Source: Lepidodermella squamata
Taxonomy: Eukaryota > Animalia > Gastrotricha
Assembly (NCBI GenBank): GCA_047495785.1
Contig: JBLDXI010000003.1
Span: forward strand, 1,922,001-1,986,000
DNA: 64,000 bases
Direction: 5' to 3'
In this document: in pieces, positions 1 to 64,000 of the stretch
Position numbering within the stretch: the first letter of the stretch is position 1
Layout: the number at the start of each line of letters is the position of its first letter
Program-made: the position numbers and the translations under genes
Notes under the pieces: generated by a model
The model's database searches: none
What the model was told of the DNA's origin: nothing
Seen by the model: the letters and a program-made list of their open reading frames with translations, nothing else

Positions 1-3000
1 ACTTCGCCAGAAACCTGAAATAGCGAAATTAATTAGTAAAACAGATGATTCAGGCGCGAAAGCATACAAGGGCTGTCTATAGATGGCTGTTGGCTACTAC
101 TGCACGGGTTTGGTAGCGACATTGTTATCCAGTCGTCCATTTGGGTCAATTGATATTCACAGGGGCTTGGAGAAACTAAAAATCACAAAAATTGGAGGGT
201 CATTCCTAGAATCCTAAAAAGCTAACTTTCAATTTTCGAAGGGCAGCCATTCATCACATGCTGGATCGCATTGCTGTTCATTGTGAAGTTGAAGACATAA
301 AAACAGCTGGTAGCATGACCAGGCGAGCCACCTCCAACGTAATCAGTGCCGCCGATGCGATAACCTGTGGTCGTCGACATATCCGCACAATTTGCATTTA
401 TTGTTGTTGCAACCGATATTCCGTTAACGACGAGTTGCAATGTCGCAGTGACGTTATCGTATGCCATGGCATAGTGATTCCATGTACTCAGAACTATAGC
501 ATTGCTCCATGAAACTTGGAAGGTTCCTCCACCAGGGCATTGAAACTGGCCGATACTATGAGACGAAAGAATTTGTACCTAAAATTGAACCTCAATGTAG
601 CATAAACTTACAATATCCGGCCAGTTGTGATTGAGAATAGTATGTGTGGAATGCCAGCAGCAGTTTTTGTTGCTAGAACGTAAGATGTGCTGGAAGGTGT
701 GTTGTAAAGCCAAATCCACTGCATAACCGTGAAAGCCCCCGTTCTCAGCATTTGGCTAGTCTGGCTGATACCGTTTGGTTGATAGATAACTGCCCCACTC
801 GGGAAACCATGTGACCGCATTGGTTTAGAGACAGAGTCTGCCCAAAATGTAGAGGGACCAGCGAAAGAAATTTGATCGACTGATGTAGCTGCTGGTTCGT
901 CTGTAAACCACTGCGTCCAGCGGTAAACCCTGTCAGTTATTTGTCCACGTTACAACAGGCCGGAGTCCATAAATCGGGCATCGTGAGATCTGCTGAATCT
1001 CTCGACTCGTCAAAGCTTGGCTGTAAATCTGAACACACGCAACGCGATCGTTCAGTGTCAATGTCGAGGGCGATGGCAAAGCTCCGATTCTGAACTGCCC
1101 CGAAGTTTCGAGCTCACAGCCTTGTGGTAGCTGCCTCAACATTGCGAGATTAGCCTCATGATAGACAGCAAACTGGCCTGTTGCGTAGTGGTAGGTGATA
1201 GCGATATGGCGCAGGCGTTGGATAGTCGCAAGTCTAGAGGTCATGTTGGCACGAAAAACCCCAGTATAAGCCATATTGCGGCAAGTCACGGTGAAGTTGA
1301 ACAGGCCGTCTTTACACGTGACCCCCAAAGAGTAAGCCGGGGGTGAAGCTGTAGGGTGAAGGTAGCCAAGAACTGCCTGGGTCGTAGTTTGAGTCTGGCA
1401 CATGACGTAGAAACTGATAGTCAAAGCGAACGGTGACACAAGCTCGCCATTCGAGTTGGAATTGGACACAAATGAGTTGCTATCGCCATTGAAAATCATC
1501 GCTGAATTCGGGTACTTGTTATTCTCGGCTCCAGTCAGGAAACTTCCAATCTGAACACTACTGCCCTGAGTTGCATTGATCGACGATCCCATGTAGTCGT
1601 TGAGTCGATATTTTGAATCCATTGGCCAGAAAACAACAGGGTTAGGCACTGAAACAAAAAATCGAATGCTTAATTACTTCAAAGCCTGTCGTAATGAATC
1701 ACATTGCCAAGGGCAGAGCATAGCATCGTCCATTTCGCTTTTAGTGAGGATTCGATTGTACAATTGGACACAGGCGATTCTCCGCTCCATCAATCTCAGG
1801 CTGTCAGCAATCCAAGGCCCGAATGATATTGATGTATCAGTGTAAATATTGCTTGAGTAAGTAGCAGGGATGTCGCCAGCTCCAACAACTACGCCATTCG
1901 CCATAATATAGTAGGACGCTAAACAAAATAATTAAGCAAATCGTGTGATTCTGTCAGATCTAACGAACATCTTGCGCGATCGAATACCCATCCAATAAAA
2001 TACCACCGCTCGACTTCCAACGGTACGTACGACGCACCCTGAGTAGCCATCTTATGGCCATACAAGAGGTATCGGGAAGAATTCGAGGTTTTATATGCGA
2101 GAAGAGTGTAAAACCTTTTGTTATGAAAAATGAACTAATATTTATGAATAGCTTATAAAAAAAATCACCCTGTAATGTCGTCAGAGTTGAATTGAATGAT
2201 TATAACGGTTGAGGATGGCCAAGTGGTTCCTCCTATATAAAGCCATAAAAAGATAGAAAAATCGCTCGTGGCCGAATGGAACGCGGCCGTTGGTGCTGCT
2301 TTTGGAATAACGACCGAAGCTGTTTGTGCCGTGGGCGGCAAACGGAAGGCGGTTCTTGGTTTGCCGAAAGGACCTGTAACCAGCTCGACTGACGGCGAAA
2401 CAACTCCGTCGGAGCCTTGCCCGCTTAGATCGCTAGCCATAGTAATCGCGTCGAACAACCAAAGCCCAGACGGTTCCAGAGCTGAGTACATCCGAGGAGG
2501 AGTTATGATAACATCAGTGATAGATTGCGTGGATCCCAAGTCGATTGTCACATAGGATGGATTGTTCAAATCAGGATCAACGCGAACACATGATCGCAAC
2601 CGACCCTGTATGTCACGATTAGGCTTGTCGGTCAATTTGCCGCTTGTAGCTTTCATTCGATCATACAACGCCCCCGTTGAAGACGTGACTGGTTTCAGTG
2701 TAGCTAAATCAGGAGAGCTCAACAACATTGAAGGAATTTCTATTCAGATCAAATTAAATATTGTTGATATCTCAAGTCGGGTCGTGATTTCAACTAGCCT
2801 CTACAGCCTAATAGCTCCCATCTGATTCCAGGCAGGCCAGTAGATTGCAGGACAATCAAGCGAACCATCCGAGCGATTATTGGTACGTCGAAGAGCGAAG
2901 TTGTGTAGCGATCACCAGAATTAGCACTCGAGAATACCTGCAGTAGAATTGACGCACTTTTGTTATTAGCATCAGAAGAAAGTCGTGAATTTTAGGCTAC

Positions 3001-4639
3001 ACGTGTTCTTTCTTATATATGCTATATGCTACTGAGTTTTCCAACTTGATCCCAGGGAATATTTTGGCATCAAGTCAGATGAAAAAAATTAGATATGAAG
3101 AAAACCTGGGAATTCCCCTCGGCTGCTCCTGGCTTCCGGACGTTTTGCCAGTTGGGAGATCCGCAATTAGGCTCTGGGCAATATTTTAGGCTGAATTGAG
3201 TGGTCCCTTTCAGGCCCTGAGCATTAGGTCTCGAGAGCATAGTCGAAACACCCGAAACCTGGAAAAAAACAAATAATAAGCTAACACGACAACAGTGGCT
3301 TTTGTAATTATACAATGAAGTTTTTCAGCAGATCGACTTGAATCCACTCCAATGGAGTCGTGCTACTTGCTGACCAGCCATGCCATGGGTTCATCAAGTT
3401 AGCATACTTAGCTGTGCGGTTAGCCGTTTCAGTTGATGATTGAGAATACTGGTTATCCCCAAGTTCCATTGCCTCAATGCCCAGTGGTTCTAAAGAAAAA
3501 CGTACAGAATAATAAACAACTAATTCATGGGGTAGGCTCACCGCGGCAGATCGCAGGGCAGCCGTAGTACTCTATTTGAATACCCCACCATGTTTGTTCC
3601 CAAGTTCTCGGTTGAAATCGAACATGATGAACGATTACGGGCTTCCACAAAGTTAACCGGACGGTTCTTGTGTCCTTAGGTGTGTTATGAGAGAAGATTA
3701 CAACGTCACCACCCGGGGACAGATAGTCCTGCCAAGTATTTCCATCCAAGCTGTAGGCTATTGATGATGTGTACGTCCATCCGAACGGTTTCAAGTCGAT
3801 GTAGTGCAGCCATGTGAGAGTATCGAACGAAATCTGAACCGTATATGATATCCAATTAATGATAAGGGCCTTTTGATTCAACGAAAAACTAGCCTGATAA
3901 AATGATGCAGGGTAGCTTGTGCTGTCACCAGCGTAGTAGAACTGAATACCAGTCGACCATGAATCAGTTCCTAGGCAGAATCGGCCAAATACTGGTTTGA
4001 CTTGCGCAGCTGCTTGGGGATAAGCCCCGCTCACAATCTGTTCGTTGCGAATTGCAAGTGCATCATCGTCCCACAGTTCCCCAGAGCCGGACCACGTCCG
4101 GAGGCCCATCGCCTGTGGATTGTTACAAGCTACAAAAAGCGAGTGAACTATCAATTATCTAAGATTATCTAGAATTTACGCTTCGCAATGGTGTTTAGCA
4201 ATTTCTGAATTGCTTTGCTGACGCGAGCTGAGACCTGCTCGCGCGTATCCGGCTTGTTAGAATTTGACACCAAGTCGTAGGTAATATCTCCAGCCGCAGC
4301 CGAGTCTGTTTTCAGCTGGTTGGTGGAGACAGAAACCGAGAACATGGAGCAATTCTTATCAGCCTTTCGAAAATATGCAGCATTGCAATTCTGAGTCGTA
4401 ACACAAGCTGCAGCACAGTGATTTTCGGTATCCGTCGCCAGCCTTAGTGAAAAAATTAAGATTCGGCACGTTGATTTTTAGCATGATTAGCATGATTACG
4501 TTGAGATCAAGTAATTTGAAATACTGTCGCCTTGGAATGACACTATTGGCTTCATCCCAGTCATTCTTGCGAAATGTTTTCCGCATCTGGACGAGCTGAA
4601 GTGAAGCACCAGTAAAATTAACCTGACAAAAACTCGCAT
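1..4639 (-). CDS. Secreted multidomain lectin-like protein, copy A (signal peptide-PAN/Apple-F5/8C x2-F-type lectin N-half-LamG/ConA-like x3-F5/8C...). Runs off the left edge; probable frameshift and premature stop at ~933, so truncated or a pseudogene
   Basis: Hand-spliced start MRVFVRLILLVLHFSSSRCG (ATG 4639). PAN Cys pattern (CAAACVTTQNCNA). Discoidin motifs WIQVDL and VRFQPRTW..IQIEYYGC. LamG-like HIAITY...FRIG...VACVQIYSQALT. Exon-by-exon paralogy with 6036-12987. Confidence 0.8.
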
Positions 4640-5319
4640 TTTTCGATAAATGCCAAATGTTTTCATCAGGAAAAGGGAACATACCCATTTTTTTAAATAA
4701 ATAATTTACTATTCCTTCTCAGGTTGGGAAAAACAGTCTCATATACGTAGTCTTCGCTCGAGAAATTGCGATACCATTGGTGATCGCGCGCAAACTCCAA
4801 CATTCCCGAATGAGGTGTGACCCGGCCGCCGCAAACTCGAGGAAGCAAAATCAATAAGGAATAGGAGCGTATCTGTTTTTCTTGATTGCAAAGTTGCAAG
4901 GAGAATTTATTTCTTGAATGGTGCTGTACATAGCCTCTTTTTACTGAGATCGAAAAAATCGCAAAACATAGCTGAAAAATTGCTCTTACTAAAAGGGGTC
5001 TATGGCGAGGTCTTTGTGACCCCGGTGAAAAGTGCCTGCGCTATGCATTGTGCTTTCAAAGACGTATGGAACTGAATGAAAATGAGAGTAAAATTATTAT
5101 TTGCATTACGGTTGTGAGATTTTTGTATAACAACTGCTCTTCACTTGCTGCTTTCAAGATGAGCTATTAAGTAATAGGAGATTGATCTGACACCGAGTTG
5201 TACATACTGTTTTAACTGTTTTTACTCAGTAGAGAAATGCATCTCTAATTTATTTGTGCTTAATTAGTTTTCACGATATGTTTATAAGTTTCAGATAATT
5301 CAAGTAGATCAGTTAATTA

Positions 5320-5820
5320 CCGTATCGCCTCAAATTGACACCGGAGCTTATAAATTTTGTGGGTGACCACAAAATTCGCAACATTGGACTAGTATTAGAG
5401 AGCGGGCGTCTCTTAAAGGGTGGGCTTATACAGTTTGAAATCCTTGAAACCAGAAATTTACTCTCACGAAATGTGACTTCACAGTCTTATTTTAAAGTAG
5501 CTTGCGCTCCGGTCTGGGCTCAGGGCGGGGTGTTCGCGCGGTGTTTTACGCCGCTCTCATATTTACTGTGTCGCGTAGCTGACCTTGCGCGCGGCCTCGA
5601 AGTCATTCTTGCACTCGCCGGCGTGACCCATAATCCGCATAGACCAGCGACGAGCATAGTGACATGGCCTTACGTGATGTAATAACCCGGGCTACTATTT
5701 GAAAGTGGGCTATTGTAAGTATTTATTTGAGAGTATCTATTTGTTACTATTTGAGAGTATCTTCAGTCGTCATTTAGCTGGGCTACTAAGGAGGGTGGAC
5801 TTCTATTTGATGCGATGCGG
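5320..5820. mobile_element. Tc1/mariner-pogo type MITE (~500 bp)
   Basis: Imperfect TIRs CCGTATCGCCTCAAAT...ATTTGATGCGATGCGG, TA on both flanks, repeated subterminal GGGCT(A/T) motifs, no convincing coding capacity. Confidence 0.7.
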
Positions 5821-6035
5821 TATTTCGAAATTTATGCTGTGAGTATTCAGATGCAAGATTCGAGATTTCACATAATAACTTGATTGTTAACGTAAATTGT
5901 TGTTAGCCCTCGCGTGAGTTTTCTACAGAATTTTAGTGATATGTGTAATAAAGCAGACAACACAATCAAACGTAGCAATGATTATCACGGGAGTCTATTA
6001 TTTCTCTTTCAGAGAGTTTTTGGGCCTGAGTTGAT

Positions 6036-9000
6036 TCAAACAGGGTATACGACGATTTCAGCAACCGGGAGTAGTCCAGGGGTGGCCCGTCTCAGAATAA
6101 CGTAACGTCCATAAGCTGGCTGCAGGCAGAACAGCTCATATGGTCGACTCGCATACCGGTAATCGAATTCCATCAGGGGTAGAACGACGTCGCACAACTG
6201 ACTGGTTGCTGTAATGTTGACTAGGGAGCTTCCGACTCGTAGCTCGGTGTTTGTCAAACTGTAGCCGTAACGATCGGCTGCAATGTAGACTAACACCCTT
6301 GAAACAACACTGGCTAAGCCCATATCGACAGCTATCCACATTTCTGCTGACGGATCTGAGAAATATGGGGAATGAAAGGAGTTTCAGTGCTGATCTCAAG
6401 CAAACCAATGACGTATCCCTTAGCGAGTTGGTAGCTGTAGCCTGCCGCGTAAGAAGCGTTAGATGTAACGTCGACCACAGTCCCAACCGAAGTATCGATT
6501 GCCATTGGTAGGCTCCACGGTAGAGGACCCGAGGTAGCTACGCTTGGATTCCAACCATGGAAGTCACCAATATAACTGATTCCACAGTACAAGCTGTTTG
6601 TAACGCCTTGATAGAACCCAGATATGTCTCCATTTGTCACATTCATGGCTGTCGAGGCGGCGAACTCTCTGTAAAAGTATTAGCAGAATGTCAAGATAAC
6701 AAATCAGGACTCACATATATCGCCGACGCAAAGCGCCACTTGAAGCATAAATTGGTATGTTAAGACTAGACTTCAGTCGCATTGTAGTATCGCTCAAGTT
6801 TTGATAGTTTTGTAGATAGCAGGTACCAGGACTTGTCATAGAGTTGCCAAATTGGCGACGTCTAGGGAGAACTACTGATTTCATGATCAACTCCAACTGA
6901 ACGACCGATCCAGAACAAGATGAGGGTGGCGTGGTCCTGGCAGTCCCTGCCGGTGATTGATCATGAAAATCACTACTTGGCATCTCGAAAGGTGGAACCA
7001 CCGGAGAGCCAATGGTGCATACTTGGCCTGAAACAAAGTTAGAACAGCTAGGTAAACGGATATAAGGTATAAAAACTGATCTTACCGGTAGAAGAAGCTT
7101 CGTTTGCAGCCGTAACGCCGTCAGTAGCTCTGTGCTTAGTTCGTTCTGCAGAAGCATGCGAATTAGGTGCTAAGACGACTTTTCTGTTCAGAGCGAAGTT
7201 GATAGCTGCGGGAAAACATAGTAGCACTTAATTAACGCCTCAAGCCTAAATGGTAGTTACATGGGCTGTTATAAGCCTCGACTTGGCAGATGTCGAAACC
7301 AACGTTCTTATAGGCAGACAGAATTGTAAGGTAACGGCCAGGATTCGAGTATGGATTAACCGTCAGCCTTATTGGCTCACGGTCCATAAGTTCGCCTTGA
7401 GTTATCGTTCTTGCTATTCTTGGATTCGTCAGAGCTGAAGCTACATTAGTCACTGTATTGTTCCCTAATGTCACATCGATTGCTGGGAAAGGAGTGTCCA
7501 TATCTTCAAGAGCACAGCCAAAAATTCTGACTGATAAAGCAATGTTGCCGTTTGCATAGCCAGTAGGATAGATTCGCATGAAACGACCGACGAGAGGGTT
7601 TCGAAGAGGTACCTCCACGATCGTGGTTTTGTCAGTATTTGCTGCGAACTCCTGAACAAAACCATTCTCGCTCTTCAACATTAGCCATTGATTGTTGTTG
7701 AAGCTGTAGCCCAGTCGAAATCGAGTGACCCATCCCGGTTTTGAACATATATTGTTACTCCCTCGCGTTTGCAGCCTTGTAACCCTGGCAATATATCCGA
7801 AAGACACTTGCCAGAAAATTTCACTTGTTGACTCAAATGGATCAGTTATCGTGTAAGACCACATGTTCCCATTTTCAATCAGGCTAGCTTTAAAGCTATT
7901 GCAAGCATTGTCGAAATGGCTAACAGTTATAGCGTCGTATTTCGTAGTGAAAATCAGGCGACGATTGCAGTTTCGAACTGAAAGATTTATTTAGTTATCA
8001 TCAACTAGATTGATTAGAACCGTCCGCAAGAGTAGCAATGAATTCCAAAACGAAAAACAAGGTAGTGGGGGAGACTACATATTCGTTTATTGCTTTTCTT
8101 GCAGATGGTCAAAATAGTACGACAAATACCTTTACAGCCTTTGAATCCAAATCTAAGTGCTGGCCAGCCGGATGAAGAGATAACATCCAAAATTACGTAT
8201 CTCGTTCTCACCGCATACGGCAAACGGTTTTCGACGATTGAATTTCTGTCGTAGTTCGCAGTGAAAACCTTCATCAACGAATTCATTGAAGCAATAAATT
8301 GAAAGGAAAATATTTGATATTACTATATCGGCTCCATTCGGATCCCTCATCCTATAACTGTCATCTGTCATAGTTGACGCTAGATTCGGGCTCGAGAAAA
8401 ATTTCAGCGTAAATGTAGTAACCCATTCATCTGCAACAGGGTTTCCAGCGGTAAGAATCGACCTGATTTCATAATCATTGTTGAATGAAATCTCAACCCA
8501 TACCCCGGAAGCTGAAGGTGCACGCCAGTAACCTGAAATCACGAGGAAAATGATCATAAGGAAAAGCCCATGAAGCAATTGCATTACACGATGGGCTGTC
8601 AATAGTTGGCATTTGGACGCAGTTGGACGTGCTGTCCTGCGACCATATAATCCAGTCTTCATTATGCAGCAATTGATACTCGCACGCACTCGGCGAGACT
8701 GAAAATGAAACAGCTGATTTTTTCCACTTAATAGTGAGGGTATACGTTTACTTTCAACTTTCGAAGGGCAGCCATTCATGATGTGCTGAATAGCATTGCT
8801 GCCCATCGAGGAGTTGTAGACGTAAAAGCAGCTGACCCACATGCTTGGGGATAGTCCCCCAGCATAGTCAGAACCCCCGATTCGATAGCCAGTGGTCGTC
8901 GACATGTCGGCACAGCTGGCATTCGTTGTCAAGGCAACCCGTTTGCTGTTAAAGAACAGCTGTAATTGCGCCGTGACATTATCGTACGACATAGCGTAAT

Positions 9001-12000
9001 GATTCCATATGTTTAGAACTATTGCAGTACTCCAAGTAACTTGATAGGTCGCGCCACCAGGGCACTGAAATTGCCCTGTGCTATAATGAGACATAATTTG
9101 CAATGTAATAATTTTTCGCATTAAACGTACAGAATCCGCGCGGTTGATATGGTGAATGTAATATGGTGAATACCAGCAGCAGTCTTTGTCGCTAGGACGT
9201 AAACAAGTGTGGAAGGCGCACTGGTAAGATATATCCATTCCATGACCGTGAAGCCACCTGTTCTCAACATTTGGCTCGTCTGGGTAATTGTCTGGGTCGG
9301 CTGATAGGTAGCCGCTGATTGGTAACTGTGCGATTTCATAGGTGGAGATACAGAAGGAGCCCAGAGGAAGGAGCCATATTGAGTAACAGGATCGGCTGAC
9401 GTAGCTGCAGGCTCGTCAGTGAACCACTGAGTAAACCGGTAAACCATATCATGCGTCCAGGTTACAACCGGCCGGAGTCCATAAATCGGGCATCGTGAGA
9501 TCTGCTGAATCTCTCGACTCGTCAAAGCTTGGCTGTAAATCTGAACACACGCAAGGCGATCGTTCAGTGTCAATGTCGAGGGCGATGGCAAAGCGCCGAT
9601 TCTGAACTGCCCCGAAGTTTCTAGCTCACAGCCTTGTGGTAGCTGCCTTAACATGGCGAGATTAGCCTCGTGGTAGACAGCAAACTGGCCTGTAGCATAG
9701 TGGTAGGTAATAGCGATATGGCGCAAGCGTTGGATAGTCGCAAGTCTTGAGGTCATGTTTGCACGGAAAACCCCAGTATAAGCCATATTGCGGCAAGTCA
9801 CAGTGAAGTTGAACAGGCCGTCTTTACACGTGACCCCCAGAGAGTAAGCCGGGGGCGAGGCTGTGGGATGGAGGTAGCCAAGAACTGCTTGGGTCGTAGT
9901 TTGAGTCTGGCACATGACGTAGAAACTTATTGTCAAAGCAAACGGTGACGCAAGCTCGCCATTCGAGTTGGGATGGGACACAAATGAGTTGCTATCACCA
10001 TTGAAGATCATCGCTGAATTCGGGTACTTGTTATTTTCGGCTCCAGTCAGGAAACTTCCGATTTGAACACTACTGCCTTGAGTGGCACTCAAAGATGATC
10101 CCATATAGTCATTCAGCACATATTTCGAATCCATGGGCCAAAATACTACCGGGTTGGGAACTGAAATATAACAACTAGTTTTACATTACTAATTTGGAAG
10201 AGGAATTCATTACGCTGCCAGGGACATAGCATAGCATCATCCATTTCGCTTTTCGTCAAAATTCGATTGTACACTTGAACACAGGCGAATTTTCGATCCA
10301 TCAGCCTGTTACTGCTCGCCAAAAATGGCCCAAAAGTTATGGATGTATCGGTAAAAATAATGTTCGTGTAAGATGTAGTTAAGTCGCCAGCTCCAATAAC
10401 TACGCCATTTGCCAGCATGTAATAAGACGCTTCAAGAATAGTGATTAAACAAGCAAAAATATAGCTATTGTTACAAAATTCAACGAACATCTTGCGCGAT
10501 CAAACACAAATCCAATAAAATACCATCGATCGACTTCCAATGGGACGTAGGATAGGCCTTGGCTCGCCATTTTATGACCATACAATGTGTATTGCGAGGC
10601 ATTATTCGTTACTTGATATGCGAGAATGTCATAGAACCTTTTGTATGAGAAATGCCAGAAATCGATCAATACAAAAGCAATATTGTTGTGGGTTATTTAC
10701 CCAGTATTATCATCCGAGTTGAACTGAAGGATAACGGTTGTCGTCGAAGGCCACGTTCCACTACCAATATAAAGCCACAAAAAGACAGAAAAGTCGTTCG
10801 TAGGCGAGTGATAAGCAGCTGTAGGAGCCGTTTTCGGAATAAAAACCGAAGCTGTTTGGGCGGTAGGAGCCAAACGAAAGGCACTTTTGGGTTTGCCAAA
10901 CGGACCGGTGACTAGCTCAACTGCTGGCGAAACAACGCCGTCTGAACCTTGGCCACTCAGATCGTTCGCCATGGTCACGGCATCGAACAGCCAAAGACCA
11001 GAAGGCTCGAGAGCAGAGTACATTCTCGGAGGAGTTATGATGACATCCGTTAGAGATTGCGTGGAACCAAGGTCGATTGTAACATAAGATGGGTTGTTTA
11101 GATCTGGATCGACTCTGACACAAGAACGAAGTCTCCCTTGCGCGTCTCGATTTGGCTGATCAGTCAGTTTTCCATTGTTGGGCCTCATTCTCTGAAATGA
11201 CGAGCCGGTAGAGGACGTGACTGGCTTAAGAATCGCAAGGTCCGAATTGCTTAAGAGCATTGAAGGAATTTCTAAGCGATAAAGAGGTAATCATGTTTTT
11301 ATGTTTCTCTTCACGTTACTACCTCGGCAACCAAGAAGCTCCCATCGAATGCCTGCAACAGTTGTCGACTGTAATACATTCAAGCGAACCATCCTTGCGA
11401 TTATCGGGCCGTCAAAGAATGAAGTTGTATAATAATCTCCCGAATTGGCGCTCGAAAACACCTGGAAAGAACTTCTCATGGGAAATGATGTATAAATTTG
11501 CGAGCCAAACCTGAAAATCGCCTTCACTTGCCCCCGTTCTTCGAATATCTTGCCATCTCGATGAGCCTTCCAGCTCCGAACGGTACTTCAAGCTGAATTG
11601 AGTTGCTCCTTTGAGCCCCTGAGCATTAGGCCTTGATAACATAGTCGAAATTCCCGTCACTATAAAGTTTTTGAGCAGATCAACTTGAATCCACTCGAAT
11701 GTGGTACTCGCTGCTTGCCATCCATGCCACGGGTTGTTCAAGTTGGCGAACTTTGCTGTTCGATTTGCTGGATCAGATGAGGATTGGGAAAACTGATTGT
11801 CACTCAGTTCCATAGCTTCAATACCGAGAGGTTCTGGACGGAAAATCACGAGAATCAACATCTTGCTTACATTACCGTAAACCTTACCGCGGCAAAGCGC
11901 TGGGCAGCCGTAGTACTCTATTTGTAATCCCCAGTCTCCATTGGGTAAAAATGTTCTTGGGTAAAACCGAACGTGGTGAGCGATGACAGGCCTCCACAGA

Positions 12001-12987
12001 GTTTGTCGAACAGTTGCAATGCTGCCACCCGTTACTGTGTGAGAGAAGATTACAACATCACCAGATGGAGATAAGTAGTCCTGCCAAGCAACTCCGTTCA
12101 GGCTGTATGCCATGGATGAGGTGAAAGTCCATGCAAAGGGTTTCAAGTCGAAGTAGTGCAGCCAAGTGAACGTGTCAAACGAAACCTAGTAAGAACTATC
12201 TCAATCTAGGAACTTCTATTCGAAATGATACAAAACCTGATAGAAAGACGCGGGAAGGCTTGCGCTAGACCCAGCGTAATAGAACCCAGACGTGTTCGAC
12301 CAAGTATCGGTGCCGAGGCAAAGCCTGCCAAATATAGGTCTGCTTCGAGTGGAGGATTGAGGATTAGCTCCACCCAAGATTTGGTCGTTCCGAATCGCAA
12401 GACCGTTGTCGTCCCACAATTCGCCTGAACATGACCATGTCCGCAGCCCCATAGCCTGAGGATTCGCGCAAGCTAAAACATTAACGATATGAGTATGATT
12501 CAAGGTTCGAATATCAAGCTACGTTTAGCGATAATGCTCAGCAAGTTCTTAACGGCCTTCCGACTCTTCACCAGGACTTGATCCCTGGTTTCGGGTTTGT
12601 TCGAATTCGAGACCAAGTCAAACGTCATGTCACCAGATGCAGCCGAATCGGTTGTTAGCTGGTTAGAAGAGACGGAAACTGAATACAGATTGCAGTTCTT
12701 ATCCGATTTCCGGAAGTAGGCTGCATTGCAGTTTTGAGTTTTGACACAGGACGCTACGCAATGATTTTCAGTTTGCATAGCTGACCTTTATTCGAGAATT
12801 TGAAACGTTGACGGAACCTTTGGAAATTATATTTCAAGAATTACGATGTGATCAAGTAGTTGTTGATGTTATCTCCTTGAGACACTACGATCGGCTTCAC
12901 TCCTGTCATTCTTGCGAAATGCTTTCCGCATAGCACAGATTGGCTCATCTGTGAAATTACGAGAAAAGCTGCCCACAAAATTAGCAT
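6036..12987 (-). CDS. Secreted multidomain lectin-like protein, copy B (signal peptide-PAN/Apple-F5/8C x2-FTP N-half-LamG/ConA x3-F5/8C x2-FTP C-half-further FTP-like domain(s)); multi-exon, apparently complete
   Basis: Start MLILWAAFLVISQMSQSVLCG (ATG 12987). PAN (CVASCVKTQNCNAAYF). Four discoidin domains (e.g. WVTRFRLGYS...RFMRIYP...VRIFGC). Three ConA-like domains. C-terminal fucolectin-like WIAVDMG...ELRVG...GRYVIL...VAEIVVY; stop at 6036-6038. The junctions I checked join in frame via ~50 bp GT-AG introns. Confidence 0.88.
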
Positions 12988-13094
12988 TTTCTTTGCAGAA
13001 TGATTTCTTTCATTTACCCTGTTTCCATTAAATAAGGCTATGATTCTTGAATGGTGGGTGAATTATTTAACAACTGTTTCTTAACGAGGTGGGC

Positions 13095-13760
13095 TGTCAC
13101 CTCGCTCGGAAAGTCGCACTGGTACCGACGGCAAGGTGAGAGACAGCTGCTAAAAGTGGGATTATTTATGTGAGATCGATTTTCACGTACTTCGGTGAAC
13201 CTGGTCAAGTAACTGTCGCCAGTGACGTGTTGTTAATGCGGTTATCGCTGTATCGATTTATTTTTTCATAAAAGCTTGGTCTGCACTCAATTTCGAAATT
13301 TTCAACTCTTTTCCTCTTTTCTTGCTCTTGATAATTGATAAGACAAATTGATTAGTATGGGTTTAGGGTCGTGTTAAGACGTATTGTATCAGAGGGGTCT
13401 TTTTTGAAAAATTTTGAAATCTTTTTCGAAAACGTATATAGTATGTAAATATTGGATTGAAGCTTTGAGCCAAATTGTATTTTCGTTTCACGATTGGTTT
13501 TGCTCGTTCCATTTGCTGGCTATTTTTTCGTGTAAATTATTCAATAAGCTTCCATGCGTAAATTATTTAAAAAACGGTATGTCTCGTGCTCTTACCTTGC
13601 TCGTAAAGTCTCGCTGGAACCTGGAACCAACGGCATGGTGAGAGGCAACTACCATAGGTGGGATTATTTATGCGGGATGAAATCAAGTTTTTACGCACTT
13701 AGGTAAACCTAGCCTAGTAACAGTTGCTAGTGACGCGTTGTTAATAGTTAATGGCTGTGA
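13095..13760. repeat. Diverged ~150-bp direct repeat pair upstream of lectin copy B
   Basis: GGTGAGAG..GTGGGATTATTTATG..GTAAC..AGTGACG.GTTGTTAAT occurs at ~13135-13250 and ~13637-13760. Confidence 0.6.
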
Positions 13761-13859
13761 ACAAATCTTGTTGACGACTGGAAAGCCGTGTAAAGATTCG
13801 TCGCAAACAAAAAGAATTTTTCTGTAGCGGCTATGAACGTAACCAGCTATACGGATGCC

Positions 13860-14240
13860 AAAATCTCAAAGCAGACGCACACCATCGCCCGTATCTGGTG
13901 AAGTACCGATGATGGAACTTTTATCGCGTACGGAGCCTACAACACCTGGATGTACGCTTAAACTCTATTCAGTTGTACAGCTACGTCCGCACCGGCAGCT
14001 GAGAAAAGAGAAAAGAAGCACAACCACAGCTTTGTACGTAACTGGTACAGACGACTGAGAAGGGAACCATCCTTGCACAGCTAGGTACAGAGGAAGACCA
14101 CGAAGCACGAAGTGGGGACACGCGTCTTCGCCGGACAGATAAATGAATACCGAACAAGACGCACAGCTTCGTACGTACCAGGTACGACAACTGAATATTA
14201 ATTGAGACGCCTGGCTTCGTCCGCACCGGGTACAGTCAAG
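13860..14240. repeat. Degenerate ~49-bp palindromic-core satellite array
   Basis: Repeated variants of AGACGCACAGCTTCGTCCGTAC-NNN-GTACAGACGA. Confidence 0.7.
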
Positions 14241-15030
14241 TGTTTTCCTTCGGCCAGTGAGACCGGTTTCTTTTCCGGCATGCTGTTATAGCACGCACTC
14301 GCTGTCAATTGTCACAGCATCGCCGATAATAACGTATTTTCCTAAGGGTAAATTGCCTTGGCACCTTGAAAATAGCTCAAAGTTTACCACCCCTCTAGCA
14401 TCCGTAACATCTTTTGCTCAAACATGTCTATATCTTGGGATTATTAAAACTGTAAAAGCAAGCCTTTCCGATTTCGCTTGTATATTCAATCTTCGGACAT
14501 AATCCGCGCGGAAAATTAAAGCGAGTTCGGCCCTACCATTGTTCTAAATCATTCACGAGCGGTCTTTCGCAATAGAGATTATCCGTCAGAATTCAAATGA
14601 CCAGGTTCGAAATTGCTTATTGGCATTAACTCATTTTGTTAACCGGCTGTAACAATAAATTTTCGGCTGTTGACCTCGCCTCTGCCGCTCTGTGAGAAGA
14701 ACAGCTGGATACCGGATATAGAATATAGATCACAGTTCCAACTACTGCTTACCTCAATTTTATTGTTGCTACATTTATGCAAATATTGCGATACCGCTGG
14801 CGAAAAGGAAACCATACCTGAGGCAAACAATTCCCATGCTTTAGATTTGATTTGCCTCAGGTGCAGTAACACATTGCCACAAACTATAAATGCATCGTGT
14901 CTCCCGATAAGCGGGAAATTTATTCATTCGTAACCACAATACATGGCTGTGAGAAGCGACGATATTGAAGTTACGGATGGTTGGAAAATAGTCCAAAATC
15001 GAAAACAGCGGGCCTCTAGATTTCGCAAAT

Positions 15031-15787
15031 TTAAGTCTTGGTGCATTTGTCGACCGTGAAACCGCCAGTCGTCGCAGTTGTAGCCGAAGCTGTCAAAGTT
15101 GTTTCCGCGGCCTTGGCTAAGCGTGCACAGCAGGTGGCGAAATTGGCGTACTGGTAAACGCCAGTCGGCAGCGTGTCAGCCTAGCATGATTCCAGAATGA
15201 TTAAAAACAATAAAGGCTCATGAATCAAATCTCACCGCTGTCGCGTCGAGTGTGACGGGGGCCGTTTCGCAAGACGAAGGAAAACGCAAGCAGTAAGCAC
15301 CAGCGCAGACCTTGTAGGGTGTCGCATCGGTTGTTGTGGGACTGAGGCAGGCCTGAATTTTCTGCCCGTTGACCGTGAAAGCGTCATAAATAGTAGCACT
15401 GATTCCAGTGCAGCAGGCATCGAAGCTGGCATAGGTCTGCGACACAGTACTGCCGCCCAGAGCGCATGTTTTGGTATACGAGCAATACCTGATGCCGTTA
15501 GACTCGACCAAACCGACGGAGGTTCCGCCGACAGTAGCAACACGGCACGACATGTAGCTCTGATGCAAAGAAAAGGATAGGATATTGTCACCTCAGATGA
15601 CTCCAAAAGAATAACTCACGTCAGCACAAGCCTGGCCACTGGTATCGCAAAGATTGATGGTTCGGCACGATTGGCCCGATGTGCAAACACCCGTCGCACA
15701 GTTTGTGGAAGTTGTCGTGGTTGTGGCGGGGCAAGCGAACGCCGCGTCAACAAGACATGACGCAATGAAAATAGCAAAGTAGCGCAT
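15031..15787 (-). CDS. Secreted Cys/Thr/Ala-rich protein type X, copy 1 (3 exons, 213 aa, 18 Cys in mature chain)
   Basis: Reverse complement of 24628-25384; signal peptide MRYFAIFIASCLVDAAFA; two GT-AG introns. Confidence 0.88.
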
Positions 15788-16046
15788 ACTTTAATGCTGA
15801 TGAGGCTGAAAACGAGAAATTGCTTGCAGTCGACTCGTCCACCGATTGTTAACCAAACTTATAACCTCCTGCGGTCATGTCTGCAAGTGAAAGAAACCCG
15901 GTAAAAAAGTCGTCCTAGACGCCCCATGTACGTCCGCGATCACTTCGACGATAGACACTCCACTCCGGCGGTATACAAGACGGCTGATTTGCAGTAACAT
16001 TGATCAGCTTGCATTTCGCCTTGAATTTTTAAAGCTTTCATCCAAA
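15788..16046. promoter_or_regulatory. Putative bidirectional promoter of the X/Y gene pair (also 24369-24627 and 32766-33262)
   Basis: 259 bp between divergent ATGs; TATA-like TTATAA ~75 bp upstream of X is conserved in all three copies. Confidence 0.5.
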
Positions 16047-16840
16047 ATGGTCGTAATTGTTTTTGCGGCGTTGGTTTGCCTCGCCGGCTCTGCTATCGCC
16101 TGTCCATCGTCGACAACAGCATCTAGCAGCACGAGTTGCGCCACGGGAGTTTGTGCGGCGAACACGGCATGCTATGCGCCAAGCACATGTGCCTTGGGGA
16201 CACAGACTTGTCAGACGCCGATCGTGAGTCATAAACATGGAATATTTTTGAAATATGCCTATGATTCATTATCTTAGACAGCATACCTCGGGTGCTCTGT
16301 TCAAACGATAGGCAGCGGTCCTATCGCTGTTACCCTCAAGTACTGCACTAGGACGGGAGCGTGCTCCCTAGGTGGCACCCAGATCACGTCTCCGACGCCA
16401 GTCACAGCCGCTTCGTTTGATCTTTGCTGCACTGCTCTCGGCGGAACAACCTCGACCACGACATACGACAGCATTACGGTCAGCTCAGCTACCGTGTCGT
16501 ACTGCAGTGTCGTCGGTACCGATGCTGCGCCTTTCAAGGCATGCGGTGCTGCTGGCGTTGCCTATTGCTTGCGATTCCCAAGCAGCTGTGAGACAAACAG
16601 CATTGCGATATCAGCCACTAGCGTTTGTTTTCATTGAACGTCTGATAAGACCGGCTCCTGATGGTATTATTTTCTCCTTCACAGGCTGATTTCCTTGTTG
16701 CGGCAACATACACGGCCGCCAGCTACGCCAAGTGTTGCGCCAACCTTATTGCCGGAACCGCTGGCGTCGTTTTCGCCACTTCCCCCACCACGGCAACAAC
16801 CGGAGCATTCACAGTTGAAAAATGCACCCGAGGAGCGTAA
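16047..16840 (+). CDS. Secreted Cys/Thr/Ala-rich protein type Y, copy 1 (exons 16047-16223, 16278-16622, 16685-16840; 225 aa, 18 Cys in mature chain)
   Basis: Signal peptide MVVIVFAALVCLAGSAIA. In-frame splicing yields motifs shared with type X: CATGVC, ASFD.CCT, AYCLRFPSSCET, TTATTG.FTV.KCT. Confidence 0.88.
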
Positions 16841-17959
16841 AAGAGGACACTTGGATTGTGTGGCATCATGTAATGCCAATGTTGATTTAATATGAAAAAT
16901 ATGAAATTTAACATGAAAAATATTGGCATTACAATTAGACATCCATCTGTTTAGCAGAAGCCTGAATTTCTATTAGGAATGGCTTCATCGGTATTAAATA
17001 AATTAGGACCAGCTATGCCCTTTTTTTTGTCAAATTGTAACCTGTTTGTTTAATTTCCGTAGAACCCTTTTTTAAATCGCTGAATTCAGGATCAAACTCG
17101 TGGATGCTAAACATTATCCAACATATTGCATTCACAAGATGATTGCATTTCGTCTCCATGTCCCCTTTATAGCATTTTATAGCACAAACCTTCGGATCGG
17201 GCTCGTTTTGTATCAAGTCCTGAAGCGACGCATGAGCGATGAGCAGCAAATATATCGAGGATTCGACCGCCAGCGTTGTACTGACTAATTCAACCTGCAG
17301 CTTAAACATGCTTGTATCCTCTTCCTCAGTTGGCGCACTGCCCTGCGCGGTGGCTATTCTGTGGAGAACGTAGTAGCATTCGCGTTTTTTCTTGATAGAA
17401 AACTGTTGATGTTGTGCTCGCATCTCTGTTGAATGCTGGATAGTGTGCGTCAAGTGTTCCTAGTGAAACTTTCCGAATAATTCCTGCCCTTATTATTTCA
17501 AATGGTCAATGGCCGCTTGCTGCTGGAAAACACCGTTGTATTTCTAATTTGCCTGTAAAACTGCTATATAATATAGTCGAAAAATTCGGCATTTAATTAA
17601 GGAGTGGTTTTCATTTATCGTTTATGTTTTTTTCATTTCGCATCGAGAGTGCGCACTCTTATCACTACGCTCTCTATGGGCTATTTATAGTTGCCAGGAT
17701 GCTGATTATACACATAGCTTGTTCAAACATAATTATATTTAAAACAATTTAAAATGTCATAAGTTAAAATGGGGTTTGGTATCAAACGTCAGGAATACGC
17801 ACGAAATTCGCGTTCACTTGGGGACGGACGGAACTGACATGGGCCAAATGAATAATCCATATGCGACGTGTGAACGACCAGGAAATAAAATTTTCCCATG
17901 CGGATCACAATGGACTAAGCACTAAGCCATAGCTTGTCTAGTTAAAGCGACCATATCAT

Positions 17960-19110
17960 CTTTGAGTAAAGGAATCGAAAAGCAGTAACAGAGATACCAG
18001 CTACAGAGCCATCGAAGACGGGATAGCCGCGAAATTCGTCTGTACCGAGTACATTCTGTAACTGCTGCAGGTGCAAGTGATCGAGACAGACGCTTGCACG
18101 ATACTATTTCAGAACTAAATAACAATTTGGTTCCTTTATTAGTGCTGGATTTGCGTCATGAGTGCTGGAAGAGTCGTGCAATTATCATTCAACATTTTTT
18201 TAGCACATCGTAACTCAAGGTTCGCCTCGAGAAAACTAGGGGAGAATAAGAGCGCTCAATGTTCCACATTTCAGATTTCAGCTGTCTGTTCGTAGTACCA
18301 ACAAGAAACCAGCTATAGACGATTAGAAAATGTAGACCAGCGCAGTTTGTTGTACGCACTGGCTACAGGTTACTCAAAATCGAAAGCAAAACCGAATGCT
18401 CAGCTTTTTCCGTACTAGGTGCAGGAGAATGAACACTGAACCAACCCACAATTTCGTCCGTACCGGGCACAATCGAAGGTGAAGCGAACTGACGGCTCAT
18501 CTTCGTCCGCGCTGAGTACGGACGAATCGGAAGCAAACCGGACAATAAGTCTCGTCCGTAATGGGTACAGACGACAAGAAATTTAATCAGACGCACGAAT
18601 TCGTCCGTACTGAGTACAGACGAAGGAATTCGTAACCTAACGCAAAATTCATCTGACCCTCTACCCTCTTCTTTAATTCTTCTAGGTCCCTTAGCCCTTA
18701 GTCGCTTAATGGAATTTCGTCCGTACCGGGTACAGACGAATATGAAGCGAACTGAATGCTCTGCTTCTTCTGTACCGGTTAAAGAAAGAACCAGTTAAAG
18801 AAGATACCAGACGCTCAGCCTCTTCGGGATCAGGTACAGACGACAGAAAATCGAACCCCTGGGTTGGAACCAATGGGTAGCTACCCAGACGATCAGTCTC
18901 GTCAATAATGGTTACAGACGAGAGAAACAATGAACCAGACTTGCAGCTTCGTCCGTACTGGGTACAGACGACTGAAAAGGCGGACCGTTGACGATTCTGA
19001 TGGCTGTCTGTTCCGCATTTCAGCTGTCTGCACCAGGTTCCAACCTGAAATCAACAACTACAGACGAATAGAAATGTAGACGAGCGCAGTTTGTTGTCCG
19101 CACCAGGTAA
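17960..19110. repeat. ~49-bp palindromic-core satellite array
   Basis: TCGTCCG cores at ~18453, 18502, 18551 and 18600 (49-bp period); core TTCGTCCGTAC-NNN-GTACAGACGAA. Confidence 0.8.
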
Positions 19111-21888
19111 AGATTACTCAAAACTCAACATCAAAAGCACACCGCCGAAGTGAGCGAAGTAGAAAGTAGATCATTTGAACTGGGGATACCTCATCCAGCT
19201 GCTCCTCAAGTAATCCCAACAAATTTCGCTAGTAGATTCCTTGTTCCTCCTGACTCCCGAATTATAGCTCTTATTTTGCCACATCTCGCTCTAGTGCACT
19301 GTTTTTAAGAACAACTGCCTATTTTTGAGATAGAAACTGTGGAAAATGACATCCAGGCTGCATCTATGGGGCGAGCGCAGCGAGTTTAACCTGACAATAT
19401 TTCGTCCTGAAAGTGCTTATAACCAACAACGATAAATTGTTCTCGTGTATTCTCCCGCAACCCCATTGCCACAGAATAATCGTTTGCAGTAAGCGGATTC
19501 TAAAGCGAAGCATTGAGAAAGAAGAATGTTGGCGACCTTAGCGCAAAAAGAGCGTAGCGAGCCGAGTTTTAATATGCTCGTGAATCAATTACGGATGGTC
19601 GGAGAACCAAATCCAAGGGCCAAGGGTGATCATTCTGACTTCAGCCGAGGAATCTCAAGAAATGTGTTCAATTACTCCGAGAATCTTGCCATTCTTTCGG
19701 CCGGTCGAACTGGGAGTACCGTACAAACGATAATGATTTAATTCAGTCTTTTTGTCTGTACGGGTTACTGCGCATGTACTTTGTCGCCTTGTTGTGCTAT
19801 AATGATTATGCATCAGCTTTTGCTTTTTCATACGACCGTGTAGATTACGGAGGACCATAGGGCTGAAATCGCTTGCCACCAGATGAGACGCAAATTTGCT
19901 GAAAATTGATTTGAAACAGTTGAAGCTTGCATTAAATAGCGGGAAGTGTTCTAAACTGGTCTAAAACTGTTCGGATATGGCTGATGTTTGAAGATCGAAG
20001 TTGTGCATCGAAATATTTTTTATTATTTTTTCCGGCTCATTCATGTGTAATTTTCATGTGTAATTCATATTTGATACAAACAGAGACCTATCATTGAATG
20101 GTTTTTCTTTAAATTTGAGCAAAATCTGGGGGCATGCGGAATAATTCCAAATTTGGCGACTTTGAAGAAAGGTTGTTTTATATCCTTCTAAGGCCTGCTG
20201 ATTCACTGAAATCTATGATCAGCGCGAAGCTATCAATAATCGACTCAATAGAATTTAGAATTGCACAGTTTGGAGATTCCGTGAATGCGTTGATTGCCGT
20301 CCCGTCGGTTTCAGTACAGCCAGTTCCAGTCCCGGTCTCAATGCCTGCTCCGCCTGTTCCGCCTTTTTATCCGCCTTTATTTCCCCGAGCGAATAATGCA
20401 TTCAAATCCATTATCTCAAACCAATCGATGTTCCGCGATCTCTTTGATTTTTCTCGCCAGCTATAAACCCTCGAGAACAAATTTCGCAAAAGCAGACCAA
20501 AGAAAAAGCTCCCGAATCAGCACAAGGTTACTGTGAAATTCAAATTCAGTCGTCCGGATCACAATACCAGGTGAATACGACAGATACGAAACATCAACGA
20601 AGAAATAAGTGACTTTGGTGTCTAACGAGGAAGAATCGTGCAGAAAATCTCTTCTTGACGCGAACACTCCGACCAACAACCTCGCAAGAATAGCTGATAT
20701 CGAATATGGTGCCAATAGTACCCCGTAGCAACATTTTGCACTTTTATAATTAATTATGCAAATTGCATAGAGAACATGCAATCAATTCTTTATGGCAAAT
20801 TGAGAAAAACAGGATACAAGAAAAATTTGCCAGCAAAAGGTTCGAGGAAAAAATCGTGTTTCTTGTATATAAATAAATAGAACCGCCGCTCATGCTCGCA
20901 GAAGAGCAACCAGCAGCCAGCGTCGAACCCGGGCTTTTCTGATCCATTTTTCAAGTCGCACATTAATCACCAAAAATAAATTCGAATCGGGCAGAGACGT
21001 CTGGAAGCCGTCGGCTTCGAAGGAGGGTAGTGAAAGGACTAAGCCTTCCAGAACATTCCATGATTCAGGAACCTACCATGTCCTGGAACCTTCCAAGGTC
21101 CAGATTATTCCATCGACATTTTGCTTTCTGTTAGCTTTGTATTATTGTACAAAAGTTACTTGCTAAGTTCAAATACAAGCAAAATATCTAGCAAACAGCT
21201 TCTCGTTTTGTTTTCGGTCCTTACACTGGATGAGTGCTGGTCAGTGCTGGATGAAAGTCGAACCAGACGCACAATTTCGTATGTACTGGGCACAGACGAA
21301 TGTGGACCCTAATTCTGCTTTTAAATTCTGCCTTTAAATTTAATTCATCCAATAATTGCACTTCCGGCTATGCGATTGCCAACCGGAAACATCTTCAAGA
21401 ATACAGAGGATGAATTTTCGCATGAATTTTAAAATCAAGGCGGAAATTTCAAATCATAGGTATAAGTAGGTATGTACTGGAGATTATTAGCCTAATCTGA
21501 TCCAGTAAATTGGGTTATTCTAACTAAAATTTCCAGATGGCATCCCAACATGATCGGCATCCACCGATCACATTTAAAGTAATAAACGACTCGTTGTTAC
21601 TCGTTGATGATTTGAAGACGAATCGTAGATGTGTTCAATGTGGAATAATTTTCGGGCATACTTAAGCTTTCGGGCACGCACTGATGTTCATAGTGACAAA
21701 CCCTAGGCCATTCATCATTTAGTTTAGAATATTCAATGTCGACAGTAGCTGGGAAGCATTCTTTTGGGATTTCATTCTACTTTTGGATGATTTTGTCTAT
21801 TCTTTTCATCGGTTGGATGTTGGACCGACGCGTATGGACGGCTTTGTCAGGATTAGTTGATATTGATGTTTCGATTTTGCGGCTCGGG

Positions 21889-22170
21889 TCACACCACGCT
21901 TGTTGAAGATTCGCCACTAATTTGTATTAATGATCCACTTTTAAACACCAGCATACTACAGAACTGAATTTCTTTTTTATTTCTTAATTCCCTTGTGAAC
22001 CTGATAGCTGGGCGTAAACTACCAAGTGTTTCTAAATAGAGGTGAGCCGCTTCTACATTGGACATGATGACAAATGTATCATTCACACATCGTTTGATGG
22101 CAGTTTTCCTTCTTAGGACAAGTGCGCTTCCAATACAGACATAAAGATGACTTTTGTTAATAGTTCCCAA
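21889..22170 (-). mobile_element. Degenerate Penelope-like retroelement reverse-transcriptase fragment
   Basis: KRCVNDTFVI..YLETLGSLRPAIRFTRE...IQF..MLV matches the PLE RT consensus RYVDDTFVI..FL..LN..HP.IKFT.E.E...I.FLD, with the catalytic YVDD mutated. Confidence 0.7.
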
Positions 22171-22324
22171 CTAAATTCGGGTATAATTCGAGATTTTGAA
22201 CATCAACTTAGCAATGACTTCATTTTTGATACATGATACATGATACGTGTTGGTAGGGATTGGATTATTATTATTTGCAAGAGACGTAACAGCCGCTACC
22301 GATAGAGGTAACAAGTTGCGCACG

Positions 22325-23130
22325 TCTAATCGTCTGTAGTTGTTGGTTTCAGGTTGGAACCTGGTGCAGACAGCTGAAATGCGGAACAGACAGCCATCAG
22401 AATCGTCAACGGTCCGCCTTTTCAGTCGTCTGTACCTAGTACGGACGAAGCAGTGAGTCTGGTTCAATGTTTCTCTCGTCTATACCCATTACGGACGAGT
22501 CAGATCGTCCGGTTTGCTCCCAATTCGTTTGTACCCAGTGCGGACGAAGCAGGGGGTTTGTTTGGATGTTTCTGTCGTCTGTACATGATCCGGACGAGGC
22601 TGAGCGTCTGGTCTGCTACACATTCGTCCGTAACCGGTGTAGACAAAGCAGGGCATTCAGTTCGCTTCGCATTCGTCTGTACCCGGTACGGACGAATTTG
22701 TGCTTCAGGTTAGATTATTCTGTCGGCTGTGACTAGGCGTCGCGTCCGATTAGCTACCCATTCATCTGTAATTCAGATGAAATTGTATATGGTTCTGTCT
22801 TAATTTGTCTGTACTCCGTACGGACTAAATTGTAAGTTGGTTAAGCATTAATTCGTTATTGCCCGCAGTACGGGCGAAATTGTGCGTCTGGTTCCCCTTT
22901 TCAGGCGTCTGCACCCATTCCGGACGAAGCTGCGCGTCAGGTTTGCCGAAGCTGAGCATGCAGTCTGTGTACAGTACGGGCATGGTTATGGATGTTTCAG
23001 CAATAATTCGTCTGTATGCGGTAACGTTAAAGCTGAGACTTCGGTTCGCGTTTGCTTTTGATTTTGAATATAATCTGTCCACATTTTCTAATCGAGTGGC
23101 CGGTTGCGCTCGTACCTGGTGCAGACAGCT
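22325..23130. repeat. ~49-bp satellite array in reverse orientation; 22325-22700 is an inverted copy of 18720-19075
   Basis: GACAGCTGAAATGCGGAACAGACAGCCATCAGAATCGTCAACGGTCCGCCTTTTCAGTCGTCTGTACC is the reverse complement of ~18961-19030. Confidence 0.8.
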
Positions 23131-23574
23131 GAGGTGCGCTTTTAATACATCCGAGGTACTAATGTTCGGTGTTTTGATTAATTTTTCAGGAAACTTCGCA
23201 ACACATGAAGTACGAGCGGCCTATCAAAACCGACCGACTCGAAGGCCGGTTAGAAAAGACAAACACTGTGACTCAATCGCCACGATTATTTGATAAAGAG
23301 TGTGCCTGATCCTTAAATTTGTTCCCCAACTTTGATCAAAATCTGGGGGAATGTAAAATATTTAAAGAAAAATAGTTCTCCGGCAATTTTACAGCAGAAT
23401 GCAATTCGATAAGAAAATGAAGTAAACCTAGCCCTTATTTATTAAATATCGATGAAGCCAATACTACAGAAAATTATTTTGCTTAAGAGATGAATGTTTA
23501 ATTGTAATGCCAATATTTTTCATATTAAATCAACATTGGCATTACATGATGCCACACAATCCAAGTGTCCTCTT

Positions 23575-24368
23575 TTACGCTCCACGAGTGCATTTTTCAA
23601 CTGTGAATGCTCCGGTTGTTGCCGTGGTGGGGGAAGTGGCGAAAACGACGCCAGCGGTTCCGGCAATAAGGTTGGCGCAACACTTGGCGTAGCTGGCGGC
23701 CGTGTATGTTGCCGCAACAAGGAAATCAGCCTGTGAAGGAGAAAATAATACCATCAGGAGCCGGTCTTATCAGACGTTCAATGAAAACAAACGCTAGTGG
23801 CTGATATCGCAATGCTGTTTGTCTCACAGCTGCTTGGGAATCGCAAGCAATAGGCAACGCCAGCAGCACCGCATGCCTTGAAAGGCGCAGCATCGGTACC
23901 GACGACACTGCAGTACGACACGGTAGCTGAGCTGACCGTAATGCTGTCGTATGTCGTGGTCGAGGTTGTTCCGCCGAGAGCAGTGCAGCAAAGATCAAAC
24001 GAAGCGGCTGTGACTGGCGTCGGAGACGTGATCTGGGTGCCACCTAGGGAGCACGCTCCCGTCCTAGTGCAGTACTTGAGGGTAACAGCGATAGGACCGC
24101 TGCCTATCGTTTGAACAGAGCACCCGAGGTATGCTGTCTAAGATAATGAATCATAGGCATATTTCAAAAATATTCCATGTTTATGACTCACGATCGGCGT
24201 CTGACAAGTCTGTGTCCCCAAGGCACATGTGCTTGGCGCATAGCATGCCGTGTTCGCCGCACAAACTCCCGTGGCGCAACTCGTGCTGCTAGATGCTGTT
24301 GTCGACGATGGACAGGCGATAGCAGAGCCGGCGAGGCAAACCAACGCCGCAAAAACAATTACGACCAT
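23575..24368 (-). CDS. Secreted Cys-rich protein type Y, copy 2 (3 exons)
   Basis: Reverse complement of 16047-16840. Confidence 0.88.
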
Positions 24369-24627
24369 TTTGGATGAAAGCTTTAAAAATTCAAGGCGAA
24401 ATGCAAGCTGATCAATGTTACTGCAAATCAGCCGTCTTGTATACCGCCGGAGTGGAGTGTCTATCGTCGAAGTGATCGCGGACGTACATGGGGCGTCTAG
24501 GACGACTTTTTTACCGGGTTTCTTTCACTTGCAGACATGACCGCAGGAGGTTATAAGTTTGGTTAACAATCGGTGGACGAGTCGACTGCAAGCAATTTCT
24601 CGTTTTCAGCCTCATCAGCATTAAAGT

Positions 24628-25384
24628 ATGCGCTACTTTGCTATTTTCATTGCGTCATGTCTTGTTGACGCGGCGTTCGCTTGCCCCGCCACAACCACGA
24701 CAACTTCCACAAACTGTGCGACGGGTGTTTGCACATCGGGCCAATCGTGCCGAACCATCAATCTTTGCGATACCAGTGGCCAGGCTTGTGCTGACGTGAG
24801 TTATTCTTTTGGAGTCATCTGAGGTGACAATATCCTATCCTTTTCTTTGCATCAGAGCTACATGTCGTGCCGTGTTGCTACTGTCGGCGGAACCTCCGTC
24901 GGTTTGGTCGAGTCTAACGGCATCAGGTATTGCTCGTATACCAAAACATGCGCTCTGGGCGGCAGTACTGTGTCGCAGACCTATGCCAGCTTCGATGCCT
25001 GCTGCACTGGAATCAGTGCTACTATTTATGACGCTTTCACGGTCAACGGGCAGAAAATTCAGGCCTGCCTCAGTCCCACAACAACCGATGCGACACCCTA
25101 CAAGGTCTGCGCTGGTGCTTACTGCTTGCGTTTTCCTTCGTCTTGCGAAACGGCCCCCGTCACACTCGACGCGACAGCGGTGAGATTTGATTCATGAGCC
25201 TTTATTGTTTTTAATCATTCTGGAATCATGCTAGGCTGACACGCTGCCGACTGGCGTTTACCAGTACGCCAATTTCGCCACCTGCTGTGCACGCTTAGCC
25301 AAGGCCGCGGAAACAACTTTGACAGCTTCGGCTACAACTGCGACGACTGGCGGTTTCACGGTCGACAAATGCACCAAGACTTAA
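24628..25384 (+). CDS. Secreted Cys-rich protein type X, copy 2 (exons 24628-24795, 24856-25179, 25235-25384)
   Basis: In-frame GT-AG splicing; exon 3 ADTLPTGVYQYANFATCCARLAKAAETTLTASATTATTGGFTVDKCTKT* is homologous to exon 3 of Y. Confidence 0.88.
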
Positions 25385-26389
25385 ATTTGCGAAATCTAGA
25401 GGCCAGCTGTTTTCGATTTTGGACTATTTTCCAACCATCCGTAACTTCAATATCGTCGCTTCTCACAGCCATGTATTGTGGTTACGAATGAATAAATTTC
25501 CCGCTTATCGGGAGACACGATGCATTTATAGTTTGTGGCAATGTGTTACTGCACCTGAGGCAAACAGCGATGGTCAGCATTAATACTTACGAAAATAAAG
25601 CATCGGAATTGTATGCCTCAGGTTCGGTTTCCTCTTCGCCAACGGTATCGCAATATTTGCATAAATGTAGCAACAATAAAATTGAGGTTAGCAGTTGTTT
25701 TACAAATTACAAGACTGAGTATAATATTCTGAGTGCATTTCTTTATTCCAGTATTTTTTGAAGATCGAACTGGAATCGAAATTCAATTGCTGCCTTATTA
25801 GTGTCGTTTATAAAATTGGCTTGATTTCCATGTTTGATTTTTTTCAGGAGACAGGCGTACGCGTTCGAGTAAGCGTTATGAGTATTTTTTGTAATCTCAT
25901 CTGTGAATGAGAAACGGAATACGGAGTATGAGTAATTTTCAGAGCTATTAGAGAAGGCAAGAATTCCTAACGACGCCGATCTTGGAAACTCGCTGAAACT
26001 TGGAGCTCAGGTTTAATTGCAATTTTCAGGAATAATTTCGACTTGAAGTCTTATTCGTATTTTTTGAGGAAAATGACACGAATGCCTGGATGCAAGAATC
26101 AGGAAGCTGTCCAATTGCACCACTTGACCAGAAAAACAAAAAAACCACAGGCCCGAAAAAACAGGAAAATTGATCTGACAGGCCACAAATCTGGCACAAA
26201 TGGTGACGAAAAGTTAACAGTTGAATTGTGTTTGGAATTTTAAATGATTAAAAGGATTAAAAAATTGAGGGCTGACTCAGAGGGACAACATTTGGCGACT
26301 GTCTCGGGACAATGATCGAAGCTGCGAAGTTCAAAGTCAGTTGAAAAGCGTGAATGTTTTCATTTCTCAATACTTGAAGTCATTTGACC

Positions 26390-26622
26390 CGGCACTCATC
26401 CAGCACACTGGACCAACTCTGCCGCTTCATCATCAGCGAAAACTAGAATTTGCTGGATGCTTGCTGGATCTGTGCTGGACGAATAGCTTTTGTCAGCGAA
26501 AGGTGCTGGACACATATCACAGACTAGTGCTGGATGAAGCTGTCGCCGTCCAGCACACTTTGTCCAGCACCATCCAGCTCTATCCAGCACAATCCAGCAC
26601 TAGCCAGCACCAGTGCTGGAAG
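26390..26622. repeat. TCCAGCAC/GTGCTGGA motif cluster (also 30420-30575 and 30968-31190)
   Basis: Dense direct and inverted CCAGCAC copies. Confidence 0.65.
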
Positions 26623-28079
26623 ATATAGAATATTTGGCATAATCTGGGGTACTAAACAGCGATCGTAAACAGCCCCGCTCATAAGAAAGTGCCTGTAACC
26701 AGGCGCCTTTTATCGAGAGATTACTGTATTCGAGATAAATCAAAAATGCATTTGTTGCCATCTTTCATACCATACGGAATTGCAACGCTAAGACCTAATA
26801 TAATCGGTTTATTTGGTTCGAACTAGTTGAAAAGAGCGAATCCTTGCCTCGAAAATGCTGATGGGTCACATCAAGATAGCCAGCCAGCCGTTTTCACACA
26901 GAATACAGTGTGTCAACATCGCGGTGTTTGGAAGATTATGACAACAAAACAAGCCACCAGCATGCTGCAAAATGGAATCAAAATCGCGGTGGCAATGAAT
27001 CCTCGATTTCGATGTCGAAGGTTCGCCGAGGAATCAGTCAGTGAAGCCTCAAATCCTGCTCTGGCTTGATGATGACTTTCTGTTGCTGCGTGAAAACCGC
27101 GAATCTGGATCGATTTCGCTCTGAAAGAAAAGCCTGATCTGCACCACGGTGGCTGCAAGCAAGAGTTTTGGACGACCTCGTTCTTCGCCTAATTTTGACA
27201 ATTTTTATAGCTCGTCAATTTGCTTTTAAAAAGGGTTATTTGCTATTCTGGTGACAGTCCTAAGGATTTGCTAAGAAAATGCGTTTCCTGTGGCTTTCGA
27301 GCGAATTCCGAGCGAAATGCTGCCCGGCAGTTTCAAGGCATGGAGAAATTCTTTGTAGCCATAGAGAAAAGTGAAAACGCCTTTTATATATTTTTATATC
27401 TATTGATGAAACCGTCTCATGTTGTTGCCGTGATTTTTTTCATGCATGCTTTCGTCCTATTTGTTTTCTACCTGTCCAAAAACACGCCTCCTTGTTGTAT
27501 AGTTTTGCAATTCACCTAATCACTACTTTCTTTTTACAGCTGAGCTTTCCAACACACTATGGATGAATCGCTCATAAATAAATAAATAAATAGAGAAATC
27601 CAATTTCCCTATGGCAAAGGTTCCCAAATCAAGGTCGGCGACCCAATTTTAGGTCGCAGACGGTTTTTAAAACGGTCGCACGTAAGTCCGAGGGTCGCCT
27701 GAGTCGCGCGCTAAACAGGACAAAACGTAAATTAGATCGGTTTTACAGGCTTTTTCTAGTCTTAAAGTCTTGTGGATGTCGCTCATTGATAAATTTCGAC
27801 CATATGTTGATTTATTTAATTTCGTTCAATATTTTGACAAGTAGCCAGTAGCTTCAAATACACAACTTTGACTTCTGTAGCGTAAACATGAAAAGACAAT
27901 GTCAAAATTGAATTATTTTTCAGTTGGGCCAGAAAGCCTTTTTCAGGATCGTTCGACCTCTACTATAGACTATATAGCCCTATGGCAAAATCTTACCATC
28001 CATGTTAATTATGGATTGTTTATTATAGATTAAGAAATTAAGAAATTCGCATATATTGGCGTGTATTAGTTATGCATAC

Positions 28080-29500
28080 TGATATCACGTCTTTGCAGTG
28101 TGTCGGAATTCAGTCGTGTATACCATGTACGGACCATGTAAAGAAGCTGTGCGTCTGGTTCAATATTATTTCGTCTTTACCCTGTACGGGAGAAGCTCTG
28201 CATGTCTGGTTCGGTATTCGTACGTCTGTACCCGGTAGAGACGAAGCTATAACTCTAGTTGGTTTCTTAGTCGTCTGTACCCTATATTGTCCAAGCTCTG
28301 CGTCTGATTCGTTCTTCAGACGATTAGGAAATGTATAGACGAACGCAAATTGATGTCCGCACAAGGAAAAAATTACTCGTAATCAATAGTCACATCGCAC
28401 AACGCCATACTGTCCAAACCGGGTACATACCACTGGATAGTGAAACAGACGCACAGCTTTGTCCGTACTGAGTACAAAGTAGGCAGTACCCGTGATACCT
28501 GCTACAGACCTGTCTAAGACGGACTTCTTATGAACTGAGTACATTCTTTAGTTGCGGCAGACGCGAAGGGGCGAAGGTGACAGATGCAAGCTTTTGTCTG
28601 CACGAAATTATTTATGATGGCTTTCCATTCCTGTATTCCTAAGGACCATGCGATTATATTTATTGACTGATTGAATCTCCAATCAGACTTATCATCGAAA
28701 TCCTATTCTGATCTGATGGCTGATGGGTTGGCTACGCCACACAAATTTCCTGGCTCTCTTTTTCAACCGACGATTTGTGTTTGGTTCGCTTCTCCGTCGT
28801 CTGTACCCAGGAAAAGCCGAGCTGTGCCTCTGATTCTCATACGTCTGTAACCGGTACGGGATAAGAAATATGTATTCAGTCATCAGCACCTGGTACGGAC
28901 GAAGCTCTGCGTCTGGTTCCAATTCATTCGTCTGTGTCCAGTAGCACTTATCTTGTTATAGCGACCATTTTGAACTATTATATCTAAATGTTTATTTTTC
29001 TGTACGCAGTACACCGGAACCGTTCGTCTAATGCAGTATTCTCATTGCTTAAAAAAATAAGCATTGAGATTTAGTAAATACCTAGTTAAAACTAACATAT
29101 TTAATAGTTTAAAGTGGTCGCTATATCTAGATAATGTACCAGTTACAGGCTAGTAAGAATCCGGAACAGACGACTGAGAAGCGAACCAGACACAAATCGT
29201 CGATTGAGAAAGAGAGCCAGATAACCTGTGTGACGTCGCCAATCCACCAGCTAGCAGATCTGCTGCATTCAGAATCGATTATAGCCGCGCAAATGATAAG
29301 TCCGATTAAAGATTCGGATTCTGCGGATCTGATTGCCATGAGAGCATGCCACCAATCAATATCGAGGGGTACTTTTACTAGGAATACAGGGATAAGAAAA
29401 AATATCGTGCAGACAAAGCTTTGCGTCTGTCTCCTTCGCTCCTTCGCGTCTGCAGCAACTATAGAATGTACTCAGCACAGACGAAGTTTCGCGGCTATTC
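28080..29500. repeat. Degenerate ~49-bp satellite arrays in both orientations
   Basis: Repeated CGTCTGTACC.GGTAC.GACGAAGCT.TGCGTCTGGTTC. Confidence 0.7.
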
Positions 29501-29511
29501 CGTCTTCATCA

Positions 29512-29719
29512 TATATCATTCGATTGCTGTAATTAAGGGCTATCGATTGGTGCCAAATCGAAGTCCACGCGGCACATTCAGGGACAAATTTTGGCCAAAA
29601 AACGCGAATTGTTCGCATTTTTTTAACTTTGAAGGCAAACATCATATTCCCAAGTGTTGCGCTAGGACTTCGATTTGGCACCAATCAATAGCCCTTGATT
29701 ACAGCAATCGAATGATATA
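29512..29719. mobile_element. Foldback MITE (~210 bp) with ~55-bp terminal inverted repeats
   Basis: TATATCATTCGATTGCTGTAATTAAGGGCTATCGATTGGTGCCAAATCGAAGTCC ... GGACTTCGATTTGGCACCAATCAATAGCCCTTGATTACAGCAATCGAATGATATA. Confidence 0.8.
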
Positions 29720-29796
29720 AGATGATTGATGGTGACCCTCACGGTTTGGCCATTGCTTCGGTTAAATGCAATGCTCATACCCTAAAGGCTTAAATA

Positions 29797-31462
29797 CCTT
29801 ATTGGCGTACAACAAATATAAGGCATCACCGAATTATGAGGCACGTGCCCTCAAATGCGAACACGTGTGCAATCCACTCAGCAGGTAATCTCTTGGGTAA
29901 ACAGTCGCCGGAATGGACCGCAAGCACCATAGACATAAATTATGTCTATGGCAAGCACCTAGGGGTCGCGGGGCGTAAAAGATTACGTGGAAAACGCTCT
30001 GCACGAGTGGCTTCTGGCTGAGAGGGGATGGAGCCGACGCGTCTCGCGATGAAATTGATGGCTAACTAACCTATGAGAAGAGTTCGTTTTTGCGAATCTG
30101 TGAAATATAAGGCAGACCCGAAATTTAAGGCAGGACTTGAACGCCCGTCCCGTTTACGACCCCCCTTTTCAAGGCCTTTGAAAAAATAAAGCCTACTCGC
30201 AATAGCTACCTAAATTTTAATTCAAACTTTGAAAATCGCATTTAAAAATAATAGCGCCTAAATGTTTCAAATTCTATTTCTGAGGTGTTTGATAGGCATG
30301 TTTGATAGAAAATGGCGAAACATAGCCGAGTGAGAGAAGTTCGACGAAAGTTGCCAAAGTAGCTGTCGCTTTGTCGATTTCCTAGCATTCATGATTTGAA
30401 GAAAACTAACATTCCAATTGTATCCAGCACGAATTTCAGCTCCTAACCAGCACTAATTTTCCGCACTATCCAGCACGCGTGCGATTTATCCAGCACCATT
30501 ATCCAGCACAAGCCCCTAGCCATGACCGGCACGCATCCAGCACTGAATCCAGCACTAAAAGCACCAGTGCTGGACAGTGCAGGAAAAGCGAATAATTGAA
30601 ATGCATAATTGAAAGCGAAAAACGAGGCGGCGGTTCCGTGACCCGAACTCGGCACCCATCCAGCTCATGTTGCGGCAAACCCTCAACACCACCGGATTCA
30701 CTGTATCAAATGTGACGGTTTTTGAATATAGGCCAAATTTCCGAAGTCGATATCGACACGATCGGCGGCGAATTTGGGCAGCGGCCGCTGATTGTTTGTA
30801 CAGAACTTTGAGGGCTATCCGCCGATATGAGATTAATTGACCGGCGATACTTGTTTCCCGCTGAAATTGCGTGCAAAGTGAGTTAAATTGGCGTCCAAAC
30901 GACTTTCGTATTTTTTTGTGTCACAACTGATTCTCAGAAATGTTGACTCTGTCTGCTTTGAACTATCGTCCAGCACGCGCTGACGTCTTTGTCAATTTTT
31001 GTTAGCTGTTTGAGCCCATTTTCAGGACCATGCTGGATGAATGAGGTGTGTCACACGACTTCGTGCTGGATGACTTTAGAGTCGGTGCTGGATAGCAAAT
31101 CGCGTGTCCAGCACACTTTTTTCAGGCACTTTCCAGCACAACCCAGCTTTGTCCAGTACACGTCCAGCACCAACCAGCTTTGTGCTGGGTAAAATTGAAG
31201 ATTTTTAAAATTTCAATGATTTGCATAAAAATGGCTGGAAACTCGCAATCGAACGATGAAGTTCTCGATTTTGATGAACAGCTGTTGAATTTAGTTCAAA
31301 AATTATCAATTTATGCTTATTTTTACTCAATTTATACACTTGAAAACTTGCTTTGAAACAATAAAGTCGCATGCTCGCAATTGTAACACGTCCCGTTTAC
31401 AACCTTCCTTTTTCGAAGCTTTGAAATTACAATGCCCCCTTAAGCTATTACGGAAAATACGG
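29797..31462. mobile_element. Possible degenerate pogo/Tc1-type non-autonomous element(s)
   Basis: Right end CGGAAAATACGG-TA; left end TA-CCTTATT..AAATATAAGGCA; internal repeated TCCCGTTTAC.ACC motif. TIR match is weak. Confidence 0.3.
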
Positions 31463-31971
31463 TATACGGTAAGTGTTTGTTTTCTTGTACGCATTAGACG
31501 AACAGCTCCGACGTATTGCGTGCAAAAAACGAACGTTGAGATTTATGGTAGTTCGTATTGTTCGCTCGAAGAAATGGTCGCTATAACTAGATCAGCTATA
31601 ACTTGTTCAAAGAGAACATGGACATTCACATTGAACAGTTTTGTTGTACGCTTGTTCACTAATCGCATCCGGATTCGAAACAGAACGACGCCGATCATTG
31701 AATTTATTCTCCAAATTTGATCAAAATCCGGGCGGATGTTGAAACACCTGAATTTGGGGATTTTAAAGACAAGCAGTACTACAGCAATTTGACAAACAGG
31801 TTGCATCCGCAGAATGAATTAACCCTAGCCCTTATTTATTAAATATCGATGAAGCCACTCCTATAACAAATTCTTTTGCTTAAGTGATGAATGTTTAATT
31901 GTAATGCCAATATTTTCCATATTAAATCAACATTGGCATTACATGATGCCACACAATCCAAGTGTCCTCTT

Positions 31972-32765
31972 TTACGCTCCTCGGGTGCATTTTTCAACTG
32001 TGAATGCTCCGGTTGTTGCCGTGGTGGGGGAAGTGGCGAAAACGACGCCAGCGGTTCCGGCAATAAGGTTGGCGCAACACTTGGCGTAGCTGGCGGCCGT
32101 GTATGTTGCCGCAACAAGGAAATCAGCCTGTGAAGGAGAAAATATTACCATCAGGAGCCGGTCTTATCAGACGTTCAATGAAAACAAACGCTAGTGGCTG
32201 ATATCGCAATGCTGTTTGTCTCACAGCTGCTTGGGAATCGCAAGCAATAGGCAACGCCAGCAGCACCGCATGCCTTGAAAGGCGCAGCATCGGTACCGAC
32301 GACACTGCAGTACGACACGGTAGCTGAGCTGACCGTAATGCTGTCGTATGTCGTGGTCGAGGTTGTTCCGCCGAGAGCAGTGCAGCAAAGATCAAACGAA
32401 GCGGCTGTAACTGGCGTCGGAGACGTGATCTGGGTGCCACCTAGGGAGCACGCTCCCGTCCTAGTGCAGTACTTGAGGGTAACAGCGATAGGACCGCTGC
32501 CTATCGTTTGAACAGAGCACCCGAGGTATGCTGTCTAAGATAATGAATCATAGGTATATTTCAAAAATATTCCATGCTTATGACTCACGATCGGCGTCTG
32601 ACAAGTCTGTGTCCCCAAGGCACATGTGCTTGGCGCATAGCAGGCCGTGTTCGCCGCACAAACTCCCGTGGCGCAACTCGTGCTGCTAGATGCTGTTGTC
32701 GACGATGGGCAGGCGATAGCAGAGCCGGCGAGGCAAACCAACGCCACAAAAACAATTACGACCAT
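31972..32765 (-). CDS. Secreted Cys-rich protein type Y, copy 3 (3 exons)
   Basis: Near-identical to copy 2 (offset 8397). Confidence 0.88.
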
Positions 32766-33262
32766 TTTGAATGAAAGCTTAAAAAATTCAAGGCGAAATG
32801 CAAGCTGATCAATGTTACTGCAAATTAGCCGACTTGTATACCGCCGGAGTGGAGTGTCTATCGTCGAAGTGATCGCGGACGTACATTGTATGTAGTGTTT
32901 TGCTTAGTGAACTCAATGAGGAATACAGCCGTGTTTTTTTCTTCCCATGCTATGTGGTGCGGTCGTGAGGTCGATAATTTTTTGCTGACTAGTCGATAGG
33001 CGTGACAGAAACAAATTTGCAAAAACTACTACCACAACAAACACCATCTTGCCATCAGCTCATGATCGATGCGGTAAATAAAAAGGACTTCGACAATTCA
33101 ACAAATACCGCCGACAACGTACATGCGGAGTCTCGGACGACACTTTTACCGTGTTTCTTTCACTTGCAGACATGACCGAAGGAGGTTATAAGTTTGGTTA
33201 ACGATCGATGAACTATTCAACTACTAGCAATTTCTCGTTTTGAGCCTCAACAGGACTTAAGT

Positions 33263-34016
33263 ATGCGCTGCTTTGCTATTTTGATTGCGTCATGCCTTAT
33301 TGACGTGGCTTTCGCCTGCCCCGCCTCAACCACGACTACTTCGACGAACTGTGCGACGGGTGTTTGCACATCGGGCCAATCGTGTAGATCCATAAATCTG
33401 TGTGATACAAGTGGCCAGGCTTGCGCAGATGTGAGTCATCCTATTCGGGCCATCAGTAATTGTTATTATCATTTTTATACATCAGAGCTACATGTCGTGC
33501 CGTGTTGCTACTGTCGGCGGAACCTCCGTCGGTTTGGTCGAGTCTAACGGCATCAGGTATTGCTCGTATACCAAAACATGCGCTCTGGGCGGCAGTACTG
33601 TGTCGCAGACCTATGCCAGCTTCGATGCCTGCTGCACTGGAATCAGTGCTACTATTTATGACGCTTTCACGGTCAACGGGCAGAAAATTCAGGCCTGCCT
33701 CAGTCCCACAACAACCGATGCGACACCCTACAAGGTCTGCGCTGGTGCTTACTGCTTGCGTTTTCCTTCGTCTTGCGAAACGGCTCCCATCACACTCAGC
33801 TCGACAGCGGTGAGATTTGATTCATGAGCCTTTATTGTTTTTAATCATTCTGGAATCATGCTATAGGCTGACACGCTACCGACTGGCGTTTACCAGTACG
33901 CCAATTTCGCTACCTGCTGTGCACGCTTAGCTAAGGCCGCGGAAACAACTTTGACAGCTTCGGCTACAACTGCGACGACTGGTGGTTTCACGGTCGACAA
34001 ATGTCTCCTTACTTAA
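33263..34016 (+). CDS. Secreted Cys-rich protein type X, copy 3 (exons 33263-33430, 33486-33809, 33867-34016)
   Basis: Diverged exon 1 (MRCFAILIASCLIDVAFA), near-identical exon 2, C-terminus KCLLT*. Confidence 0.88.
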
Positions 34017-35230
34017 ATTGACGCAATGCGAAATCGAGTGGCCAGCTTGCTTTCGACATTGATATATTTTCCATTCATCTGTAACTTCAATATCGTCGCT
34101 GATCACAGCCATGTACATATTGTAGTTACGGAAGAGTATGAATCAATTTCCCGCTTATCGGGGATCCTTATTTTGATGATCGCATTCATCGAGTATATAT
34201 TGTAAATTGTGGGATAAGAAAAATAAAACTGAGGTTAGATAAATTCCAGTAGCTGCGACTGACTGCAGAATATTGCCTTCCATTTAGCTGATTAGTTTGC
34301 GGTAATTGGGAAAGTGTCATTTTCCCAATAATAAATAAAAGAAATATACGGACGAAGGTTTGACGTTCTACCACTGCTGGCAAGTTTGTAAAGTTGGAGC
34401 ACGCCTGGAACTAGGACATCAAAAATTGCGACACAGTCCGGTAATTCGAGCAACCAGCTGTGTTTTGGAGGTTTTTAGGAGACGCAGAAGTATTTGCACG
34501 CATGAATTGGCAATTGATCATTTTGCGATCCCTTTCGTCTTTTCAATGCAATTGACGTGCGAAAACAGGGCTGTACTTGAGTCAGATTTATCTCTAATCG
34601 ACTGCCAGTCAATTTCGACAGAGAAAAGGCATAGAGGTCCAACCTCCAGCTCGACTCGAACCTCTCAAGTCATCAGTCTTAAGAGCTAAGCTGTATCATT
34701 TGTCCGTACCAGGTGCGTGGGAACATTCTCGTCTGATTCACTTTATACTCGCCATAATCTATCATCCACGGATGATGCTGTTATTTCTCGCAAAATCTCG
34801 CTACTCATAGAATCGTATTTTCATCCCTCAAAACCACCTGATTGGTATCGGTATTGCCAATTTTGGAAAAATTAGGGGGAGTTCATCACTTCAATAGTTT
34901 TTAAATCATCACTTCATCATACTAGTTCGATATTAACGAGGAAAGAAAATTAAAAGCAAAACTTCAGGAAAAATAAAAGGATTGTCATGGGGAAAAAGTT
35001 ATGCGAGCGGTTCAAGCATGTATATTCCAACTAGGTAGTATTAGTAGTTGTAGACAAATAAAAGGTCCAGTTTAATTGTTTATCAAGCATTGACTTTTTC
35101 GATATTTTTGATTCAAACGCTCATTCTGTCCATTTTTGTTTTGTTTTCACTCCATTTTTGCTGGTGGATCTTTTTTCGCTTGATAAGTCGCACAATGCAT
35201 TGTGTGACCACTTAAAAGTCCAATCCAATG

Positions 35231-35497
35231 CGCACGCTGATTGGTCAATCGATCGTTGCTATGACTCCCGGATGAAACGTTCTGTCGTGAGATAAGATTT
35301 TTTGCAACAAGTGCTTTTTGCCGCAGCAATTTACCACAATTAATATGGAGTTTACGCTCGTGGTCAATGGAAACCGGGCAGAGGGTGTGGCAAGGTCATT
35401 TTTTTCATAAATATAAAATAATTTATTAGTGGATCGCACGACCAAATTGTTTCATTCCGGAGTCATTAGCAACGATAAATTGATCAATCAGCGTGCG
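35231..35497. mobile_element. MITE-like inverted repeat element
   Basis: CGCACGCTGATTGGTCAAT..TCGTTGCTATGACTCC.GGATGAAAC ... GTTTCATTCCGGAGTCATTAGCAACGAT..ATTGATCAATCAGCGTGCG. Confidence 0.6.
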
Positions 35498-35544
35498 TGC
35501 CAAGGTTCAACTTACCAGTGGTTCCACAATGATCGTCCCTCCTC

Positions 35545-35880
35545 ATACAGCCTCATACCCTGTTACAGCCAAAACCTCTGGCCGTCACCTGATACTATTA
35601 GTGCCTGTACCCGGTCGCTTTACATCGCCTTACAACTTACAACGTCTGTATCTGGTACAGCCATAACTAGTGTCCAACACGCTTTCTAATGTCTGTACTT
35701 GTTGCAGAAGAAACCAGTGCCTGCTACCTGATTCCAGCGTCTGTACCCGGTACAGCGTGAAACCTTTGTCCTCAAGGATCCTCTAGCGTCCATACCTGGT
35801 ACAGCCAAACCTGTGTCTGTTTACTTTTTATAGCATCTGTACCCATTCCATTCTAAGCTTTTCGACCGTATGTACCCGTT
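35545..35880. repeat. CGTCTGTACCTGGTACAGCC satellite variant array (also 45990-46455)
   Basis: Repeated palindromic TGTACC.GGTACA core at ~45-50 bp spacing. Confidence 0.65.
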
Positions 35881-37042
35881 TGTAAGACATTTCAAAGAAA
35901 GTGGAGATTTAAGCATCAAAACAATTTCATGGTTTTCTCATGGTTTACCGGTGAATCCAAACTAATTCCAAGCCAGCTGATGATTCTATCAACATCGGGC
36001 CGAAGTTCGATAAAATCGTCGAAGCTTCACCGTTCAGCTTCGCCCCGTCAGCAAAGAGTTTTGTGATGTGTTGATCAGTGTATTAACGTCATTTTGAGGA
36101 GGCCTTGAGGAGGACACTATAGAAGTTACGTTCGACCGGGACAACGTGCTGCTATTCACGGCTACTCCACAGCGAAAAAAAACTCGGTGCTTACCGTGCC
36201 AAATAAGCTACCCAGTAATAACCAGTTTACATGTTAATCGAAAAGGGAAAAAACCTTGTGCACATACAGTCATTACCGGGTTTTGGTGTTTTACCGTGTT
36301 AAAGTCAAGACGGTTAAAACCATGCTGGAACTAACGGATTCGAAAAATACGGTATTAACCGACTAATTATCAGGCGTGCACTGGCTTTTTTTCGGGTACT
36401 AACCGATATTCAGGATGCGTTGCTACCTCATTTTTAACCAGTTTCAACCCAGTTATTCAGCTGCCTGGGTATACTAAACCGCCATATTAATGATTATTCG
36501 TATCGGCTATTCAATATTAAAAATAAACAAATGCTTAGGTCAGCACGGAAATTCACTTTATTCCAAATTCCAATTTCTCATTCGACAAGCGGGCAGGTCA
36601 AAGGTTCGTATAAAAGAGTACACATCAGTTCAGATGTTCGAACTCTAATCTTCGTAATATAAAAGAATTATCAGGATGAGCAAACAGCAGTTTATGAGAT
36701 AAACTATATCGACAGTATTTTCAATGGTGAAAAAGAGCAAAATTTGCCATCATCGAACAATGTAAGAAAAAATTTGAATTATTCAATGCCGCAATGTAAA
36801 TTCCACCATCATAATATTATACCACTGAGACTAGTCGAGTAGGGACAGCTCCGAGATCATTCGAACTTTAAAAATATGTCTCCAATCGCGCCAAGCAGAT
36901 CGAAAATGTTCGTACATTCCAAGTCTTCAAATTGTTTTACGAGAAAGAATAATAAAAAAATATATTATTTAAAACGCCATGCTTACATATGAATATAACA
37001 AAGGAATACATCGTAGGGCTGACAGGTCAGGCTCAGGGAGGA

Positions 37043-39906
37043 CTAACGTTCAAATTTAACAGGCAAATTGTCAATGATGATATAAGACTTACTATTAAAG
37101 GTGTGCACAGAAAAAGAGCGAGGAACTTCAAGGTCGGCGATTTTTATAACAGACAATGAATTATCCAAGTTGTTGATAGGCAAGCCTAGAATTTCACAAT
37201 CAAACATTTCACAATCGACAGACCTAACTAACAGACAAAAATCTTCATCGAACTTAATAATCGAAACTATAATAGCGAATTTAGGCATTTTTTGCGTCGA
37301 TGAAAACCAATGCGACGATGAATTTCCAATCATAACAGCAAGCCCACGGTAGTAGTAACCTCCACGATATGATAAAGAAGTAAAGGATTCAAAGCAATTT
37401 GGTAGATTAGGGACATTGACAGGTTCGCTAGTAACATCTTTCAGTCTAACAATTCTGGGTTTACTTGTTTCAAAGGAAGAGTCGGAATTAAAGAAATTTA
37501 GGACCTGGAATGTACAAGCATCAGCGATCTGCTTTGCGGAGTTGTTATGATTAGAGACATAATTTTTGAAGCGAGAAAGAGCTCGCTCAAATTTAAAGTT
37601 CGAATGAAATCGCAGCGGCCCGTAGTCGATAACCTGAGTGGCATAATGCACAAGATGGTGGAATTTACATTGCAGCATTCTATCCGAATCGCCATAGGCG
37701 CTAGCAACCAATTTTAAGAATGAGCTGATTAATAGTCGAAGAGTATCGACATCGTGAGTGTATAGAATCGGAGACATACAATATGCAGTGATTACAATGG
37801 AGTGAAGAAAACATTTATATTGGGATGAAGAGAAGAAGGCAGAATTTTTTAAGCGACTAATAGAATTTAAAATTAAACCGAATCGAGAAAGCAGAACTCG
37901 GCAGTGTGTTGCGCTGAGTTTGATAGAAAATACAAAACGTTTGGGCTCCGTGAATTGCACAAGAGGGCGGCCGTCCGTTTTCTCCAACATGTCCCAGGTA
38001 AACTCGTTGAAGGCACTGTTGAGCTCGCTGAGAGTCAAGCCGAAAAATCGTCCCGCAAACGCCAGAAGGTCTTCCAGTTGATACTGCAACACACCTTTTA
38101 GTAAAAATAACAAAATTAAAATAAACAATAAATAAATAGCCGCTCAAAGTTCTTACCCTCATACAAGTCGTGCATGGGGTCATTCAGTAAAAGCTGGGGA
38201 AAATTGTAGTCCGCCAACCGCGAGTCGAGAAAGACTGACTTGTGCCCAGTCAAGTTGAAATAGGAGCATCTGATGAATGAAATGATTGTCAAATAAAAAT
38301 TCTGAAATTGCTCGTTTTGCCTAACTGTTTCGATTTGTCAGCTGCGGTTTTTTGGCCCAAGATGACATTGATAGCAACGCGAATAGATTCAGCTGTCCGG
38401 AGGCCGGTCTCGACAACGTTTCGCAAGAAATCCTTCCTAGCCAGTACACATTTGCGGCATACAGAATTCGACTTACTGAAACAAGTTTGCATGCCAGCCA
38501 AATCATGCGCGGCAAGGGAATCGGCAGCGATAGCGACGAGAACGCATTGAGCTGTTCCCTGGGGCAAGTTGATGACAGTTTGGAGATCAGCAAGTAACCG
38601 CGTAATTATCACATCCAAAACTAATAAAAAATGATTAACAATTTTATTATTTCATTTCAAGTTACAGGGAAAAGCACGATGAGTGCTCGATGATCGATTA
38701 ATTTATTAATTTTTTCGAATTTTAATCAATTCAATTATTCAATTCAGTTTTTCCGAAAATTCAAATTGAAATACTTACATGCGCTTTTTTCAGCCTCGAT
38801 TGACTTGGCACTAGCTATCGCGAGCAGAAACACGTTCGAAGCAGGGTCACATTGGCCGATTTCCGCAAAGCTCCAAGAATAAATTGCATACTTGTGATTT
38901 GCGGCGAAGGGCCCAATAGGGTTCGTAAACGTCATCTCGTCGTAAAATAATACGAGAGGAACAACAAATGACGCGATGGTCAACTGAATCAACCGTTGAA
39001 CTTGCCGACCCTGAACCATTGAACGATAGACCTTGACGTTTTCGCCCATTTTTTGCAGTCTTGACTTTGTGAAATTTGCCAAGAAGTCGGCATTTTCAGC
39101 AAGAATTGCTGTCATTTGAGGAGCAACAGGCAAGTAGAACCAGGGATCAATTTCTTCCGGCTCCACATCAGCCCATTTCTGAAAATGGAAAGAAAAAATC
39201 AGTAAATCATCGAGTCGCAAGTGCATAACAGTAAGAAGCATCACCTCGAATGTAGCATGGCGGCGATAAGCAGTTCGAGTCGTGTTGAAAAGATACTGAA
39301 CATTGGATGCACTAGTTGCCTGGTTGATAATCGCCAGAAAATAGGACACCAGCCAAATCAAGAACCTACGAATAATTCCAATCCAAAAGTTTCAATTGAA
39401 CGATTATATTTAGAAACTAACGTAAGCACAAATGATATCAGAGTCTGAGAAGCATGGAATTGATATTTCATAGCGAATACAAACGTTTCAATTCGCGAAC
39501 GCATCATCACCAAGTCAGGTGCTCGGGAAGAGGCCCCGCCGGCAAGTCCCAGATCTTCAGCAGTAGAATCCTCGGCAAGTGATTCCAGATTGTTTGCATC
39601 AGAAACTTGGATATCAGGTCGCAGGTTATCCGTAATCGGATCCTCGCCAACGATTGAATCTCCGCCAACGGGTCCGACATAGTCAGGGAATTCGTGTGAC
39701 TCGGGGCCAGCAGCAACACGGCCTTGGACAGTCGAATTATCGGCCAAATCCTCGCCCAAATCGCCAATACGACTCATTTTAGAAGGAGTTTCGTCTTTGC
39801 TAGCAGCCGCGCTCTTTGCCATAGGACACTGTTTTCGATGGTCGTAGTAGAACTGAGCTTTTATCGCTTCAAACCCACACTGGCATTGCCTTTTTCTGCC
39901 ACTCAT
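37043..39906 (-). CDS. CMC/EnSpm-type DDE transposase (6 exons, ~820 aa, apparently intact)
   Basis: Motifs LFYDEMTFTNPIG...HKYAIY, ADSLAAH..AG..CF....CRKC, NDPMHDLYEG (spliced) and KFHHLVHY...YGPL.....FKFE; N-terminal C-x-C..H..C finger; all junctions GT-AG and in frame. Confidence 0.9.
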
Positions 39907-40151
39907 AATGGTTTAAGAATTAAACTAAAGAGAAAACGGAAGTTGAGGCACAGGGTATATGATTTATTATATTGATTGGATATATCGAGTCATATTTTCG
40001 TCAAGAGACTGTATACATCAAGCAAAACAAATTTGTCAAAACAAAAAGCTGAAGAGTATGAAATTCAAAGTAAGAAGAGTATGAAATTTAGGCATCTCTT
40101 GAGCATGCGATGAAATTGTTATTCATTTCAGTCATTGACTTGATTCAAACT

Positions 40152-41581
40152 TTATTCAGGCGTGGTGGGCCCACCACGACCCGAACGTGCACCACGGGCA
40201 TTCGGTTTCTTCTCCTCTTTCGACTCAGCAGGCGGCGGCGAGTGTCCTTTCACTTGCGAAGCCGATTTCGACGGTGCGGCTTTCATTCTCTTAGGCGGAG
40301 GTTTCTCTGGGGTTGTTTGTTCGTCGTCTCCAATTTCTTTGACTTGCTGAGCGGATTTCGACGCGGCAGCTGCTTTCGGTTTCTTAGACGCAGTTTTCAC
40401 CGGGGTAGCTGGTTCCTTGAATTCACCTTCTTGCTTAGCGGATTTCGACGCGGCAGCTGCATTCGGTTTCTTAGACGCAGTTTTCACCGGGGTAGCTGGT
40501 TCCTCGACTTCATCATCTTGCTTAGCGGATTTAGGCGCGGCAGCTGCATTCAGTTTCTTAGGCGCAGTTTTCACCGGGGTAGCTGGTTCCTCGACTTCAT
40601 CATCTTGCTGAGCTGATCTTGCTGAGCTTGACGCCGCTTTCGCCTGGGCAGGTCCTTTCGCTTGCATCGGGATAGCTAGTTCCTCGACTTCAACTTCTGC
40701 CGGAATGGTGTTTTCTTTTTCTTCAGCACCGAAATCAACTTTCTCTTCGTCCGATTCGTCGGCCGATTTGTCGTCACCCGTCTCACCCACATCCGAGTCG
40801 TTCCCATCAACGAAACCGTCATCATCAAAAATTTGGTTCAAGCGCGGGTCGACGTCTTCGGCATTGTCTCGCCCCGCCTGGTGTCTTCGCTCCCCTTTCT
40901 TCCTGTTGCTCATCGCCTGGGCGACGTTAGCCCGGAAAAACTTCTGAAAATAGACTGGCAAATTCTAAACCATCACCGTAGTGCGTTGCATACCTCATGA
41001 TTCATGTCGCTTGACTCAAGTACGAATAGCCAGTCATACTTGCAACGCAATTGGTCCGCAATGTAGCTATAGTCCTTCGCTGAAAATTTGCGTCCTGGAT
41101 TTTTCTTCAAGATATATGCTACCAACTGACGCCTTAAAGCCTCCCAGGTGAATCTTAAGCACTTAGCGTCCAATTCAGCCTGAACTCGCTTGTCGAAGCG
41201 CAGCTCCGAGAGGTTGAAATGCAGCGGAGTTGACTTTCCAGCCTGAAGAATGAATTCGATTACAACAACATTAGCAAACGGAATCTCTAAATACCTGATG
41301 CCTCTTGCGCTCTGCAATGAGCATTCCTTTGAAGGCAGCCTTGAAGCCCGGCTTGCCCTTGAAGACCTCAGACAGCAAATCATCCGTAACAACCGATTCA
41401 TCCAAAAGATCTTTAATGATCGTCAATCCATTTCCTAAGGAGCGATAATGACAAATGAGAGATGCAATGATATTTCAGAAACGATATACAAACCTTCCAG
41501 GATGTCGAAAATAGCTTCCTTAACATCGTCGGGCTGGTGGTAATGCCCAAAACACTTATTAAGGCGATCTCGGGCAGCCAT
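40152..41581 (-). CDS. Transposon ORF2: SAM-like N-terminus, SAMD3-like helical domain, acidic and Lys/Ala/Pro-rich tail (4 exons)
   Basis: Spliced MAARDRLNK...GLTIIKDLL..VTDDLLSEVFKGKPGFKAAF...RQLVAYIL...SAKDYSYIADQLRCKYDWL...AMSNRKK resembles the SAMD3-like second ORFs of animal EnSpm elements (recalled motif). Confidence 0.72.
40350..40612 (-). repeat. 3 x 87-bp coding tandem repeat (KQDDEVEEPATPVKTASKKPNAAAASKSA)
   Basis: Visible in both DNA and translation. Confidence 0.9.
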
Positions 41582-41702
41582 CGATTTTTGCAAATTGGAA
41601 AATCGCAAAGAACTAAGAAAAAATACAACACAGTTAAAGGTGCAGATACAATATTTCAAGTGCGCAATAAGCAAACAGAAATGCTGGCCTGAAGCTAATG
41701 TT

Positions 41703-41951
41703 TTAGGCAATCAAAACAAACTTATTTCGAAGGCGTAAACTGCGCCGAGGCTCATCCGGAAACTTAGAACAAGAACGCCGGGAGTTAAGGGATGTCGGAG
41801 CCCGAGACGAGGTACTCTGTACATGAAAATCATCAATTTCCTTTAATTCATCCGCTAACTTGTTGATTTGCATGGCAGCGAAAAAGTCAGACCGGGCTTT
41901 CAGATTATCATCTGTCCATTGAACGTAATCGAAAGTCGGTTTCTCTGACAT
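41703..41951 (-). CDS. Short transposon-internal ORF (82 aa, MSEKPTFDYVQW...), or an upstream exon of ORF2
   Basis: ATG preceded by acceptor-like AT-rich sequence; protein-like composition; no recognised domain. Confidence 0.35.
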   Translation of the reverse strand: MSEKPTFDYVQWTDDNLKARSDFFAAMQINKLADELKEIDDFHVQSTSSRAPTSLNSRRSCSKFPDEPRRSLRLRNKFVLIA

Positions 41952-42372
41952 TTGAAATGCTGTAAATAAAAAAAATCGACTAAAATAAAGGAACCTAAGA
42001 TAAGACAAAGCGGATATGAAAAAATCTGGGGATGGTTGCCTTACACAGGATACGCGCGCGATCAAACCAAAAAAGCGATCGCCACCCCTGCATAACACCG
42101 GAAGTGAGCACGCCGCGATTGAGACAAATTTGAGACAAAAATGACTTTTTTTACTTTAATAAACTAAATATATAATTTTTATTAAAATTGAACTAAAAGA
42201 AAAATGCGGTGATAATTTTTAAGCGGTAAAACACAATTTTTTTGCTTACCTCGTGCCGTCGACTTGTCGAAAAAAACGAATGTCTCGACTGTAAACAGCT
42301 ATATACAGCCACACCTCTAACAGCTTATAGATAACATCTCCTGCTTTTAATATTAATAGCCAGTCAGGTGAC

Positions 42373-43040
42373 ATGTCAAGTCAACATCCTATGAAAAGAG
42401 ACGCGGCGGTGCAATATCCTGAGATCAAGGAGCTCTGTGATGTCTTGCCATATGGCCGTTAGTAATCATGTTATTGCTGAAAGATGCGTGAAGCTAATTT
42501 TACTTTTTATGTAACGCAGACAGGCTTGTTATGGCATGCCAGAAGCAAGTGGTTGAACCGGCCTGTTCCGCCTCAGCGACAGCTGCCCAACCGTCACCCA
42601 CTCCACCTGATTCAACTGCTAAATTGTCATCTACCAGCCTTTTCTCCATTGCCAGCTCTTCGAGTGCTTTAAACAACCGCCGGAGATCGCCATCTGTCTC
42701 TGATTTCTCGATTGTTGATAGCTCATCACCTGGCCGTTACTCCGTTGCCAGCTCTTGCAATGCTAGCGGCTCAGGTGTATCGATCAAGCGGTCCAGGCGA
42801 AAGAAAACTACACCATCCCAGCGCAGAGACCTCGTCCTACCAAATGGTCATATCATTGCAGCTCAAATCGGCGTTCGACCGAAGTGCTGTCTGTGTAGAA
42901 GTAACACATATTATCGCTGTACGACTTGCGTTGGCCCTAAGAAACCCGCCATGTGCAACGGCAAATGTGCTTTTGATTATCACAATTTGGATTTCGAACG
43001 GGACTTGTTGGAATCTGGCCAAATGTCGCCTTCCTTGTAG
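42373..43040 (+). CDS. Transposon ORF3: short SAM-like segment, Ser-rich linker with NLS, C-terminal Cys/His zinc finger of piggyBac-CRD type (exons 42373-42457, 42520-43040)
   Basis: In-frame splice gives IKELCDVLPYGHRLVM; KRSRRKK; CCLCRSNTYYRCTTC..MCNGKCAFDYH matches C-x2-C-x7-C-x2-C-xn-C-x3-C-x4-H. Confidence 0.7.
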
Positions 43041-43286
43041 ATCGAAATTAGCCAAAAAATTGACATTTTGCGGTAGTTCAGACCAGCGAAATCTAGATCG
43101 TGATAATCAATAGCACATTTGTCGTTGTCATTTCAATTAGCTGCATACAGAACTGTTATTTTGTTTTCTATGTTTTTTAATGTTTGCATTGAATTTTTCA
43201 CCATTTGTACTCCAGTTAAAGTGAAGAAATTAGTTACAATTAATTTTTATTTCAATTTTAGGACATTTCAGGAAAATTAAAAGAAC

Positions 43287-43853
43287 ATGCCAAACTACGG
43301 TGATTTTGCTGCCTCTAACGCCCGGCACTGTCTCGAGCTTGCCGAAAGAGCCTCGAAGGAAATTAATGGTTGATAACGATTCATTGAGCTAAACTATTAG
43401 ACAAATTGCTATCATTACAGAGCTGGAGCGTGAGGTCGCAAAGTTCAAGTCGCGATGCAAAACCCTTGAAGAGGAGAAGATCGCTCTGCAGCGCAAAGTG
43501 GTCGTTGAAGATTTGGAAAAGGTGACATTTTAGAAAGAGTGGCAATATAGAGCCGACTACTATATGAGAACGTTCAATATTTAGTCATGGCTTTTGGCTA
43601 AATTGGAAGACGCCGGCGATGTTATCATCGATCTCACGGAAAATGTTACAGTTGAAGACAATCCATCGGTAAGTTTAATAACTATCATTGCTATTTTTAT
43701 CAATTGTACTTATGAATATTTCAGAAACGTAAGCTGCCATGGCCAGTTGTTCAATCGACAGCCCGTTGGTTCGAATCTGTTCGTCTCGGGTTCCGGGTCC
43801 CTGAATCACCCAAACAAAAGAAAATGCGCCTTCAGAAGCTCATCAACATGTGA
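43287..43853 (+). CDS. Transposon ORF4: 131-aa coiled-coil protein with SIM-like VIIDLT and basic NLS-like clusters (exons 43287-43368, 43421-43521, 43585-43668, 43725-43853)
   Basis: Four exons join in frame with canonical ~52-63 bp GT-AG introns; AATAAA at ~44063. Confidence 0.7.
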
Positions 43854-44951
43854 GCGTTGTTGATCGAAAAAAACTATTGGCGACCTACTTGGCTCATTCC
43901 GCCGGTGCCCTTTTTTTACTCGAACATTTCGTAGATTATGAAAATTTTTGCATACTTTTTGTTGTGCCTGCTGATGTGCATCAGATGATCTTAATACCCT
44001 TGATATTTACTCATTTCATGTTATACTGAATTCATACATCCGATCTTATTATCCAACTATCAAATAAAAGAGAACGACAATGCGTATTAAATTGTATTTT
44101 TTTTGACGAATTGCCCAAGCTAATAGTGTTTCATTTGCATTGGAAATAACAACTGTTTTCCGGTGAAGTCGTGGTTCAAATTTTTCGATTATTTCCTGCT
44201 GAAAGATTTGTTTACAAATTTATCGTGGGCAAAAAATAGCGATAACTAATTCTTGATTGGTTGATTTTTTTTTAATTTACTTTCGACCGTTTGGATCCGT
44301 AATAGCCGACAATTTCCACAAAGAATAAGCTGTAAGCTGATGCGAGATGACAGTTGCAGTAGCTGTCCGCATACTCGGTTACTTTTGAGTAGGTACCAGG
44401 ATAAAAACCGAGTTTTCCTATATGCCTGGTTTTTACCGTGTTGCACTCGGTCGGTAACTGCGAAAAGCAGCAAAAACTCGGTTATCATTTGGTTCCTACC
44501 GGGTTTCAATAATGCTGCAAGGTAACTTCCGTTTTTCCAACAGGGTTAAAACCGAGTTCTTTTTTACTGTGTCTGAAATAGCGATCACATAATAAACCTG
44601 TGACCTCTAATCCAGTATGCCAATTGTCCGTCAGAAAGCTTTTGGGTGATTCGAGCATCATATGACACTCGACAACAGCTAGGTTTTCGCCACCCCTCCG
44701 ACAAGAATTCGAACTAATCCTCTAATAGCAGATTGTTTCTGTGAAGGCTCTCCCAGTCAACTGTGAAGATTTTACGGAATACCGATTAAGCCAAATTTTG
44801 AATTTTTGAAAATTCCTGCCTGTGCCTGTCACACTTTTATTGCACGCGAAAAGTCTGCACGACTTCTTCTGGCCTTGAAGGAAAGGCCACTGCAATGTGT
44901 CAATACATATAGTCGTACCACGTGAATGATCGGTGAAAAGACGTTCATGTA

Positions 44952-45446
44952 CAGTAGAAGCTGTATAATCCGGACAACATCGGTCGCGGAAAATTTGTCC
45001 GCATTAGCGCGCTGTCCGCATTGGGCGATCCCCTATATTCCGAGGCGCCCCTTGAAACGGCCTCAGCCGACAGAATTAGGCCCCATTTTACGCGCAGGTA
45101 CTGTTTGCTTTTCTAATTGGCGCGCTCTCTAATTAGATTTGAGTGGTTTTTACACATAATTTGCAACTTGAGGCTAAGTAAGCGAAGATTTGTGACAATA
45201 TCCCTAACCCACTCGGAGACATGGAGTTGAGAGGTGTCCGCCTTAAAGAGCCTAAAATACCCATATGGACAGTGCGACTGTAGCTAGAAAACTGGCCGTA
45301 TTAGCACGCGTCCGCATTAAGAAGCTGTCCGCCTTAAAGAGCGCGATGTCCGCATGTTATAACGTAAACTCTGTCCGTCGCCCTAAAATCGTCCGGACTA
45401 GCCCGCTGTCCGCATTGCTGGGGTTCGGATTATACAGCTTCTACTG
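44952..45446. mobile_element. pogo/Tigger-like MITE (495 bp)
   Basis: Perfect 21-bp TIR CAGTAGAAGCTGTATAATCCG, TA target duplication, internal GTCCGC(A/C)TTA repeats. Confidence 0.9.
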
Positions 45447-46544
45447 TATTTACCGATCGATGGGATTCAACCGTCGCGAATAACCTTATCGTGTGCTGTT
45501 TATCGATTATGAAAAATGATTGTGAAACGTCGATTGGAGAAGCTTTTGTGGCGTAACCTATCCTCACTCCCCATTGTGCAAATATCAGCTGCACTCGCTG
45601 ACAATTCAAGATTAAGTTACAGCTAATTGTCGATGTTCGTCTAAATTGCAGTTATTTCTTGGTTTCTGCACTTCTTTGCCTTTTATTTGTCGAATTGGAC
45701 TTGGACTGACAAGTTGATAGTTGTTCTTCGCAAAATTCGTTGGCAATAAAATGACAGAAACAGAAGTGAGAAAGATGCTGCTGCGGTTATTTCCGAGCTG
45801 CAGAGAGGCCTGTTTCCTGAATATAGTTTGAATAGGCGGATCAAGTCACACTCTCTGCAGTGATAAATTACGGGTTATTATTGTAACCTAACGCTGGAAA
45901 AAACGATTTTCTCTACTTGCAGTGTTAATTGCTTTAAGCTTTAAGCTCTTACGACTGTAAACAATACAGCTTAGTTCTAACATGATTTTCCTGTGTCTGT
46001 ACCTGGTACGTCAAAGGGGCTGCTCTTTATGCTTTTCTTTCAAGGAGCTGTGTCTCCCTAATCTCTTCTAGCCTTTGCGCCTGATACAGCCAAAATCTGT
46101 CTGTTACCTATTTGTGAGTAGTCATTAAAGTACACGATCTGTTCCTGCAGCACGTTTCTAGCGTCTGTACATGTTACGGACAAAACCTTTGTCTGTTACT
46201 CTTTTATATCGTCTGAACCTGGTACAACCAAGGAACTGAGTCCGCTAAGTTCCAGTGTCTGTACCTGTTACAGCCAGAACCCTGTGTCTGCGGGGCTTTT
46301 CTACCGCCTGTACCTGGTACCGACATCCAAAACCCGGGTCTAACCCTCCTTTCAAGCGTCTGTACCTGGCACAGCAAAGTGGCTGTCCATTCTGCGAGCT
46401 GCGAGTCGACCACCGTTTACACTTCCTGCAACTCATGTAGCCAAGAACTGCGTCTGCATTTTGTTAATGTTGACTAGCAAATTTGCAGAGAGCATCGGTT
46501 CGAGCTTTCACAGTTACATAGGAAAGAATTCTTTGAAACTGCAA

Positions 46545-46856
46545 ATGGACACAGAAGTGATATGCCGCTACTGTGGTTTATTTTTCGACTCCATAAGTGA
46601 CTTGACGACGCACACCGATTCCGCGCATGGACCCAGTCATCAAGTGCCAGCTCATTTCTGCCTTGCCTCATCAACTCCAATAATTAATGGAGAAATTCAT
46701 TCCCGTTCAACAAACAATGGCAGTCCACAAGCTAGCGGCGACCGAGTGGTAATTGATGATTGGGGCACTGGTGGTGTTTTCTTCTTCTCGTGTTCTTTGG
46801 ATGAATCTCCGAGGTACTTCCGCGCGTCCAAGCTTGCTGACATAAAATTGGGATGA
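46545..46856 (+). pseudogene. Single C2H2 zinc-finger ORF, probably a fragment
   Basis: ICRYCGLFFDSISDLTTHTDSAH fits C-x2-C-x3-F-x5-L-x2-H-x4-H; no clean downstream exon. Confidence 0.4.
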
Positions 46857-48050
46857 TCAAAGATTAAACAGTGACAATACGACATTTTTCTCGTCAAAAT
46901 CTACATACTCTACAACTTCTGGAAAGAGGCTGGTTACTGCAAGCAGGAACTACAATGGCAGTAATGCACCTCTAAAACCTCTCGCAATCATAAACGTACT
47001 ATCTTGAACACCGATTATCTTCTAGCCATAGACAAATAATAAGAAACTGGACACTCACACATGTTAAATAGTCCAAAATTTTGTTTTTATCCGCACACTC
47101 ACTCTGGGTTATCATTGCGACGTCAGTTTTCATATTCGGAAGCTCACAAAACTTTGCATCGATCCCGTGTATCATTCTGGAATATGATGCAGGCTCTTAA
47201 AGTTTTTAAAGGCGTGATTTTTTAGTAAATAATTATGATTCAGCTTAAAAATCTATATGGCTGAATAGAGCGTGAGCTACTGCCTTTTATGATAACGTCT
47301 CCTCTACAGCCGATGAAAACTGTCGTTGCAACGCCAGGAAATAGTGAGGGCTACAATTCGAAAATGTCCTTGAAACTGGGCTCAAGAAGGAATTTTAAAC
47401 AAAAATTAATAATTTTGGCAGTATTGAAATTATAAGAAGACATTCCTCAACCTTTTCGGACTACCACGACACACGACATTTGTTACGAACAAGTTTATTT
47501 GTCGCGGTAGTCCGAAAAGGTTTAGGAATGTCTTCTTATTATATTTTATATTCACACACGCGACAATCTTACTTTTCAAGTTCAATATTGGAATGGCTTG
47601 ATTTTCCATTTTCTTATTATTTGTCTATGCTTTCAGCAACATTTCGACTTTATTCAATCAAATTCTTACTTGCATCACGACAATTTTTATGAATTGGAAA
47701 ATAAAAGACTTCCCTCGGATATCAGTCTGCTGCAAGTTTGTAGAGTCACGTAAAAGCAGCTGAACACATACATGATAACATTTAAGCAATGAATACCCAA
47801 GCATACATAATAATGCTCAGGTTTTAGCTAACTGCCGTGATCAGCGGTGCCAATTGCTGGCTCATCTGGCTGACAGCTCTTAGCGGTTTATCCTTTTGAC
47901 ATCGCCCAAGTCCTACTTAATTTGACCTGCATCAATAATCCTAGCCAAGAATACTCAACGCTTGACTGGAGGAACATAAAGACACTAAAGCGCAAATGTA
48001 TCGTTGCAATTTGTCATACCCTCTTTCATAGGCGCGTTTCAGTTTTCAGA

Positions 48051-49049
48051 ATGTGCTCTCAGCTGATTTTCTTCTTACTAATAGCAATCAATGCAGCCCA
48101 TGTATGATGAATTAGCAATACTAGAATATAATTGATATCTGGATTAATCTCACAGGCAATTACCTTTGCTGGCGGGGTCGGTTACTCTCCATTCCACATG
48201 GACGAGTACTACAACGGCACGATCGAGCAATACACCGCTGGTATTGATCAGGATTTTGCACAGATCAAACAGTTCTATGGCTACGTCCGAACTTACGCTA
48301 CGAAGCGAAGGGGAGTAGCTTTAGCTCCTATTGCAGCTAAGCATGGTTTAAAGTTGTATCTAGGGCTCTTTGTTACTAGGGATTCTTGGTACCAAGAGCA
48401 GTTTGATGCAGCTGTCGAGGCTGCGAAATACAACAGAAGTGCTATTGAGGCAATTATTGTTGGAAATGAATGCTTCCCCGATCCTTTCTCTGCTGATGAG
48501 ATGATCGAGAGAATCCAGGCTCTGCGCAAGAATTTGACAGCTGAAGGTATCACTGACATTCCGATCGGTACCGTTCAGACGATTGGAGACTGGGCACCGA
48601 AAGACGACCCGATTCGACTTGCGGATGCGCAGAAATTGGGCAAGGCTAGTGACATAATTGGCGTGAATATCTACCCCCTCTACAGTTCGAATTATGACCC
48701 GGCTAAACCAACCGCGTCGCTTAACTCGAACTGGAACAGAATGATGGACATCGGCGGCCATCCTGCTGAGAAGATTCGCTTGACAGAAACAGGCTGGCCA
48801 ACAGATGGAAGCGACACGCCAACCTCTGGCAATATTCCCAGCATTGCTAATTCTATCAATTATTTCCGCGGCTTCCAGGCCTGGCGGCCCACGCGCGGTA
48901 AAGACGGGGCTCCTGCGTTCTGGTTTGCATTTTACGACTCGAATCCGAGGGAAGGAAATGGGTACAAGAAGTTTTTTGGACTGCGCGACTACAAGCGGCA
49001 GGTCAAAGCGGGAGCCCCAGCCGAATACCCGCCTGCTCTGGCTAAATAA
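48051..49049 (+). CDS. Secreted glycoside hydrolase family 17 (beta-1,3-glucanase/glucanosyltransferase), copy 1 (exons 48051-48101, 48156-49049)
   Basis: Signal exon MCSQLIFFLLIAINAAH. GH17 motifs GVGYSPF, VRTY, KLYLG, IIVGNE (acid/base Glu), IIGVNIYP, LTETGWPT (nucleophile Glu), FWFAFYD..FFG. Confidence 0.92.
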
Positions 49050-49471
49050 AAAGTATCCATCCTTCAGATAAACTGCAATTTATTGGACCTGCTTTATCTT
49101 TATCCCATCTTTTTCGGTAGAGCTCTGTTTTCTGTTTCAGCTCTGTTACATTCAGTAAATGAATGGATTTTATTTCCTCCTTTAGTTGGCATGTCCCATT
49201 TGGCGACTTTTTTAAGCGAAAAAACGGGTTAAATTGGGCTTGTGTAAACATCCTCTCCAATACGTCTTCCACCTGATCCTGTCCTCAGAAATAAGGCTAC
49301 ATAAACTCTTGAGTAAACACGTATAACCGAATAAATTAGCTTTGACCTCGCATAAAAAGCCACACGTCCTCGTTAGTAATTAGGCCTGAATAGAGTTTGT
49401 CATGCATGATAAATGATTATCGAGTATATAATTGCTCAGTTTCGAGATACATGAAGCAAGAATAATAAAAA

Positions 49472-50496
49472 ATGTCAACTAAATTACTTGCCCTAGTTTT
49501 TGGACTTGCAGCAATTGAGTCGTCCATGGTAAGCAGCCATTCTTAACTGTTCAATCACACGATAAAGCATTTATGTTTTAGGCGATTTCCTTTGCTGGAG
49601 GGGTCGGTTACTCCCCATTCCATATGGACGAGTACTACAATGGTACTAGTGAACAATACGCTGCAGGAATCGATCAAGATTTCGCACAAATCAAGCAGTA
49701 CTATCTCTATGTTCGAACGTACGCCACAAAGCGTAAAGGAGTAGCTTTCGCTCCTATTGCAGCTAAGCATGGTCTTAAACTCTACCTTGGCCTCTACGTC
49801 ACTAAGGAATCTTGGTATCAAGAGCAGTTTGATGCAGCTGTCGAGGCTGCGAAATACAACAGAAGTGCTATTGAGGCAATTATTGTTGGAAATGAATGCT
49901 TCCCCGATCCTTTCTCTGCTGATGAGATGATCGAGAGAATCCAGGCTCTGCGCAAGAATTTGACAGCTCAAGGTATCACTGACATTCCGATCGGTACCGT
50001 CCAGACCATTGGAGACTGGGCCCCGAAGAATAACCAGACCCGCCTCGCCCAGGCTCAGAAACTTGGCCAGGCGAGTGATATTATCGGGGTCAATATCTAC
50101 CCGCTGTACAGTTCAAACTACGACCCGAAAAAGCCGACTTATTCCTTGAATCAGAACTGGAACCGAATGATGGATACCGGCGGCTATCCTGCCGACAAGA
50201 TTCGCTTGACTGAAACTGGCTGGCCGACGAATGGTACAGACAAACCATCGTCGGGAAATGTGCCAAATATCACGAATTCCGTCAATTACTTCCGCGGATT
50301 CCAAGCGTGGCGACCAAATCGTGGTAAGGATGGAGCGCCTGCCTTCTGGTTTGCGTTCTACGACGCCAATCCGAGGGAGGGCACTGGTTACAAGAAATTC
50401 TTCGGCTTGAGAGACTACAAGCGACAGGTCAAACCAGGAGCTCCTGCAGACTACCCGCCAGTCGCGAATCCGCCGAATTACCCGACATTTGGCTGA
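49472..50496 (+). CDS. Secreted GH17, copy 2 (exons 49472-49528, 49582-50496)
   Basis: Signal exon MSTKLLALVFGLAAIESSM; same catalytic motifs as copy 1. Confidence 0.92.
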
Positions 50497-51081
50497 AAGC
50501 TGATTGCTGAGAATAAACAAATGGACTAATTGCTTTACCATTAATTTGTAATAATCACATGGTCTCATTTGCATTTTCCGGTAATTTTCGGATCTTCAGG
50601 AATTATGATTTTTAAGGCGGCTTTATTCTGGACTGTGGATGTAATAAAAATTCTATTATTTGTGTGTTAAGGCGGATATTTTTTATTTGTTTTATTTGCC
50701 CACGAACTTGTATATAGAAATCATGAAGGCGCGATTAATGCGCACATTCCTGAACAGGCGAGTGTATCGAGAAAAATAAACAAATCAAGTGAAATATGGA
50801 GCGCCAAGGAAATTGTTTGCTCTTCCGGCGTCAATAGTTACCCAGCTCACAAAGGTGTTGCGTCGTATCGATTTTCGTTTAGTCTCAGGTCTTAGAAATA
50901 AAGCCAAGGATTAAAATCTAACCCAATTCAAAACTATAAATATTTAACGCACAATTTTGAAAAACAAACCGTTCATTTTTTCAGTTTCGATCAATTTTCA
51001 TTTGGTTGTAGTTTTTTTGGCGAATTCGGGTCATTCTATATTTGCATTCAATTAATTTAGTTTATTTGCTCGCTGATAAAA

Positions 51082-54000
51082 ATGAGCATGAAGGCGCGAT
51101 TTAACGTAGCCGCTACAAAGGTGGCCAACGTATCGCGCCTGCACCTCGCCATGCAAAGCATATCTAGGACAGTATCGGCAGAATCAGAAGGCGATGAACG
51201 GCAGCGGGAGCAAGAGCAAGAAAAACAGCGGCGTGGCGATCATTCAGAAGAGCCGTCAGTAGCGTCGTCACAACTCAGCATCAGGTCAATCCACCAGAGG
51301 CCGAATTTTCTCCGCAGTTTTATACACATTCGAACAGCTGTACGGCGATTTCGTAGCCTCGGAAGAATGAACGACGACGCTATGTCGATCAGGACTCGCC
51401 TCAGTGCGATTTCTGATGAAGATTTGCTTGATTCTGCTTCGGTCTATCGGAGTAGCAGTGTTCCGGGTTTGAACAGGCTCGATCCGACCGAAGCTGCCTT
51501 GCGAGACCCAGCGATGGCCAAGAAATTGATGCTGATCGTAGCTGCGAAGAAGGGCGAATGGTCCTCGGTGGATTTGATGTTACGTGGCATGAAAAAACAC
51601 TCGTCACGCTTGAATGCGGCTGACCCAGCGACTGGAACGACGACGTTGATGCTAGCGTGTCAGCAGTCTCGGTTTTTGCTGGTTGGAAGAATGTGTGAGT
51701 TGGGGGCGTGGCTCAACCAGCGAGACGAGGAACGCAGAACTGCCTTGCACTACGCAGCTCGAGAAGGACATGAGGGTGGGCTGAGTTTTCAACCTTTGTC
51801 CTCCAAGTGCTCTTTCCTAACTATTTTTTCACACAGAAATAGTTAAGCTGCTTCTTCGCAACCAAGCAGATCCGAATTTGTTTGGAGGGGTAAGTAACGT
51901 AGTAGTTTATGTCTTTCATTCCACTTTCAAAATCATCAAGACATTTGAATTTTGAATTTCGGAATGTTATGCAATGCTTCTTCATTCTTCAGAAAGACAA
52001 TCAGCTGCCACTCCACATCGCAGCGTTGCGGACGGGACCCGGTGCTTTGGTCTCTGCGCAGCAACTACTTCGCTCCTCACTCAAAGAGTGCCGAACCAAA
52101 AAAGACCGACTTGGCAACCTGCCAATAACCTACGCTGTCGAAATCGGCAGCCACACTCTAGTGCGAGATTTACTACAACACTACGCAAAGGAGCAGGTTA
52201 CATGGCGGGACGAACACACCGGCGACTACTTGGTTCATATCGCCGCGAGGAAAAAATTCACTGAGATTATGAAATTACTATGTCTCCTGGGCGGCGCTGA
52301 TCCTAATGTTCAAAATTTAGACGGGCAAACTCCATTACATATTTCGGCGAAATTAGGCGATGAAGCTATGTTTAGGATGATGCAGTCATTTCGACCTAAC
52401 CCGGATTTGATTGATAAAAAGGAGCGAAGTCCTCTCCACGTTGCGGCCGAACACGGCCATGCTGAGATTGTCGAAAGTCTCGTCGAGAGATTTCGCGCTA
52501 ATGTCCATATGAGGACTAAGGATGGTTCAACGCTGATGCACCTTGCGGCTGATAAAGGATTCACGGATGTCGTGCTGGCCTTCATCAAGCGAGGGGTGAC
52601 GCTGAATATGCCGAATAAGGCCGGTGCGTTGTGTTTACACGCGGCGGCGCAGAATGGGCACATTAAGGTTGTGCGCACCCTGATTAAAAATGGCGCATAT
52701 TTGGATGCAAGGACGCGCGATGGCTACACTGCGCTGCATCTATCGGTTCTTCATACGAGGCCAGAAATCATACAAACGCTTCTAGGTAAGAAAATTTGGT
52801 AAGAGAATGTATTGCATAAGTGTGTAATGAGCTCGTATGAATTTTCAGGCCAAGGTGCAAAAGTTGACCTCAAAGGTGGTCCTCTTCGCGAGACCCCACT
52901 CCACATCGCAGCTCGTCTCCCCGAAGGCTACCTATGCGCAGATATGCTCATCAAAAGCGGCGCCGGTGTGAACAACACTACTGATGAAACCCTCGAAACG
53001 CCCCTACACATCGCGGCCAAAAGTGGTATGATCGATCTATTGAAATTGCTTCTTGAGGAAGGCGCCGATCCTATGCGAATGAACAAATCCGGCGAGTCAG
53101 CCCTACATATGGCCGTTCGGCATTGCCACTTCGAAATCGCAAAGGCCATTATTCAGTTCGTCAACTCAATTTCATCAGGTCGAGAGGCGACTAATTTGGT
53201 GAACTTGTCGAATAATGAGGGCGAAACTTGTTTCCATCTCGCCGCCGAGCTTGGCAAGTCGCAGATGCATCATCCATTTGAAGACGTCGACATTATCCGG
53301 CTTTTGCTTGAAAATGGGGCTGATCCTTTGGCAAATTCTAAATTGACGAATGAATCATCGCTGCATTACTGTGCGCGGTCGGGGAATCCGGAGATTTTTC
53401 ATGAGATTGTTCGACATTTGAAGCATAATTTCCAGACAGCTTGTAACAGACAGGATCGCATGGGCTGGTCGCCGGTTATGACTGCGTGCTATTCGGGACA
53501 TGCTTCTGTGGCGGAAATTTTACTGGCTAATGGGGCCAGGGCGGATGTGTTTGATGAGGTAAAGGAGACAATTTTCGAAGTTTGGAATTTTATTTATTAT
53601 CTATTCCCAGTTTGGAAAAGCTGCTCTGCATCTTGCGGCTGAGAATGGTCACGGTTCGTGCTGTGAGATCCTCCTTAAATACAAAGCATTCGTCAATGCC
53701 AAGTCTAAACTCGGAATTTCAACCCTCCACTACGCCGCACTGAGTGGCCATGCCGAGTTGGTTGGTCTTCTTATTCGAAAGTACAACGCTTCCATCAATG
53801 CGCTGTCCTTGGATAAGAAAACGCCGCTGCATATGGCAGCTGGAGCTGGACGAAAGGAAGTCTGCCAGCTGCTGATGAATCTGCGAGCAGATGCGGATGC
53901 AATAGATGCGGTAAATACATTTTCGTTTCTTGTGAACATACAATTTTGAAAATGTTGAATACAGCTTGGTCAAACGCCGCTTCATTTGGCTGCGGAAAAC

Positions 54001-57000
54001 GACCATTCGGAAGTTGTAAAATTGTTTATAAGATACAAACCTGAACTTGTCACAGCTGCGAGCAAGGTAAAAGCAGTTTTTCCTAAATTTACAAGAAAAA
54101 TTGATGAAATTACCGAAAATTACGTCTTGATTGATAATTCCAGAGTGGCATGACCTGTGCTCACATTGCGGCAAAGAATGGAAGTGAAGCCGTTATAAAA
54201 TTGCTTATGCAATTCAACAAATCCTTGGTCACAACCGTTCGGAATCCTGTTAATGAAGCTTTGCCCCTTCATCTCGCCGTGAGCGCGTCGCACGAGTACG
54301 TTGTTAGGCTTCTAATTGATGCTGGCTCATCGCCTATTGCTGAAAACCACGAGGGAATGACTGCTATTCACATGGTAAAATAAGCAAACAAAATTCGCGC
54401 TTTTTCATTATTTTGACCAACAATTTAGGCGGCAAAAGAGGGGGATATGGAGGTTCTACAGGCTATTATTGCTAGTTCTCCCCGTGGAGCATTGAAAACT
54501 AACAGTTTAAAGGTAAGAACTCATTTCGGAAAATTTCCTATTTTCACAGAAATTATATTTAGAATGGAATGTCTCCGCTACATTCCGCGGCATTTTACGG
54601 CAAGTCCGAGATTGTTCGCGAGCTTCAAACTCGAGTCGACGTCAACTCGAAAACGGACCTGCCTCAAATGCCTGGCGTGGTCAGCGATCCAAGTTTGAGA
54701 GCTCTGATCAGCGCTGATGTAAGATAGATCTACATCAATTTTCAGATTTCTATTATTTCCACTTCTAGCATGGCTTGACTCCTCTTCATATGGCGTCTTA
54801 CAGTGGCCATGAAAACGTCGTTCGATTGATCCTTAATAACTCAAGTGTCCAAACCGAAGCATTCTCGGCATTATTAGCCCGAGTGCCTTTACATTATGCC
54901 TGCCAACATGGACATCTCGTAGTAGTAAGCCTTTTGATGTCCCGCTCGGCTGGTCACCTTCGGGCTGAGGACAAAAACGGCTGTACTCCTCTACATCTCG
55001 CCGCTGAGAATGGCCACGCCGAAATGGTTTCGACGCTATTAGCCCAAGGGTCTGATATCAGTAAGGCGGACGCTGATGGCCGAACAGCGTTGCATTGTGC
55101 TGCTGGGAATGGTCATTTAGTCGTAGCTCAGATCCTACTCGAAGCAGGAGCTGTTGCTAATGCAAAGACGAAAGACAACAAAACACCCCTTGCTCTTAGC
55201 GCGAAGGGTGGCCATACCCAGGTCTTCTATTTCCTGTTGAAAAAAGAGCATGATACTGATGAGCTGATTGAGGACAAAGCCTTCCTGATGGATCTGATGC
55301 TTTGCGGAAAGCAGAATCAAAATCAGATCATTGATGAATTCATCCTTCATTCAAAAGCCCCGTTAGATACGGCGGTCAAGTTAGCTGAGCTGTTCCATGG
55401 TTTGGCTTTGAGGGAGAAGGAAAGGGCGAAAGATTTGGGCGAAATTTCCCGTCACTGCGAACGCATGGCTGCCGAGCTCATCGGAATCGCATCAACCATT
55501 GCCCCTCCTGCAGTAATTCTCAGGGCTACAGACACTAAGGGGAAGCAAATGTTGGATATTTTGCTGCAGTACGATATGAAAGAGGTCGTTGAGCACGCGG
55601 CTGTTCAGCGGTATTTGAGTGACATTTGGGCTGGGCCGATGACTAACTGGTCGATGGGTCGTCTGTCGCTGCTCTTCTTCGGCTTCTTGACATGCCCACC
55701 ATTGCTGTGCTACTTTTGTCTACCATTCAAGCATCATAATTATCACCACATTCCCATCATCAAATTCATGGCGATGCTTACGTCTCATTTGTACTTGATC
55801 GCACTTCTTTCGGTTGTAGCTGCCGTCCCACTTCATCCGATAGTTTACCGAGAGGATTTATATCCCATATGGTGAAATTGTTAATGTTTTATATTCCTAA
55901 TTTCTAAGCTTGGTCGAAACAAATAGGTACGAGCTACTTTGCTTAGCCTGGGTATCCGGAATGCTAGTAGCTGAGTTGACTCGCCAAAATCGGTCGACAG
56001 GACTCGGAATGTTGCGATTCATTATCATCGGCTGTTCAATGGTAGCGATATTCCTTCATATTGGGGCAATAATTGCGGAGTAAGGAATCGAATTTTGTTC
56101 TCTTTCCTAGTAAAAGATGTGATAATTTTTTCTTCAGTGATGTTTATAACGACCGGCCCTCTGCAGCCATAATAATGTATCTGCGAAATTTCATGCTGTC
56201 TCTTGCACTTCTTGTGGCCATCGTTATGATCCTGGGTCTGTTATTCCCAAGTTTAGCTATAAATAATGCTGACCTGATTTGATTTTCAGATTTCCTTCAG
56301 ATTCATCACCTGTTCGGCCCCTTCGGCATCATAATTCTCAACGTTATGGTTGATCTTATGATTTTCATAGTGGTCCTGTTCCTTTTCTTGATTGCATTTA
56401 CATTCCTGATTTGCTGCTTGTTCGCGCCGATCAAAAAAGATCCAATGCCTGCCGCGAATACGACAAATATGACGAATATGACAAATCAAACCATCGCTGA
56501 TTCTGGCCAATTGCCTCTTCTGAATATTTCAAATTCAAGCAGCGAGCCGATTATTTCCTCCGGCTCGGGAGAAGGGCCTGAGGAAATTCCTGTAACAACG
56601 ACTCAATCTGGATCAACACGAAAAAAACGAGAAGCAGAAAAAAGTGATGAGAACTCAAGCAAAAAGAGCCAACCTTCCTGCAAGCCACGAACGGAAAAGG
56701 ATACTGGTGGCGAGAAGTTGAAGCGCAAGAAAAGGGACGCTGATCAAAAGCCAGATTACACGGCTTATGGCCGTGTTATTGTCAATACAGACGATCTCAC
56801 TTACATGAGTAATGAGTTAGTTAATTTAATAATTTTATTTCAATTTATTGGTTTGAACTGGCTGGTTAATTCTCCAGAGATCCTCAAACGTTGATCGAGA
56901 TTTTCTTAGCGCTGTACTGGGCGATGTTTCAAATGCTTGACTATCCAGGGGCTCTTCCTCAGATCAAGAATGGCCCGGCCTGGGCTGATACCCTCTATTT

Positions 57001-57646
57001 GATTTACATCTTCATGTGGCTCACGATATCTGGGATAGTCCTACTGCCTCTTCTCATCGCTATTCTGACTGAAACGTACAAAATGGTTCATATGAGATCT
57101 GAGACCGAGTGGAAATTCGTCAGAGCTACTTTGATACGAGACATGATCAAGTTACCTGCGGCTCCTACTCCCCTCAACCTCATTGTCAGGCCGTTTCTCT
57201 ATCTTAGATCTGTTCATAAGCACAAAAGTAAGAAATAATTTCATTTTACTCATAATTAACTCGGATTTCTTAACAGAGCTGATGTGCACACCTTACGCGC
57301 AATATTATTTGGATGAGGACGAGCATGAAGGAGCTGATGAACTCCTGCAGACCCCAGAAGCGTCTGGTGCCCAATCTGGCGCGGCAGGTAAGATTTCTCA
57401 GTCATCTCAGACCTGTTGATCCTATATGATGCCTTTTGATCAGGAAATACCGGCGCAGCGACTGAACAGAAGAGCATTGGTTTAGAGCTTCTAGAGAACG
57501 TTTTAGATTGGTCTATTGTTGTAAGGCGTTATCGATCTGGTATCAAGGGAGAAACGGACGAACAAATGGCTGAGGAGGAAGAGCAGGCCGAGCTCGAGAA
57601 AGAGGAAGGCGCGGCTGAGGCGGCTGCCGCTGCGCCAAATGCTTAA
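51082..57646 (+). CDS. nompC: TRPN/NOMPC-family ion channel, paralogue 1 (multi-exon)
   Basis: Long ankyrin array with NOMPC signatures (RTKDGSTLMH, ETPLHIAAR..G..CA.ML.KSGA, ARADVFDE.GKAALH), LFGPFGIII, EWKF TRP box, APTPLNL, ENVLDW..V.RYR; stop at 57644-57646. Confidence 0.93.
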
Positions 57647-57847
57647 ACATTTCACAGTAGAATTCGATATTTTTCTGTCCCAACTTCCGTCTCACATGAC
57701 AAACTGTCACACGTTCAATCCTGTTTTCGCTCTCTGAGAGTGGTATTGTGATCTGTAAAATGTATGACTTCCTTAGCAATAGCAACCATCGAAGGCAATA
57801 AATAGCACGATTCTCGGCGTATTCTGTTTATTCACCACAAGTCAAAC

Positions 57848-60800
57848 ATGGCTAAATCCGCGGCAAAATTAGCCCTTTTGAAGATGACTGTGCCTGGAAT
57901 GGCATTTGCTTCACATGACGGTGACGCAAGTGGTGCCGAAACTGATAGTCTCGCCGGTTTTTCTCGCAGTGGATCCGTTTTTTCTACTCGAACTGATCTG
58001 CAATTATCAGGCTCTTTTATTACAGCCCCCTTAACGCTTGCCGCAACGCAAAACGGCGGCGCAATGCGCGGTCTTATGGGCGTCTCAACTGCTATGAAGA
58101 GATTCAAGAATCGCAAAGATGAAACTCCGGTACAGACAGATGACGAACAGCGTGACTCGGATCCAGAGGATAACAGTATCAGGTTGAAGAAAAGTGGATT
58201 TTACTTGCTAAGAAATCGGCGAAAAAGCGAGCCGTCGCTCTACGGTGACTCAGAATCGACATCACGCCTCGAAGAGTCAGCTAGCTCCGCGAAAAGTAAC
58301 CAAGCCACTCTATCGTCATCTTCACATTACATTTATACGCCACCACCTCAACCTCCTGAGCCTCCAGAACGAATGGCGTTGGTCTTGGCTGCCAAAAAGA
58401 AAGATTGGAATACAGTTGAGATCGAGCTGAAAAAATGCAAAAGATTTGACCCGAGGATCAACATGGCTGACCCTGAGACAGGTCAAACCGCCTTAATGTT
58501 CGCCTGTCAGCATTCAAGGTTCTTGCTGGTGGGTCGTTTGATTGAGATGGGAGGTATCATGAACCTCCGTTCCGAAGATCGGAGAACAGCGCTTCATTAC
58601 GCAGTAGCCGAAGGGCATGAAGGTTTGAATTCAATAGATTATATAACCCTAATTAATTTCTAAGTCTTCTAGAAATCGTGAAAATGCTCTTGAAGAAAAA
58701 TGCGGACCCTAATCTCTTTGGAGGGGTAAGACATAATTTTAATTGAAATTGTAGGCTTTTAACGTTTTGTGGCAGAAACAAAGTCAACTTCCGCTTCACA
58801 TTGCTGCTCAAAGAGCTGCGACTAGCTTAACAGCGACTCAAGTCCTTCTCAGATCCGGATTTAAGGAAAATCGCATTAAGAAAGATGGCTCCGGAAATCT
58901 TCCAATTACTTACGCTCTTGAAACTGGAAATCCATTGCTTGTAAAGGAAATGTTGAAGCATTTTACGAAGGAGCAAGTTTCATGGAGACACGACCATTCA
59001 GGCGAGCATTTGGTTCACGTGGCTGCCAGGAAGCAAAACACTGAGCTGATGAACATTCTCTGCTCCGAAGCTGGGGCTGATGTGAACGTTCAAAATATCG
59101 ACGGTCAGACACCGCTCCACATTGCAGCAAAAGTTGGCGATGATGCGATGATTCGAGTTTTACATAATTTCAAAGCGGACCCAGATTTGATTGATAGAAA
59201 AGAACGTACACCTCTTCATGTTGCTGCCGAGAATGGTCATACCCATACGGTTGAGAAACTCGTTGAAAAACTCAAGGCCAACGTTCATATGAGGACTAAG
59301 GATGGTTCGACTCTGATGCATCTCGCTGCTGACAGGGGTTATGCAGATACGGTCCTCGCCTTCATAAAAAGAGGAGTTCCGCTTCACATGCCCAACAAAT
59401 CAGGGACCCTGTGTCTCCACGCCGCTGCTCATAACGGACATGTCAAAGTGGTTGAAACCCTGATCCAAAAGGGATCGCCTGTCGACGGTAGGACGAAGGA
59501 CGGCTACACAGCCCTGCATTTAGCTGTTTTGAACGGGAAACCTGAAGTTATTCAGATTTTACTGGGCTACGGAGCTAAGGTTGACCTCAAAGGTGGCCAA
59601 GCTAGAGAAGCCCCGTTACACATCGCATCCAGACTTACTGACGGCTATCGATGCGCTGAAATGTTACTGAAAAGTGGGGCTATGGTAAATATCAGCACTG
59701 AGGAGAGCCTAGAAACCCCTTTGCACATATCAGCGAGAAATGGCTTCCTTGACCTGCTTAGAATGTTGTTAGAGGAAGGTGCGGACCCGATGAGGCTGAA
59801 CAAGTCCGGGGAATCAGCCCTTCACATTGCTGTACGACACTGCCACTATGAAATTGCAAAAGCTATTATCGCGTACGTAAATGACACGACTGGTGGTAGG
59901 GAGGGGGCTAATTTGGTTAATCTAGCGAATAACGAGGGCGAAACTTGCTTCCACCTAGCTGCGGAGTTGGGTAAGTCTCAAACGCATCATCCTTTCGAGG
60001 AGATAGACATAATGCGGTTATTGCTTGAAAATAGAGGGGATCCACTTTCAGTAACGAAATTGACTAATGAAACATCACTGCACTACTGTGCTAGATCTGG
60101 AAACCCAGACATTTTGCAAGAAATAGTTAGGTTTCTAGGCCATGGATTCCAGTTAGCCTGCAATAGGCAAGATAAGATGGGTTGGTCTCCCCTCATGGCA
60201 GGTTGTGAACAAGGGCATCAAGTTGTTACTGAGATATTGCTGCTAAACGGAGCTCGAGCTGATGTTTTCGATGAGGTATAAGACTACTTAGTATGTCATA
60301 CTGTAGTTCACTCAATAAAAATGTTCCATTTCAGCATGGAAAAGCTGCTCTCCACCTGGCAGCTGAAAATGGTCACATAGCTTGCTGTGAAGTTCTGCTT
60401 AGTTTTAAGGCCTTCGTTAACGCAAAATCTAAACTTGGAATTACACCTTTGCACTTTGTAAGTTTCGACTTTTGACCAAACATTTCAATGGATTAAGGTT
60501 GAGTCATTGTTTTAAGGCTGCTCAAAATGGATACGCTGAACTGTGCAAATTGCTGATCGAGAGGTATCACGCATCAGCAAACGCTCTTTCGCTGGACAAG
60601 AAGACTCCTCTCCACCTGGCAGCTGAAGCCGGGCAGAAGGACGTTTGTCAACTACTTCTCAGTCTATATTCTGTTCCGAATGCAGCTGATTCGGTTGGTT
60701 TCCCATAATCTATTGTCCAAATCAAGTTTCATTCAGTTCTTCATCAGGGAAAACCTGTGGAAAAAGCTAATGAGGCTGATGTAAGTGATTTTAATCAAAA

Positions 60801-63800
60801 TCTGTCATATTGCGCTAGAAGTTAAAGCCATATCAAATTTTTCCAGCTTGGGCAAACACCTTTGCACCTCGCAGCAGAAAATGATCATTCTGACGTTGTC
60901 AAGCTATTCATGCGATATAAGCCCGAGCTTGTTACAGCTGCTAGCAGGGTAAATGATCCAATTCTCTAGTTTCACTTTTCTCAGTTATTATTGAATTTCT
61001 ACTAAAGACCGGCATGACATGCGCCCATATTGCTGCTGGCAAGGGATCTGTCGCGGTGATAAAGGAACTCATGCGCTTCAACAAAGCTCTGGTAACAGTA
61101 GCTGTAAACAAGGTAAACGACTCCCTACCACTCCACCTGGCCGTAAGTGGGGGCCACAAAGATGTTGTTCGAGTCCTTATCGAAGCTGGATCTTCAGCAA
61201 TCGCCGAAAACGCCGAAGGAATGAATGCAATTCATCTTGCAGCTAAGGAAGGAAATCTCGTGGTTCTCCAGGCGATTCCAAGAAAAGTTTCATTGAGTGC
61301 TTTGAGCCATAAGGTATAGGCCTATATGCTACATTCTTACAACCATAAAGCCCCTCATTTTAGAATGGATTGTCACCAATTCATGTTGCTGCCTTCTATG
61401 GAAAATCTGACTTCGTTCGGGAGCTTCAAAACCGAGTCGACATCAACATTAAAACTAACCCACCTCAACTAGCTGGCGCAGTTAGCGACATTCAGCTGAA
61501 GTCTTTGATAACTATGGATGTGAGTTTCGGCCTCAATTGATAAACATTGTGTTTAAAATGATTTTATTAGTTTGGCGTGAATCCCCTGCATCTCGCTAGT
61601 TTCATGGGCCATGAGAACGTGGTAAGACTCGTCCTGAACAATTCGATGGCTCGAATTGATGACGTCACAACACTGTTGGCCCGAGTCCCTCTTCACTACG
61701 CGGCTATGAATGGGCACCTAGTTGTGGTGAGCCTGTTGATGTCTCGATCAGCAGCTCACCTTAGATGTAGCGATAAACGTGGAAGAATGCCACTCCATCT
61801 TGCTGCTGAGAATGGTCACGTAGACATGGTCTCCATGCTTTTAGGACAAGGTGCTGAAATAAACGGAGCAGATCATGACGGATGGACCCCTCTTCATTTT
61901 GCTACAAGAAATGGCTTCATTAAAGTCGTGAAGCTTTTGACCGAATCAGGGGCATCTCCGACTTCAAAAACCGCTGATGGGAAAGTTGCTTTAGTTCTAA
62001 GCGCGAGTGGGGGTCACATCGAAGTTTTAAATTATCTCCTGAAGAAGGAACACAATTCTGACGAATTAATAAGCGACAGGAATTTCCTACTCGACTTGAT
62101 GATTTGCGGAAAGACTAACAGCAACGAGTCTATCGATAACTTTGTTATGCATTCGGAGGCTCCATTATACACGTCGACTAAACTTTCGCGGGCTTATCGA
62201 GAGCTTGCTTCAAAGGAGAAAGAACGAGCGAATGACTTGAATGAAGCTGGTCGGCATTGTGAGAACATGGCGACTGTATTGTTGGGAATCGCCTCTACCA
62301 TAGCGCCGCCCTCTGCGATATTACGAGCTGTTGATCCAAAAGGGAAGCCACTGCTCGACGTTCTGTTGGAGAACAACATGAAAAAAGTTGTGGAACATGC
62401 AGCTGTTCAACGTTACTTGAGCGATATTTGGGCGGGTTCGTTGTCCTCGTGGTCAACTGGCCGGCTTTTCTTACTGTTTCTTGGTTTCTTATTCTTCCCA
62501 CCATTTATGTGTTACTACTGTCTTCCGTTCAAGCACCATTCCCATCATCAGATTCCTGTTGTGAAATTCATAGCCATGGTCACTTCACATCTTTATTTAA
62601 TCTTATTACTGTCTCTTATCGCTGGAATTCCTATTGACCCAATCGTTTATCGAAAGGATTTTTACCCGAACTGGCATGAATTAGTGTGCCTTGCAATGGT
62701 ATCGGGCATGATAGTCTCGGAGTTGACCAGATCTGGCATGTCTTCTGGGTTAGGAATGCTCCGCTACCTCATAATCTTATTCTCGCTGTTGGCTTCGTTG
62801 TTGCAGATCGCTGCTATAGTCGCCGTGTAAGTTTTTAAATTTCTAAGCTCGATTCTAATGGCTTACTATCCTTTTTCAGAGCTCACGATGCAAGACACGA
62901 AGCTTTGATACTGATGTATCTGCGCAACTTAATGCTTTCTTTTGCATTATTGTCTGCGATTATTCTTATTGTTGGTAAGTTGATGGCCTCATAATTTCAC
63001 CTGCAGATCATTGTCGATTTTTTTCAGATTTTTTCCTTATACATCATTTGTTTGGACCATTCGGAATCATCATTCGAAGTGTTATGAGAGATCTTGCGAC
63101 ATTCATCGTTGTTCTGTTCCTTTTTCTTATCGCCTTCACATTTCTGGTCTGCTGCCTGTATACACCGATCAAAAAAGACCTTAGCAATTCACCTGGAAAT
63201 GGGACTATCAGGAACTTGACCAATCAGACTGTTGAGACCACGGTAGCTCAGGATTTTCAAGGCGAGCATTTCCTAGTGGACTCAAGTGCGCAATCAAGTG
63301 GGCATGGAGATCCTGATTTAATCACGCAAAATTCCGAAAAGAGCAAAACTAATGAAAATCATGGAGGAAAACCCAAACAAAAGCGATCAGCCGACAACGA
63401 GAGACCTGCCTGTAAGCCGAAAACGGAGAAAGCCGGAGAAGAAAGTAAGGCTAAGGAGTCTAAATCTAAAAAGTCGAGGCGCAAGAAGCGTTCGGCAGAT
63501 CAAGAAGCGGATCCTTCGCCTAATTACGATGAAAGTTACCGGCTGGTAAAAGATGACAGCGATTATAAGATCGTCAATAATTTGCAAGTTCAAGCAACAT
63601 TATAGCGGTGAATTAATGGTTTGTTAATTTTCTAGGAACTACTCAACTCTGATGCTGCTGTTTGAAACGTTCTACTTCTCAATGTTTGCCATGATACCGC
63701 CGGAAATGCTGCCACGTGTGAAGAACGGACCAGAATGGAGCGAAGTGCTTGTTCAATTGTGATTTTCTTCATCTTTCATCGTTCAGATTTCGCATTCGTG

Positions 63801-64000
63801 GCTTTTTCAGGTATTTCGCTTGTTGGATGCTGGCAGCTGTTGTCATCCTAATCCCTCTTCTCATTGCCATGCTATCGGAGACATACAAGCGTATCAATCA
63901 AAGATCGGATGCTGAATGGAAATTTGGCAGGGCGAAATTGATCAGAGATATGATAAAGCAGCCGGCAGCTCCTACACCCCTCAACCTATTCGTTAGGCCC
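57848..64000 (+). CDS. nompC: TRPN/NOMPC-family ion channel, paralogue 2 (multi-exon, runs off right edge)
   Basis: ~29-30 ankyrin repeats by manual count, S1-S6, EWKFGRAKLIRDM, APTPLNL; collinear with paralogue 1. Confidence 0.93.

Follow-up and report, generated by a model that had tools for sequence, protein, structure and literature searches.

Plant CACTA elements code for an accessory protein, TnpA, which is not a transposase; in maize En/Spm, which generates a 3-bp target site duplication (TSD), one promoter and alternative splicing give rise to two essential products. Members of the CMC (CACTA/Mirage/Chapaev) superfamily typically have terminal inverted repeats (TIRs) beginning with CAC or CCC, and their TSD comprises 2-3 bp. 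The animal CACTA element SmTRC1 also codes for accessory, fast-evolving non-transposase proteins, PrA and PrB, which were proposed to be TnpA analogues (PMC1636069). According to a summary contained in the same paper, TnpA reactivates methylated Spm promoters. VANC, encoded by Arabidopsis VANDAL elements, confers sequence-specific anti-silencing, its binding sites being noncoding repeats within the element that encodes it (PMC5735166). In piggyBac, the C-terminal cysteine-rich domain is a cross-brace zinc finger that binds subterminal repeats and targets the element's ends (PMC5861402).

A preliminary description had assigned positions 36168-44571 of the DNA analysed here (a stretch of 64 kb, referred to as the window) to an intact CMC/EnSpm transposon. 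This assignment was borne out by TIRs, subterminal motifs and a transposase gene, which define a real, intact-looking cut-and-paste element of 8,404 bp within intergenic DNA of an animal genome. The left TIR (36168-36198, plus strand, starting with CACAGCGAAAAAAAACTCGGT) and the right TIR (44541-44571) form an inverted-repeat pair of 31 nt with 77% complementarity, and the TIR begins with CACAG. The repeats are imperfect, the tip (the first 21 nt, CACAGYRAAAAARAACTCGGT) agreeing at 18/21 positions. When the tip was searched as a degenerate pattern across the 64-kb window, it was present solely at the two ends of the element (0 expected by chance). The TSD, also claimed previously, is putative and only 2 bp long: the dinucleotide TC, read from the sequence, flanks the element on either side (36166-36167 and 44572-44573), a match expected by accident in 1 of 16 cases, whereas the flanks differ at 3 bp (CTC on the left, TCT on the right). 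A target duplication of 2 bp has been reported for animal CACTA elements (PMC1636069). T[AT]ACCG motifs cluster in both subterminal regions: there are six in the left one (36168-36500) and four, plus five ACCGAG motifs, in the right one, including the TIR (44370-44571). The terminal 330 nt thus carry 6 (left) and 4 (right) T[AT]ACCG motifs, compared with a window mean of 0.28 per 330-nt bin and a maximum of 4 elsewhere. TIRs and arrays of short subterminal repeats are therefore present at both ends, as is characteristic of CMC elements.

The transposase gene, rightly placed on the minus strand by the preliminary description, extends over 37043..39906. With splice sites read from the sequence, six exons are predicted (39906-39422, 39365-39245, 39178-38779, 38620-38326, 38269-38157 and 38094-37043), separated by five GT-AG introns of 56-158 nt and joining into one frame of 821 aa. 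GC content of the introns is 0.21-0.36 versus 0.40-0.49 for the exons, and the codon-usage z is 6.3. In an exon-wise search, the C-terminus matched DUF4218, the C-terminal domain of CMC transposases, with an E value of 7e-5 (23 bits, which is under the Pfam gathering score of 27), and the Atlas features of the protein reached 0.96 to clusters with DUF4218, Plavaka and Transposase_21. The transposase exons, searched one by one, gave no Pfam match to Transposase_21, and exons 3 and 6 gave no homologue in length-limited searches. Motif reading by eye identified D282, D369 and E471 as candidate catalytic residues, together with a CxxC at 390-393; the resulting order D..D..CxxC..MHxxxE (MHDLYE471) fits, again judged by eye, the CMC layout. 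Read in this way, the transposase would be of the DDE type and belong to the CMC superfamily. The only AATAAA on the minus strand is located at 36562.

Three accessory genes accompany the transposase gene, and the four are arranged as two divergent same-strand pairs: gene A and the transposase gene on the minus strand, gene 1 and gene 2 on the plus strand, with gaps of 247 and 246 nt within the pairs. All four ATGs are preceded, 8-25 nt upstream, by a pyrimidine-tract YAG, that is, a splice acceptor. The central AT-rich region from which the genes had been described to diverge was confirmed, with GC content falling to 0.37 over about 41800-42400. The stretch 41960..42249 (minus strand; GC 0.37), delimited by a GTAAGC donor at 42249 and a TTTACAG acceptor ending at 41960, is probably a 5′-UTR intron of gene A, or else sequence upstream of a trans-splice acceptor. 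Adjacent to it, 42250..42530 can be read as a putative divergent promoter plus 5′-UTR region of gene A and gene 1, in which the minus strand has a TATATAG-like box at about 42305.

Gene A (40154..41951, minus strand) is predicted to comprise five exons (41951-41722, 41612-41494, 41434-41295, 41242-40994 and 40943-40154) coding for 508 aa. Its codon usage is host-like (z 7.9), and the predicted frame scores best in every exon. Exon 1, however, is joined via a weak GTTTGT donor and is not clearly coding (codon signal z 1.2); translation may instead begin at M 41581. The possible minus-strand ORF of 82 aa mentioned in the preliminary description was recovered as one of 81 aa (ATG at 41951, stop at 41706), which may be nothing else than exon 1 of gene A. 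In the predicted protein, a helical region or domain is accompanied by an acidic stretch and by a K/A/P repeat of 29 aa (3.2 copies), and the tail is of the RGG type. The K/A/P repeats are encoded by an 87-nt tandem repeat (40343..40617; 3.2 copies, 93% matches). Linker histone H1 has a winged-helix globular domain followed by a K/A/P-rich tail; gene A has a composition like that of the tail (A 20%, K 16%, P 13%). No Pfam match to the Linker_histone globular domain was found in gene A, and the best Atlas fold comparison had a TM score of 0.44 over 47 residues, from a model with a pLDDT of only 64. Because of the acidic stretch, the repeats resembling an H1 tail and the RGG tail, the protein resembles factors that bind chromatin or DNA. 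The same gene had been called SAMD3-like. A multi-exon minus-strand gene is indeed present upstream of the transposase gene, but the label found no support in exon-wise Pfam, PDB, protein or fold searches: the frames of exons 2 and 3, searched separately as the two halves of a domain that an intron would split, matched no SAM family in Pfam at E up to 5; exon-wise PDB searches and fold searches (Foldseek, Atlas) returned no SAM or SAMD3 match; and the only match that phmmer retrieved with exon 4, from a set of 1.84 billion representative proteins, was a spurious repeat protein.

Two spliced genes had been described on the plus strand. Both are present, but only gene 2, with three introns, is clearly spliced; gene 1 (42531..43040) has a single coding exon for 169 aa, so that any intron would lie in the 5′-UTR. 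Its Ser-rich protein contains a basic KRSRRKK patch and, at the C-terminus, a finger with eight Cys/His ligands (CCLC-x7-C-x2-C-x8-C-x3-C-x4-H). We take its end, C-x2-C ... T-x-Y-x-C-x2-C ... C-x3-C-x4-H, to resemble Pfam PF13842. The PF13842 profile did not match the isolated 59-aa finger domain at E up to 10, and the finger had no match among PDB sequences; the sole lead to a piggyBac-type zinc ribbon came from the Atlas feature search, with a PF13842-containing cluster at 0.88. The fold model of gene 1 was too poor for comparison. Gene 2 (43287..43853, plus strand) is predicted to have four exons (43287-43368, 43421-43521, 43585-43668 and 43725-43853) coding for 131 aa, with a coiled-coil-like N-terminal half followed by an acidic middle part and a basic tail. 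An unbiased spliced-ORF search arrived at the identical ATG and first two introns, and the length was reached in 2 of 200 shuffles. Codon-usage z of gene 2 is 2.9, and its introns have a GC content of 0.21-0.35 compared with 0.44-0.51 in the exons.

The reading we favor, at a probability of roughly 70%, is that of an autonomous-looking CMC transposon with four genes in two divergent pairs around a central promoter, and with one or more accessory products that would serve as cofactors. It is built on the demonstrated ends and subterminal clusters, the identity of the transposase, the splice-consistent open frames and the retention of gene 1 in relatives. The DDE transposase (D282, D369, E471) would cut the CACAG termini, and one or more of the small proteins of nuclear appearance would act like TnpA of En/Spm or PrA of SmTRC1 by binding the T[AT]ACCG repeats; by analogy with TnpA, such a bound cofactor could assist in end pairing or in control of the element's promoter. 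The most plausible candidate for this role is gene 1, with its basic patch and two-zinc finger. Each gene pair might constitute a bicistronic unit resolved by spliced-leader trans-splicing of the host. The accessory ORFs do have the character of cargo genes of the transposon, as judged by codon usage, by the lower GC content of introns than exons, by short GT-AG introns of the size found in the transposase gene, and by the retention of gene 1.

Alternatively, the extra ORFs could be passengers, that is, fragments or whole copies of host genes (acquired by transduplication, as known from Pack-type elements) or young de novo ORFs without a role, which we regard as unlikely. None of the three accessory proteins had a homologue in exon-wise Pfam, PDB, 1.84-billion-protein, Atlas or fold searches, and no BEN-like, SOCS-box, C2H2 or OTU domain was detected in the element. 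This orphan status would suit passengers, as would the lack of a host-like codon-usage signal in gene 1. ORF retention in genomic copies, a check named in the preliminary description, could be followed for gene 1 alone among the accessory genes: its counterparts in related elements, present in multiple copies in this genome (X1 contigs; ∼80% nucleotide identity), preserved both the reading frame and every cysteine, and LPNGHI, CLCR and LESGQ were retained through synonymous changes, with 5 of the 10 listed changes at third codon positions. Gene 1 thus appears to be under purifying selection in these diverged relatives, which speaks against a passenger. For gene A and gene 2, no relatives were found at ≥80% DNA identity in the reads of the genome, again in line with passengers. 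However, no host copy of any accessory gene was found within the window or at ≥80% identity in the reads; moreover, the frames of all three are intact, their splice signals are consistent, and together with the transposase gene they make up an ordered, symmetric arrangement. Downstream of gene 2 lies a segment (43864..44146) that recurs in other contigs of this genome with roughly 85-93% identity and may represent either a cis element or an additional exon.

Less probable still is that the small nuclear proteins form an anti-silencing or chromatin-control module, comparable to VANC or to promoter reactivation by TnpA as summarised in PMC1636069. The KRSRRKK patch and zinc finger of gene 1, the acidic stretch, H1-tail-like K/A/P repeats and RGG of gene A, and the coiled coil and basic tail of gene 2 would all suit such a module, and sequence-specific anti-silencing by transposon proteins does exist in plants (PMC5735166). 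On the other hand, the accessory proteins showed no similarity to VANC or any other silencing-related family, and an ordinary end-binding cofactor fits the same features equally well.

Downstream of both the transposase gene and gene 1, inverted fragments of the respective coding end are found, which leads to the prediction of long RNA hairpins. Part of transposase exon 6, covering the DUF4218 core, recurs as a decayed inverted copy in the presumed 3′-UTR (36785..36937, plus strand), where it was detected as four inverted-repeat pairs; folding the RNA of 36760-37700 (minus strand) gave a long-range stem of ∼190 nt (z -10.3). The end of the gene 1 coding sequence (42956-42996, 41 nt) has an inverted copy at 43087..43127 (minus strand; an 88% inverted-repeat pair), and a stem of ∼60 bp is predicted at the stop-codon region (MFE -74.8, z -5.9, none of 200 shuffles being as stable). 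Such double-stranded stems in the element's own transcripts could enter RNA interference or lower expression. A self-contained regulatory system, in which two divergent, trans-spliced bicistronic units are combined with self-tuning by double-stranded RNA and with proteins acting on the chromatin state of the element itself or against host silencing, is a speculative extension to which we give little credence. If true, the element would combine a transposase with three lineage-specific chromatin- or DNA-binding proteins, going beyond transposase plus cofactor, and the double-stranded RNA that tunes its activity would be formed by transcripts containing the inverted copies of the two coding ends.

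In the reads of the genome, the element's interior and flank were covered at unique-sequence depth, that of the interior equaling a single haplotype, and no second near-identical copy was seen; the element thus appears to be single-copy, possibly on one haplotype. Termini related to the right end, in contrast, had a depth of 544-618 versus ∼50 for unique sequence (run X1), or ∼10-fold, which implies present or past activity of the family. Interior depth hints at an insertion polymorphism (hemizygosity). The recent activity previously proposed would have two signs in its favor, the intact frames and this hint. That the element is no longer mobile, being a single-copy relic or domesticated locus with the inverted fragments marking past rearrangement, is very improbable, as its single-copy depth, imperfect TIRs (at the tip, see above), two internal foldback-type partial duplications and very divergent transposase without close relatives found are set against four intact frames, subterminal motif arrays preserved at both ends, multi-copy related termini and the hint of polymorphism.

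Accessory proteins of this class are not undescribed, as had been supposed, since TnpA is known from plants and PrA/PrB from SmTRC1 in animals (PMC1636069); the present gene set is new. Among the closest systems are the Mirage branch of CMC and animal CACTA/TRC elements such as SmTRC1 (Schistosoma mansoni), in which the transposase is likewise encoded by several exons, the target duplication is of 2 bp, as is the putative one here, and extra proteins evolve too fast for detectable similarity to those of other elements (PMC1636069). However, the products of SmTRC1 arise via alternative splicing of one transcription unit, whereas four separate ORFs on both strands are found here, and the present transposase lacks an exon-wise Pfam match to Transposase_21. 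With maize En/Spm (TnpD, TnpA), the element shares termini starting with CAC, short subterminal repeat arrays at both ends, and a transposase and an auxiliary protein encoded on one strand, but it has three auxiliary candidates, none TnpA-like in sequence. VANDAL elements, which are Mutator-like, are likewise DNA transposons with extra small ORFs beside the transposase; they belong to another superfamily, show no sequence similarity and act on plant DNA-methylation silencing. The piggyBac domain and gene 1 both have a compact eight-ligand Cys/His motif at the C-terminus. Ligand order in piggyBac (C5HC2) differs, and the finger of gene 1 is, unlike that of piggyBac, part of a separate small protein, encoded in an element of another superfamily.

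The 8,404-bp element at 36168-44571 has the structure of a CMC (CACTA/Mirage/Chapaev) transposon, that is, terminal inverted repeats (TIRs), subterminal repeats, and a compatible putative target-site duplication (TSD). Its TIR arms (36168-36198 and 44541-44571, in inverted orientation) are 31 nt long and imperfect (77% complementary). The pattern of the first 21 nt (CACAGYRAAAAARAACTCGGT) matched only at the two element ends, in opposite orientation, within the 64-kb window, and in none of 100 shuffles. At its boundaries, the flanking sequence is ...CTACTC/CACAG on the left and CTGTG/TCTGAA on the right (the slash marking the boundary). Read from the flanks, the TSD proposed in the preliminary description would be TC, present at both sides, with a length of 2 bp and not 3 bp; a 2-bp match taken alone is a 1-in-16 chance coincidence. 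A target duplication of 2 bp has been reported for animal CACTA elements (DeMarco et al, PMC1636069). The motif T[AT]ACCG occurs six times in the left and four times in the right 330 nt of the element, compared with a window background of 0.28 per 330-nt bin on average and a maximum of four elsewhere; motifs of the ACCGAG type are clustered at the right end, too. Clustered short subterminal repeats are the typical architecture of CACTA elements. No other element-like sequence was found when the 64-kb window was searched.

At the protein level, the evidence for CMC membership is suggestive but does not reach curated thresholds. Six open segments on the minus strand (39906-39422, 39365-39245, 39178-38779, 38620-38326, 38269-38157, and 38094-37043), with splice sites read from the sequence, are united by five GT-AG introns of 56, 66, 158, 56, and 62 nt into a single predicted frame of 821 aa, the putative transposase. 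In codon usage, it is similar to the window's host genes (z 6.3), and its introns are AT-rich, with a GC content of 0.21-0.36 versus 0.40-0.49 in its exons. The third intron (38621-38778, minus strand) is, at 158 nt, about three times as long as the others and very AT-rich (GC content 0.23); an Rfam search of it was blank. When every open frame and exon of the element was searched against Pfam, the sole match was that of the last transposase exon to DUF4218 (E 7e-5, 23 bits), which is sub-threshold, the gathering score being 27. Transposase_21 was not matched in Pfam by the transposase exons searched singly. By language-model features, the last exon scored 0.96 to Atlas clusters with DUF4218, Plavaka, and Transposase_21 members. 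The frame also has a CMC-like layout, comprising D282 (LVLFYDE), D369 (AIAADS), a CxxC at 390-393, and MHDLYE471; we read D282, D369, and E471 as candidate catalytic residues. Exons 3 and 6 had no match in word-indexed protein searches (restricted to subjects 0.55-1.75 times as long as the query, which could hide full-length kin), and metagenome scans yielded no relatives of them either, which argues that the putative transposase is a divergent CMC member.

Copy number was assessed from the contigs of X1, the single public DNA run that contains the stretch; searches for RNA runs containing it returned none. Sequences ∼82% identical to 44395-44556 are present at a depth of 544-618, whereas the interior and flank of the element are at ∼47-62; thus, the termini are part of a family with many copies. 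The element itself, by contrast, appears to be single-copy: its interior is represented by single contigs without variants, at a depth of 47-53, and no second near-identical copy was found among the contigs, which leaves the recent activity suggested in the preliminary description unproven. The right flank (near 44600) is represented by two contigs (depth 62 and 49.8) differing by a 7-nt indel (insertion of AAACCTC), which are probably two haplotypes. The interior depth is that of only one of them, which would fit an element residing on one of two haplotypes. One further contig joins 42547 to 43785, skipping 1,237 nt in which gene 1 and the greater part of gene 2 (both described below) are located; this contig may represent a derivative that arose by deletion, or a relative that was misplaced. 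A split of a host exon by the insertion was considered and dropped, as the 93-aa frame open across the rebuilt empty site carries no coding signal. Rfam and tRNA scans found nothing, and PDB sequence searches were likewise blank. A 131-aa ORF situated ∼1.9 kb beyond the right end of the element (46461-46856, plus strand) contains a C2H2-zinc-finger-like stretch (CRYCGLFF...HTDSAH).

Beside the transposase gene, the element contains three predicted accessory genes; ESM Atlas feature searches with their products provided no more than weak leads. The only one of the three with visible relatives is gene 1 (42531-43040, plus strand), which consists of one ORF of 169 codons. Its product has a Ser-rich, probably disordered N-terminal half, followed by KRSRRKK and then by CCLC-x7-C-x2-C-x8-C-x3-C-x4-H. 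A host-like signal was absent in the codon-usage test. Two other X1 contigs (depth ∼178 and ∼77) match 42864-42994 at ∼80% identity. When the ten listed differences of these relatives were applied to gene 1, three residues and none of the cysteines were altered, and third codon positions accounted for five of the ten. Beyond the alignment, the contig ends still read, in the same frame, QLPNGHIVKV versus VLPNGHIIAA, KSCLCR versus KCCLCR, and ELESGQ versus LLESGQ, with synonymous differences. This pattern reads as the signature of a protein that selection has retained in relatives of the element that are diverged and multi-copy. Relatives of gene 1 were found neither in Pfam or the PDB nor in the protein database, where the word-indexed search covered subjects of 0.55-1.75 times the query length (full-length kin could thus be hidden); the exact-protein look-up was blank, and the AlphaFold model, which is poor (pLDDT 40), gave no meaningful fold match. 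The finger is reminiscent of the piggyBac-type zinc ribbon (Pfam PF13842), and a cluster containing this family was listed at 0.88 in an Atlas feature search; the PF13842 profile itself did not match gene 1, and membership is not claimed. The cysteine-rich domain of piggyBac binds repeats within the transposon ends (PMC5861402).

Gene 2, on the same strand, consists of four predicted exons (43287-43368, 43421-43521, 43585-43668, and 43725-43853) separated by introns of 52, 63, and 56 nt, and would encode 131 aa with a coiled-coil-like N-terminal half, an acidic middle, and a basic tail. A spliced-ORF search guided by rules only (GT...YAG, 45-70 nt) arrived at this ATG and at introns one and two. 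It kept the third intron, resulting in an alternative of 153 codons, a length reached in only 2 of 200 shuffles; the donor of this intron is a perfect GTAAGT, its acceptor is TTTCAG, and its GC content is 0.21. The codon-usage z of gene 2 is 2.9. That it is a real gene is probable, but not proven. The segment 3′ of its stop codon (43864-44146) is common to other contigs of the same genome at roughly 85-93% identity; within an open plus-strand frame (43805-44026), none of the differences listed falls on a second codon position, but the similarity extends beyond the stop of that frame.

Gene A adjoins the transposase gene on its upstream side and on the same strand. Five segments (41951-41722, 41612-41494, 41434-41295, 41242-40994, and 40943-40154) are joined into a predicted frame of 508 aa, which scores best by codon usage in each exon; the coding sequence as a whole has the strongest host-like codon signal within the element (z 7.9). 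The separate 82-aa ORF of the preliminary description is indeed an open frame and would correspond to exon 1 of gene A, but this exon lacks a clear coding signal (z 1.2) and is joined through a weak GTTTGT donor. The same hexamer is also the donor of the following intron. Alternatively, the protein may start at M 41581. The predicted product begins with a helical region, followed by an acidic stretch of 99 residues with a net charge of −14, by a K/A/P-rich unit of 29 aa repeated 3.2 times in tandem (an 87-nt repeat at the DNA level, with 93% matches), and by an RGG tail. In searches run exon by exon, its earlier designation as SAMD3-like found no support: Pfam contained neither SAM nor any other family matching it, a PDB sequence search was blank, and the AlphaFold model of exon 4 (four-helix, pLDDT 64) had no fold match in the PDB. 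When exon 4 was compared by phmmer with 1.84 billion representative proteins, the sole return was a repetitive protein of 3,161 aa (P0001), which was rejected as an artefact, its score being the sum of ∼30 copies of a 25%-identical match over 44 residues. Against the Atlas, the exon 4 model reached a TM of only 0.44, with a linker-histone cluster at the top of the list; this likeness, which consists of a helical domain and a K/A/P tail behind it, may serve as a lead only.

As predicted, the four genes are arranged in two pairs, each on one strand and pointing away from the other. Spacing within them is nearly identical (247 nt from the gene A stop to the transposase ATG, 246 nt from the gene 1 stop to the gene 2 ATG), and a YAG preceded by a pyrimidine tract lies 8-25 nt upstream of every ATG. 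If spliced-leader trans-splicing operates in this genome, expression of the element would be through two bicistronic units that diverge from a region of ∼280 bp (42250-42530). The AT-rich center from which the genes had been described to diverge (41950-42370) contains a GTAAGC donor at 42249 and an acceptor ending at 41960, and looks largely like a 5′-UTR intron of gene A.

Downstream of two of the genes, transposase and gene 1, lies a decayed inverted copy of part of the respective coding end. Between the transposase stop (37043) and the only minus-strand AATAAA (36562), 36785-36937 mirrors 37490-37679, the DUF4218 core; likewise, the end of gene 1 (42956-42996) has its inverted counterpart at 43087-43127. 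RNA folding predicted a long-range stem of ∼190 nt for the transposase pair (MFE −281.5, z −10.3) and one of ∼60 bp for the gene 1 pair (MFE −74.8, z −5.9; 0 of 200 shuffles). Such fragments may have been left behind by repair of the foldback type, and they may also render the element's own transcripts partly double-stranded. That selection could be read from the differences between coding sequence and inverted fragment was dropped, these differences being without codon-position bias.

To our knowledge, the requirements of animal CACTA-type transposons beyond a transposase are poorly understood. Being compact and intact, and having three candidate cofactor genes of which one (gene 1) is demonstrably retained across diverged relatives, the element is a tractable case for asking whether animal CMC elements use TnpA-like end-binding proteins, whether they exploit operon-style trans-splicing for multi-gene expression, and whether their activity is limited by self-complementary transcripts. 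That CACTA elements can encode accessory proteins is established, examples being TnpA of maize as well as PrA and PrB of the animal element SmTRC1, which are fast-evolving, similarity-free, and proposed as TnpA analogues by the authors of that study (PMC1636069). By analogy, the most likely function, at least for gene 1, would be end binding or cofactor activity, to which we assign a probability of roughly one in three. Anti-silencing proteins, as invoked for the accessory genes in the preliminary description, are established for VANDAL elements (PMC5735166); such a function is hypothetical here, albeit possible. What is new here is the gene set and its layout: three orphan genes and a transposase gene in two divergent pairs, together with self-complementary 3′ regions.

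What the first reader, a model, noticed from the sequence alone, without database searches (positions are those of the whole stretch)
48051..50496. Tandem secreted GH17 glucanases that look horizontally acquired, possibly from oomycetes
Established: GH17 is typical of plants, fungi, oomycetes and bacteria and is generally absent from animals. Seen: two intact copies with both catalytic Glu, an intronless catalytic domain and a separate signal-peptide exon joined by a host-sized intron, ~600 bp from an animal TRPN gene, which argues against contamination. Motifs YSPFH..EY, KLYLG.FVT.ESWY, PIGTVQ, DIIGVNIYP and KIRLTETG resemble my recollection of oomycete GH17. Inference: domesticated HGT for digesting algal or fungal beta-1,3-glucan, or for defence.
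Basis: partly seen in the sequence, partly recalled or inferred. Interest (0 to 1): 0.75.

Follow-up and report, generated by a model that had tools for sequence, protein, structure and literature searches.

The report
Oomycete-type glucanase gene pair in gastrotrich
Two neighbouring, intact genes in a tiny freshwater animal (probably the gastrotrich Lepidodermella squamata) encode secreted enzymes that act on beta-1,3-glucan; this enzyme type is otherwise typical of water moulds, so the genes most likely come from an old gene transfer whose descendants are also found in rotifers.

Summary
Two intact tandem genes (48051-49049 and 49472-50496, + strand) each have a 17-19 codon hydrophobic leader exon, a 53-54 nt GT..AG intron and one exon encoding a whole GH17 barrel with both catalytic Glu. 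An ankyrin/TRP channel gene starts 586 bp downstream.

Fold and profile searches place them in GH17. The closest named relatives are oomycete GH17s and Brachionus rotifer proteins, at about 40% identity.

The genes are resident, not contaminant:
- at least 8 paralogues lie on 5 contigs;
- GC3 equals that of host exons;
- introns are host-sized;
- dN/dS between the two copies is 0.08, with dS above 1 and a 150-nt gene-conversion tract.

In a careful tree the pair, paralogue C and one metagenome protein form a divergent clade. Its place among the oomycete clades is unresolved. The other gastrotrich paralogues group with rotifer proteins and a small group holding one Scenedesmus protein.

So this is an old transfer of an oomycete-type gene, not a recent private one. 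The donor lineage and the number of transfers are unresolved, and the function (hydrolase or transglycosylase; diet or defence) is untested.

The scan had already reported a paralogue elsewhere in this genome (s1-365980). I found no paper describing it.

The parts
48051..48101 (+). Copy A, exon 1: start codon and 17-codon hydrophobic leader (probable signal peptide)
   Evidence: Translation is MCSQLIFFLLIAINAAH and is followed by GT. Secretion is inferred from hydrophobicity only; no predictor was available.
48102..48155 (+). Copy A intron, 54 nt, GT..AG, phase 0
   Evidence: The intron sits at the same position in copy B and in paralogue C.
48156..49049 (+). Copy A, exon 2: whole GH17 (beta/alpha)8 catalytic domain, 297 aa plus stop. 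Acid/base Glu codon at 48468, nucleophile Glu codon at 48786. AATAAA at 49045 overlaps the stop.
49472..49528 (+). Copy B, exon 1: start codon and 19-codon hydrophobic leader
   Evidence: Translation is MSTKLLALVFGLAAIESSM.
49529..49581 (+). Copy B intron, 53 nt, GT..AG, phase 0
49582..50496 (+). Copy B, exon 2: GH17 catalytic domain, 304 aa plus stop. Glu codons at 49894 and 50212. AATAAA at 50512.
48393..48542 (+). 150-nt tract identical base for base to 49819-49968 in copy B. It covers the GNE catalytic motif. Probably recent gene conversion between otherwise saturated copies.
   Evidence: dS is 0 inside the tract and 1.3-2.0 outside it.
49819..49968 (+). Partner of the conversion tract, in copy B
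51082..57238 (+). Context: downstream host gene with many ankyrin repeats, membrane segments and a TRP-box-like motif (NompC/TRPN-type). It starts 586 bp after copy B.
   Evidence: Earlier notes s1-422689 and s1-422834 describe the TRPN pair.

Best explanation
The locus holds two tandem, functional genes for secreted single-domain enzymes of glycoside hydrolase family 17.

Mechanism (inferred from the family). Each protein is a (beta/alpha)8 barrel working by the retaining mechanism. Glu105 (GNE, end of strand 4) is the acid/base and Glu211 (TETGWP, strand 7) is the nucleophile. The substrate is beta-1,3-glucan, which is either hydrolysed or re-joined by transglycosylation.

Origin. The genes belong to a family of at least eight members in this animal genome. 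The genome's size, contig number and GC fit the published Lepidodermella squamata assembly. The family is of the kind that has diversified in oomycetes. It most likely entered an animal lineage by horizontal transfer long ago. Since then it has gained lineage-specific introns, taken on host base composition and duplicated.

The A/B/C subfamily. Copies A and B, with paralogue C 68 kb upstream, form a fast-evolving subfamily. It has lost the N-terminal PAN module seen in paralogue G and in rotifer relatives. It has shortened two loops. It has replaced a usually conserved third Glu by Lys.

Shown and inferred:
- Shown: gene structure, family membership by fold and profile, catalytic residues, linkage to host genes, purifying selection, gene conversion, distribution of relatives.
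- Inferred: secretion, substrate, hydrolase versus transferase chemistry, biological role (digestion of algal, fungal or oomycete glucan, or defence against such parasites), and direction and number of transfers.
For: Gene models.

GH17 membership:
- phmmer to PDB 4WTP, E 1.6e-8 over residues 30-288
- family profile to 4WTP, E 5e-38; 6FCG, 4e-24; 8AKP, 4e-21
- AlphaFold2 model, pLDDT 96.3, pTM 0.93
- the ten best Foldseek hits are all GH17
- catalytic columns: E in 75 of 77 rows at both positions, present in A and B

Residence in the host:
- The window is C3:1922001-1986000 of a 121-Mb assembly; 12 matching pieces lie on 5 contigs.
- GC3 is 0.53, against 0.44-0.55 in the TRP exons.
- Introns are 53, 54 and 63 nt, against a 63-nt host intron.
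- Other paralogues carry introns at other positions.

Selection: dN 0.084, dS 1.06, ratio 0.08; a 150-nt identical tract.

Oomycete-type family:
- The best named hits are Saprolegnia, Aphanomyces, Thraustotheca and Pythium.
- Paralogue D is about 50% identical to Phytophthora and Pythium proteins.
- Fungal and bacterial GH17 are only 22-29% identical to copy A.
- Oomycete secretomes hold up to 37 GH17 each, and the family is marked as part of the ancestral oomycete secretome (PMC4316629).

Careful tree (LG+C20, 60 rows):
- ingroup supported at 96/85, with oomycete proteins in both ingroup and outgroup
- A/B/C plus P0039 form a clade at 100/97
- paralogues D, E and G group with the rotifer group and the Scenedesmus group at 95/90

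A single clade of all 21 non-oomycete rows is not rejected (AU p 0.33).
Against: - The Pfam GH17 model scores 27.3 and 28.0 bits, just under its 28.2 cut-off. The same is true of undisputed oomycete and rotifer members.
- The backbone of the tree is a polytomy. No specific donor lineage is identified, and A/B/C could be a separate acquisition.
- Many rows are unnamed metagenome or Logan proteins, so 'oomycete clade' rests on the named fraction.
- A native-looking Scenedesmus gene (locus GC 79%, spliced neighbours) sits inside the clade with gastrotrich D/G. An alga-animal route therefore cannot be excluded.
- The third conserved Glu is Lys in A and B, and the two nearest solved structures are transferases, not hydrolases. 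'Glucanase' may be the wrong activity.
- No expression or splicing data were available.
- The assembly comes from multiple-displacement-amplified DNA (PMC11660948), which can make chimeras. Eight paralogues and old tandem divergence argue against an artefact.
Confidence: 0.75

Rival explanations
1. Same enzymes, different history. The A/B/C subfamily was acquired separately from paralogues D, E and G, or the donor was not an oomycete but another freshwater protist or green alga. On this view the oomycete-rich tree reflects database sampling.
For: - In the careful tree A/B/C plus P0039 do not join the other gastrotrich paralogues; they sit in the backbone polytomy.
- A gastrotrich-only clade is borderline (AU p 0.076).
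- The Scenedesmus group is sister to D/G at 98/91.
- Many relatives are unnamed.
Against: - One clade of all 21 non-oomycete rows is not rejected (AU p 0.33).
- A/B/C is a long branch (0.35 + 0.62 + 0.44), which is prone to misplacement.
- All named rows on both sides of the ingroup root, apart from the three non-oomycete ones, are oomycete.
- Only one green alga carries the gene.
Confidence: 0.2
2. The proteins are beta-1,3-glucanosyltransferases (remodelling or branching enzymes) or glucan-recognition proteins, not hydrolytic digestive glucanases.
For: - The best sequence match among solved structures (4WTP, RmBgt17A) and the best Foldseek match (8AKP, G7048) are transglucanases (PMC9745967).
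- The position aligned to RmBgt17A W157 keeps an aromatic residue (Tyr).
- The third conserved Glu is Lys in A, B and P0039.
- Paralogue C has GNS in place of GNE, so at least one member may be non-catalytic.
Against: - An animal has no beta-1,3-glucan wall to remodel.
- The position aligned to RmBgt17A Tyr102 is not Tyr (GNECFP).
- 6FCG, an endo-laminarinase, matches about as well.
- Both catalytic Glu are kept under strong purifying selection.
Confidence: 0.3
3. Vertical inheritance. An ancestral eukaryotic GH17 was kept only in a few animal lineages and lost everywhere else.
For: - GH17 occurs in plants, fungi, stramenopiles and bacteria.
- Relatives occur in two animal phyla.
Against: - The animal sequences are 40-51% identical to oomycete proteins but only 22-29% identical to fungal and bacterial GH17.
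- They nest among oomycete paralogue clades.
- No other named animal appeared among the listed hits.
- A 2025 paper states that GH17 had not been documented in animals (PMC11800479).
Confidence: 0.04
4. Contaminant DNA, or an amplification or assembly chimera joining oomycete DNA to an animal contig.
For: - The published assembly used multiple displacement amplification.
- 370 non-metazoan contigs had to be removed from it (PMC11660948).
Against: - Host-like GC3.
- Short GT..AG introns at a conserved position.
- Eight paralogues on five contigs.
- Tandem copies with dS above 1 and a conversion tract.
- Animal genes on both sides.
- No hit closer than 45% identity in 1.8 billion representatives.
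Confidence: 0.01

Closest known systems
Oomycete secreted GH17 proteins (Phytophthora, Pythium, Saprolegnia, Aphanomyces; annotated 'glucan endo-1,3-beta-D-glucosidase')
   Same: - Same GH17 subfamily: 40-45% identity to A and B, about 50% to paralogue D.
- Same catalytic motifs (VGNEN, LTETG, NIYPFF).
- Signal peptide, frequent tandem or multi-domain copies, and frequent PAN modules.
   Different: - Host is an animal.
- A and B lack PAN, have two shortened loops and have Lys for the third conserved Glu.
- Base composition and introns are those of the animal host.
Brachionus (monogonont rotifer) PAN-GH17 proteins, e.g. P0001 of B. calyciflorus and 'family 17 glucosidase SCW11' of B. plicatilis
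   Same: - Animal-resident members of the same family.
- 57-62% identical to gastrotrich paralogue D.
- They share the N-terminal PAN plus GH17 layout with paralogue G.
- The gene is spliced and lies beside an animal channel gene.
   Different: - Only 41% identical to A and B.
- A, B and C form a separate, faster-evolving clade without PAN.
Bemisia tabaci GH17 Bta06115 and Bta06118 (PMC11800479)
   Same: - A tandem pair of secreted GH17 genes in an animal, acquired by horizontal transfer.
- One of them is a proven beta-1,3-glucanase.
   Different: - The donor there is a plant and the proteins are of plant GH17 type.
- The present genes are of oomycete type and sit in a different animal lineage.
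RmBgt17A (PDB 4WTP) and Penicillium G7048 (PDB 8AKP), fungal GH17 beta-1,3-transglucanases; FbGH17A endo-laminarinase (PDB 6FCG)
   Same: - Closest solved structures by sequence profile and by fold.
- Same barrel and the same two catalytic Glu.
   Different: - 16-19% identity in the structural alignment.
- Residues tied to transglycosylation in RmBgt17A (Y102, W157, E158) align to Pro, Tyr and Ser here.
- The activity cannot be read off the sequence.
GH16 beta-1,3-glucanases of animals (own knowledge: the usual invertebrate laminarinases and glucan-binding proteins)
   Same: - Same likely substrate and the same likely roles (diet, recognition of fungal glucan).
- This genome also holds at least 3 GH16 loci.
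   Different: - Unrelated fold (beta-jelly roll) and unrelated family.

Membership tests
Glycoside hydrolase family 17 (CAZy GH17, clan GH-A) | (beta/alpha)8 barrel most similar to solved GH17 structures | tested here: met
   AlphaFold2 model: pLDDT 96.3, pTM 0.93, eight strand-helix units. Foldseek ranks 1-10 are all GH17 entries: 8AKP, 6FCG, 4WTR/4WTP, 6JMS, 1GHS, 2CYG, 4HPG, 1GHR, 3UR8. E-values run from 4e-16 to 3.5e-11; TM-score normalised to the query runs from 0.59 to 0.72.
Glycoside hydrolase family 17 (CAZy GH17, clan GH-A) | Significant sequence or profile match to family members | tested here: met
   Single sequence to 4WTP: E 1.6e-8 over residues 30-288. The 77-row profile to 4WTP: E 5e-38; also to plant GH17 1GHS at 1e-9.
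Glycoside hydrolase family 17 (CAZy GH17, clan GH-A) | Pfam PF00332 above its gathering score | tested here: inconclusive
   27.3 and 28.0 bits against a 28.2 cut-off, C-terminal third only. Rotifer, oomycete and Scenedesmus relatives score 16-22 bits, so the model is weak for this whole subfamily.
Glycoside hydrolase family 17 (CAZy GH17, clan GH-A) | Catalytic acid/base Glu after strand 4 (N-E motif) | tested here: met
   VGNEC, Glu105 of the catalytic exon. The column is E in 75 of 77 rows. It aligns with IVGSE of 4WTP.
Glycoside hydrolase family 17 (CAZy GH17, clan GH-A) | Catalytic nucleophile Glu in strand 7 (x-E-[ST]-G-W-P) | tested here: met
   RLTETGWP, Glu211. The column is E in 75 of 77 rows. 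It aligns with the residue mutated to Ala in 4WTR.
Glycoside hydrolase family 17 (CAZy GH17, clan GH-A) | Third conserved acidic residue near the C-terminus (E-x-x-F-G; own knowledge: part of the ionisable 'tetrad' described for barley glucanases) | tested here: not met
   Lys271 in A, B and P0039, and His in C. The column is E in 65 of 77 rows. The bacterial rows in the alignment also lack it, so it is not strictly defining.
Glycoside hydrolase family 17 (CAZy GH17, clan GH-A) | Activity on beta-1,3-glucan (hydrolysis or transglycosylation) | not testable with these tools
   Needs recombinant protein and laminarin or oligosaccharide assays.
Horizontally acquired gene resident in an animal genome | Physical linkage to undoubted host genes, with host-like composition and introns | tested here: met
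   The genes lie at 1.97 Mb of contig C3. An ankyrin/TRP gene starts 586 bp downstream. GC3 is 0.53 against 0.44-0.55 in host exons. The introns are 53-54 nt GT..AG.
Horizontally acquired gene resident in an animal genome | Phylogenetic nesting inside a non-animal clade | tested here: met
   Careful tree: ingroup at 96/85, with oomycete clades in both ingroup and outgroup. The backbone is unresolved, so no donor lineage can be named.
Horizontally acquired gene resident in an animal genome | Absence from most other animals | tested here: inconclusive
   Brachionus is the only named animal among the listed hits. Many hits are unnamed, and no animal genome collection could be searched directly.
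Secreted protein | Cleavable N-terminal signal peptide | not testable with these tools
   Hydrophobic 17- and 19-residue leaders on a separate exon. No signal-peptide predictor was available, and the joined leader plus mature sequence was not built.

The most novel reading that the evidence does not exclude
Gastrotrich paralogues D, E and G, the Brachionus rotifer proteins, a native Scenedesmus gene and several unnamed freshwater eukaryote proteins form one supported clade. An N-terminal PAN plus GH17 layout was seen in members of three of its groups: paralogue G, Brachionus with its unnamed relative P0190, and Scenedesmus. The one oomycete protein checked has PAN at the C-terminus instead.

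The most novel reading is that this gene has passed between unrelated freshwater eukaryotes (animal to animal, or alga to or from grazer). Alternatively it entered a very deep spiralian ancestor and was lost almost everywhere.

On top of this, the A/B/C subfamily (third Glu changed to Lys, shortened loops, one member with GNS for GNE) would have evolved a new activity or a glucan-sensing role.
Probability: 0.2. Interest if true: 0.7.

Novelty: new member of a known kind. Interest (0 to 1): 0.45.

Why it matters
Animals rarely carry GH17. A 2025 paper on whitefly genes of plant origin says the family had not been documented in animals before (PMC11800479).

Here an oomycete-type GH17 family is a long-resident, expanding and selected part of a gastrotrich genome, and it is shared with monogonont rotifers. 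That adds a little-studied phylum to the list of animals that widened their carbohydrate-degrading repertoire by gene transfer.

It also gives a concrete set of genes for asking how micro-grazers digest algal storage glucans or resist oomycete and fungal parasites. The patchy clade (gastrotrich, rotifer, green alga) offers a test case for eukaryote-to-eukaryote transfer in freshwater communities.

It is not a new kind of system. The enzyme family, the fold and the phenomenon of acquired glycoside hydrolases are all well known.

Tried and rejected
- Pfam alone gave only sub-threshold GH17 hits. I replaced it with profile and fold evidence.
- My first coordinates for the leader exons were off by one or two bases. 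They were corrected.
- I took the 316-aa gene next to P0039 for a second GH17. It has no GH17 match and is probably part of a receptor guanylate cyclase.
- I tried to place P0039's organism through its neighbouring cyclase domain. The domain matches 51 places in the own genome at 59-91% with no synteny to contig C3, so it is uninformative.
- I tried to name the Scenedesmus-group and rotifer-group metagenome proteins through their contigs. They have no informative neighbours.
- AU tests for a gastrotrich-only clade (p 0.076) and for an animal clade without the Scenedesmus group (p 0.064) are borderline and settle nothing.
- Literature searches for GH17 or glucanase with rotifer, Brachionus, gastrotrich or oomycete plus metazoa found no description of these genes. 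The bdelloid glucanases in PMC11258130 are bacterial-type licheninase-like genes, not this family.
Full report
**1. What is in the sequence**

Between 48051 and 50496 on the + strand lie two genes of the same design.

| | Leader exon | Intron | Catalytic exon |
|---|---|---|---|
| Copy A | 48051-48101, MCSQLIFFLLIAINAAH | 48102-48155, 54 nt, GTATGA..CACAG | 48156-49049, 297 aa |
| Copy B | 49472-49528, MSTKLLALVFGLAAIESSM | 49529-49581, 53 nt | 49582-50496, 304 aa |

- Neither copy has an internal stop.
- AATAAA signals lie at 49045 and 50512.
- The unit repeats with a spacing of 1426 bp. The proteins are 87% identical.
- The next gene starts at 51082, 586 bp after copy B. It encodes long ankyrin arrays, then membrane segments and a TRP-box-like EWKFVRA.
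- One intron measured in that gene is 63 nt (52786-52848). The GH17 introns are therefore host-sized.

**2. Family membership**

- Pfam's GH17 model scores just under its threshold: 27.3 and 28.0 bits against 28.2. It does the same, or worse, for rotifer, oomycete and algal relatives.
- Copy A matches the GH17 transferase RmBgt17A (4WTP) at E 1.6e-8 over nearly its whole length.
- A 77-sequence profile (A1) matches 4WTP at 5e-38, and also matches bacterial, fungal and plant GH17 structures.
- The AlphaFold2 model is confident (pLDDT 96.3, pTM 0.93). Its ten best Foldseek hits in the PDB are all GH17.
- The acid/base Glu (VGNEC, Glu105) and the nucleophile Glu (LTETGWP, Glu211) are present in both copies.
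- A third Glu, kept by 65 of 77 relatives (E-K-x-F-G), is Lys in A, B and their nearest outside relative P0039. It is His in paralogue C.

**3. Is it part of the animal genome?**

The window is C3:1922001-1986000 of a 121.2-Mb, 151-contig assembly. Size, contig number and GC fit the published Lepidodermella squamata assembly: 122 Mb, 157 contigs, 43% GC (PMC11660948). I did not prove the species.

The genome holds at least eight GH17 paralogues on five contigs:

| Paralogue | Place | Features |
|---|---|---|
| A, B | this window | the tandem pair |
| C | 68 kb upstream on contig C3 | same intron position (63 nt); GNS in place of GNE; hydrophobic C-terminal tail |
| D | contig C29 | no intron; leader in the same exon |
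| E, F | contigs C36 and C42 | intron at residue 207/208 |
| G | contig C74 | N-terminal PAN-like module; intron at yet another position |
| H | contig C36 | partial copy |

Further evidence of residence:
- GC3 of A and B (0.53) lies within that of the neighbouring TRP exons (0.44-0.55).
- A and B differ by dS 1.06 (1.3-2.0 outside one tract) but by dN of only 0.084, a ratio of 0.08.
- A 150-nt stretch around the GNE motif is identical base for base (48393-48542 = 49819-49968), which points to gene conversion.

Contamination or a chimera is therefore very unlikely. The duplication is old and both copies are under strong purifying selection.

**4. Relatives**

- Among 1.84 billion representatives, 988 proteins match at E<=0.001 and none is more than 46% identical.
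- The top named hits are oomycetes: Saprolegnia, Aphanomyces, Thraustotheca, Pythium, Globisporangium, Lagenidium.
- The single best hit in the first search is Brachionus calyciflorus.
- Paralogue D is 57-62% identical to Brachionus calyciflorus and B. plicatilis proteins and to unnamed relatives. It is about 50% identical to many Phytophthora and Pythium proteins.
- The B. calyciflorus gene is spliced and lies beside a Slowpoke channel gene, so it too is animal-resident.
- P0039 lies on metagenome contigs (GC 38-40%) next to a receptor-guanylate-cyclase-like gene. That looks animal, but the organism is unknown.
- One green alga, Scenedesmus sp. PABB004, has a PAN-GH17 gene in a 79%-GC locus among spliced housekeeping genes.

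**5. Phylogeny**

FastTree overviews of 186 and 245 domain rows and a careful IQ-TREE run (LG+C20+F+G4, 60 rows, 320 columns) agree on four points.

(i) A, B, C and P0039 form a clade (100/97) on a long branch.

(ii) A second clade (95/90) holds:
- gastrotrich paralogues E, D and G;
- a 'rotifer group' (the two Brachionus proteins and six unnamed ones);
- a 'Scenedesmus group' (P0059 and four unnamed proteins), which is sister to D/G (98/91).

(iii) Both clades sit in an unresolved backbone with five oomycete clades.

(iv) The outgroup also contains oomycete proteins. Of the 56 named rows in the 122-row clade, 53 are oomycete.

AU tests:

| Constraint | p (AU) |
|---|---|
| All 21 non-oomycete rows as one clade | 0.33 |
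| Gastrotrich-only clade | 0.076 |
| Animal rows of the second clade, without the Scenedesmus group | 0.064 |

None of these constraints is rejected at 0.05.

PAN layout. N-terminal PAN plus GH17 is found in paralogue G (weak), Brachionus, P0190 and Scenedesmus. In the oomycete protein examined (P0054) PAN is at the C-terminus.

Rows left out of the careful tree are listed in the report's tried-and-rejected field.

**6. Reading**

The family is oomycete-type, and the animal copies nest within oomycete diversity. Fungal and bacterial GH17 are far more distant: 22-29% identical to copy A. Vertical descent from an opisthokont GH17 is therefore unlikely.

The transfer is old:
- introns were gained at different positions in different paralogues;
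- base composition has been ameliorated to that of the host;
- silent sites are saturated even between the tandem pair;
- relatives exist in a second phylum.

Three things cannot be decided: whether one or several transfers happened, whether an oomycete was the direct donor, and how the Scenedesmus gene fits.

The animal distribution known here is two phyla of micro-invertebrates.

**7. Mechanism**

- Shown: a complete GH17 barrel with both catalytic Glu, strongly constrained.
- Inferred: secretion (hydrophobic leader; no predictor was available) and retaining catalysis on beta-1,3-glucan.

Hydrolysis versus transglycosylation is open. The nearest solved structures, 4WTP and 8AKP, are transglucanases and 6FCG is an endo-laminarinase. 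Of the RmBgt17A residues linked to transfer (Y102, W157, E158), the aligned residues here are Pro, Tyr and Ser.

An animal has no glucan wall to remodel. I therefore favour hydrolysis of dietary or parasite glucan (about 0.6 to 0.3), but this is inference.

The genome also has at least 3 GH16 loci, so these are not its only candidate beta-1,3-glucanases.

**8. Novelty**

- Acquired glycoside hydrolases in animals are a known kind. A tandem GH17 pair of plant origin is described in whitefly, in a paper stating that GH17 had not been documented in animals (PMC11800479).
- I found no paper on GH17 in gastrotrichs or rotifers.
- Databases already label the Brachionus proteins as GH17.
- This scan had already reported an oomycete-type GH17 in this genome with 'at least eight copies' (s1-365980). 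Its 936 letters equal the length of paralogue D's open frame. My results agree.
- New here: the divergent A/B/C subfamily, the conversion tract, the selection estimate, the careful tree with AU tests, and the shared N-terminal PAN layout.

**9. Limits**

- No transcript data were available.
- No animal genome collection could be searched.
- Many relatives are unnamed.
All searches used exons by reference.

Noticed in passing
window 48393-48542 and 49819-49968: A 150-nt tract is identical base for base between two tandem genes whose silent sites are otherwise saturated (dS 1.3-2.0). This points to recent gene conversion centred on the catalytic GNE motif.
   Followed up: yes
L003:1381-2478 (G000:C3, about 1901750-1902850, 68 kb upstream of the window's pair): Paralogue C has the same leader-exon and intron design. 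It has GNS in place of the acid/base GNE, TETAWP, and a hydrophobic C-terminal tail (SIFALILLAILSLVM). It may be a membrane- or GPI-anchored, non-catalytic glucan binder.
   Followed up: partly
L007:1483-2775 (G000:C74): Paralogue G carries an N-terminal Cys-rich PAN/Apple-like module (sub-threshold in Pfam) in front of GH17. Brachionus, P0190 and Scenedesmus P0059 have the same layout. The oomycete P0054 has PAN at the C-terminus.
   Followed up: partly
L005 and L006 (G000:C36:752789-753767 and C42:375759-376726); L011 (C36:743431-744230): Paralogues E and F are nearly identical copies on different contigs; they may be a segmental duplication or uncollapsed haplotypes. H is a partial copy 9 kb from E whose match contains a TAG, and may be a pseudogene.
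   Followed up: no
L017 (Scenedesmus sp. PABB004, GCA_014905635.1, JABVCE010000012.1:217562-232903): In a 79%-GC algal locus a PAN-GH17 gene lies next to a PAN-thaumatin gene. The GH17 domain groups with gastrotrich D/G and not with other algae, none of which appeared in the searches.
   Followed up: partly
L016:6922-7803 and 10001-11035 (ENA ERZ19610909 ptg000877l): An unidentified eukaryote in a long-read metagenome (GC 52%) also carries two GH17 genes of the Scenedesmus group, 2 kb apart.
   Followed up: no
L013:8001-14024: P0039 is the only outside relative of the A/B/C subfamily. It has no intron and lies upstream of a receptor-guanylate-cyclase-like gene on a 40%-GC metagenome contig, probably from another micro-invertebrate.
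   Followed up: partly
G000:C2:208257-214182, C28:1197719-1198245, C55:784157-784555: The genome also has GH16 (Pfam PF00722) loci, two of them in tandem on contig C2. The GH17 genes are therefore not the only candidate beta-1,3-glucanases.
   Followed up: no
window 46461-46856 (+): A 131-aa open frame with a weak C2H2 zinc-finger match lies between the upstream transposon and the GH17 pair. Its status as a gene is unknown.
   Followed up: no

Follow-up and report, generated by a model that had tools for sequence, protein, structure and literature searches.

The two neighbouring genes analysed here encode cation channels of the NOMPC/TRPN type, a kind that serves touch and hearing, in which, as comparison of their sequences indicates, the linker from S5 to the pore helix forms a lineage-specific extracellular turret that is well supported as anatomy and is probably glycosylated and probably cut by a convertase. 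They lie in tandem on the forward (+) strand, as do all features given below, of a window comprising the whole stretch of 64,000 nucleotides of Lepidodermella squamata DNA that was analysed. Paralogue 1 (gene 1; approximate span 51082..57646), which contains the ankyrin array, linker, S1-S6, TRP box, and C-terminus and ends with a stop codon at 57644-57646, was delineated from a chain of open reading frames (ORFs), tblastn collinearity, and Pfam ankyrin matches. Paralogue 2 (gene 2; 57848..64000), truncated by the window end inside the TRP domain, was delineated from an ORF chain, a PDB match, and collinearity. The two paralogues, 54% identical overall, are both of the full-length NOMPC/TRPN type and collinear in tblastn with frog (P0002) and beetle (P0003) TRPN, gene 1 along residues ~20-1518, and the ankyrin region of both genes along the entire stretch of residues ~20-1312. 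Pfam ankyrin families matched the exon pieces at up to E=3e-100, and a crude, approximate motif count gave ~20 or more repeats; the NOMPC array has 29. The best solved-structure match was Drosophila NOMPC (5VKQ; E=2e-173 for the ankyrin-to-S4 piece), and this preference persisted for the linker-S4 region alone (E=7.5e-53 vs 7e-7 for TRPC6, the next family) and for S6 plus the TRP domain (E=4e-14 vs 9e-9 for TRPM2), where an EWKF TRP box is present. The TRPN identity proposed by an initial annotation of this DNA was thus upheld by both the structural match and the collinearity.

Like NOMPC/TRPN1 in 5VKQ, the window genes combine a long ankyrin array, linker helices, six transmembrane helices, and a TRP box in the same topology, with the S5-pore linker predicted to face outward. 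Unlike NOMPC, they have a divergent filter and S6. In the alignment, neither window gene carried the canonical TRPN pore signature (LFF-x-LFGL filter, S6 LINLLIAMM), as AMFQML and SMFAMI occupy the position where LFGL is expected and LLPLLIA or LIPLLIA replaces LINLLIA, a change of Asn to Pro. The same divergence was observed in related genes, the FGL motif and its filter Gly being lost in most of six members. Because the pore signature departs from LFGL/LINLLIA, the window genes represent divergent, non-typical TRPNs; sequence comparison supports their assignment to the NOMPC/TRPN type, and conduction by so divergent a pore is only a prediction.

In gene 1, one exon (56290..56808; AG acceptor, GTAATG donor, 172 codons without a stop) encodes the S4-S5 linker, S5 (56364-56423), and the entire turret, which extends over 127 codons from a PIKKD motif (56427-56441) to the exon end (56427..56808), or 122 aa beyond PIKKD. 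Within it lie, in order, six clustered N-X-S/T sequons (56457..56540), SSGSGEG (56556-56576), a first convertase-type site (TRKKR followed by EA; 56616..56630), a seventh sequon (56652-56660), PSCKPRTEK with the sole Cys of the loop (56673..56699), a second convertase-type site (KRKKR followed by DADQ; 56721..56747), and, directly ahead of the pore helix, a PDY..GRV motif (56751..56783) whose Arg is retained in five of six clade members. A modelled 71-nt intron (56809..56879; GT..AG, frame restored) separates this exon from the one encoding the pore helix, divergent filter, S6, and EWKF TRP box (56880..57227; PDB match to NOMPC residues 1526-1610, E=4e-14). Gene 2 is organized similarly, with an exon (63028..63583) for the S4-S5 linker, S5 (63102-63161), and the entire turret, whose junction with the preceding exon (62974->63028) appears as a loose end in RNA run X1. 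This turret (63165..63583) spans ~139 codons from PIKKD (63165-63179), or 135 aa beyond it, and contains the sequons NGT, NLT, and NQT (63198..63230), SSGHGD (63294-63311), a first basic site (KQKR followed by SA; 63375..63386) that is weaker against the furin consensus, its P4 residue being Lys rather than Arg, PACKPKTEK with the invariant Cys (63405..63431), and a second, convertase-type site (RRKKR followed by SADQ; 63477..63503) covered by an RNA-derived X1 contig. Downstream, a putative 52-nt GC-AG intron (63584..63635; GCAAGT donor), the sole frame-compatible short intron and one whose junction is absent from the reads, precedes an exon for the pore helix and filter (63636..63758; placed by alignment, with an X1 joint 63758->63811, GT..AG) and another for S6 and the TRP box (63811..64000; cut by the window end). 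Every element that the initial annotation had listed for the long loops of both genes (sequons, Ser-Gly, basic sites, Cys motif) was recovered at its place; the gene-1 exon, however, ends at the GT donor after 56808 rather than at 56816, and the gene-2 exon end at 63583 stands provided that the GC-AG intron is used.

Measured by one common metric, the S5-to-pore-helix loop comprises 133 aa in gene 1 and 146 aa in gene 2 vs 13-35 aa in 20 other aligned TRPN sequences, including those of frog, nematode, hairworm, rotifer, Hydra, and horseshoe crab. Drosophila NOMPC has a loop of ~36 aa, a beetle sequence one of 67 aa, and a tardigrade paralogue one of 61 aa. The expectation of a much shorter outer loop in NOMPC was therefore confirmed, and long loops are not widespread across the metazoan TRPNs aligned. 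In the one NOMPC-type linker inspected, that of beetle P0003, there was no Cys, sequon, or RXKR. These comparisons support the absence of the turret from the sampled TRPNs of other phyla. Four related genes on metagenome contigs (relA-relD) formed one clade with both window genes (support 99/98), and across these six members the loops measure 79-135 aa. Each loop bears exactly one Cys, which is its only invariant residue (6/6), and sequons are present in all six; the subunit has no further extracellular Cys.

The sequences show that the turret is coding and subject to some constraint. S5 and the hydrophilic loop form a single open exon in each gene; in relB, relC, and relD, one ORF contains S5, loop, and pore helix with no intron between the latter two. 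An RNA-derived contig from X1 lies at 63414-63553, covering ~140 nt of the gene-2 loop, and the same run contains joints with GT..AG at gene 2; RNA coverage of the turrets is confined to this part of gene 2 and does not extend to gene 1. Polymorphism in the relB loop comprised 12 synonymous vs 6 conservative non-synonymous codons. We consider it highly improbable that the loop is missing from the mature mRNA, i.e., that a long intron runs from a weak donor where S5 ends to the pore-helix exon and the turret is an annotation artefact or minor isoform. Frame-compatible GT donors do occur just past the S5 CC(L) in both genes (63158 to 63636 in gene 2), and their use would put S5 straight onto the pore-helix exon, but they are poor (GTTCGC, GTATAC) and the resulting introns would measure ~470-480 nt vs 52-71 nt in the eight introns modelled here. 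In addition, all six loops are open in frame, with an estimated chance of ~5e-4 per 130-codon stretch at this base composition; the intronless arrangement of relB, relC, and relD and the RNA-derived contig within the gene-2 loop also argue against such splicing.

Composition-preserving shuffles of the loop sequences served as the null for motif counts. Gene 1 contains two R-X-[KR]-R motifs vs 0.03 expected (P=0.0003) and gene 2 three [KR]-X-[KR]-R motifs vs 0.19 expected (P=0.0005), indicating that the furin-type motifs are non-random in both window genes. Sequons, which the initial annotation had described as clustered in both, were enriched in gene 1 (seven, all counted, vs 1.75 expected; P=0.0001) but not in gene 2 (three vs 1.9 expected). 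The residue at P1' is non-hydrophobic at the full sites (RKKR-E and RKKR-D in gene 1, RKKR-S in gene 2) as well as at the weaker KQKR-S of gene 2, and all four basic sites of the window genes follow one pattern (K-R, E/D/S, A, D/E). No membrane-like segment was detected in the window loops, the highest 19-residue Kyte-Doolittle means being 0.27 and -0.14; no hydrophobicity window lay above 0.86, and ~77% of loop residues are polar or disorder-promoting. Taken with the topology of NOMPC, the lack of a hydrophobic segment and the sequon excess support a loop that faces outward. The AlphaFold2 (AF2) model of relB had pLDDT values of 31-42 across the loop vs 85-93 across S5, which is consistent with a flexible loop, but because this model was built on six sequences and a fragment, its low confidence is weak evidence of disorder.

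The best overall explanation of these observations, which we hold tentatively and at a little under an even chance, is a NOMPC/TRPN clade in which the outer linker has grown to a disordered turret of 79-135 aa that is glycosylated, Cys-linked, and mostly convertase-cut. The short S5-pore-helix linker would have expanded into this intrinsically disordered extracellular segment, which would be N-glycosylated in the ER; its lone Cys, since the subunit is without any other extracellular Cys, would form a disulfide with another chain, be it a second subunit, a partner, or a matrix protein. The turret of most paralogues would be cleaved late in the secretory pathway by a furin-type proprotein convertase, at the basic site that follows the Cys and precedes the pore helix. 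The mature channel would thus have two chains, one running from the ankyrin array to S5 and bearing a glycosylated arm with the Cys, the other containing the pore helix, S6, and the TRP domain. Cleavage at the additional upstream site of the window genes would also release a Cys-containing tract of 35 residues. A basic site in the required position is canonical in gene 1, gene 2, relA, and relD and minimal in relC. Because relB lacks a convertase consensus and site geometry varies among the paralogues, cleavage is not essential for the clade, and the basic clusters could serve binding instead of cutting.

Several other readings deserve consideration. In ENaC alpha and gamma, two basic convertase-type sites flank an inhibitory tract of 20-45 aa, whose release by furin double cleavage is established (PMC10178586). 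The corresponding scenario here, in which both sites are cut and a 35-residue inhibitory Cys tract is released to convert a latent channel into an active one, appears unlikely. Speaking for it are the resemblance to ENaC in having paired basic sites around a tract in an extracellular region of a channel tied to mechanosensation or epithelial transport (PMC10178586), motif counts far above those of shuffles, and the spacing: two RKKR sites in gene 1 and KQKR plus RRKKR in gene 2, exactly 35 residues apart and flanking the Cys motif. The ~35-aa Cys-containing interval described by the initial annotation is present in both window genes, but the geometry is not conserved among their relatives. Four of six members have canonical furin-type sites (gene 1, gene 2, relA with RTKR then E, and relD with RRRKR, i.e. 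RRKR-S), relB has no convertase/furin consensus, and relC has a minimal R-X-X-R only (RKTR); the inter-site tract would be 16 aa in relA, and in relD, where the motif order is rearranged, both basic sites follow the Cys, which would therefore not be excised. Moreover, the tract is poorly conserved save for C-K/R-P, the Cys occupies position 17 in one 35-aa tract and 9 in the other, excision would throw away the invariant residue, and there is no known pocket for the tract. Judged from these sequences, the clade does not conserve an ENaC-like release of a Cys peptide. The systems also differ in that ENaC has an unrelated fold, being a trimeric DEG/ENaC channel with the tract in its finger domain, whereas here a pore turret of a tetrameric TRP channel carries sites whose cleavage is predicted from motifs.

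A turret that stays intact is possible, although we regard it as rather doubtful. Glycosylated and uncut, it would bridge subunits above the pore by means of its Cys, in the manner of the K2P cap, or be joined through that residue to a matrix protein, while its polybasic stretches would bind sulfated glycans of matrix or cuticle and form an outer anchor. The Cys, as the sole invariant loop residue in a subunit with no second extracellular one, is in line with this, as are the sequon enrichment, which favours an outward-facing loop, and uninterrupted basic runs 4-6 residues long (RKKR, KRKKR, RRKKR, KRRRKR). Such runs fit heparin-binding-type patterns. NOMPC itself is located where the cilium meets the NompA matrix, with 'limited extracellular exposure' and a direct matrix link not shown (PMC2882365). 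On the other hand, an exposed R-X-K/R-R in a disordered lumenal loop is as a rule cleaved on its way through the secretory pathway, the prediction for the loop is disorder and not a folded cap, and the Ser-Gly/acidic, proteoglycan-type motif, which the initial annotation had counted among the shared elements, is confined to the two window genes and missing in all four relatives (relA-relD). Quite unlikely, in our view, is a tolerated, fast-evolving, low-complexity insertion without a specific role, its sequons, basic runs, and Cys being incidental or aids to folding and export. Most of the loop is indeed unalignable between the two window paralogues, the haplotypes differ at six of 16 residues where the gene-2 loop begins, and loop length and, in relD, motif order vary. 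However, the second haplotype retains all three gene-2 sequons despite the six nearby amino-acid changes, a [KR]RKKR[DS]ADQ island is kept in gene 1 and gene 2 amid unalignable sequence, the Cys is invariant, motif counts lie well over those of shuffles, and the synonymous excess in relB suggests constraint.

The turret also resembles extracytosolic elements of other channels in part. The K2P cap, a linker extension between outer helix and pore helix that rises above the pore, has one conserved Cys per subunit that forms an intersubunit disulfide, and folds as a helical hairpin of ~60 aa. The present turret shares with it the linker extension and one invariant Cys per subunit (6/6), but it is predicted to be disordered, bears sequons, and is rich in basic sites; its disulfide is hypothetical, and a helical fold of the turret was unsupported by the weak AF2 model. 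The TOP domain of TRPP/PKD2 and the lumenal domain of TRPML are large glycosylated extracytosolic domains capping the pore, and TRPML1 undergoes proteolysis within its lumenal loop; unlike the present turret, which sits in the S5-pore-helix linker, is predicted to be disordered, and is restricted to one clade, these are folded domains placed between S1 and S2 and found throughout their families. The turret of TRPV channels measures ~20-25 aa, and we know of no report of a convertase cutting it. In TRPV1/TRPV2, this flexible segment from S5 to the pore helix is reported to modulate gating and toxin action. No paper linking a TRP pore loop to furin was found in the literature searched.

Beyond the preferred reading of a glycosylated, Cys-linked, and mostly convertase-cut turret, it is a long shot that the turret acts as an outer gating element, in which the four lone Cys residues would either build a lid above the pore through disulfides or bond covalently with a matrix protein, and convertase cleavage would turn a latent channel into one pulled from outside in addition to the ankyrin spring inside. 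If true, this would constitute a proteolytically armed, dual-tethered mechanotransduction channel. Extracellular cutting or tethering, unknown for the NOMPC/TRPN family, may, as the motifs of these loops suggest, take place here.

Two predicted TRPN/NOMPC-type channel genes lie head to tail on the plus strand, gene 1 at approximately 51082-57646 and gene 2 from 57848 to beyond 64000, and both are built from many short exons separated by introns of 52-71 nt. On the large exons Pfam returned only ankyrin families, and the S6 exon matched Ion_trans weakly. When solved structures were searched, the gene-2 exon running from the ankyrin repeats to S4 matched Drosophila NOMPC (5VKQ) with E=2e-173, and its linker-S4 portion alone matched the same structure at 7.5e-53 versus 7e-7 for the next family, TRPC. 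The gene-1 exon containing S6 and the TRP box corresponded to NOMPC residues 1526-1610 (E=4e-14). Because full-length TRPN proteins of frog and beetle are collinear with both genes over the whole stretch between the first ankyrin repeats and the TRP domain, we assign them by sequence to the TRPN type, which together with the structure matches upholds the identity proposed in the initial annotation. Just upstream of gene 1, at 49624-50496, lies an intron-less ORF whose match to GH17 glucanase is weak (Pfam E=2e-6, slightly short of the family cut-off). The minus strand at 933-12146 carries duplicated genes, with two near-identical copies approximately 8 kb apart, whose translations, judged by eye, resemble discoidin/F5-8 type C and pentraxin-like or lectin-like proteins.

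In each gene, a single exon on the plus strand (gene 1, 56290-56808; gene 2, 63028-63583) encodes, in one open frame, the S4-S5 linker, S5, and the entire hydrophilic loop, or turret, that precedes the pore helix. Past the PIKKD motif at which it begins, this loop measures 122 aa in gene 1 and 135 aa in gene 2, with approximately 77% of its residues polar or disorder-promoting and no membrane-like stretch in either gene. Each loop contains exactly one Cys, and no other extracellular Cys was found in the modelled S1-S2, S3-S4, and post-filter segments of the two genes. Every motif listed in the initial annotation, including the paired furin-like basic sites, the Cys, and the sequons, was located at its reported position in both loops. 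The basic sites (RKKR twice in gene 1; KQKR and RRKKR in gene 2) flank the Cys and enclose a tract of 35 aa in both genes, and all four follow the pattern K-R, then E/D/S, then A, then D/E. Compared with composition-keeping shuffles, gene 1 contained two R-X-K/R-R motifs where 0.03 were expected (P=0.0003) and gene 2 contained three [KR]-X-[KR]-R motifs where 0.19 were expected (P=0.0005). Since such shuffles yielded far fewer motifs, the basic motifs are not explained by the Lys/Arg-rich composition of the loops. The same procedure revealed an excess of sequons in gene 1 (7 observed, 1.75 expected, P=0.0001) and no enrichment of the three sequons in gene 2. A sequencing run with two haplotypes over the gene-2 region showed 11 differences in about 80 bases at the loop start (63149-63227), including six amino-acid changes confined to 16 residues, with all three sequons retained in the second haplotype. 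In the ankyrin and linker exon, the differences listed between these haplotypes all fell at the third codon position.

The S5-to-pore-helix segment was measured from the aligned transmembrane regions of 24 library matches, one of which ends before the segment. It spanned 13-35 aa in 20 sequences (the sources looked up being frog, two nematodes, a hairworm, the rotifer Seison, Hydra, and horseshoe crab), 67 aa in beetle TRPN, and 61 aa in P0037, a paralogue from the tardigrade Paramacrobiotus; the identical metric gave 133 and 146 aa for the two window genes. In Drosophila NOMPC, approximately 36 aa separate the end of S5, near residue 1461, from the start of the pore helix, near 1498. These lengths bear out the earlier statement that the outer loops of characterised TRPNs are much shorter. 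On the Paramacrobiotus contig (BHEN01000166.1, 1-12024), TRPN genes also occur in tandem, one of them with a short, typical loop. The 61-aa loop of P0037 is acidic and carries GSGEG and EKREAE, echoing gene 1; it has no Cys, and the S6 of this paralogue is odd. A tardigrade origin for the window genes, considered on account of this resemblance, was not retained: P0037 fell outside the long-loop clade in our tree, with a placement that was weakly supported, and its loop has no Cys.

When the full library was searched with the linker-S4 region, no full-length sequence proved closely related, and even the best matches shared at most 45% identity. A 416-aa fragment (P0001), 63% identical to gene 2, pointed to contigs from three ENA metagenome samples on which three TRPN genes, relA, relB, and relC, are arranged in tandem; additional searching yielded relD and the more distant relE, again from these samples. 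All of these relatives derive from a single other organism. Two scans of JGI metagenome contigs, with the S5-loop and the linker-S4 alignment respectively, recovered no relatives, and sampling of the lineage is therefore confined to the three ENA metagenomes. Protein searches with the loop exon returned no matches for gene 2 and, for relB, only relB itself and one paralogue. In the maximum-likelihood tree, gene 1, gene 2, and relA-relD formed a clade (support 99/98) with relE as its sister (100/98), and all six clade members have long loops, extending 79-135 aa past the S5-proximal motif. The loop of relE (L008, 6600-8128) is approximately 48 aa long with four Cys (CPD..DCIC..GC), which points to a small turret held together by disulfides instead of a long, disordered one. 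On the metagenome contig L001 (1-18524), the three long-loop genes stand head to tail with very short intergenic gaps, resembling the array in the window; from these similar layouts, the array would either predate the split of the two organisms or have arisen in parallel.

The pores of gene 1 and gene 2 are atypical in the alignment, with the usual FGL missing from the filter and a Pro in S6 in place of the TRPN Asn. All six long-loop paralogues carry L(L/I)PLLIA instead of the TRPN S6 sequence LINLLIAMM (56880-57060 and 63636-63900 in the window), and the filter Gly is lost in most of them (AMFQML, SMFAMI, AMFAMG), with FGM kept in relC; the pore is therefore divergent throughout the clade. 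Two metagenome variants of relB differed in the loop exon by 12 synonymous and 6 conservative non-synonymous codons, versus 11 synonymous and 0 non-synonymous codons in the adjoining ankyrin-to-S4 exon, so the relB loop is constrained, though less than the core.

The single Cys is the sole residue invariant over the six loops, usually in the context C-K/R/T-P/I with basic residues close by. Sequons are present in all six, enriched in gene 1, relA, relB, and relD and not in gene 2 or relC, and five of the six carry a P-D/N-Y...G-R-x-V motif ahead of the pore helix. The basic sites of the relatives are more varied: VKR and RTKR flank the Cys 16 aa apart in relA, RAKK and RKTR flank it in relC, which has no canonical site, KRRRKR and KARKR both lie past it in relD, and relB has none. 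The basic site encountered most often lies between the Cys and the pore helix; four paralogues have a canonical version of it and one a minimal version. The Ser-Gly/acidic motif is limited to gene 1 and gene 2, and the suggestion of a Ser-Gly proteoglycan attachment was consequently rejected as a conserved feature.

RNA support for the loop is partial and concerns gene 2. One sequencing run behaved as RNA, with GT..AG joints that skip 66, 59, and 52 nt; its joint 63758->63811 agrees with the gene-2 exon model, its loose ends coincide with the junctions 62826/62880 and 62974/63028, and one of its contigs (63414-63553) lies within the loop and spans the second basic site. The RNA check of the exons called for in the initial annotation thus supports these joints and part of the gene-2 loop; the junction 63583/63636 was not seen in the reads. 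At that junction we modelled a 52-nt GC-AG intron (63584-63635, GCAAGT donor) because it is the sole short intron that restores the frame; in gene 1, the intron modelled downstream of the loop is 71 nt long and starts from a GTAATG donor. At the boundary between turret and pore helix, the gene-1 intron is GT-AG and differs in phase from that of gene 2, and relB, relC, and relD have none. Removal of the loop by a long intron from the end of S5 to the pore-helix exon appears highly improbable. Both genes do offer, where S5 ends, a weak donor compatible with the frame, but the intron would be approximately 475 nt, about eight times the local norm, and the relatives oppose it strongly: relB, relC, and relD encode S5, loop, and pore helix in one uninterrupted ORF, and the loop is therefore no intron in those genes. 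Loop skipping as the main form was rejected on these grounds.

By homology with NOMPC, the loop would be exposed first to the ER lumen and later to the outside of the cell, an orientation consistent with both the excess of sequons and the absence of hydrophobic segments. The relB S5-loop-pore exon, modelled with AF2, had a mean pLDDT of 49, with values of 85-93 in S5 and 31-42 in the loop; the low loop values are consistent with disorder, although the model is weak and its alignment shallow. A canonical R-X-K/R-R in such a loop is a textbook substrate of furin-type convertases, and for this reason we tentatively judge it most likely that the turret carries glycans and is cleaved, at a minimum at the basic site closest to the pore helix. 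The product would be a two-chain channel whose S5-attached arm bears the predicted glycans and the lone Cys, which would probably form an intermolecular disulfide. The initial annotation had instead proposed an ENaC-like release of an inhibitory 35-aa tract. Double furin cleavage that frees inhibitory tracts is established for ENaC (PMC10178586). The flanking sites in these two genes fit the proposal, but a pair that would excise the Cys does not recur among the paralogues; with no support from the relatives, we consider such release unlikely. An uncut cap or tether, in which the Cys and the polybasic runs serve binding, is a somewhat better candidate, possible if still doubtful, and a tolerated, fast-evolving insertion with no specific role seems slightly less likely than ENaC-like release. 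No relevant paper on furin-type or proprotein convertase processing of TRPN or any TRP pore loop was found in the paper library searched.

NOMPC/TRPN is the textbook example of a channel gated via an intracellular ankyrin tether, and its outer face is held to be minimal. NOMPC has been described as having "limited extracellular exposure," nor had any mechanosensory channel been shown to interact directly with the extracellular matrix (Lee et al. 2010, PMC2882365). Gene 1, gene 2, and relA-relD represent a TRPN clade with an expanded and probably processed extracellular turret. The practical value is limited for now, and all beyond the anatomy is inference. A clade with an outer arm of 79-135 residues, predicted to be glycosylated, a conserved reactive Cys, and convertase sites provides a natural test case, which could show whether TRPN channels can also be anchored, capped, or proteolytically matured from outside, and whether a TRP subunit remains functional once divided between S5 and the pore helix.

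Follow-up and report, generated by a model that had tools for sequence, protein, structure and literature searches.

Two tandem genes for NompC/TRPN ion channels, of the touch/hearing type, in the window (the whole stretch of 64,000 nucleotides that was analysed) carry Pro at the S6 position that is predominantly Asn in TRPN channels and their nearest TRP relatives, and both lack the Gly of the selectivity filter, which is replaced by Gln in paralogue 1 and by Ala in paralogue 2. The codons concerned were located in both genes, the Pro being CCT in each, which confirms what the initial annotation had claimed. The Pro-bearing pore is probably a working variant, because the change is old, was inherited by a whole group of genes and has been kept in a second species.

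Gene structure and TRPN identity

The positions of the two genes and of their pore elements in the window are as follows.

51082..57646, + strand: coding span of TRPN paralogue 1, about 14 exons, ATG at 51082, stop codon at 57644-57646
56880..57238, + strand: paralogue 1 exon with pore helix, filter, S6 and TRP box (5VKQ match, E 4e-14)
56930..56932, + strand: paralogue 1 Gln codon at the filter-Gly site (= NOMPC G1506), from alignment
57047..57049, + strand: paralogue 1 Pro codon CCT at the S6 Asn site (= NOMPC Q1551), from alignment
from 57276, and 57494-57646, + strand: paralogue 1 C-terminal exons, reading ELMCTPYAQYY.. and ENVLDWSIVVRRY.., respectively
57848..64000, past the window end, + strand: TRPN paralogue 2, whose S6/TRP exon goes on in locus L003
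63635..63752, + strand: paralogue 2 exon with pore helix and filter (..FYFSMFAMIPPEMLPRVKNGPEWSEVLVQ), aligned to paralogue 1 and relatives
63688..63690, + strand: paralogue 2 Ala codon at the filter-Gly site
63812..64000, + strand: paralogue 2 exon with S6 and TRP box, cut by the window end, reading YFACWMLAAVVILIPLLIAMLSETYKRINQRSDAEWKF
63854..63856, + strand: paralogue 2 Pro codon CCT at the S6 Asn site

Each gene encodes about 29 ankyrin repeats (a number taken from colinearity and not from a count of single repeats), a linker, S1–S6 and a TRP box. Paralogue 1 is colinear with residues 20-1518 of frog TRPN (P0006) and paralogue 2 with residues 20-1512, and the ankyrin array and linker that characterize TRPN match frog residues 20-1263 and the repeats of 5VKQ. 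The six-helix TRP core is present in both genes and is followed after S6 by the TRP box EWKF (EWKFVRA at 57107-57127 in paralogue 1, EWKFGRA from 63914 onward in paralogue 2). Pfam returned Ank/Ank_2 matches on every N-terminal exon and, apart from these, only a sub-threshold Ion_trans match on the pore exon. The best solved match of the 417-residue exon that encodes repeats, linker and S1–S4 was Drosophila NOMPC (5VKQ; 2e-173, 377 bits); searches and folds used single exons. Both genes group with TRPN in the tree as well as in best-match searches, and all 13 TRPN-derived genes of the genome form one clade within TRPN (support 97/93), in a tree that is weakly rooted because it holds only one distant outgroup row.

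In paralogue 1, the exon at 56880-57238 is uninterrupted and reads ..PQTLIEIFLALYWAMFQMLDYPGALPQIKNGPAW...ISGIVLLPLLIAILTETYKMVHMRSETEWKF.., with the pore helix ..LYWAMFQM.. and S6 ..IVLLPLLIAILTETY, and it can be aligned with TRPN proteins over its full length. The pore-helix exon of paralogue 2 (63635-63752) translates as ..LMLLFETFYFSMFAMIPPEMLPRVKNGPEWSEVLVQ, with the pore helix ..FYFSMFAM.., and is separated by a GT..AG intron (63753-63811) from the exon of S6 (..VILIPLLIAMLSETY). At this junction the split codon tt+g encodes Leu, and pore loop and Pro are as far apart as in paralogue 1. The intron between pore helix and S6 of paralogue 2 had been guessed in the initial annotation, so wrong exon frames could in principle have produced the unusual residues; alternatively, the genes might belong to a different TRP family, for which such residues would be usual. 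A frame artefact is contradicted by paralogue 1, where one exon encodes the whole region, and by the paralogue 2 junction, which is GT..AG, in frame and restores the spacing. Membership in another family is at odds with NOMPC as the best structure and with the 150 nearest representatives, every one of which is a TRPN-like or other TRP protein, mostly with N and G. Such explanations are extremely unlikely, and the exon frames and the TRPN assignment of the initial annotation hold, the latter on the NOMPC match, the colinearity with frog TRPN and the tree clade.

Two conserved pore residues are replaced

Counted on 5VKQ alignments, the two sites correspond to NOMPC G1506 at the filter constriction, which is named as the filter in Table 2 of Vinayagam 2018 (PMC5951680), and to Q1551, the site of the "S6 asparagine", which lies above the gate residue I1554 by three positions. 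Their rarity was judged in 150 cluster representatives drawn from 1.84 billion proteins. At the S6 site, 136 of the 150 have N, 4 have P (plus the query), 5 have T, 1 has G and 1 has K, and three of the four Pro representatives belong to the array of the second species, i.e. to the same gene group. Gly occupies the filter site in 70 of 80 aligned representatives. In these alignments neither Pro (4/150) nor a non-Gly residue (10/80) is common, and the strong prevalence of Asn and Gly in TRPN and its nearest TRP relatives agrees with published work (Schueler 2015, PMC4494053; Vinayagam 2018, PMC5951680). The S6 motif VLINLLIAMMSDTYQRIQ has been described as 'identical between all studied orthologs' of TRP-N (Schueler 2015, PMC4494053); the window genes read LLPLLIAILTETYKMVH and LIPLLIAMLSETYKRIN instead. 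The generalization that all TRPN have Asn at this site does not stand: the one TRPN with a solved structure, Drosophila NOMPC, carries Gln there (Kasimova 2018, PMC6219692; also seen in the 5VKQ alignments), and 5VKQ itself thus departs from the Schueler motif. The Gln of NOMPC implies that the S6 site tolerates another polar residue. A literature search for TRPN multiplication or an S6 Pro in gastrotrichs and rotifers found no report.

Origin of the substitutions in a thirteen-gene radiation

Both Gly and Asn are kept in only one of the 13 TRPN-derived genes of the genome, C3:2036.7-2039.7k, which closes the tandem array of the window genes. The S6 Asn is absent from 11 of the 13 (P in five, T in four, M in two), and the filter residue across the radiation is Gly, Ala, Gln, Asn, Ser or His. 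All Pro-bearing genes fall in one clade (support 100/97, from a tree block without S6), which comprises five genes of this genome (paralogues 1-4 and one that lies 225 kb upstream) and four of the second species, three in a tandem array and the fourth elsewhere. The Asn-bearing genes C3:2036.7-2039.7k and C3:2068.6-2070.7k branch outside it. As read from this topology, N>P is a single event on the stem of the five-gene subclade and has been invariant since in nine copies from two species. The Pro codon varies among the copies (CCT, CCG, CCC or CCA), and PLLIA(I/M/V)L(T/S)ET(Y/F) is otherwise invariant in the Pro-bearing genes. Gene order, intron pattern and S6 identity suggest one-to-one orthology with the second species, a point on which the tree gives no resolution.

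The filter site is labile within the Pro clade (G, A, Q, N). Gly is kept by the upstream Pro-bearing gene and by the third array gene of the second species, and a sister gene has lost Gly (Ser) and kept Asn. Parsimony requires four events for the filter Gly under one loss with a reversal vs five under parallel losses, so that the Gly loss does not clearly appear to be one shared event. The proposal that both changes predate the duplication consequently holds for N>P, placed on the stem of the clade of paralogues 1-4, the upstream gene and the genes of the second species, and is less clear for the loss of Gly. An arthropod-like TRPN on contig L026 shows the same N>P in a pore that is canonical in other respects (FGQ.., AMMSDTY), so Pro arose at the S6 site at least twice.

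Constraint and expression

Their frames and substitution patterns mark both as NompC/TRPN channel genes that are intact and maintained by selection. Tandem duplicates that depart at two very conserved pore sites might be suspected of being decaying copies, pseudogenes or nearly so, whose pore changes are neutral damage. This is very unlikely, since each gene keeps an unbroken frame over ~1,500 codons, and dN among the genes compared is 0.12-0.33 against saturated synonymous change (saturation follows from an ML dS of 3-22, and with NG86 dS undefined no dN/dS ratio is given). Allelic variation points the same way, 21 of the 22 listed second-haplotype differences in the paralogue 2 exon 61577-62830 lying at third codon positions, as does the retention of Pro through four synonymous codons in nine copies of two species. 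Splicing likewise speaks against decay: two GT..AG joints of paralogue 2 (60780>60847 and 60947>61007) are spliced in run X1, which is only guessed to be RNA. Contigs of this run cover the pore exon and the last exon of paralogue 1, and no spliced joint of paralogue 1 was found in it at its patchy, 2-4 fold coverage.

Predicted consequences for gating and permeation

We lean toward the reading that the Pro-bearing channels are intact and pore-forming with a changed gating hinge. In other TRP channels, the S6 pi-bulge is switched between its closed and open states by the Asn, whose side chain forms a bond with the backbone carbonyl of the residue four positions up (Kasimova 2018, PMC6219692; Palovcak 2015, PMC4485022; for the roles of Asn and Gly see also Vinayagam 2018, PMC5951680). 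Pro would form no Asn-type bond to the carbonyl and would have no backbone hydrogen bond of its own to donate, and since it lacks both, a kink or flexible hinge should be fixed at that level of S6. This fixed hinge would probably replace the Asn switch, roughly at the level of the Kv P-x-P hinge. The substitution would also remove the sole polar side chain of the hydrophobic lower pore, and where a side chain takes the place of the filter Gly, a narrower or differently shaped outer constriction is predicted. With hinge and constriction both changed, altered gating and permeation would be expected. The subunits would still be pore-forming, as suggested by the retained gate Ile three residues below the Pro, LLIA, the EWKF TRP box and the P(D/E)xLP loop. 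AlphaFold2 models of isolated pore-S6-TRP monomer fragments agree in having three helices, of which one runs unbroken through S6 and TRP (pLDDT 79 for paralogue 1 with Pro, alignment A1, and 77 for frog with Asn, A2); they show no kink at the Pro, and monomer fragments cannot reveal a hinge.

A simple loss of conduction may be envisaged by analogy with NaChBac, because replacements of this Asn there gave functional channels for Asp only and most abolished function, according to the account in Kasimova 2018 (PMC6219692), citing O'Reilly 2017. A related alternative is that the Pro-bearing, Gly-less paralogues are non-conducting alone and act as modulatory or obligate heteromeric subunits with C3:2036.7-2039.7k. 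Pore-divergent subunits of other TRP families offer an analogy, the canonical Gly and Asn pair is confined to that one gene of the same array, and the filter site drifts as if freed of filter constraint, with S6/TRP assembly and gating elements fixed. However, the conserved gate Ile, P(D/E)xLP pore loop and pore helix fit a conducting pore, the arthropod-like TRPN has its Pro in an otherwise canonical one, and TRPN is thought to be homotetrameric (5VKQ); we consider the heteromeric alternative rather unlikely. More far-reaching than the hinge reading that we prefer, and possible though doubtful, is the proposal that an entire clade of TRP channels has swapped the almost universal S6 Asn/pi-bulge switch for a Kv-type proline hinge and still gates, the 13 genes encoding mechanosensory channels with differing gating and permeation that are possibly heteromeric.

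Comparison with known channels

The window genes share with Drosophila NOMPC (5VKQ) the ~29 ankyrin repeats, linker helices, S1–S6, the EWKF TRP box and the gate Ile in LLIA (I1554), and differ from it in having Gln or Ala instead of the filter G1506 and Pro instead of the polar Q1551. Identity to vertebrate TRPN1 (frog P0006, in a cluster with XP_069588476.1) is 37-59% per exon, with the P(D/E)xLP loop and TRP domain in common. Frog TRPN1 reads LFFSLFGLVEPD and IVLINLLIAMMSDTYQRIQ, the motif of Schueler 2015 (PMC4494053), from which the window genes differ at Gly, Asn and the flanks, where MMSDTYQ is replaced by (I/M)L(T/S)ETYK. Natural substitutions of the S6 Asn in functional TRP channels include Ser in TRPML and Gln in NOMPC (Kasimova 2018, PMC6219692). 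Those residues are polar and can hydrogen-bond, whereas Pro breaks the helix hydrogen-bond pattern, and the Pro, Thr and Met of this genome are absent from the Kasimova list. As in the Kv S6 P-x-P hinge, the helix that lines the pore carries its proline slightly above the bundle-crossing gate, by a few residues; TRP position 670 equals Kv 466 (Palovcak 2015, PMC4485022), which puts the TRP Asn site ~1-3 residues from the Kv motif. Kv channels belong to another branch of the superfamily and have P-x-P rather than a single Pro, so the likeness would be one of mechanism and not of homology.

Current models of TRP gating give a central part to the S6 Asn; in them it rotates and the pi-bulge shifts. 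If the Pro clade still gates, it would constitute a natural experiment in which Asn is dispensable for TRP gating, with Pro preserved by purifying selection in nine genes or more from two species. Because Pro- and Asn-bearing sister genes coexist, they provide ready-made matched pairs for testing the role of the Asn. Lineage-specific multiplication of this otherwise single-copy mechanosensory channel gene is also known from cnidarian TRP-N (four copies in Hydra, two in Nematostella; Schueler 2015, PMC4494053). Here, in contrast, there are 13 genes in a probable bilaterian, and the pore itself diverges, not the ankyrin spring alone; for this animal, the reported rule of exactly one TRPN gene in bilaterians is overturned.

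Two complete TRPN-type genes in tandem

The window (C3:1922001–1986000) contains two TRPN (NompC-type) channel genes that are arranged head to tail:

51082 to stop codon 57644–57646, + strand, paralogue 1
start 57848, continuing past the window end (64000), + strand, paralogue 2

The gap between the stop codon of paralogue 1 and the start codon of paralogue 2 is only ∼200 bp (57646–57848), and the two genes could form an operon-like unit with spliced-leader trans-splicing. The upstream neighbors of paralogue 1 are two tandem GH17-like glucanase ORFs of 305 and 290 aa (48132–50496). All N-terminal exons of both genes are made up of ankyrin repeats. The exon for the last repeats, linker, and S1–S4 matched Drosophila NOMPC (structure 5VKQ) with an E-value of 2e-173, with a 377-bit stretch of the match spanning 5VKQ residues 976–1385, and NOMPC was also the best solved match for the pore exon. 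In tblastn searches, frog TRPN (P0006, 1644 residues) was colinear with paralogue 1 over residues 20–1518 and with paralogue 2 over residues 20–1512, with no stops inside the matching pieces; both genes are thus complete and of the TRPN type. The S5–pore loop, which is short in most TRPNs, is a low-complexity stretch of 120–180 residues in both genes (56346–56808 and 63048–63605), and bears N-glycosylation sequons and paired basic sites.

Substitutions in the pore and their rarity

The pore region of paralogue 1 is encoded in one exon (56880–57238; ..IEIFLALYWAMFQMLDYPGALPQIKNGPAW.. and ..ISGIVLLPLLIAILTETYKMVHMRSETEWKF). In paralogue 2, a GT..AG intron separates the pore helix (..FETFYFSMFAMIPPEMLPRVKNGPEWSEVLVQ, exon 63635–63752) from S6 (..AAVVILIPLLIAMLSETYKRINQRSDAEWKF, exon from 63812); the frame is kept and the spacing is the same as in paralogue 1, so the strings and exon frames of the initial annotation were right. 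Counting along the 5VKQ alignment placed the filter site at G1506, the residue following ..FAVF, which is the NOMPC filter constriction in the comparative table of Vinayagam 2018 (PMC5951680), and the S6 site at residue 1551, with the gate residue I1554 three residues below. These positions are Gln and Pro in paralogue 1 and Ala and Pro in paralogue 2, confirming that both genes have Pro in place of the S6 Asn and lack the filter Gly.

A search with the pore exon of paralogue 1 covered 1.84 billion representative proteins, and the best 150 hits were realigned to the exon. Among these best matches, the S6 site was Asn in 136, Thr in 5, Pro in 4, Gly in 1, and Lys in 1, and the filter site was Gly in 70 of 80 aligned rows. 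This agrees with Schueler 2015 (PMC4494053), in which VLINLLIAMMSDTYQRIQ is identical across all TRP-N orthologues studied. The conservation of Asn and Gly thus holds, with one correction: Drosophila NOMPC as deposited (5VKQ) has Gln, not Asn, at residue 1551. No other TRPN structure has been solved; in P0038, a close arthropod representative, the residue is Asn. The NOMPC Gln and a Ser in TRPML were already noted by Kasimova 2018 (PMC6219692), so polar replacements of the S6 Asn are known, and Pro is not among them. Pro (codon CCT) is also present in an arthropod-like TRPN fragment (L026:476–766, Logan contig SRR30978689_7305), which reads ..LFFSIFGQKE.., ..VIVLLPLLIAMMSDTYHH.., and GLSKLIRN and retains the filter Gly and the remaining canonical S6. 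The substitution arose independently here, and the otherwise canonical pore suggests that the site tolerates Pro.

A 13-gene radiation and the order of the changes

An exon-by-exon search of the whole 121-Mb genome identified 13 TRPN-derived genes, located at 1.69–2.07 Mb and 2.54–2.56 Mb of the contig that holds the window (C3) and on contigs C15, C19, C24, and C54 (loci L002–L010, L017, L018, L027–L040).

Filter-site and S6-site residues of the TRPN-derived genes
C3:2036.7–2039.7k, fifth gene of the window genes' tandem array: Gly, Asn
C3:2068.6–2070.7k: Ser, Asn
C3:1693.8–1696.7k: Gly, Pro
Paralogue 1 (window): Gln, Pro
Paralogue 2 (window): Ala, Pro
Paralogue 3: Asn, Pro
Paralogue 4: Ala, Pro
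C3:2554–2558k, minus strand: Asn, Thr
Three more divergent genes (C3:2537k, C24, C19): His, Thr
Two divergent genes (C15, C54): Gln, Met

Seven of the 13 share a stretch of C3 of ∼375 kb, in which five form a tandem array. The canonical Gly and Asn pair is kept by only one gene (C3:2036.7–2039.7k). Exactly one TRPN gene has been described in all bilaterians except amniotes (PMC4494053); the radiation is unreported, and its pore forms are a new variant within a known channel family.

Of the four database hits with Pro, three are on a single 39.6-kb metagenome contig from a second species (ERZ27333047 k141_112921, a sequence also present in two other assemblies), where they form a tandem array of TRPN-type genes; a fourth such gene of this species is on a separate contig. 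In the linker–S1–S4 block, 59–69% of the amino acids are identical to those of the window genes. Pro is kept in all four genes, and the filter residues of the array are Ala, Ala, and, in the third gene, Gly; that of the fourth gene was not found. Gene order, S6 identity, and whether an intron splits the pore helix from S6 suggest one-to-one orthology with the window genes, which was not resolved in the linker–S1–S4 tree.

This maximum-likelihood tree, from which the S6 and filter sites were excluded, grouped all 13 genes as a single clade inside TRPN (97/93). In its subclade, the Gly/Asn gene branched first and the Ser/Asn gene next, followed by a single clade of all Pro-bearing genes (100/97). 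The Asn-to-Pro change thus occurred once, before the duplications that gave rise to paralogues 1–4. The initial annotation, in which both changes predated the duplication, is thus partly supported: its timing stands for Pro, and a shared loss of Gly is not established, as Gly is kept beside Pro in the third array gene of the second species and in the gene 225 kb upstream. The presence of Gly in these two genes shows that its loss is younger than the Asn-to-Pro change; Gly was either lost a single time and then regained (four events) or lost repeatedly in parallel (five events).

Selection and expression

The Pro codon varies by copy (CCT, CCG, CCC, CCA) with the residue constant, and dN is 0.12–0.33 with saturated synonymous sites, both between species and between paralogues. 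A second haplotype in a DNA run covering the locus departs from the paralogue 2 exon 61577–62830 at 22 listed positions, 21 of which are third codon positions. A thinly covering 2015 run, RNA only by guess, contained two GT..AG joints of paralogue 2 (60780>60847 and 60947>61007) and, for paralogue 1, contigs over the pore exon (56933–57038) and last coding exon, with no splice joints seen. Taken together, these observations make decay of the two genes very unlikely.

In DNA run X2, two haplotypes of near-equal depth (∼54 and ∼68) cover 60624–60892 and 61867–62210; they differ at many, mostly synonymous, paralogue 2 sites and by small intron indels (60737–60793). The sequenced material is heterozygous or mixed.

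Predicted effects on the pore

In TRPV1, the side chain of the S6 Asn is bonded to the carbonyl four residues above; this Asn moves the S6 π-bulge and turns either toward a peripheral cavity or into the pore, in the latter case wetting an otherwise hydrophobic passage (PMC6219692). Pro would be incapable of this bonding, π-bulge shift, or wetting, and would leave that carbonyl without a partner. A fixed kink or hinge would be the most likely result, at approximately the depth in S6 of the Kv P-x-P motif (numbering of PMC4485022). The lower pore would be expected to be drier, and the outer constriction should take another shape with a side chain in place of G1506. AlphaFold2 models of isolated single-exon fragments were alike for the Pro and Asn forms. 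The elements of a gated pore are retained, including the pore helix, P(D/E)xLP loop, LLIA with the gate Ile, and EWKF TRP box. The main alternative is that the Pro-bearing subunits need the one canonical paralogue as a partner in order to conduct or to act. The retained elements and the effects expected of the Pro and filter changes favor instead that the Pro-bearing paralogues are working pore subunits, probably with changed gating and permeation.
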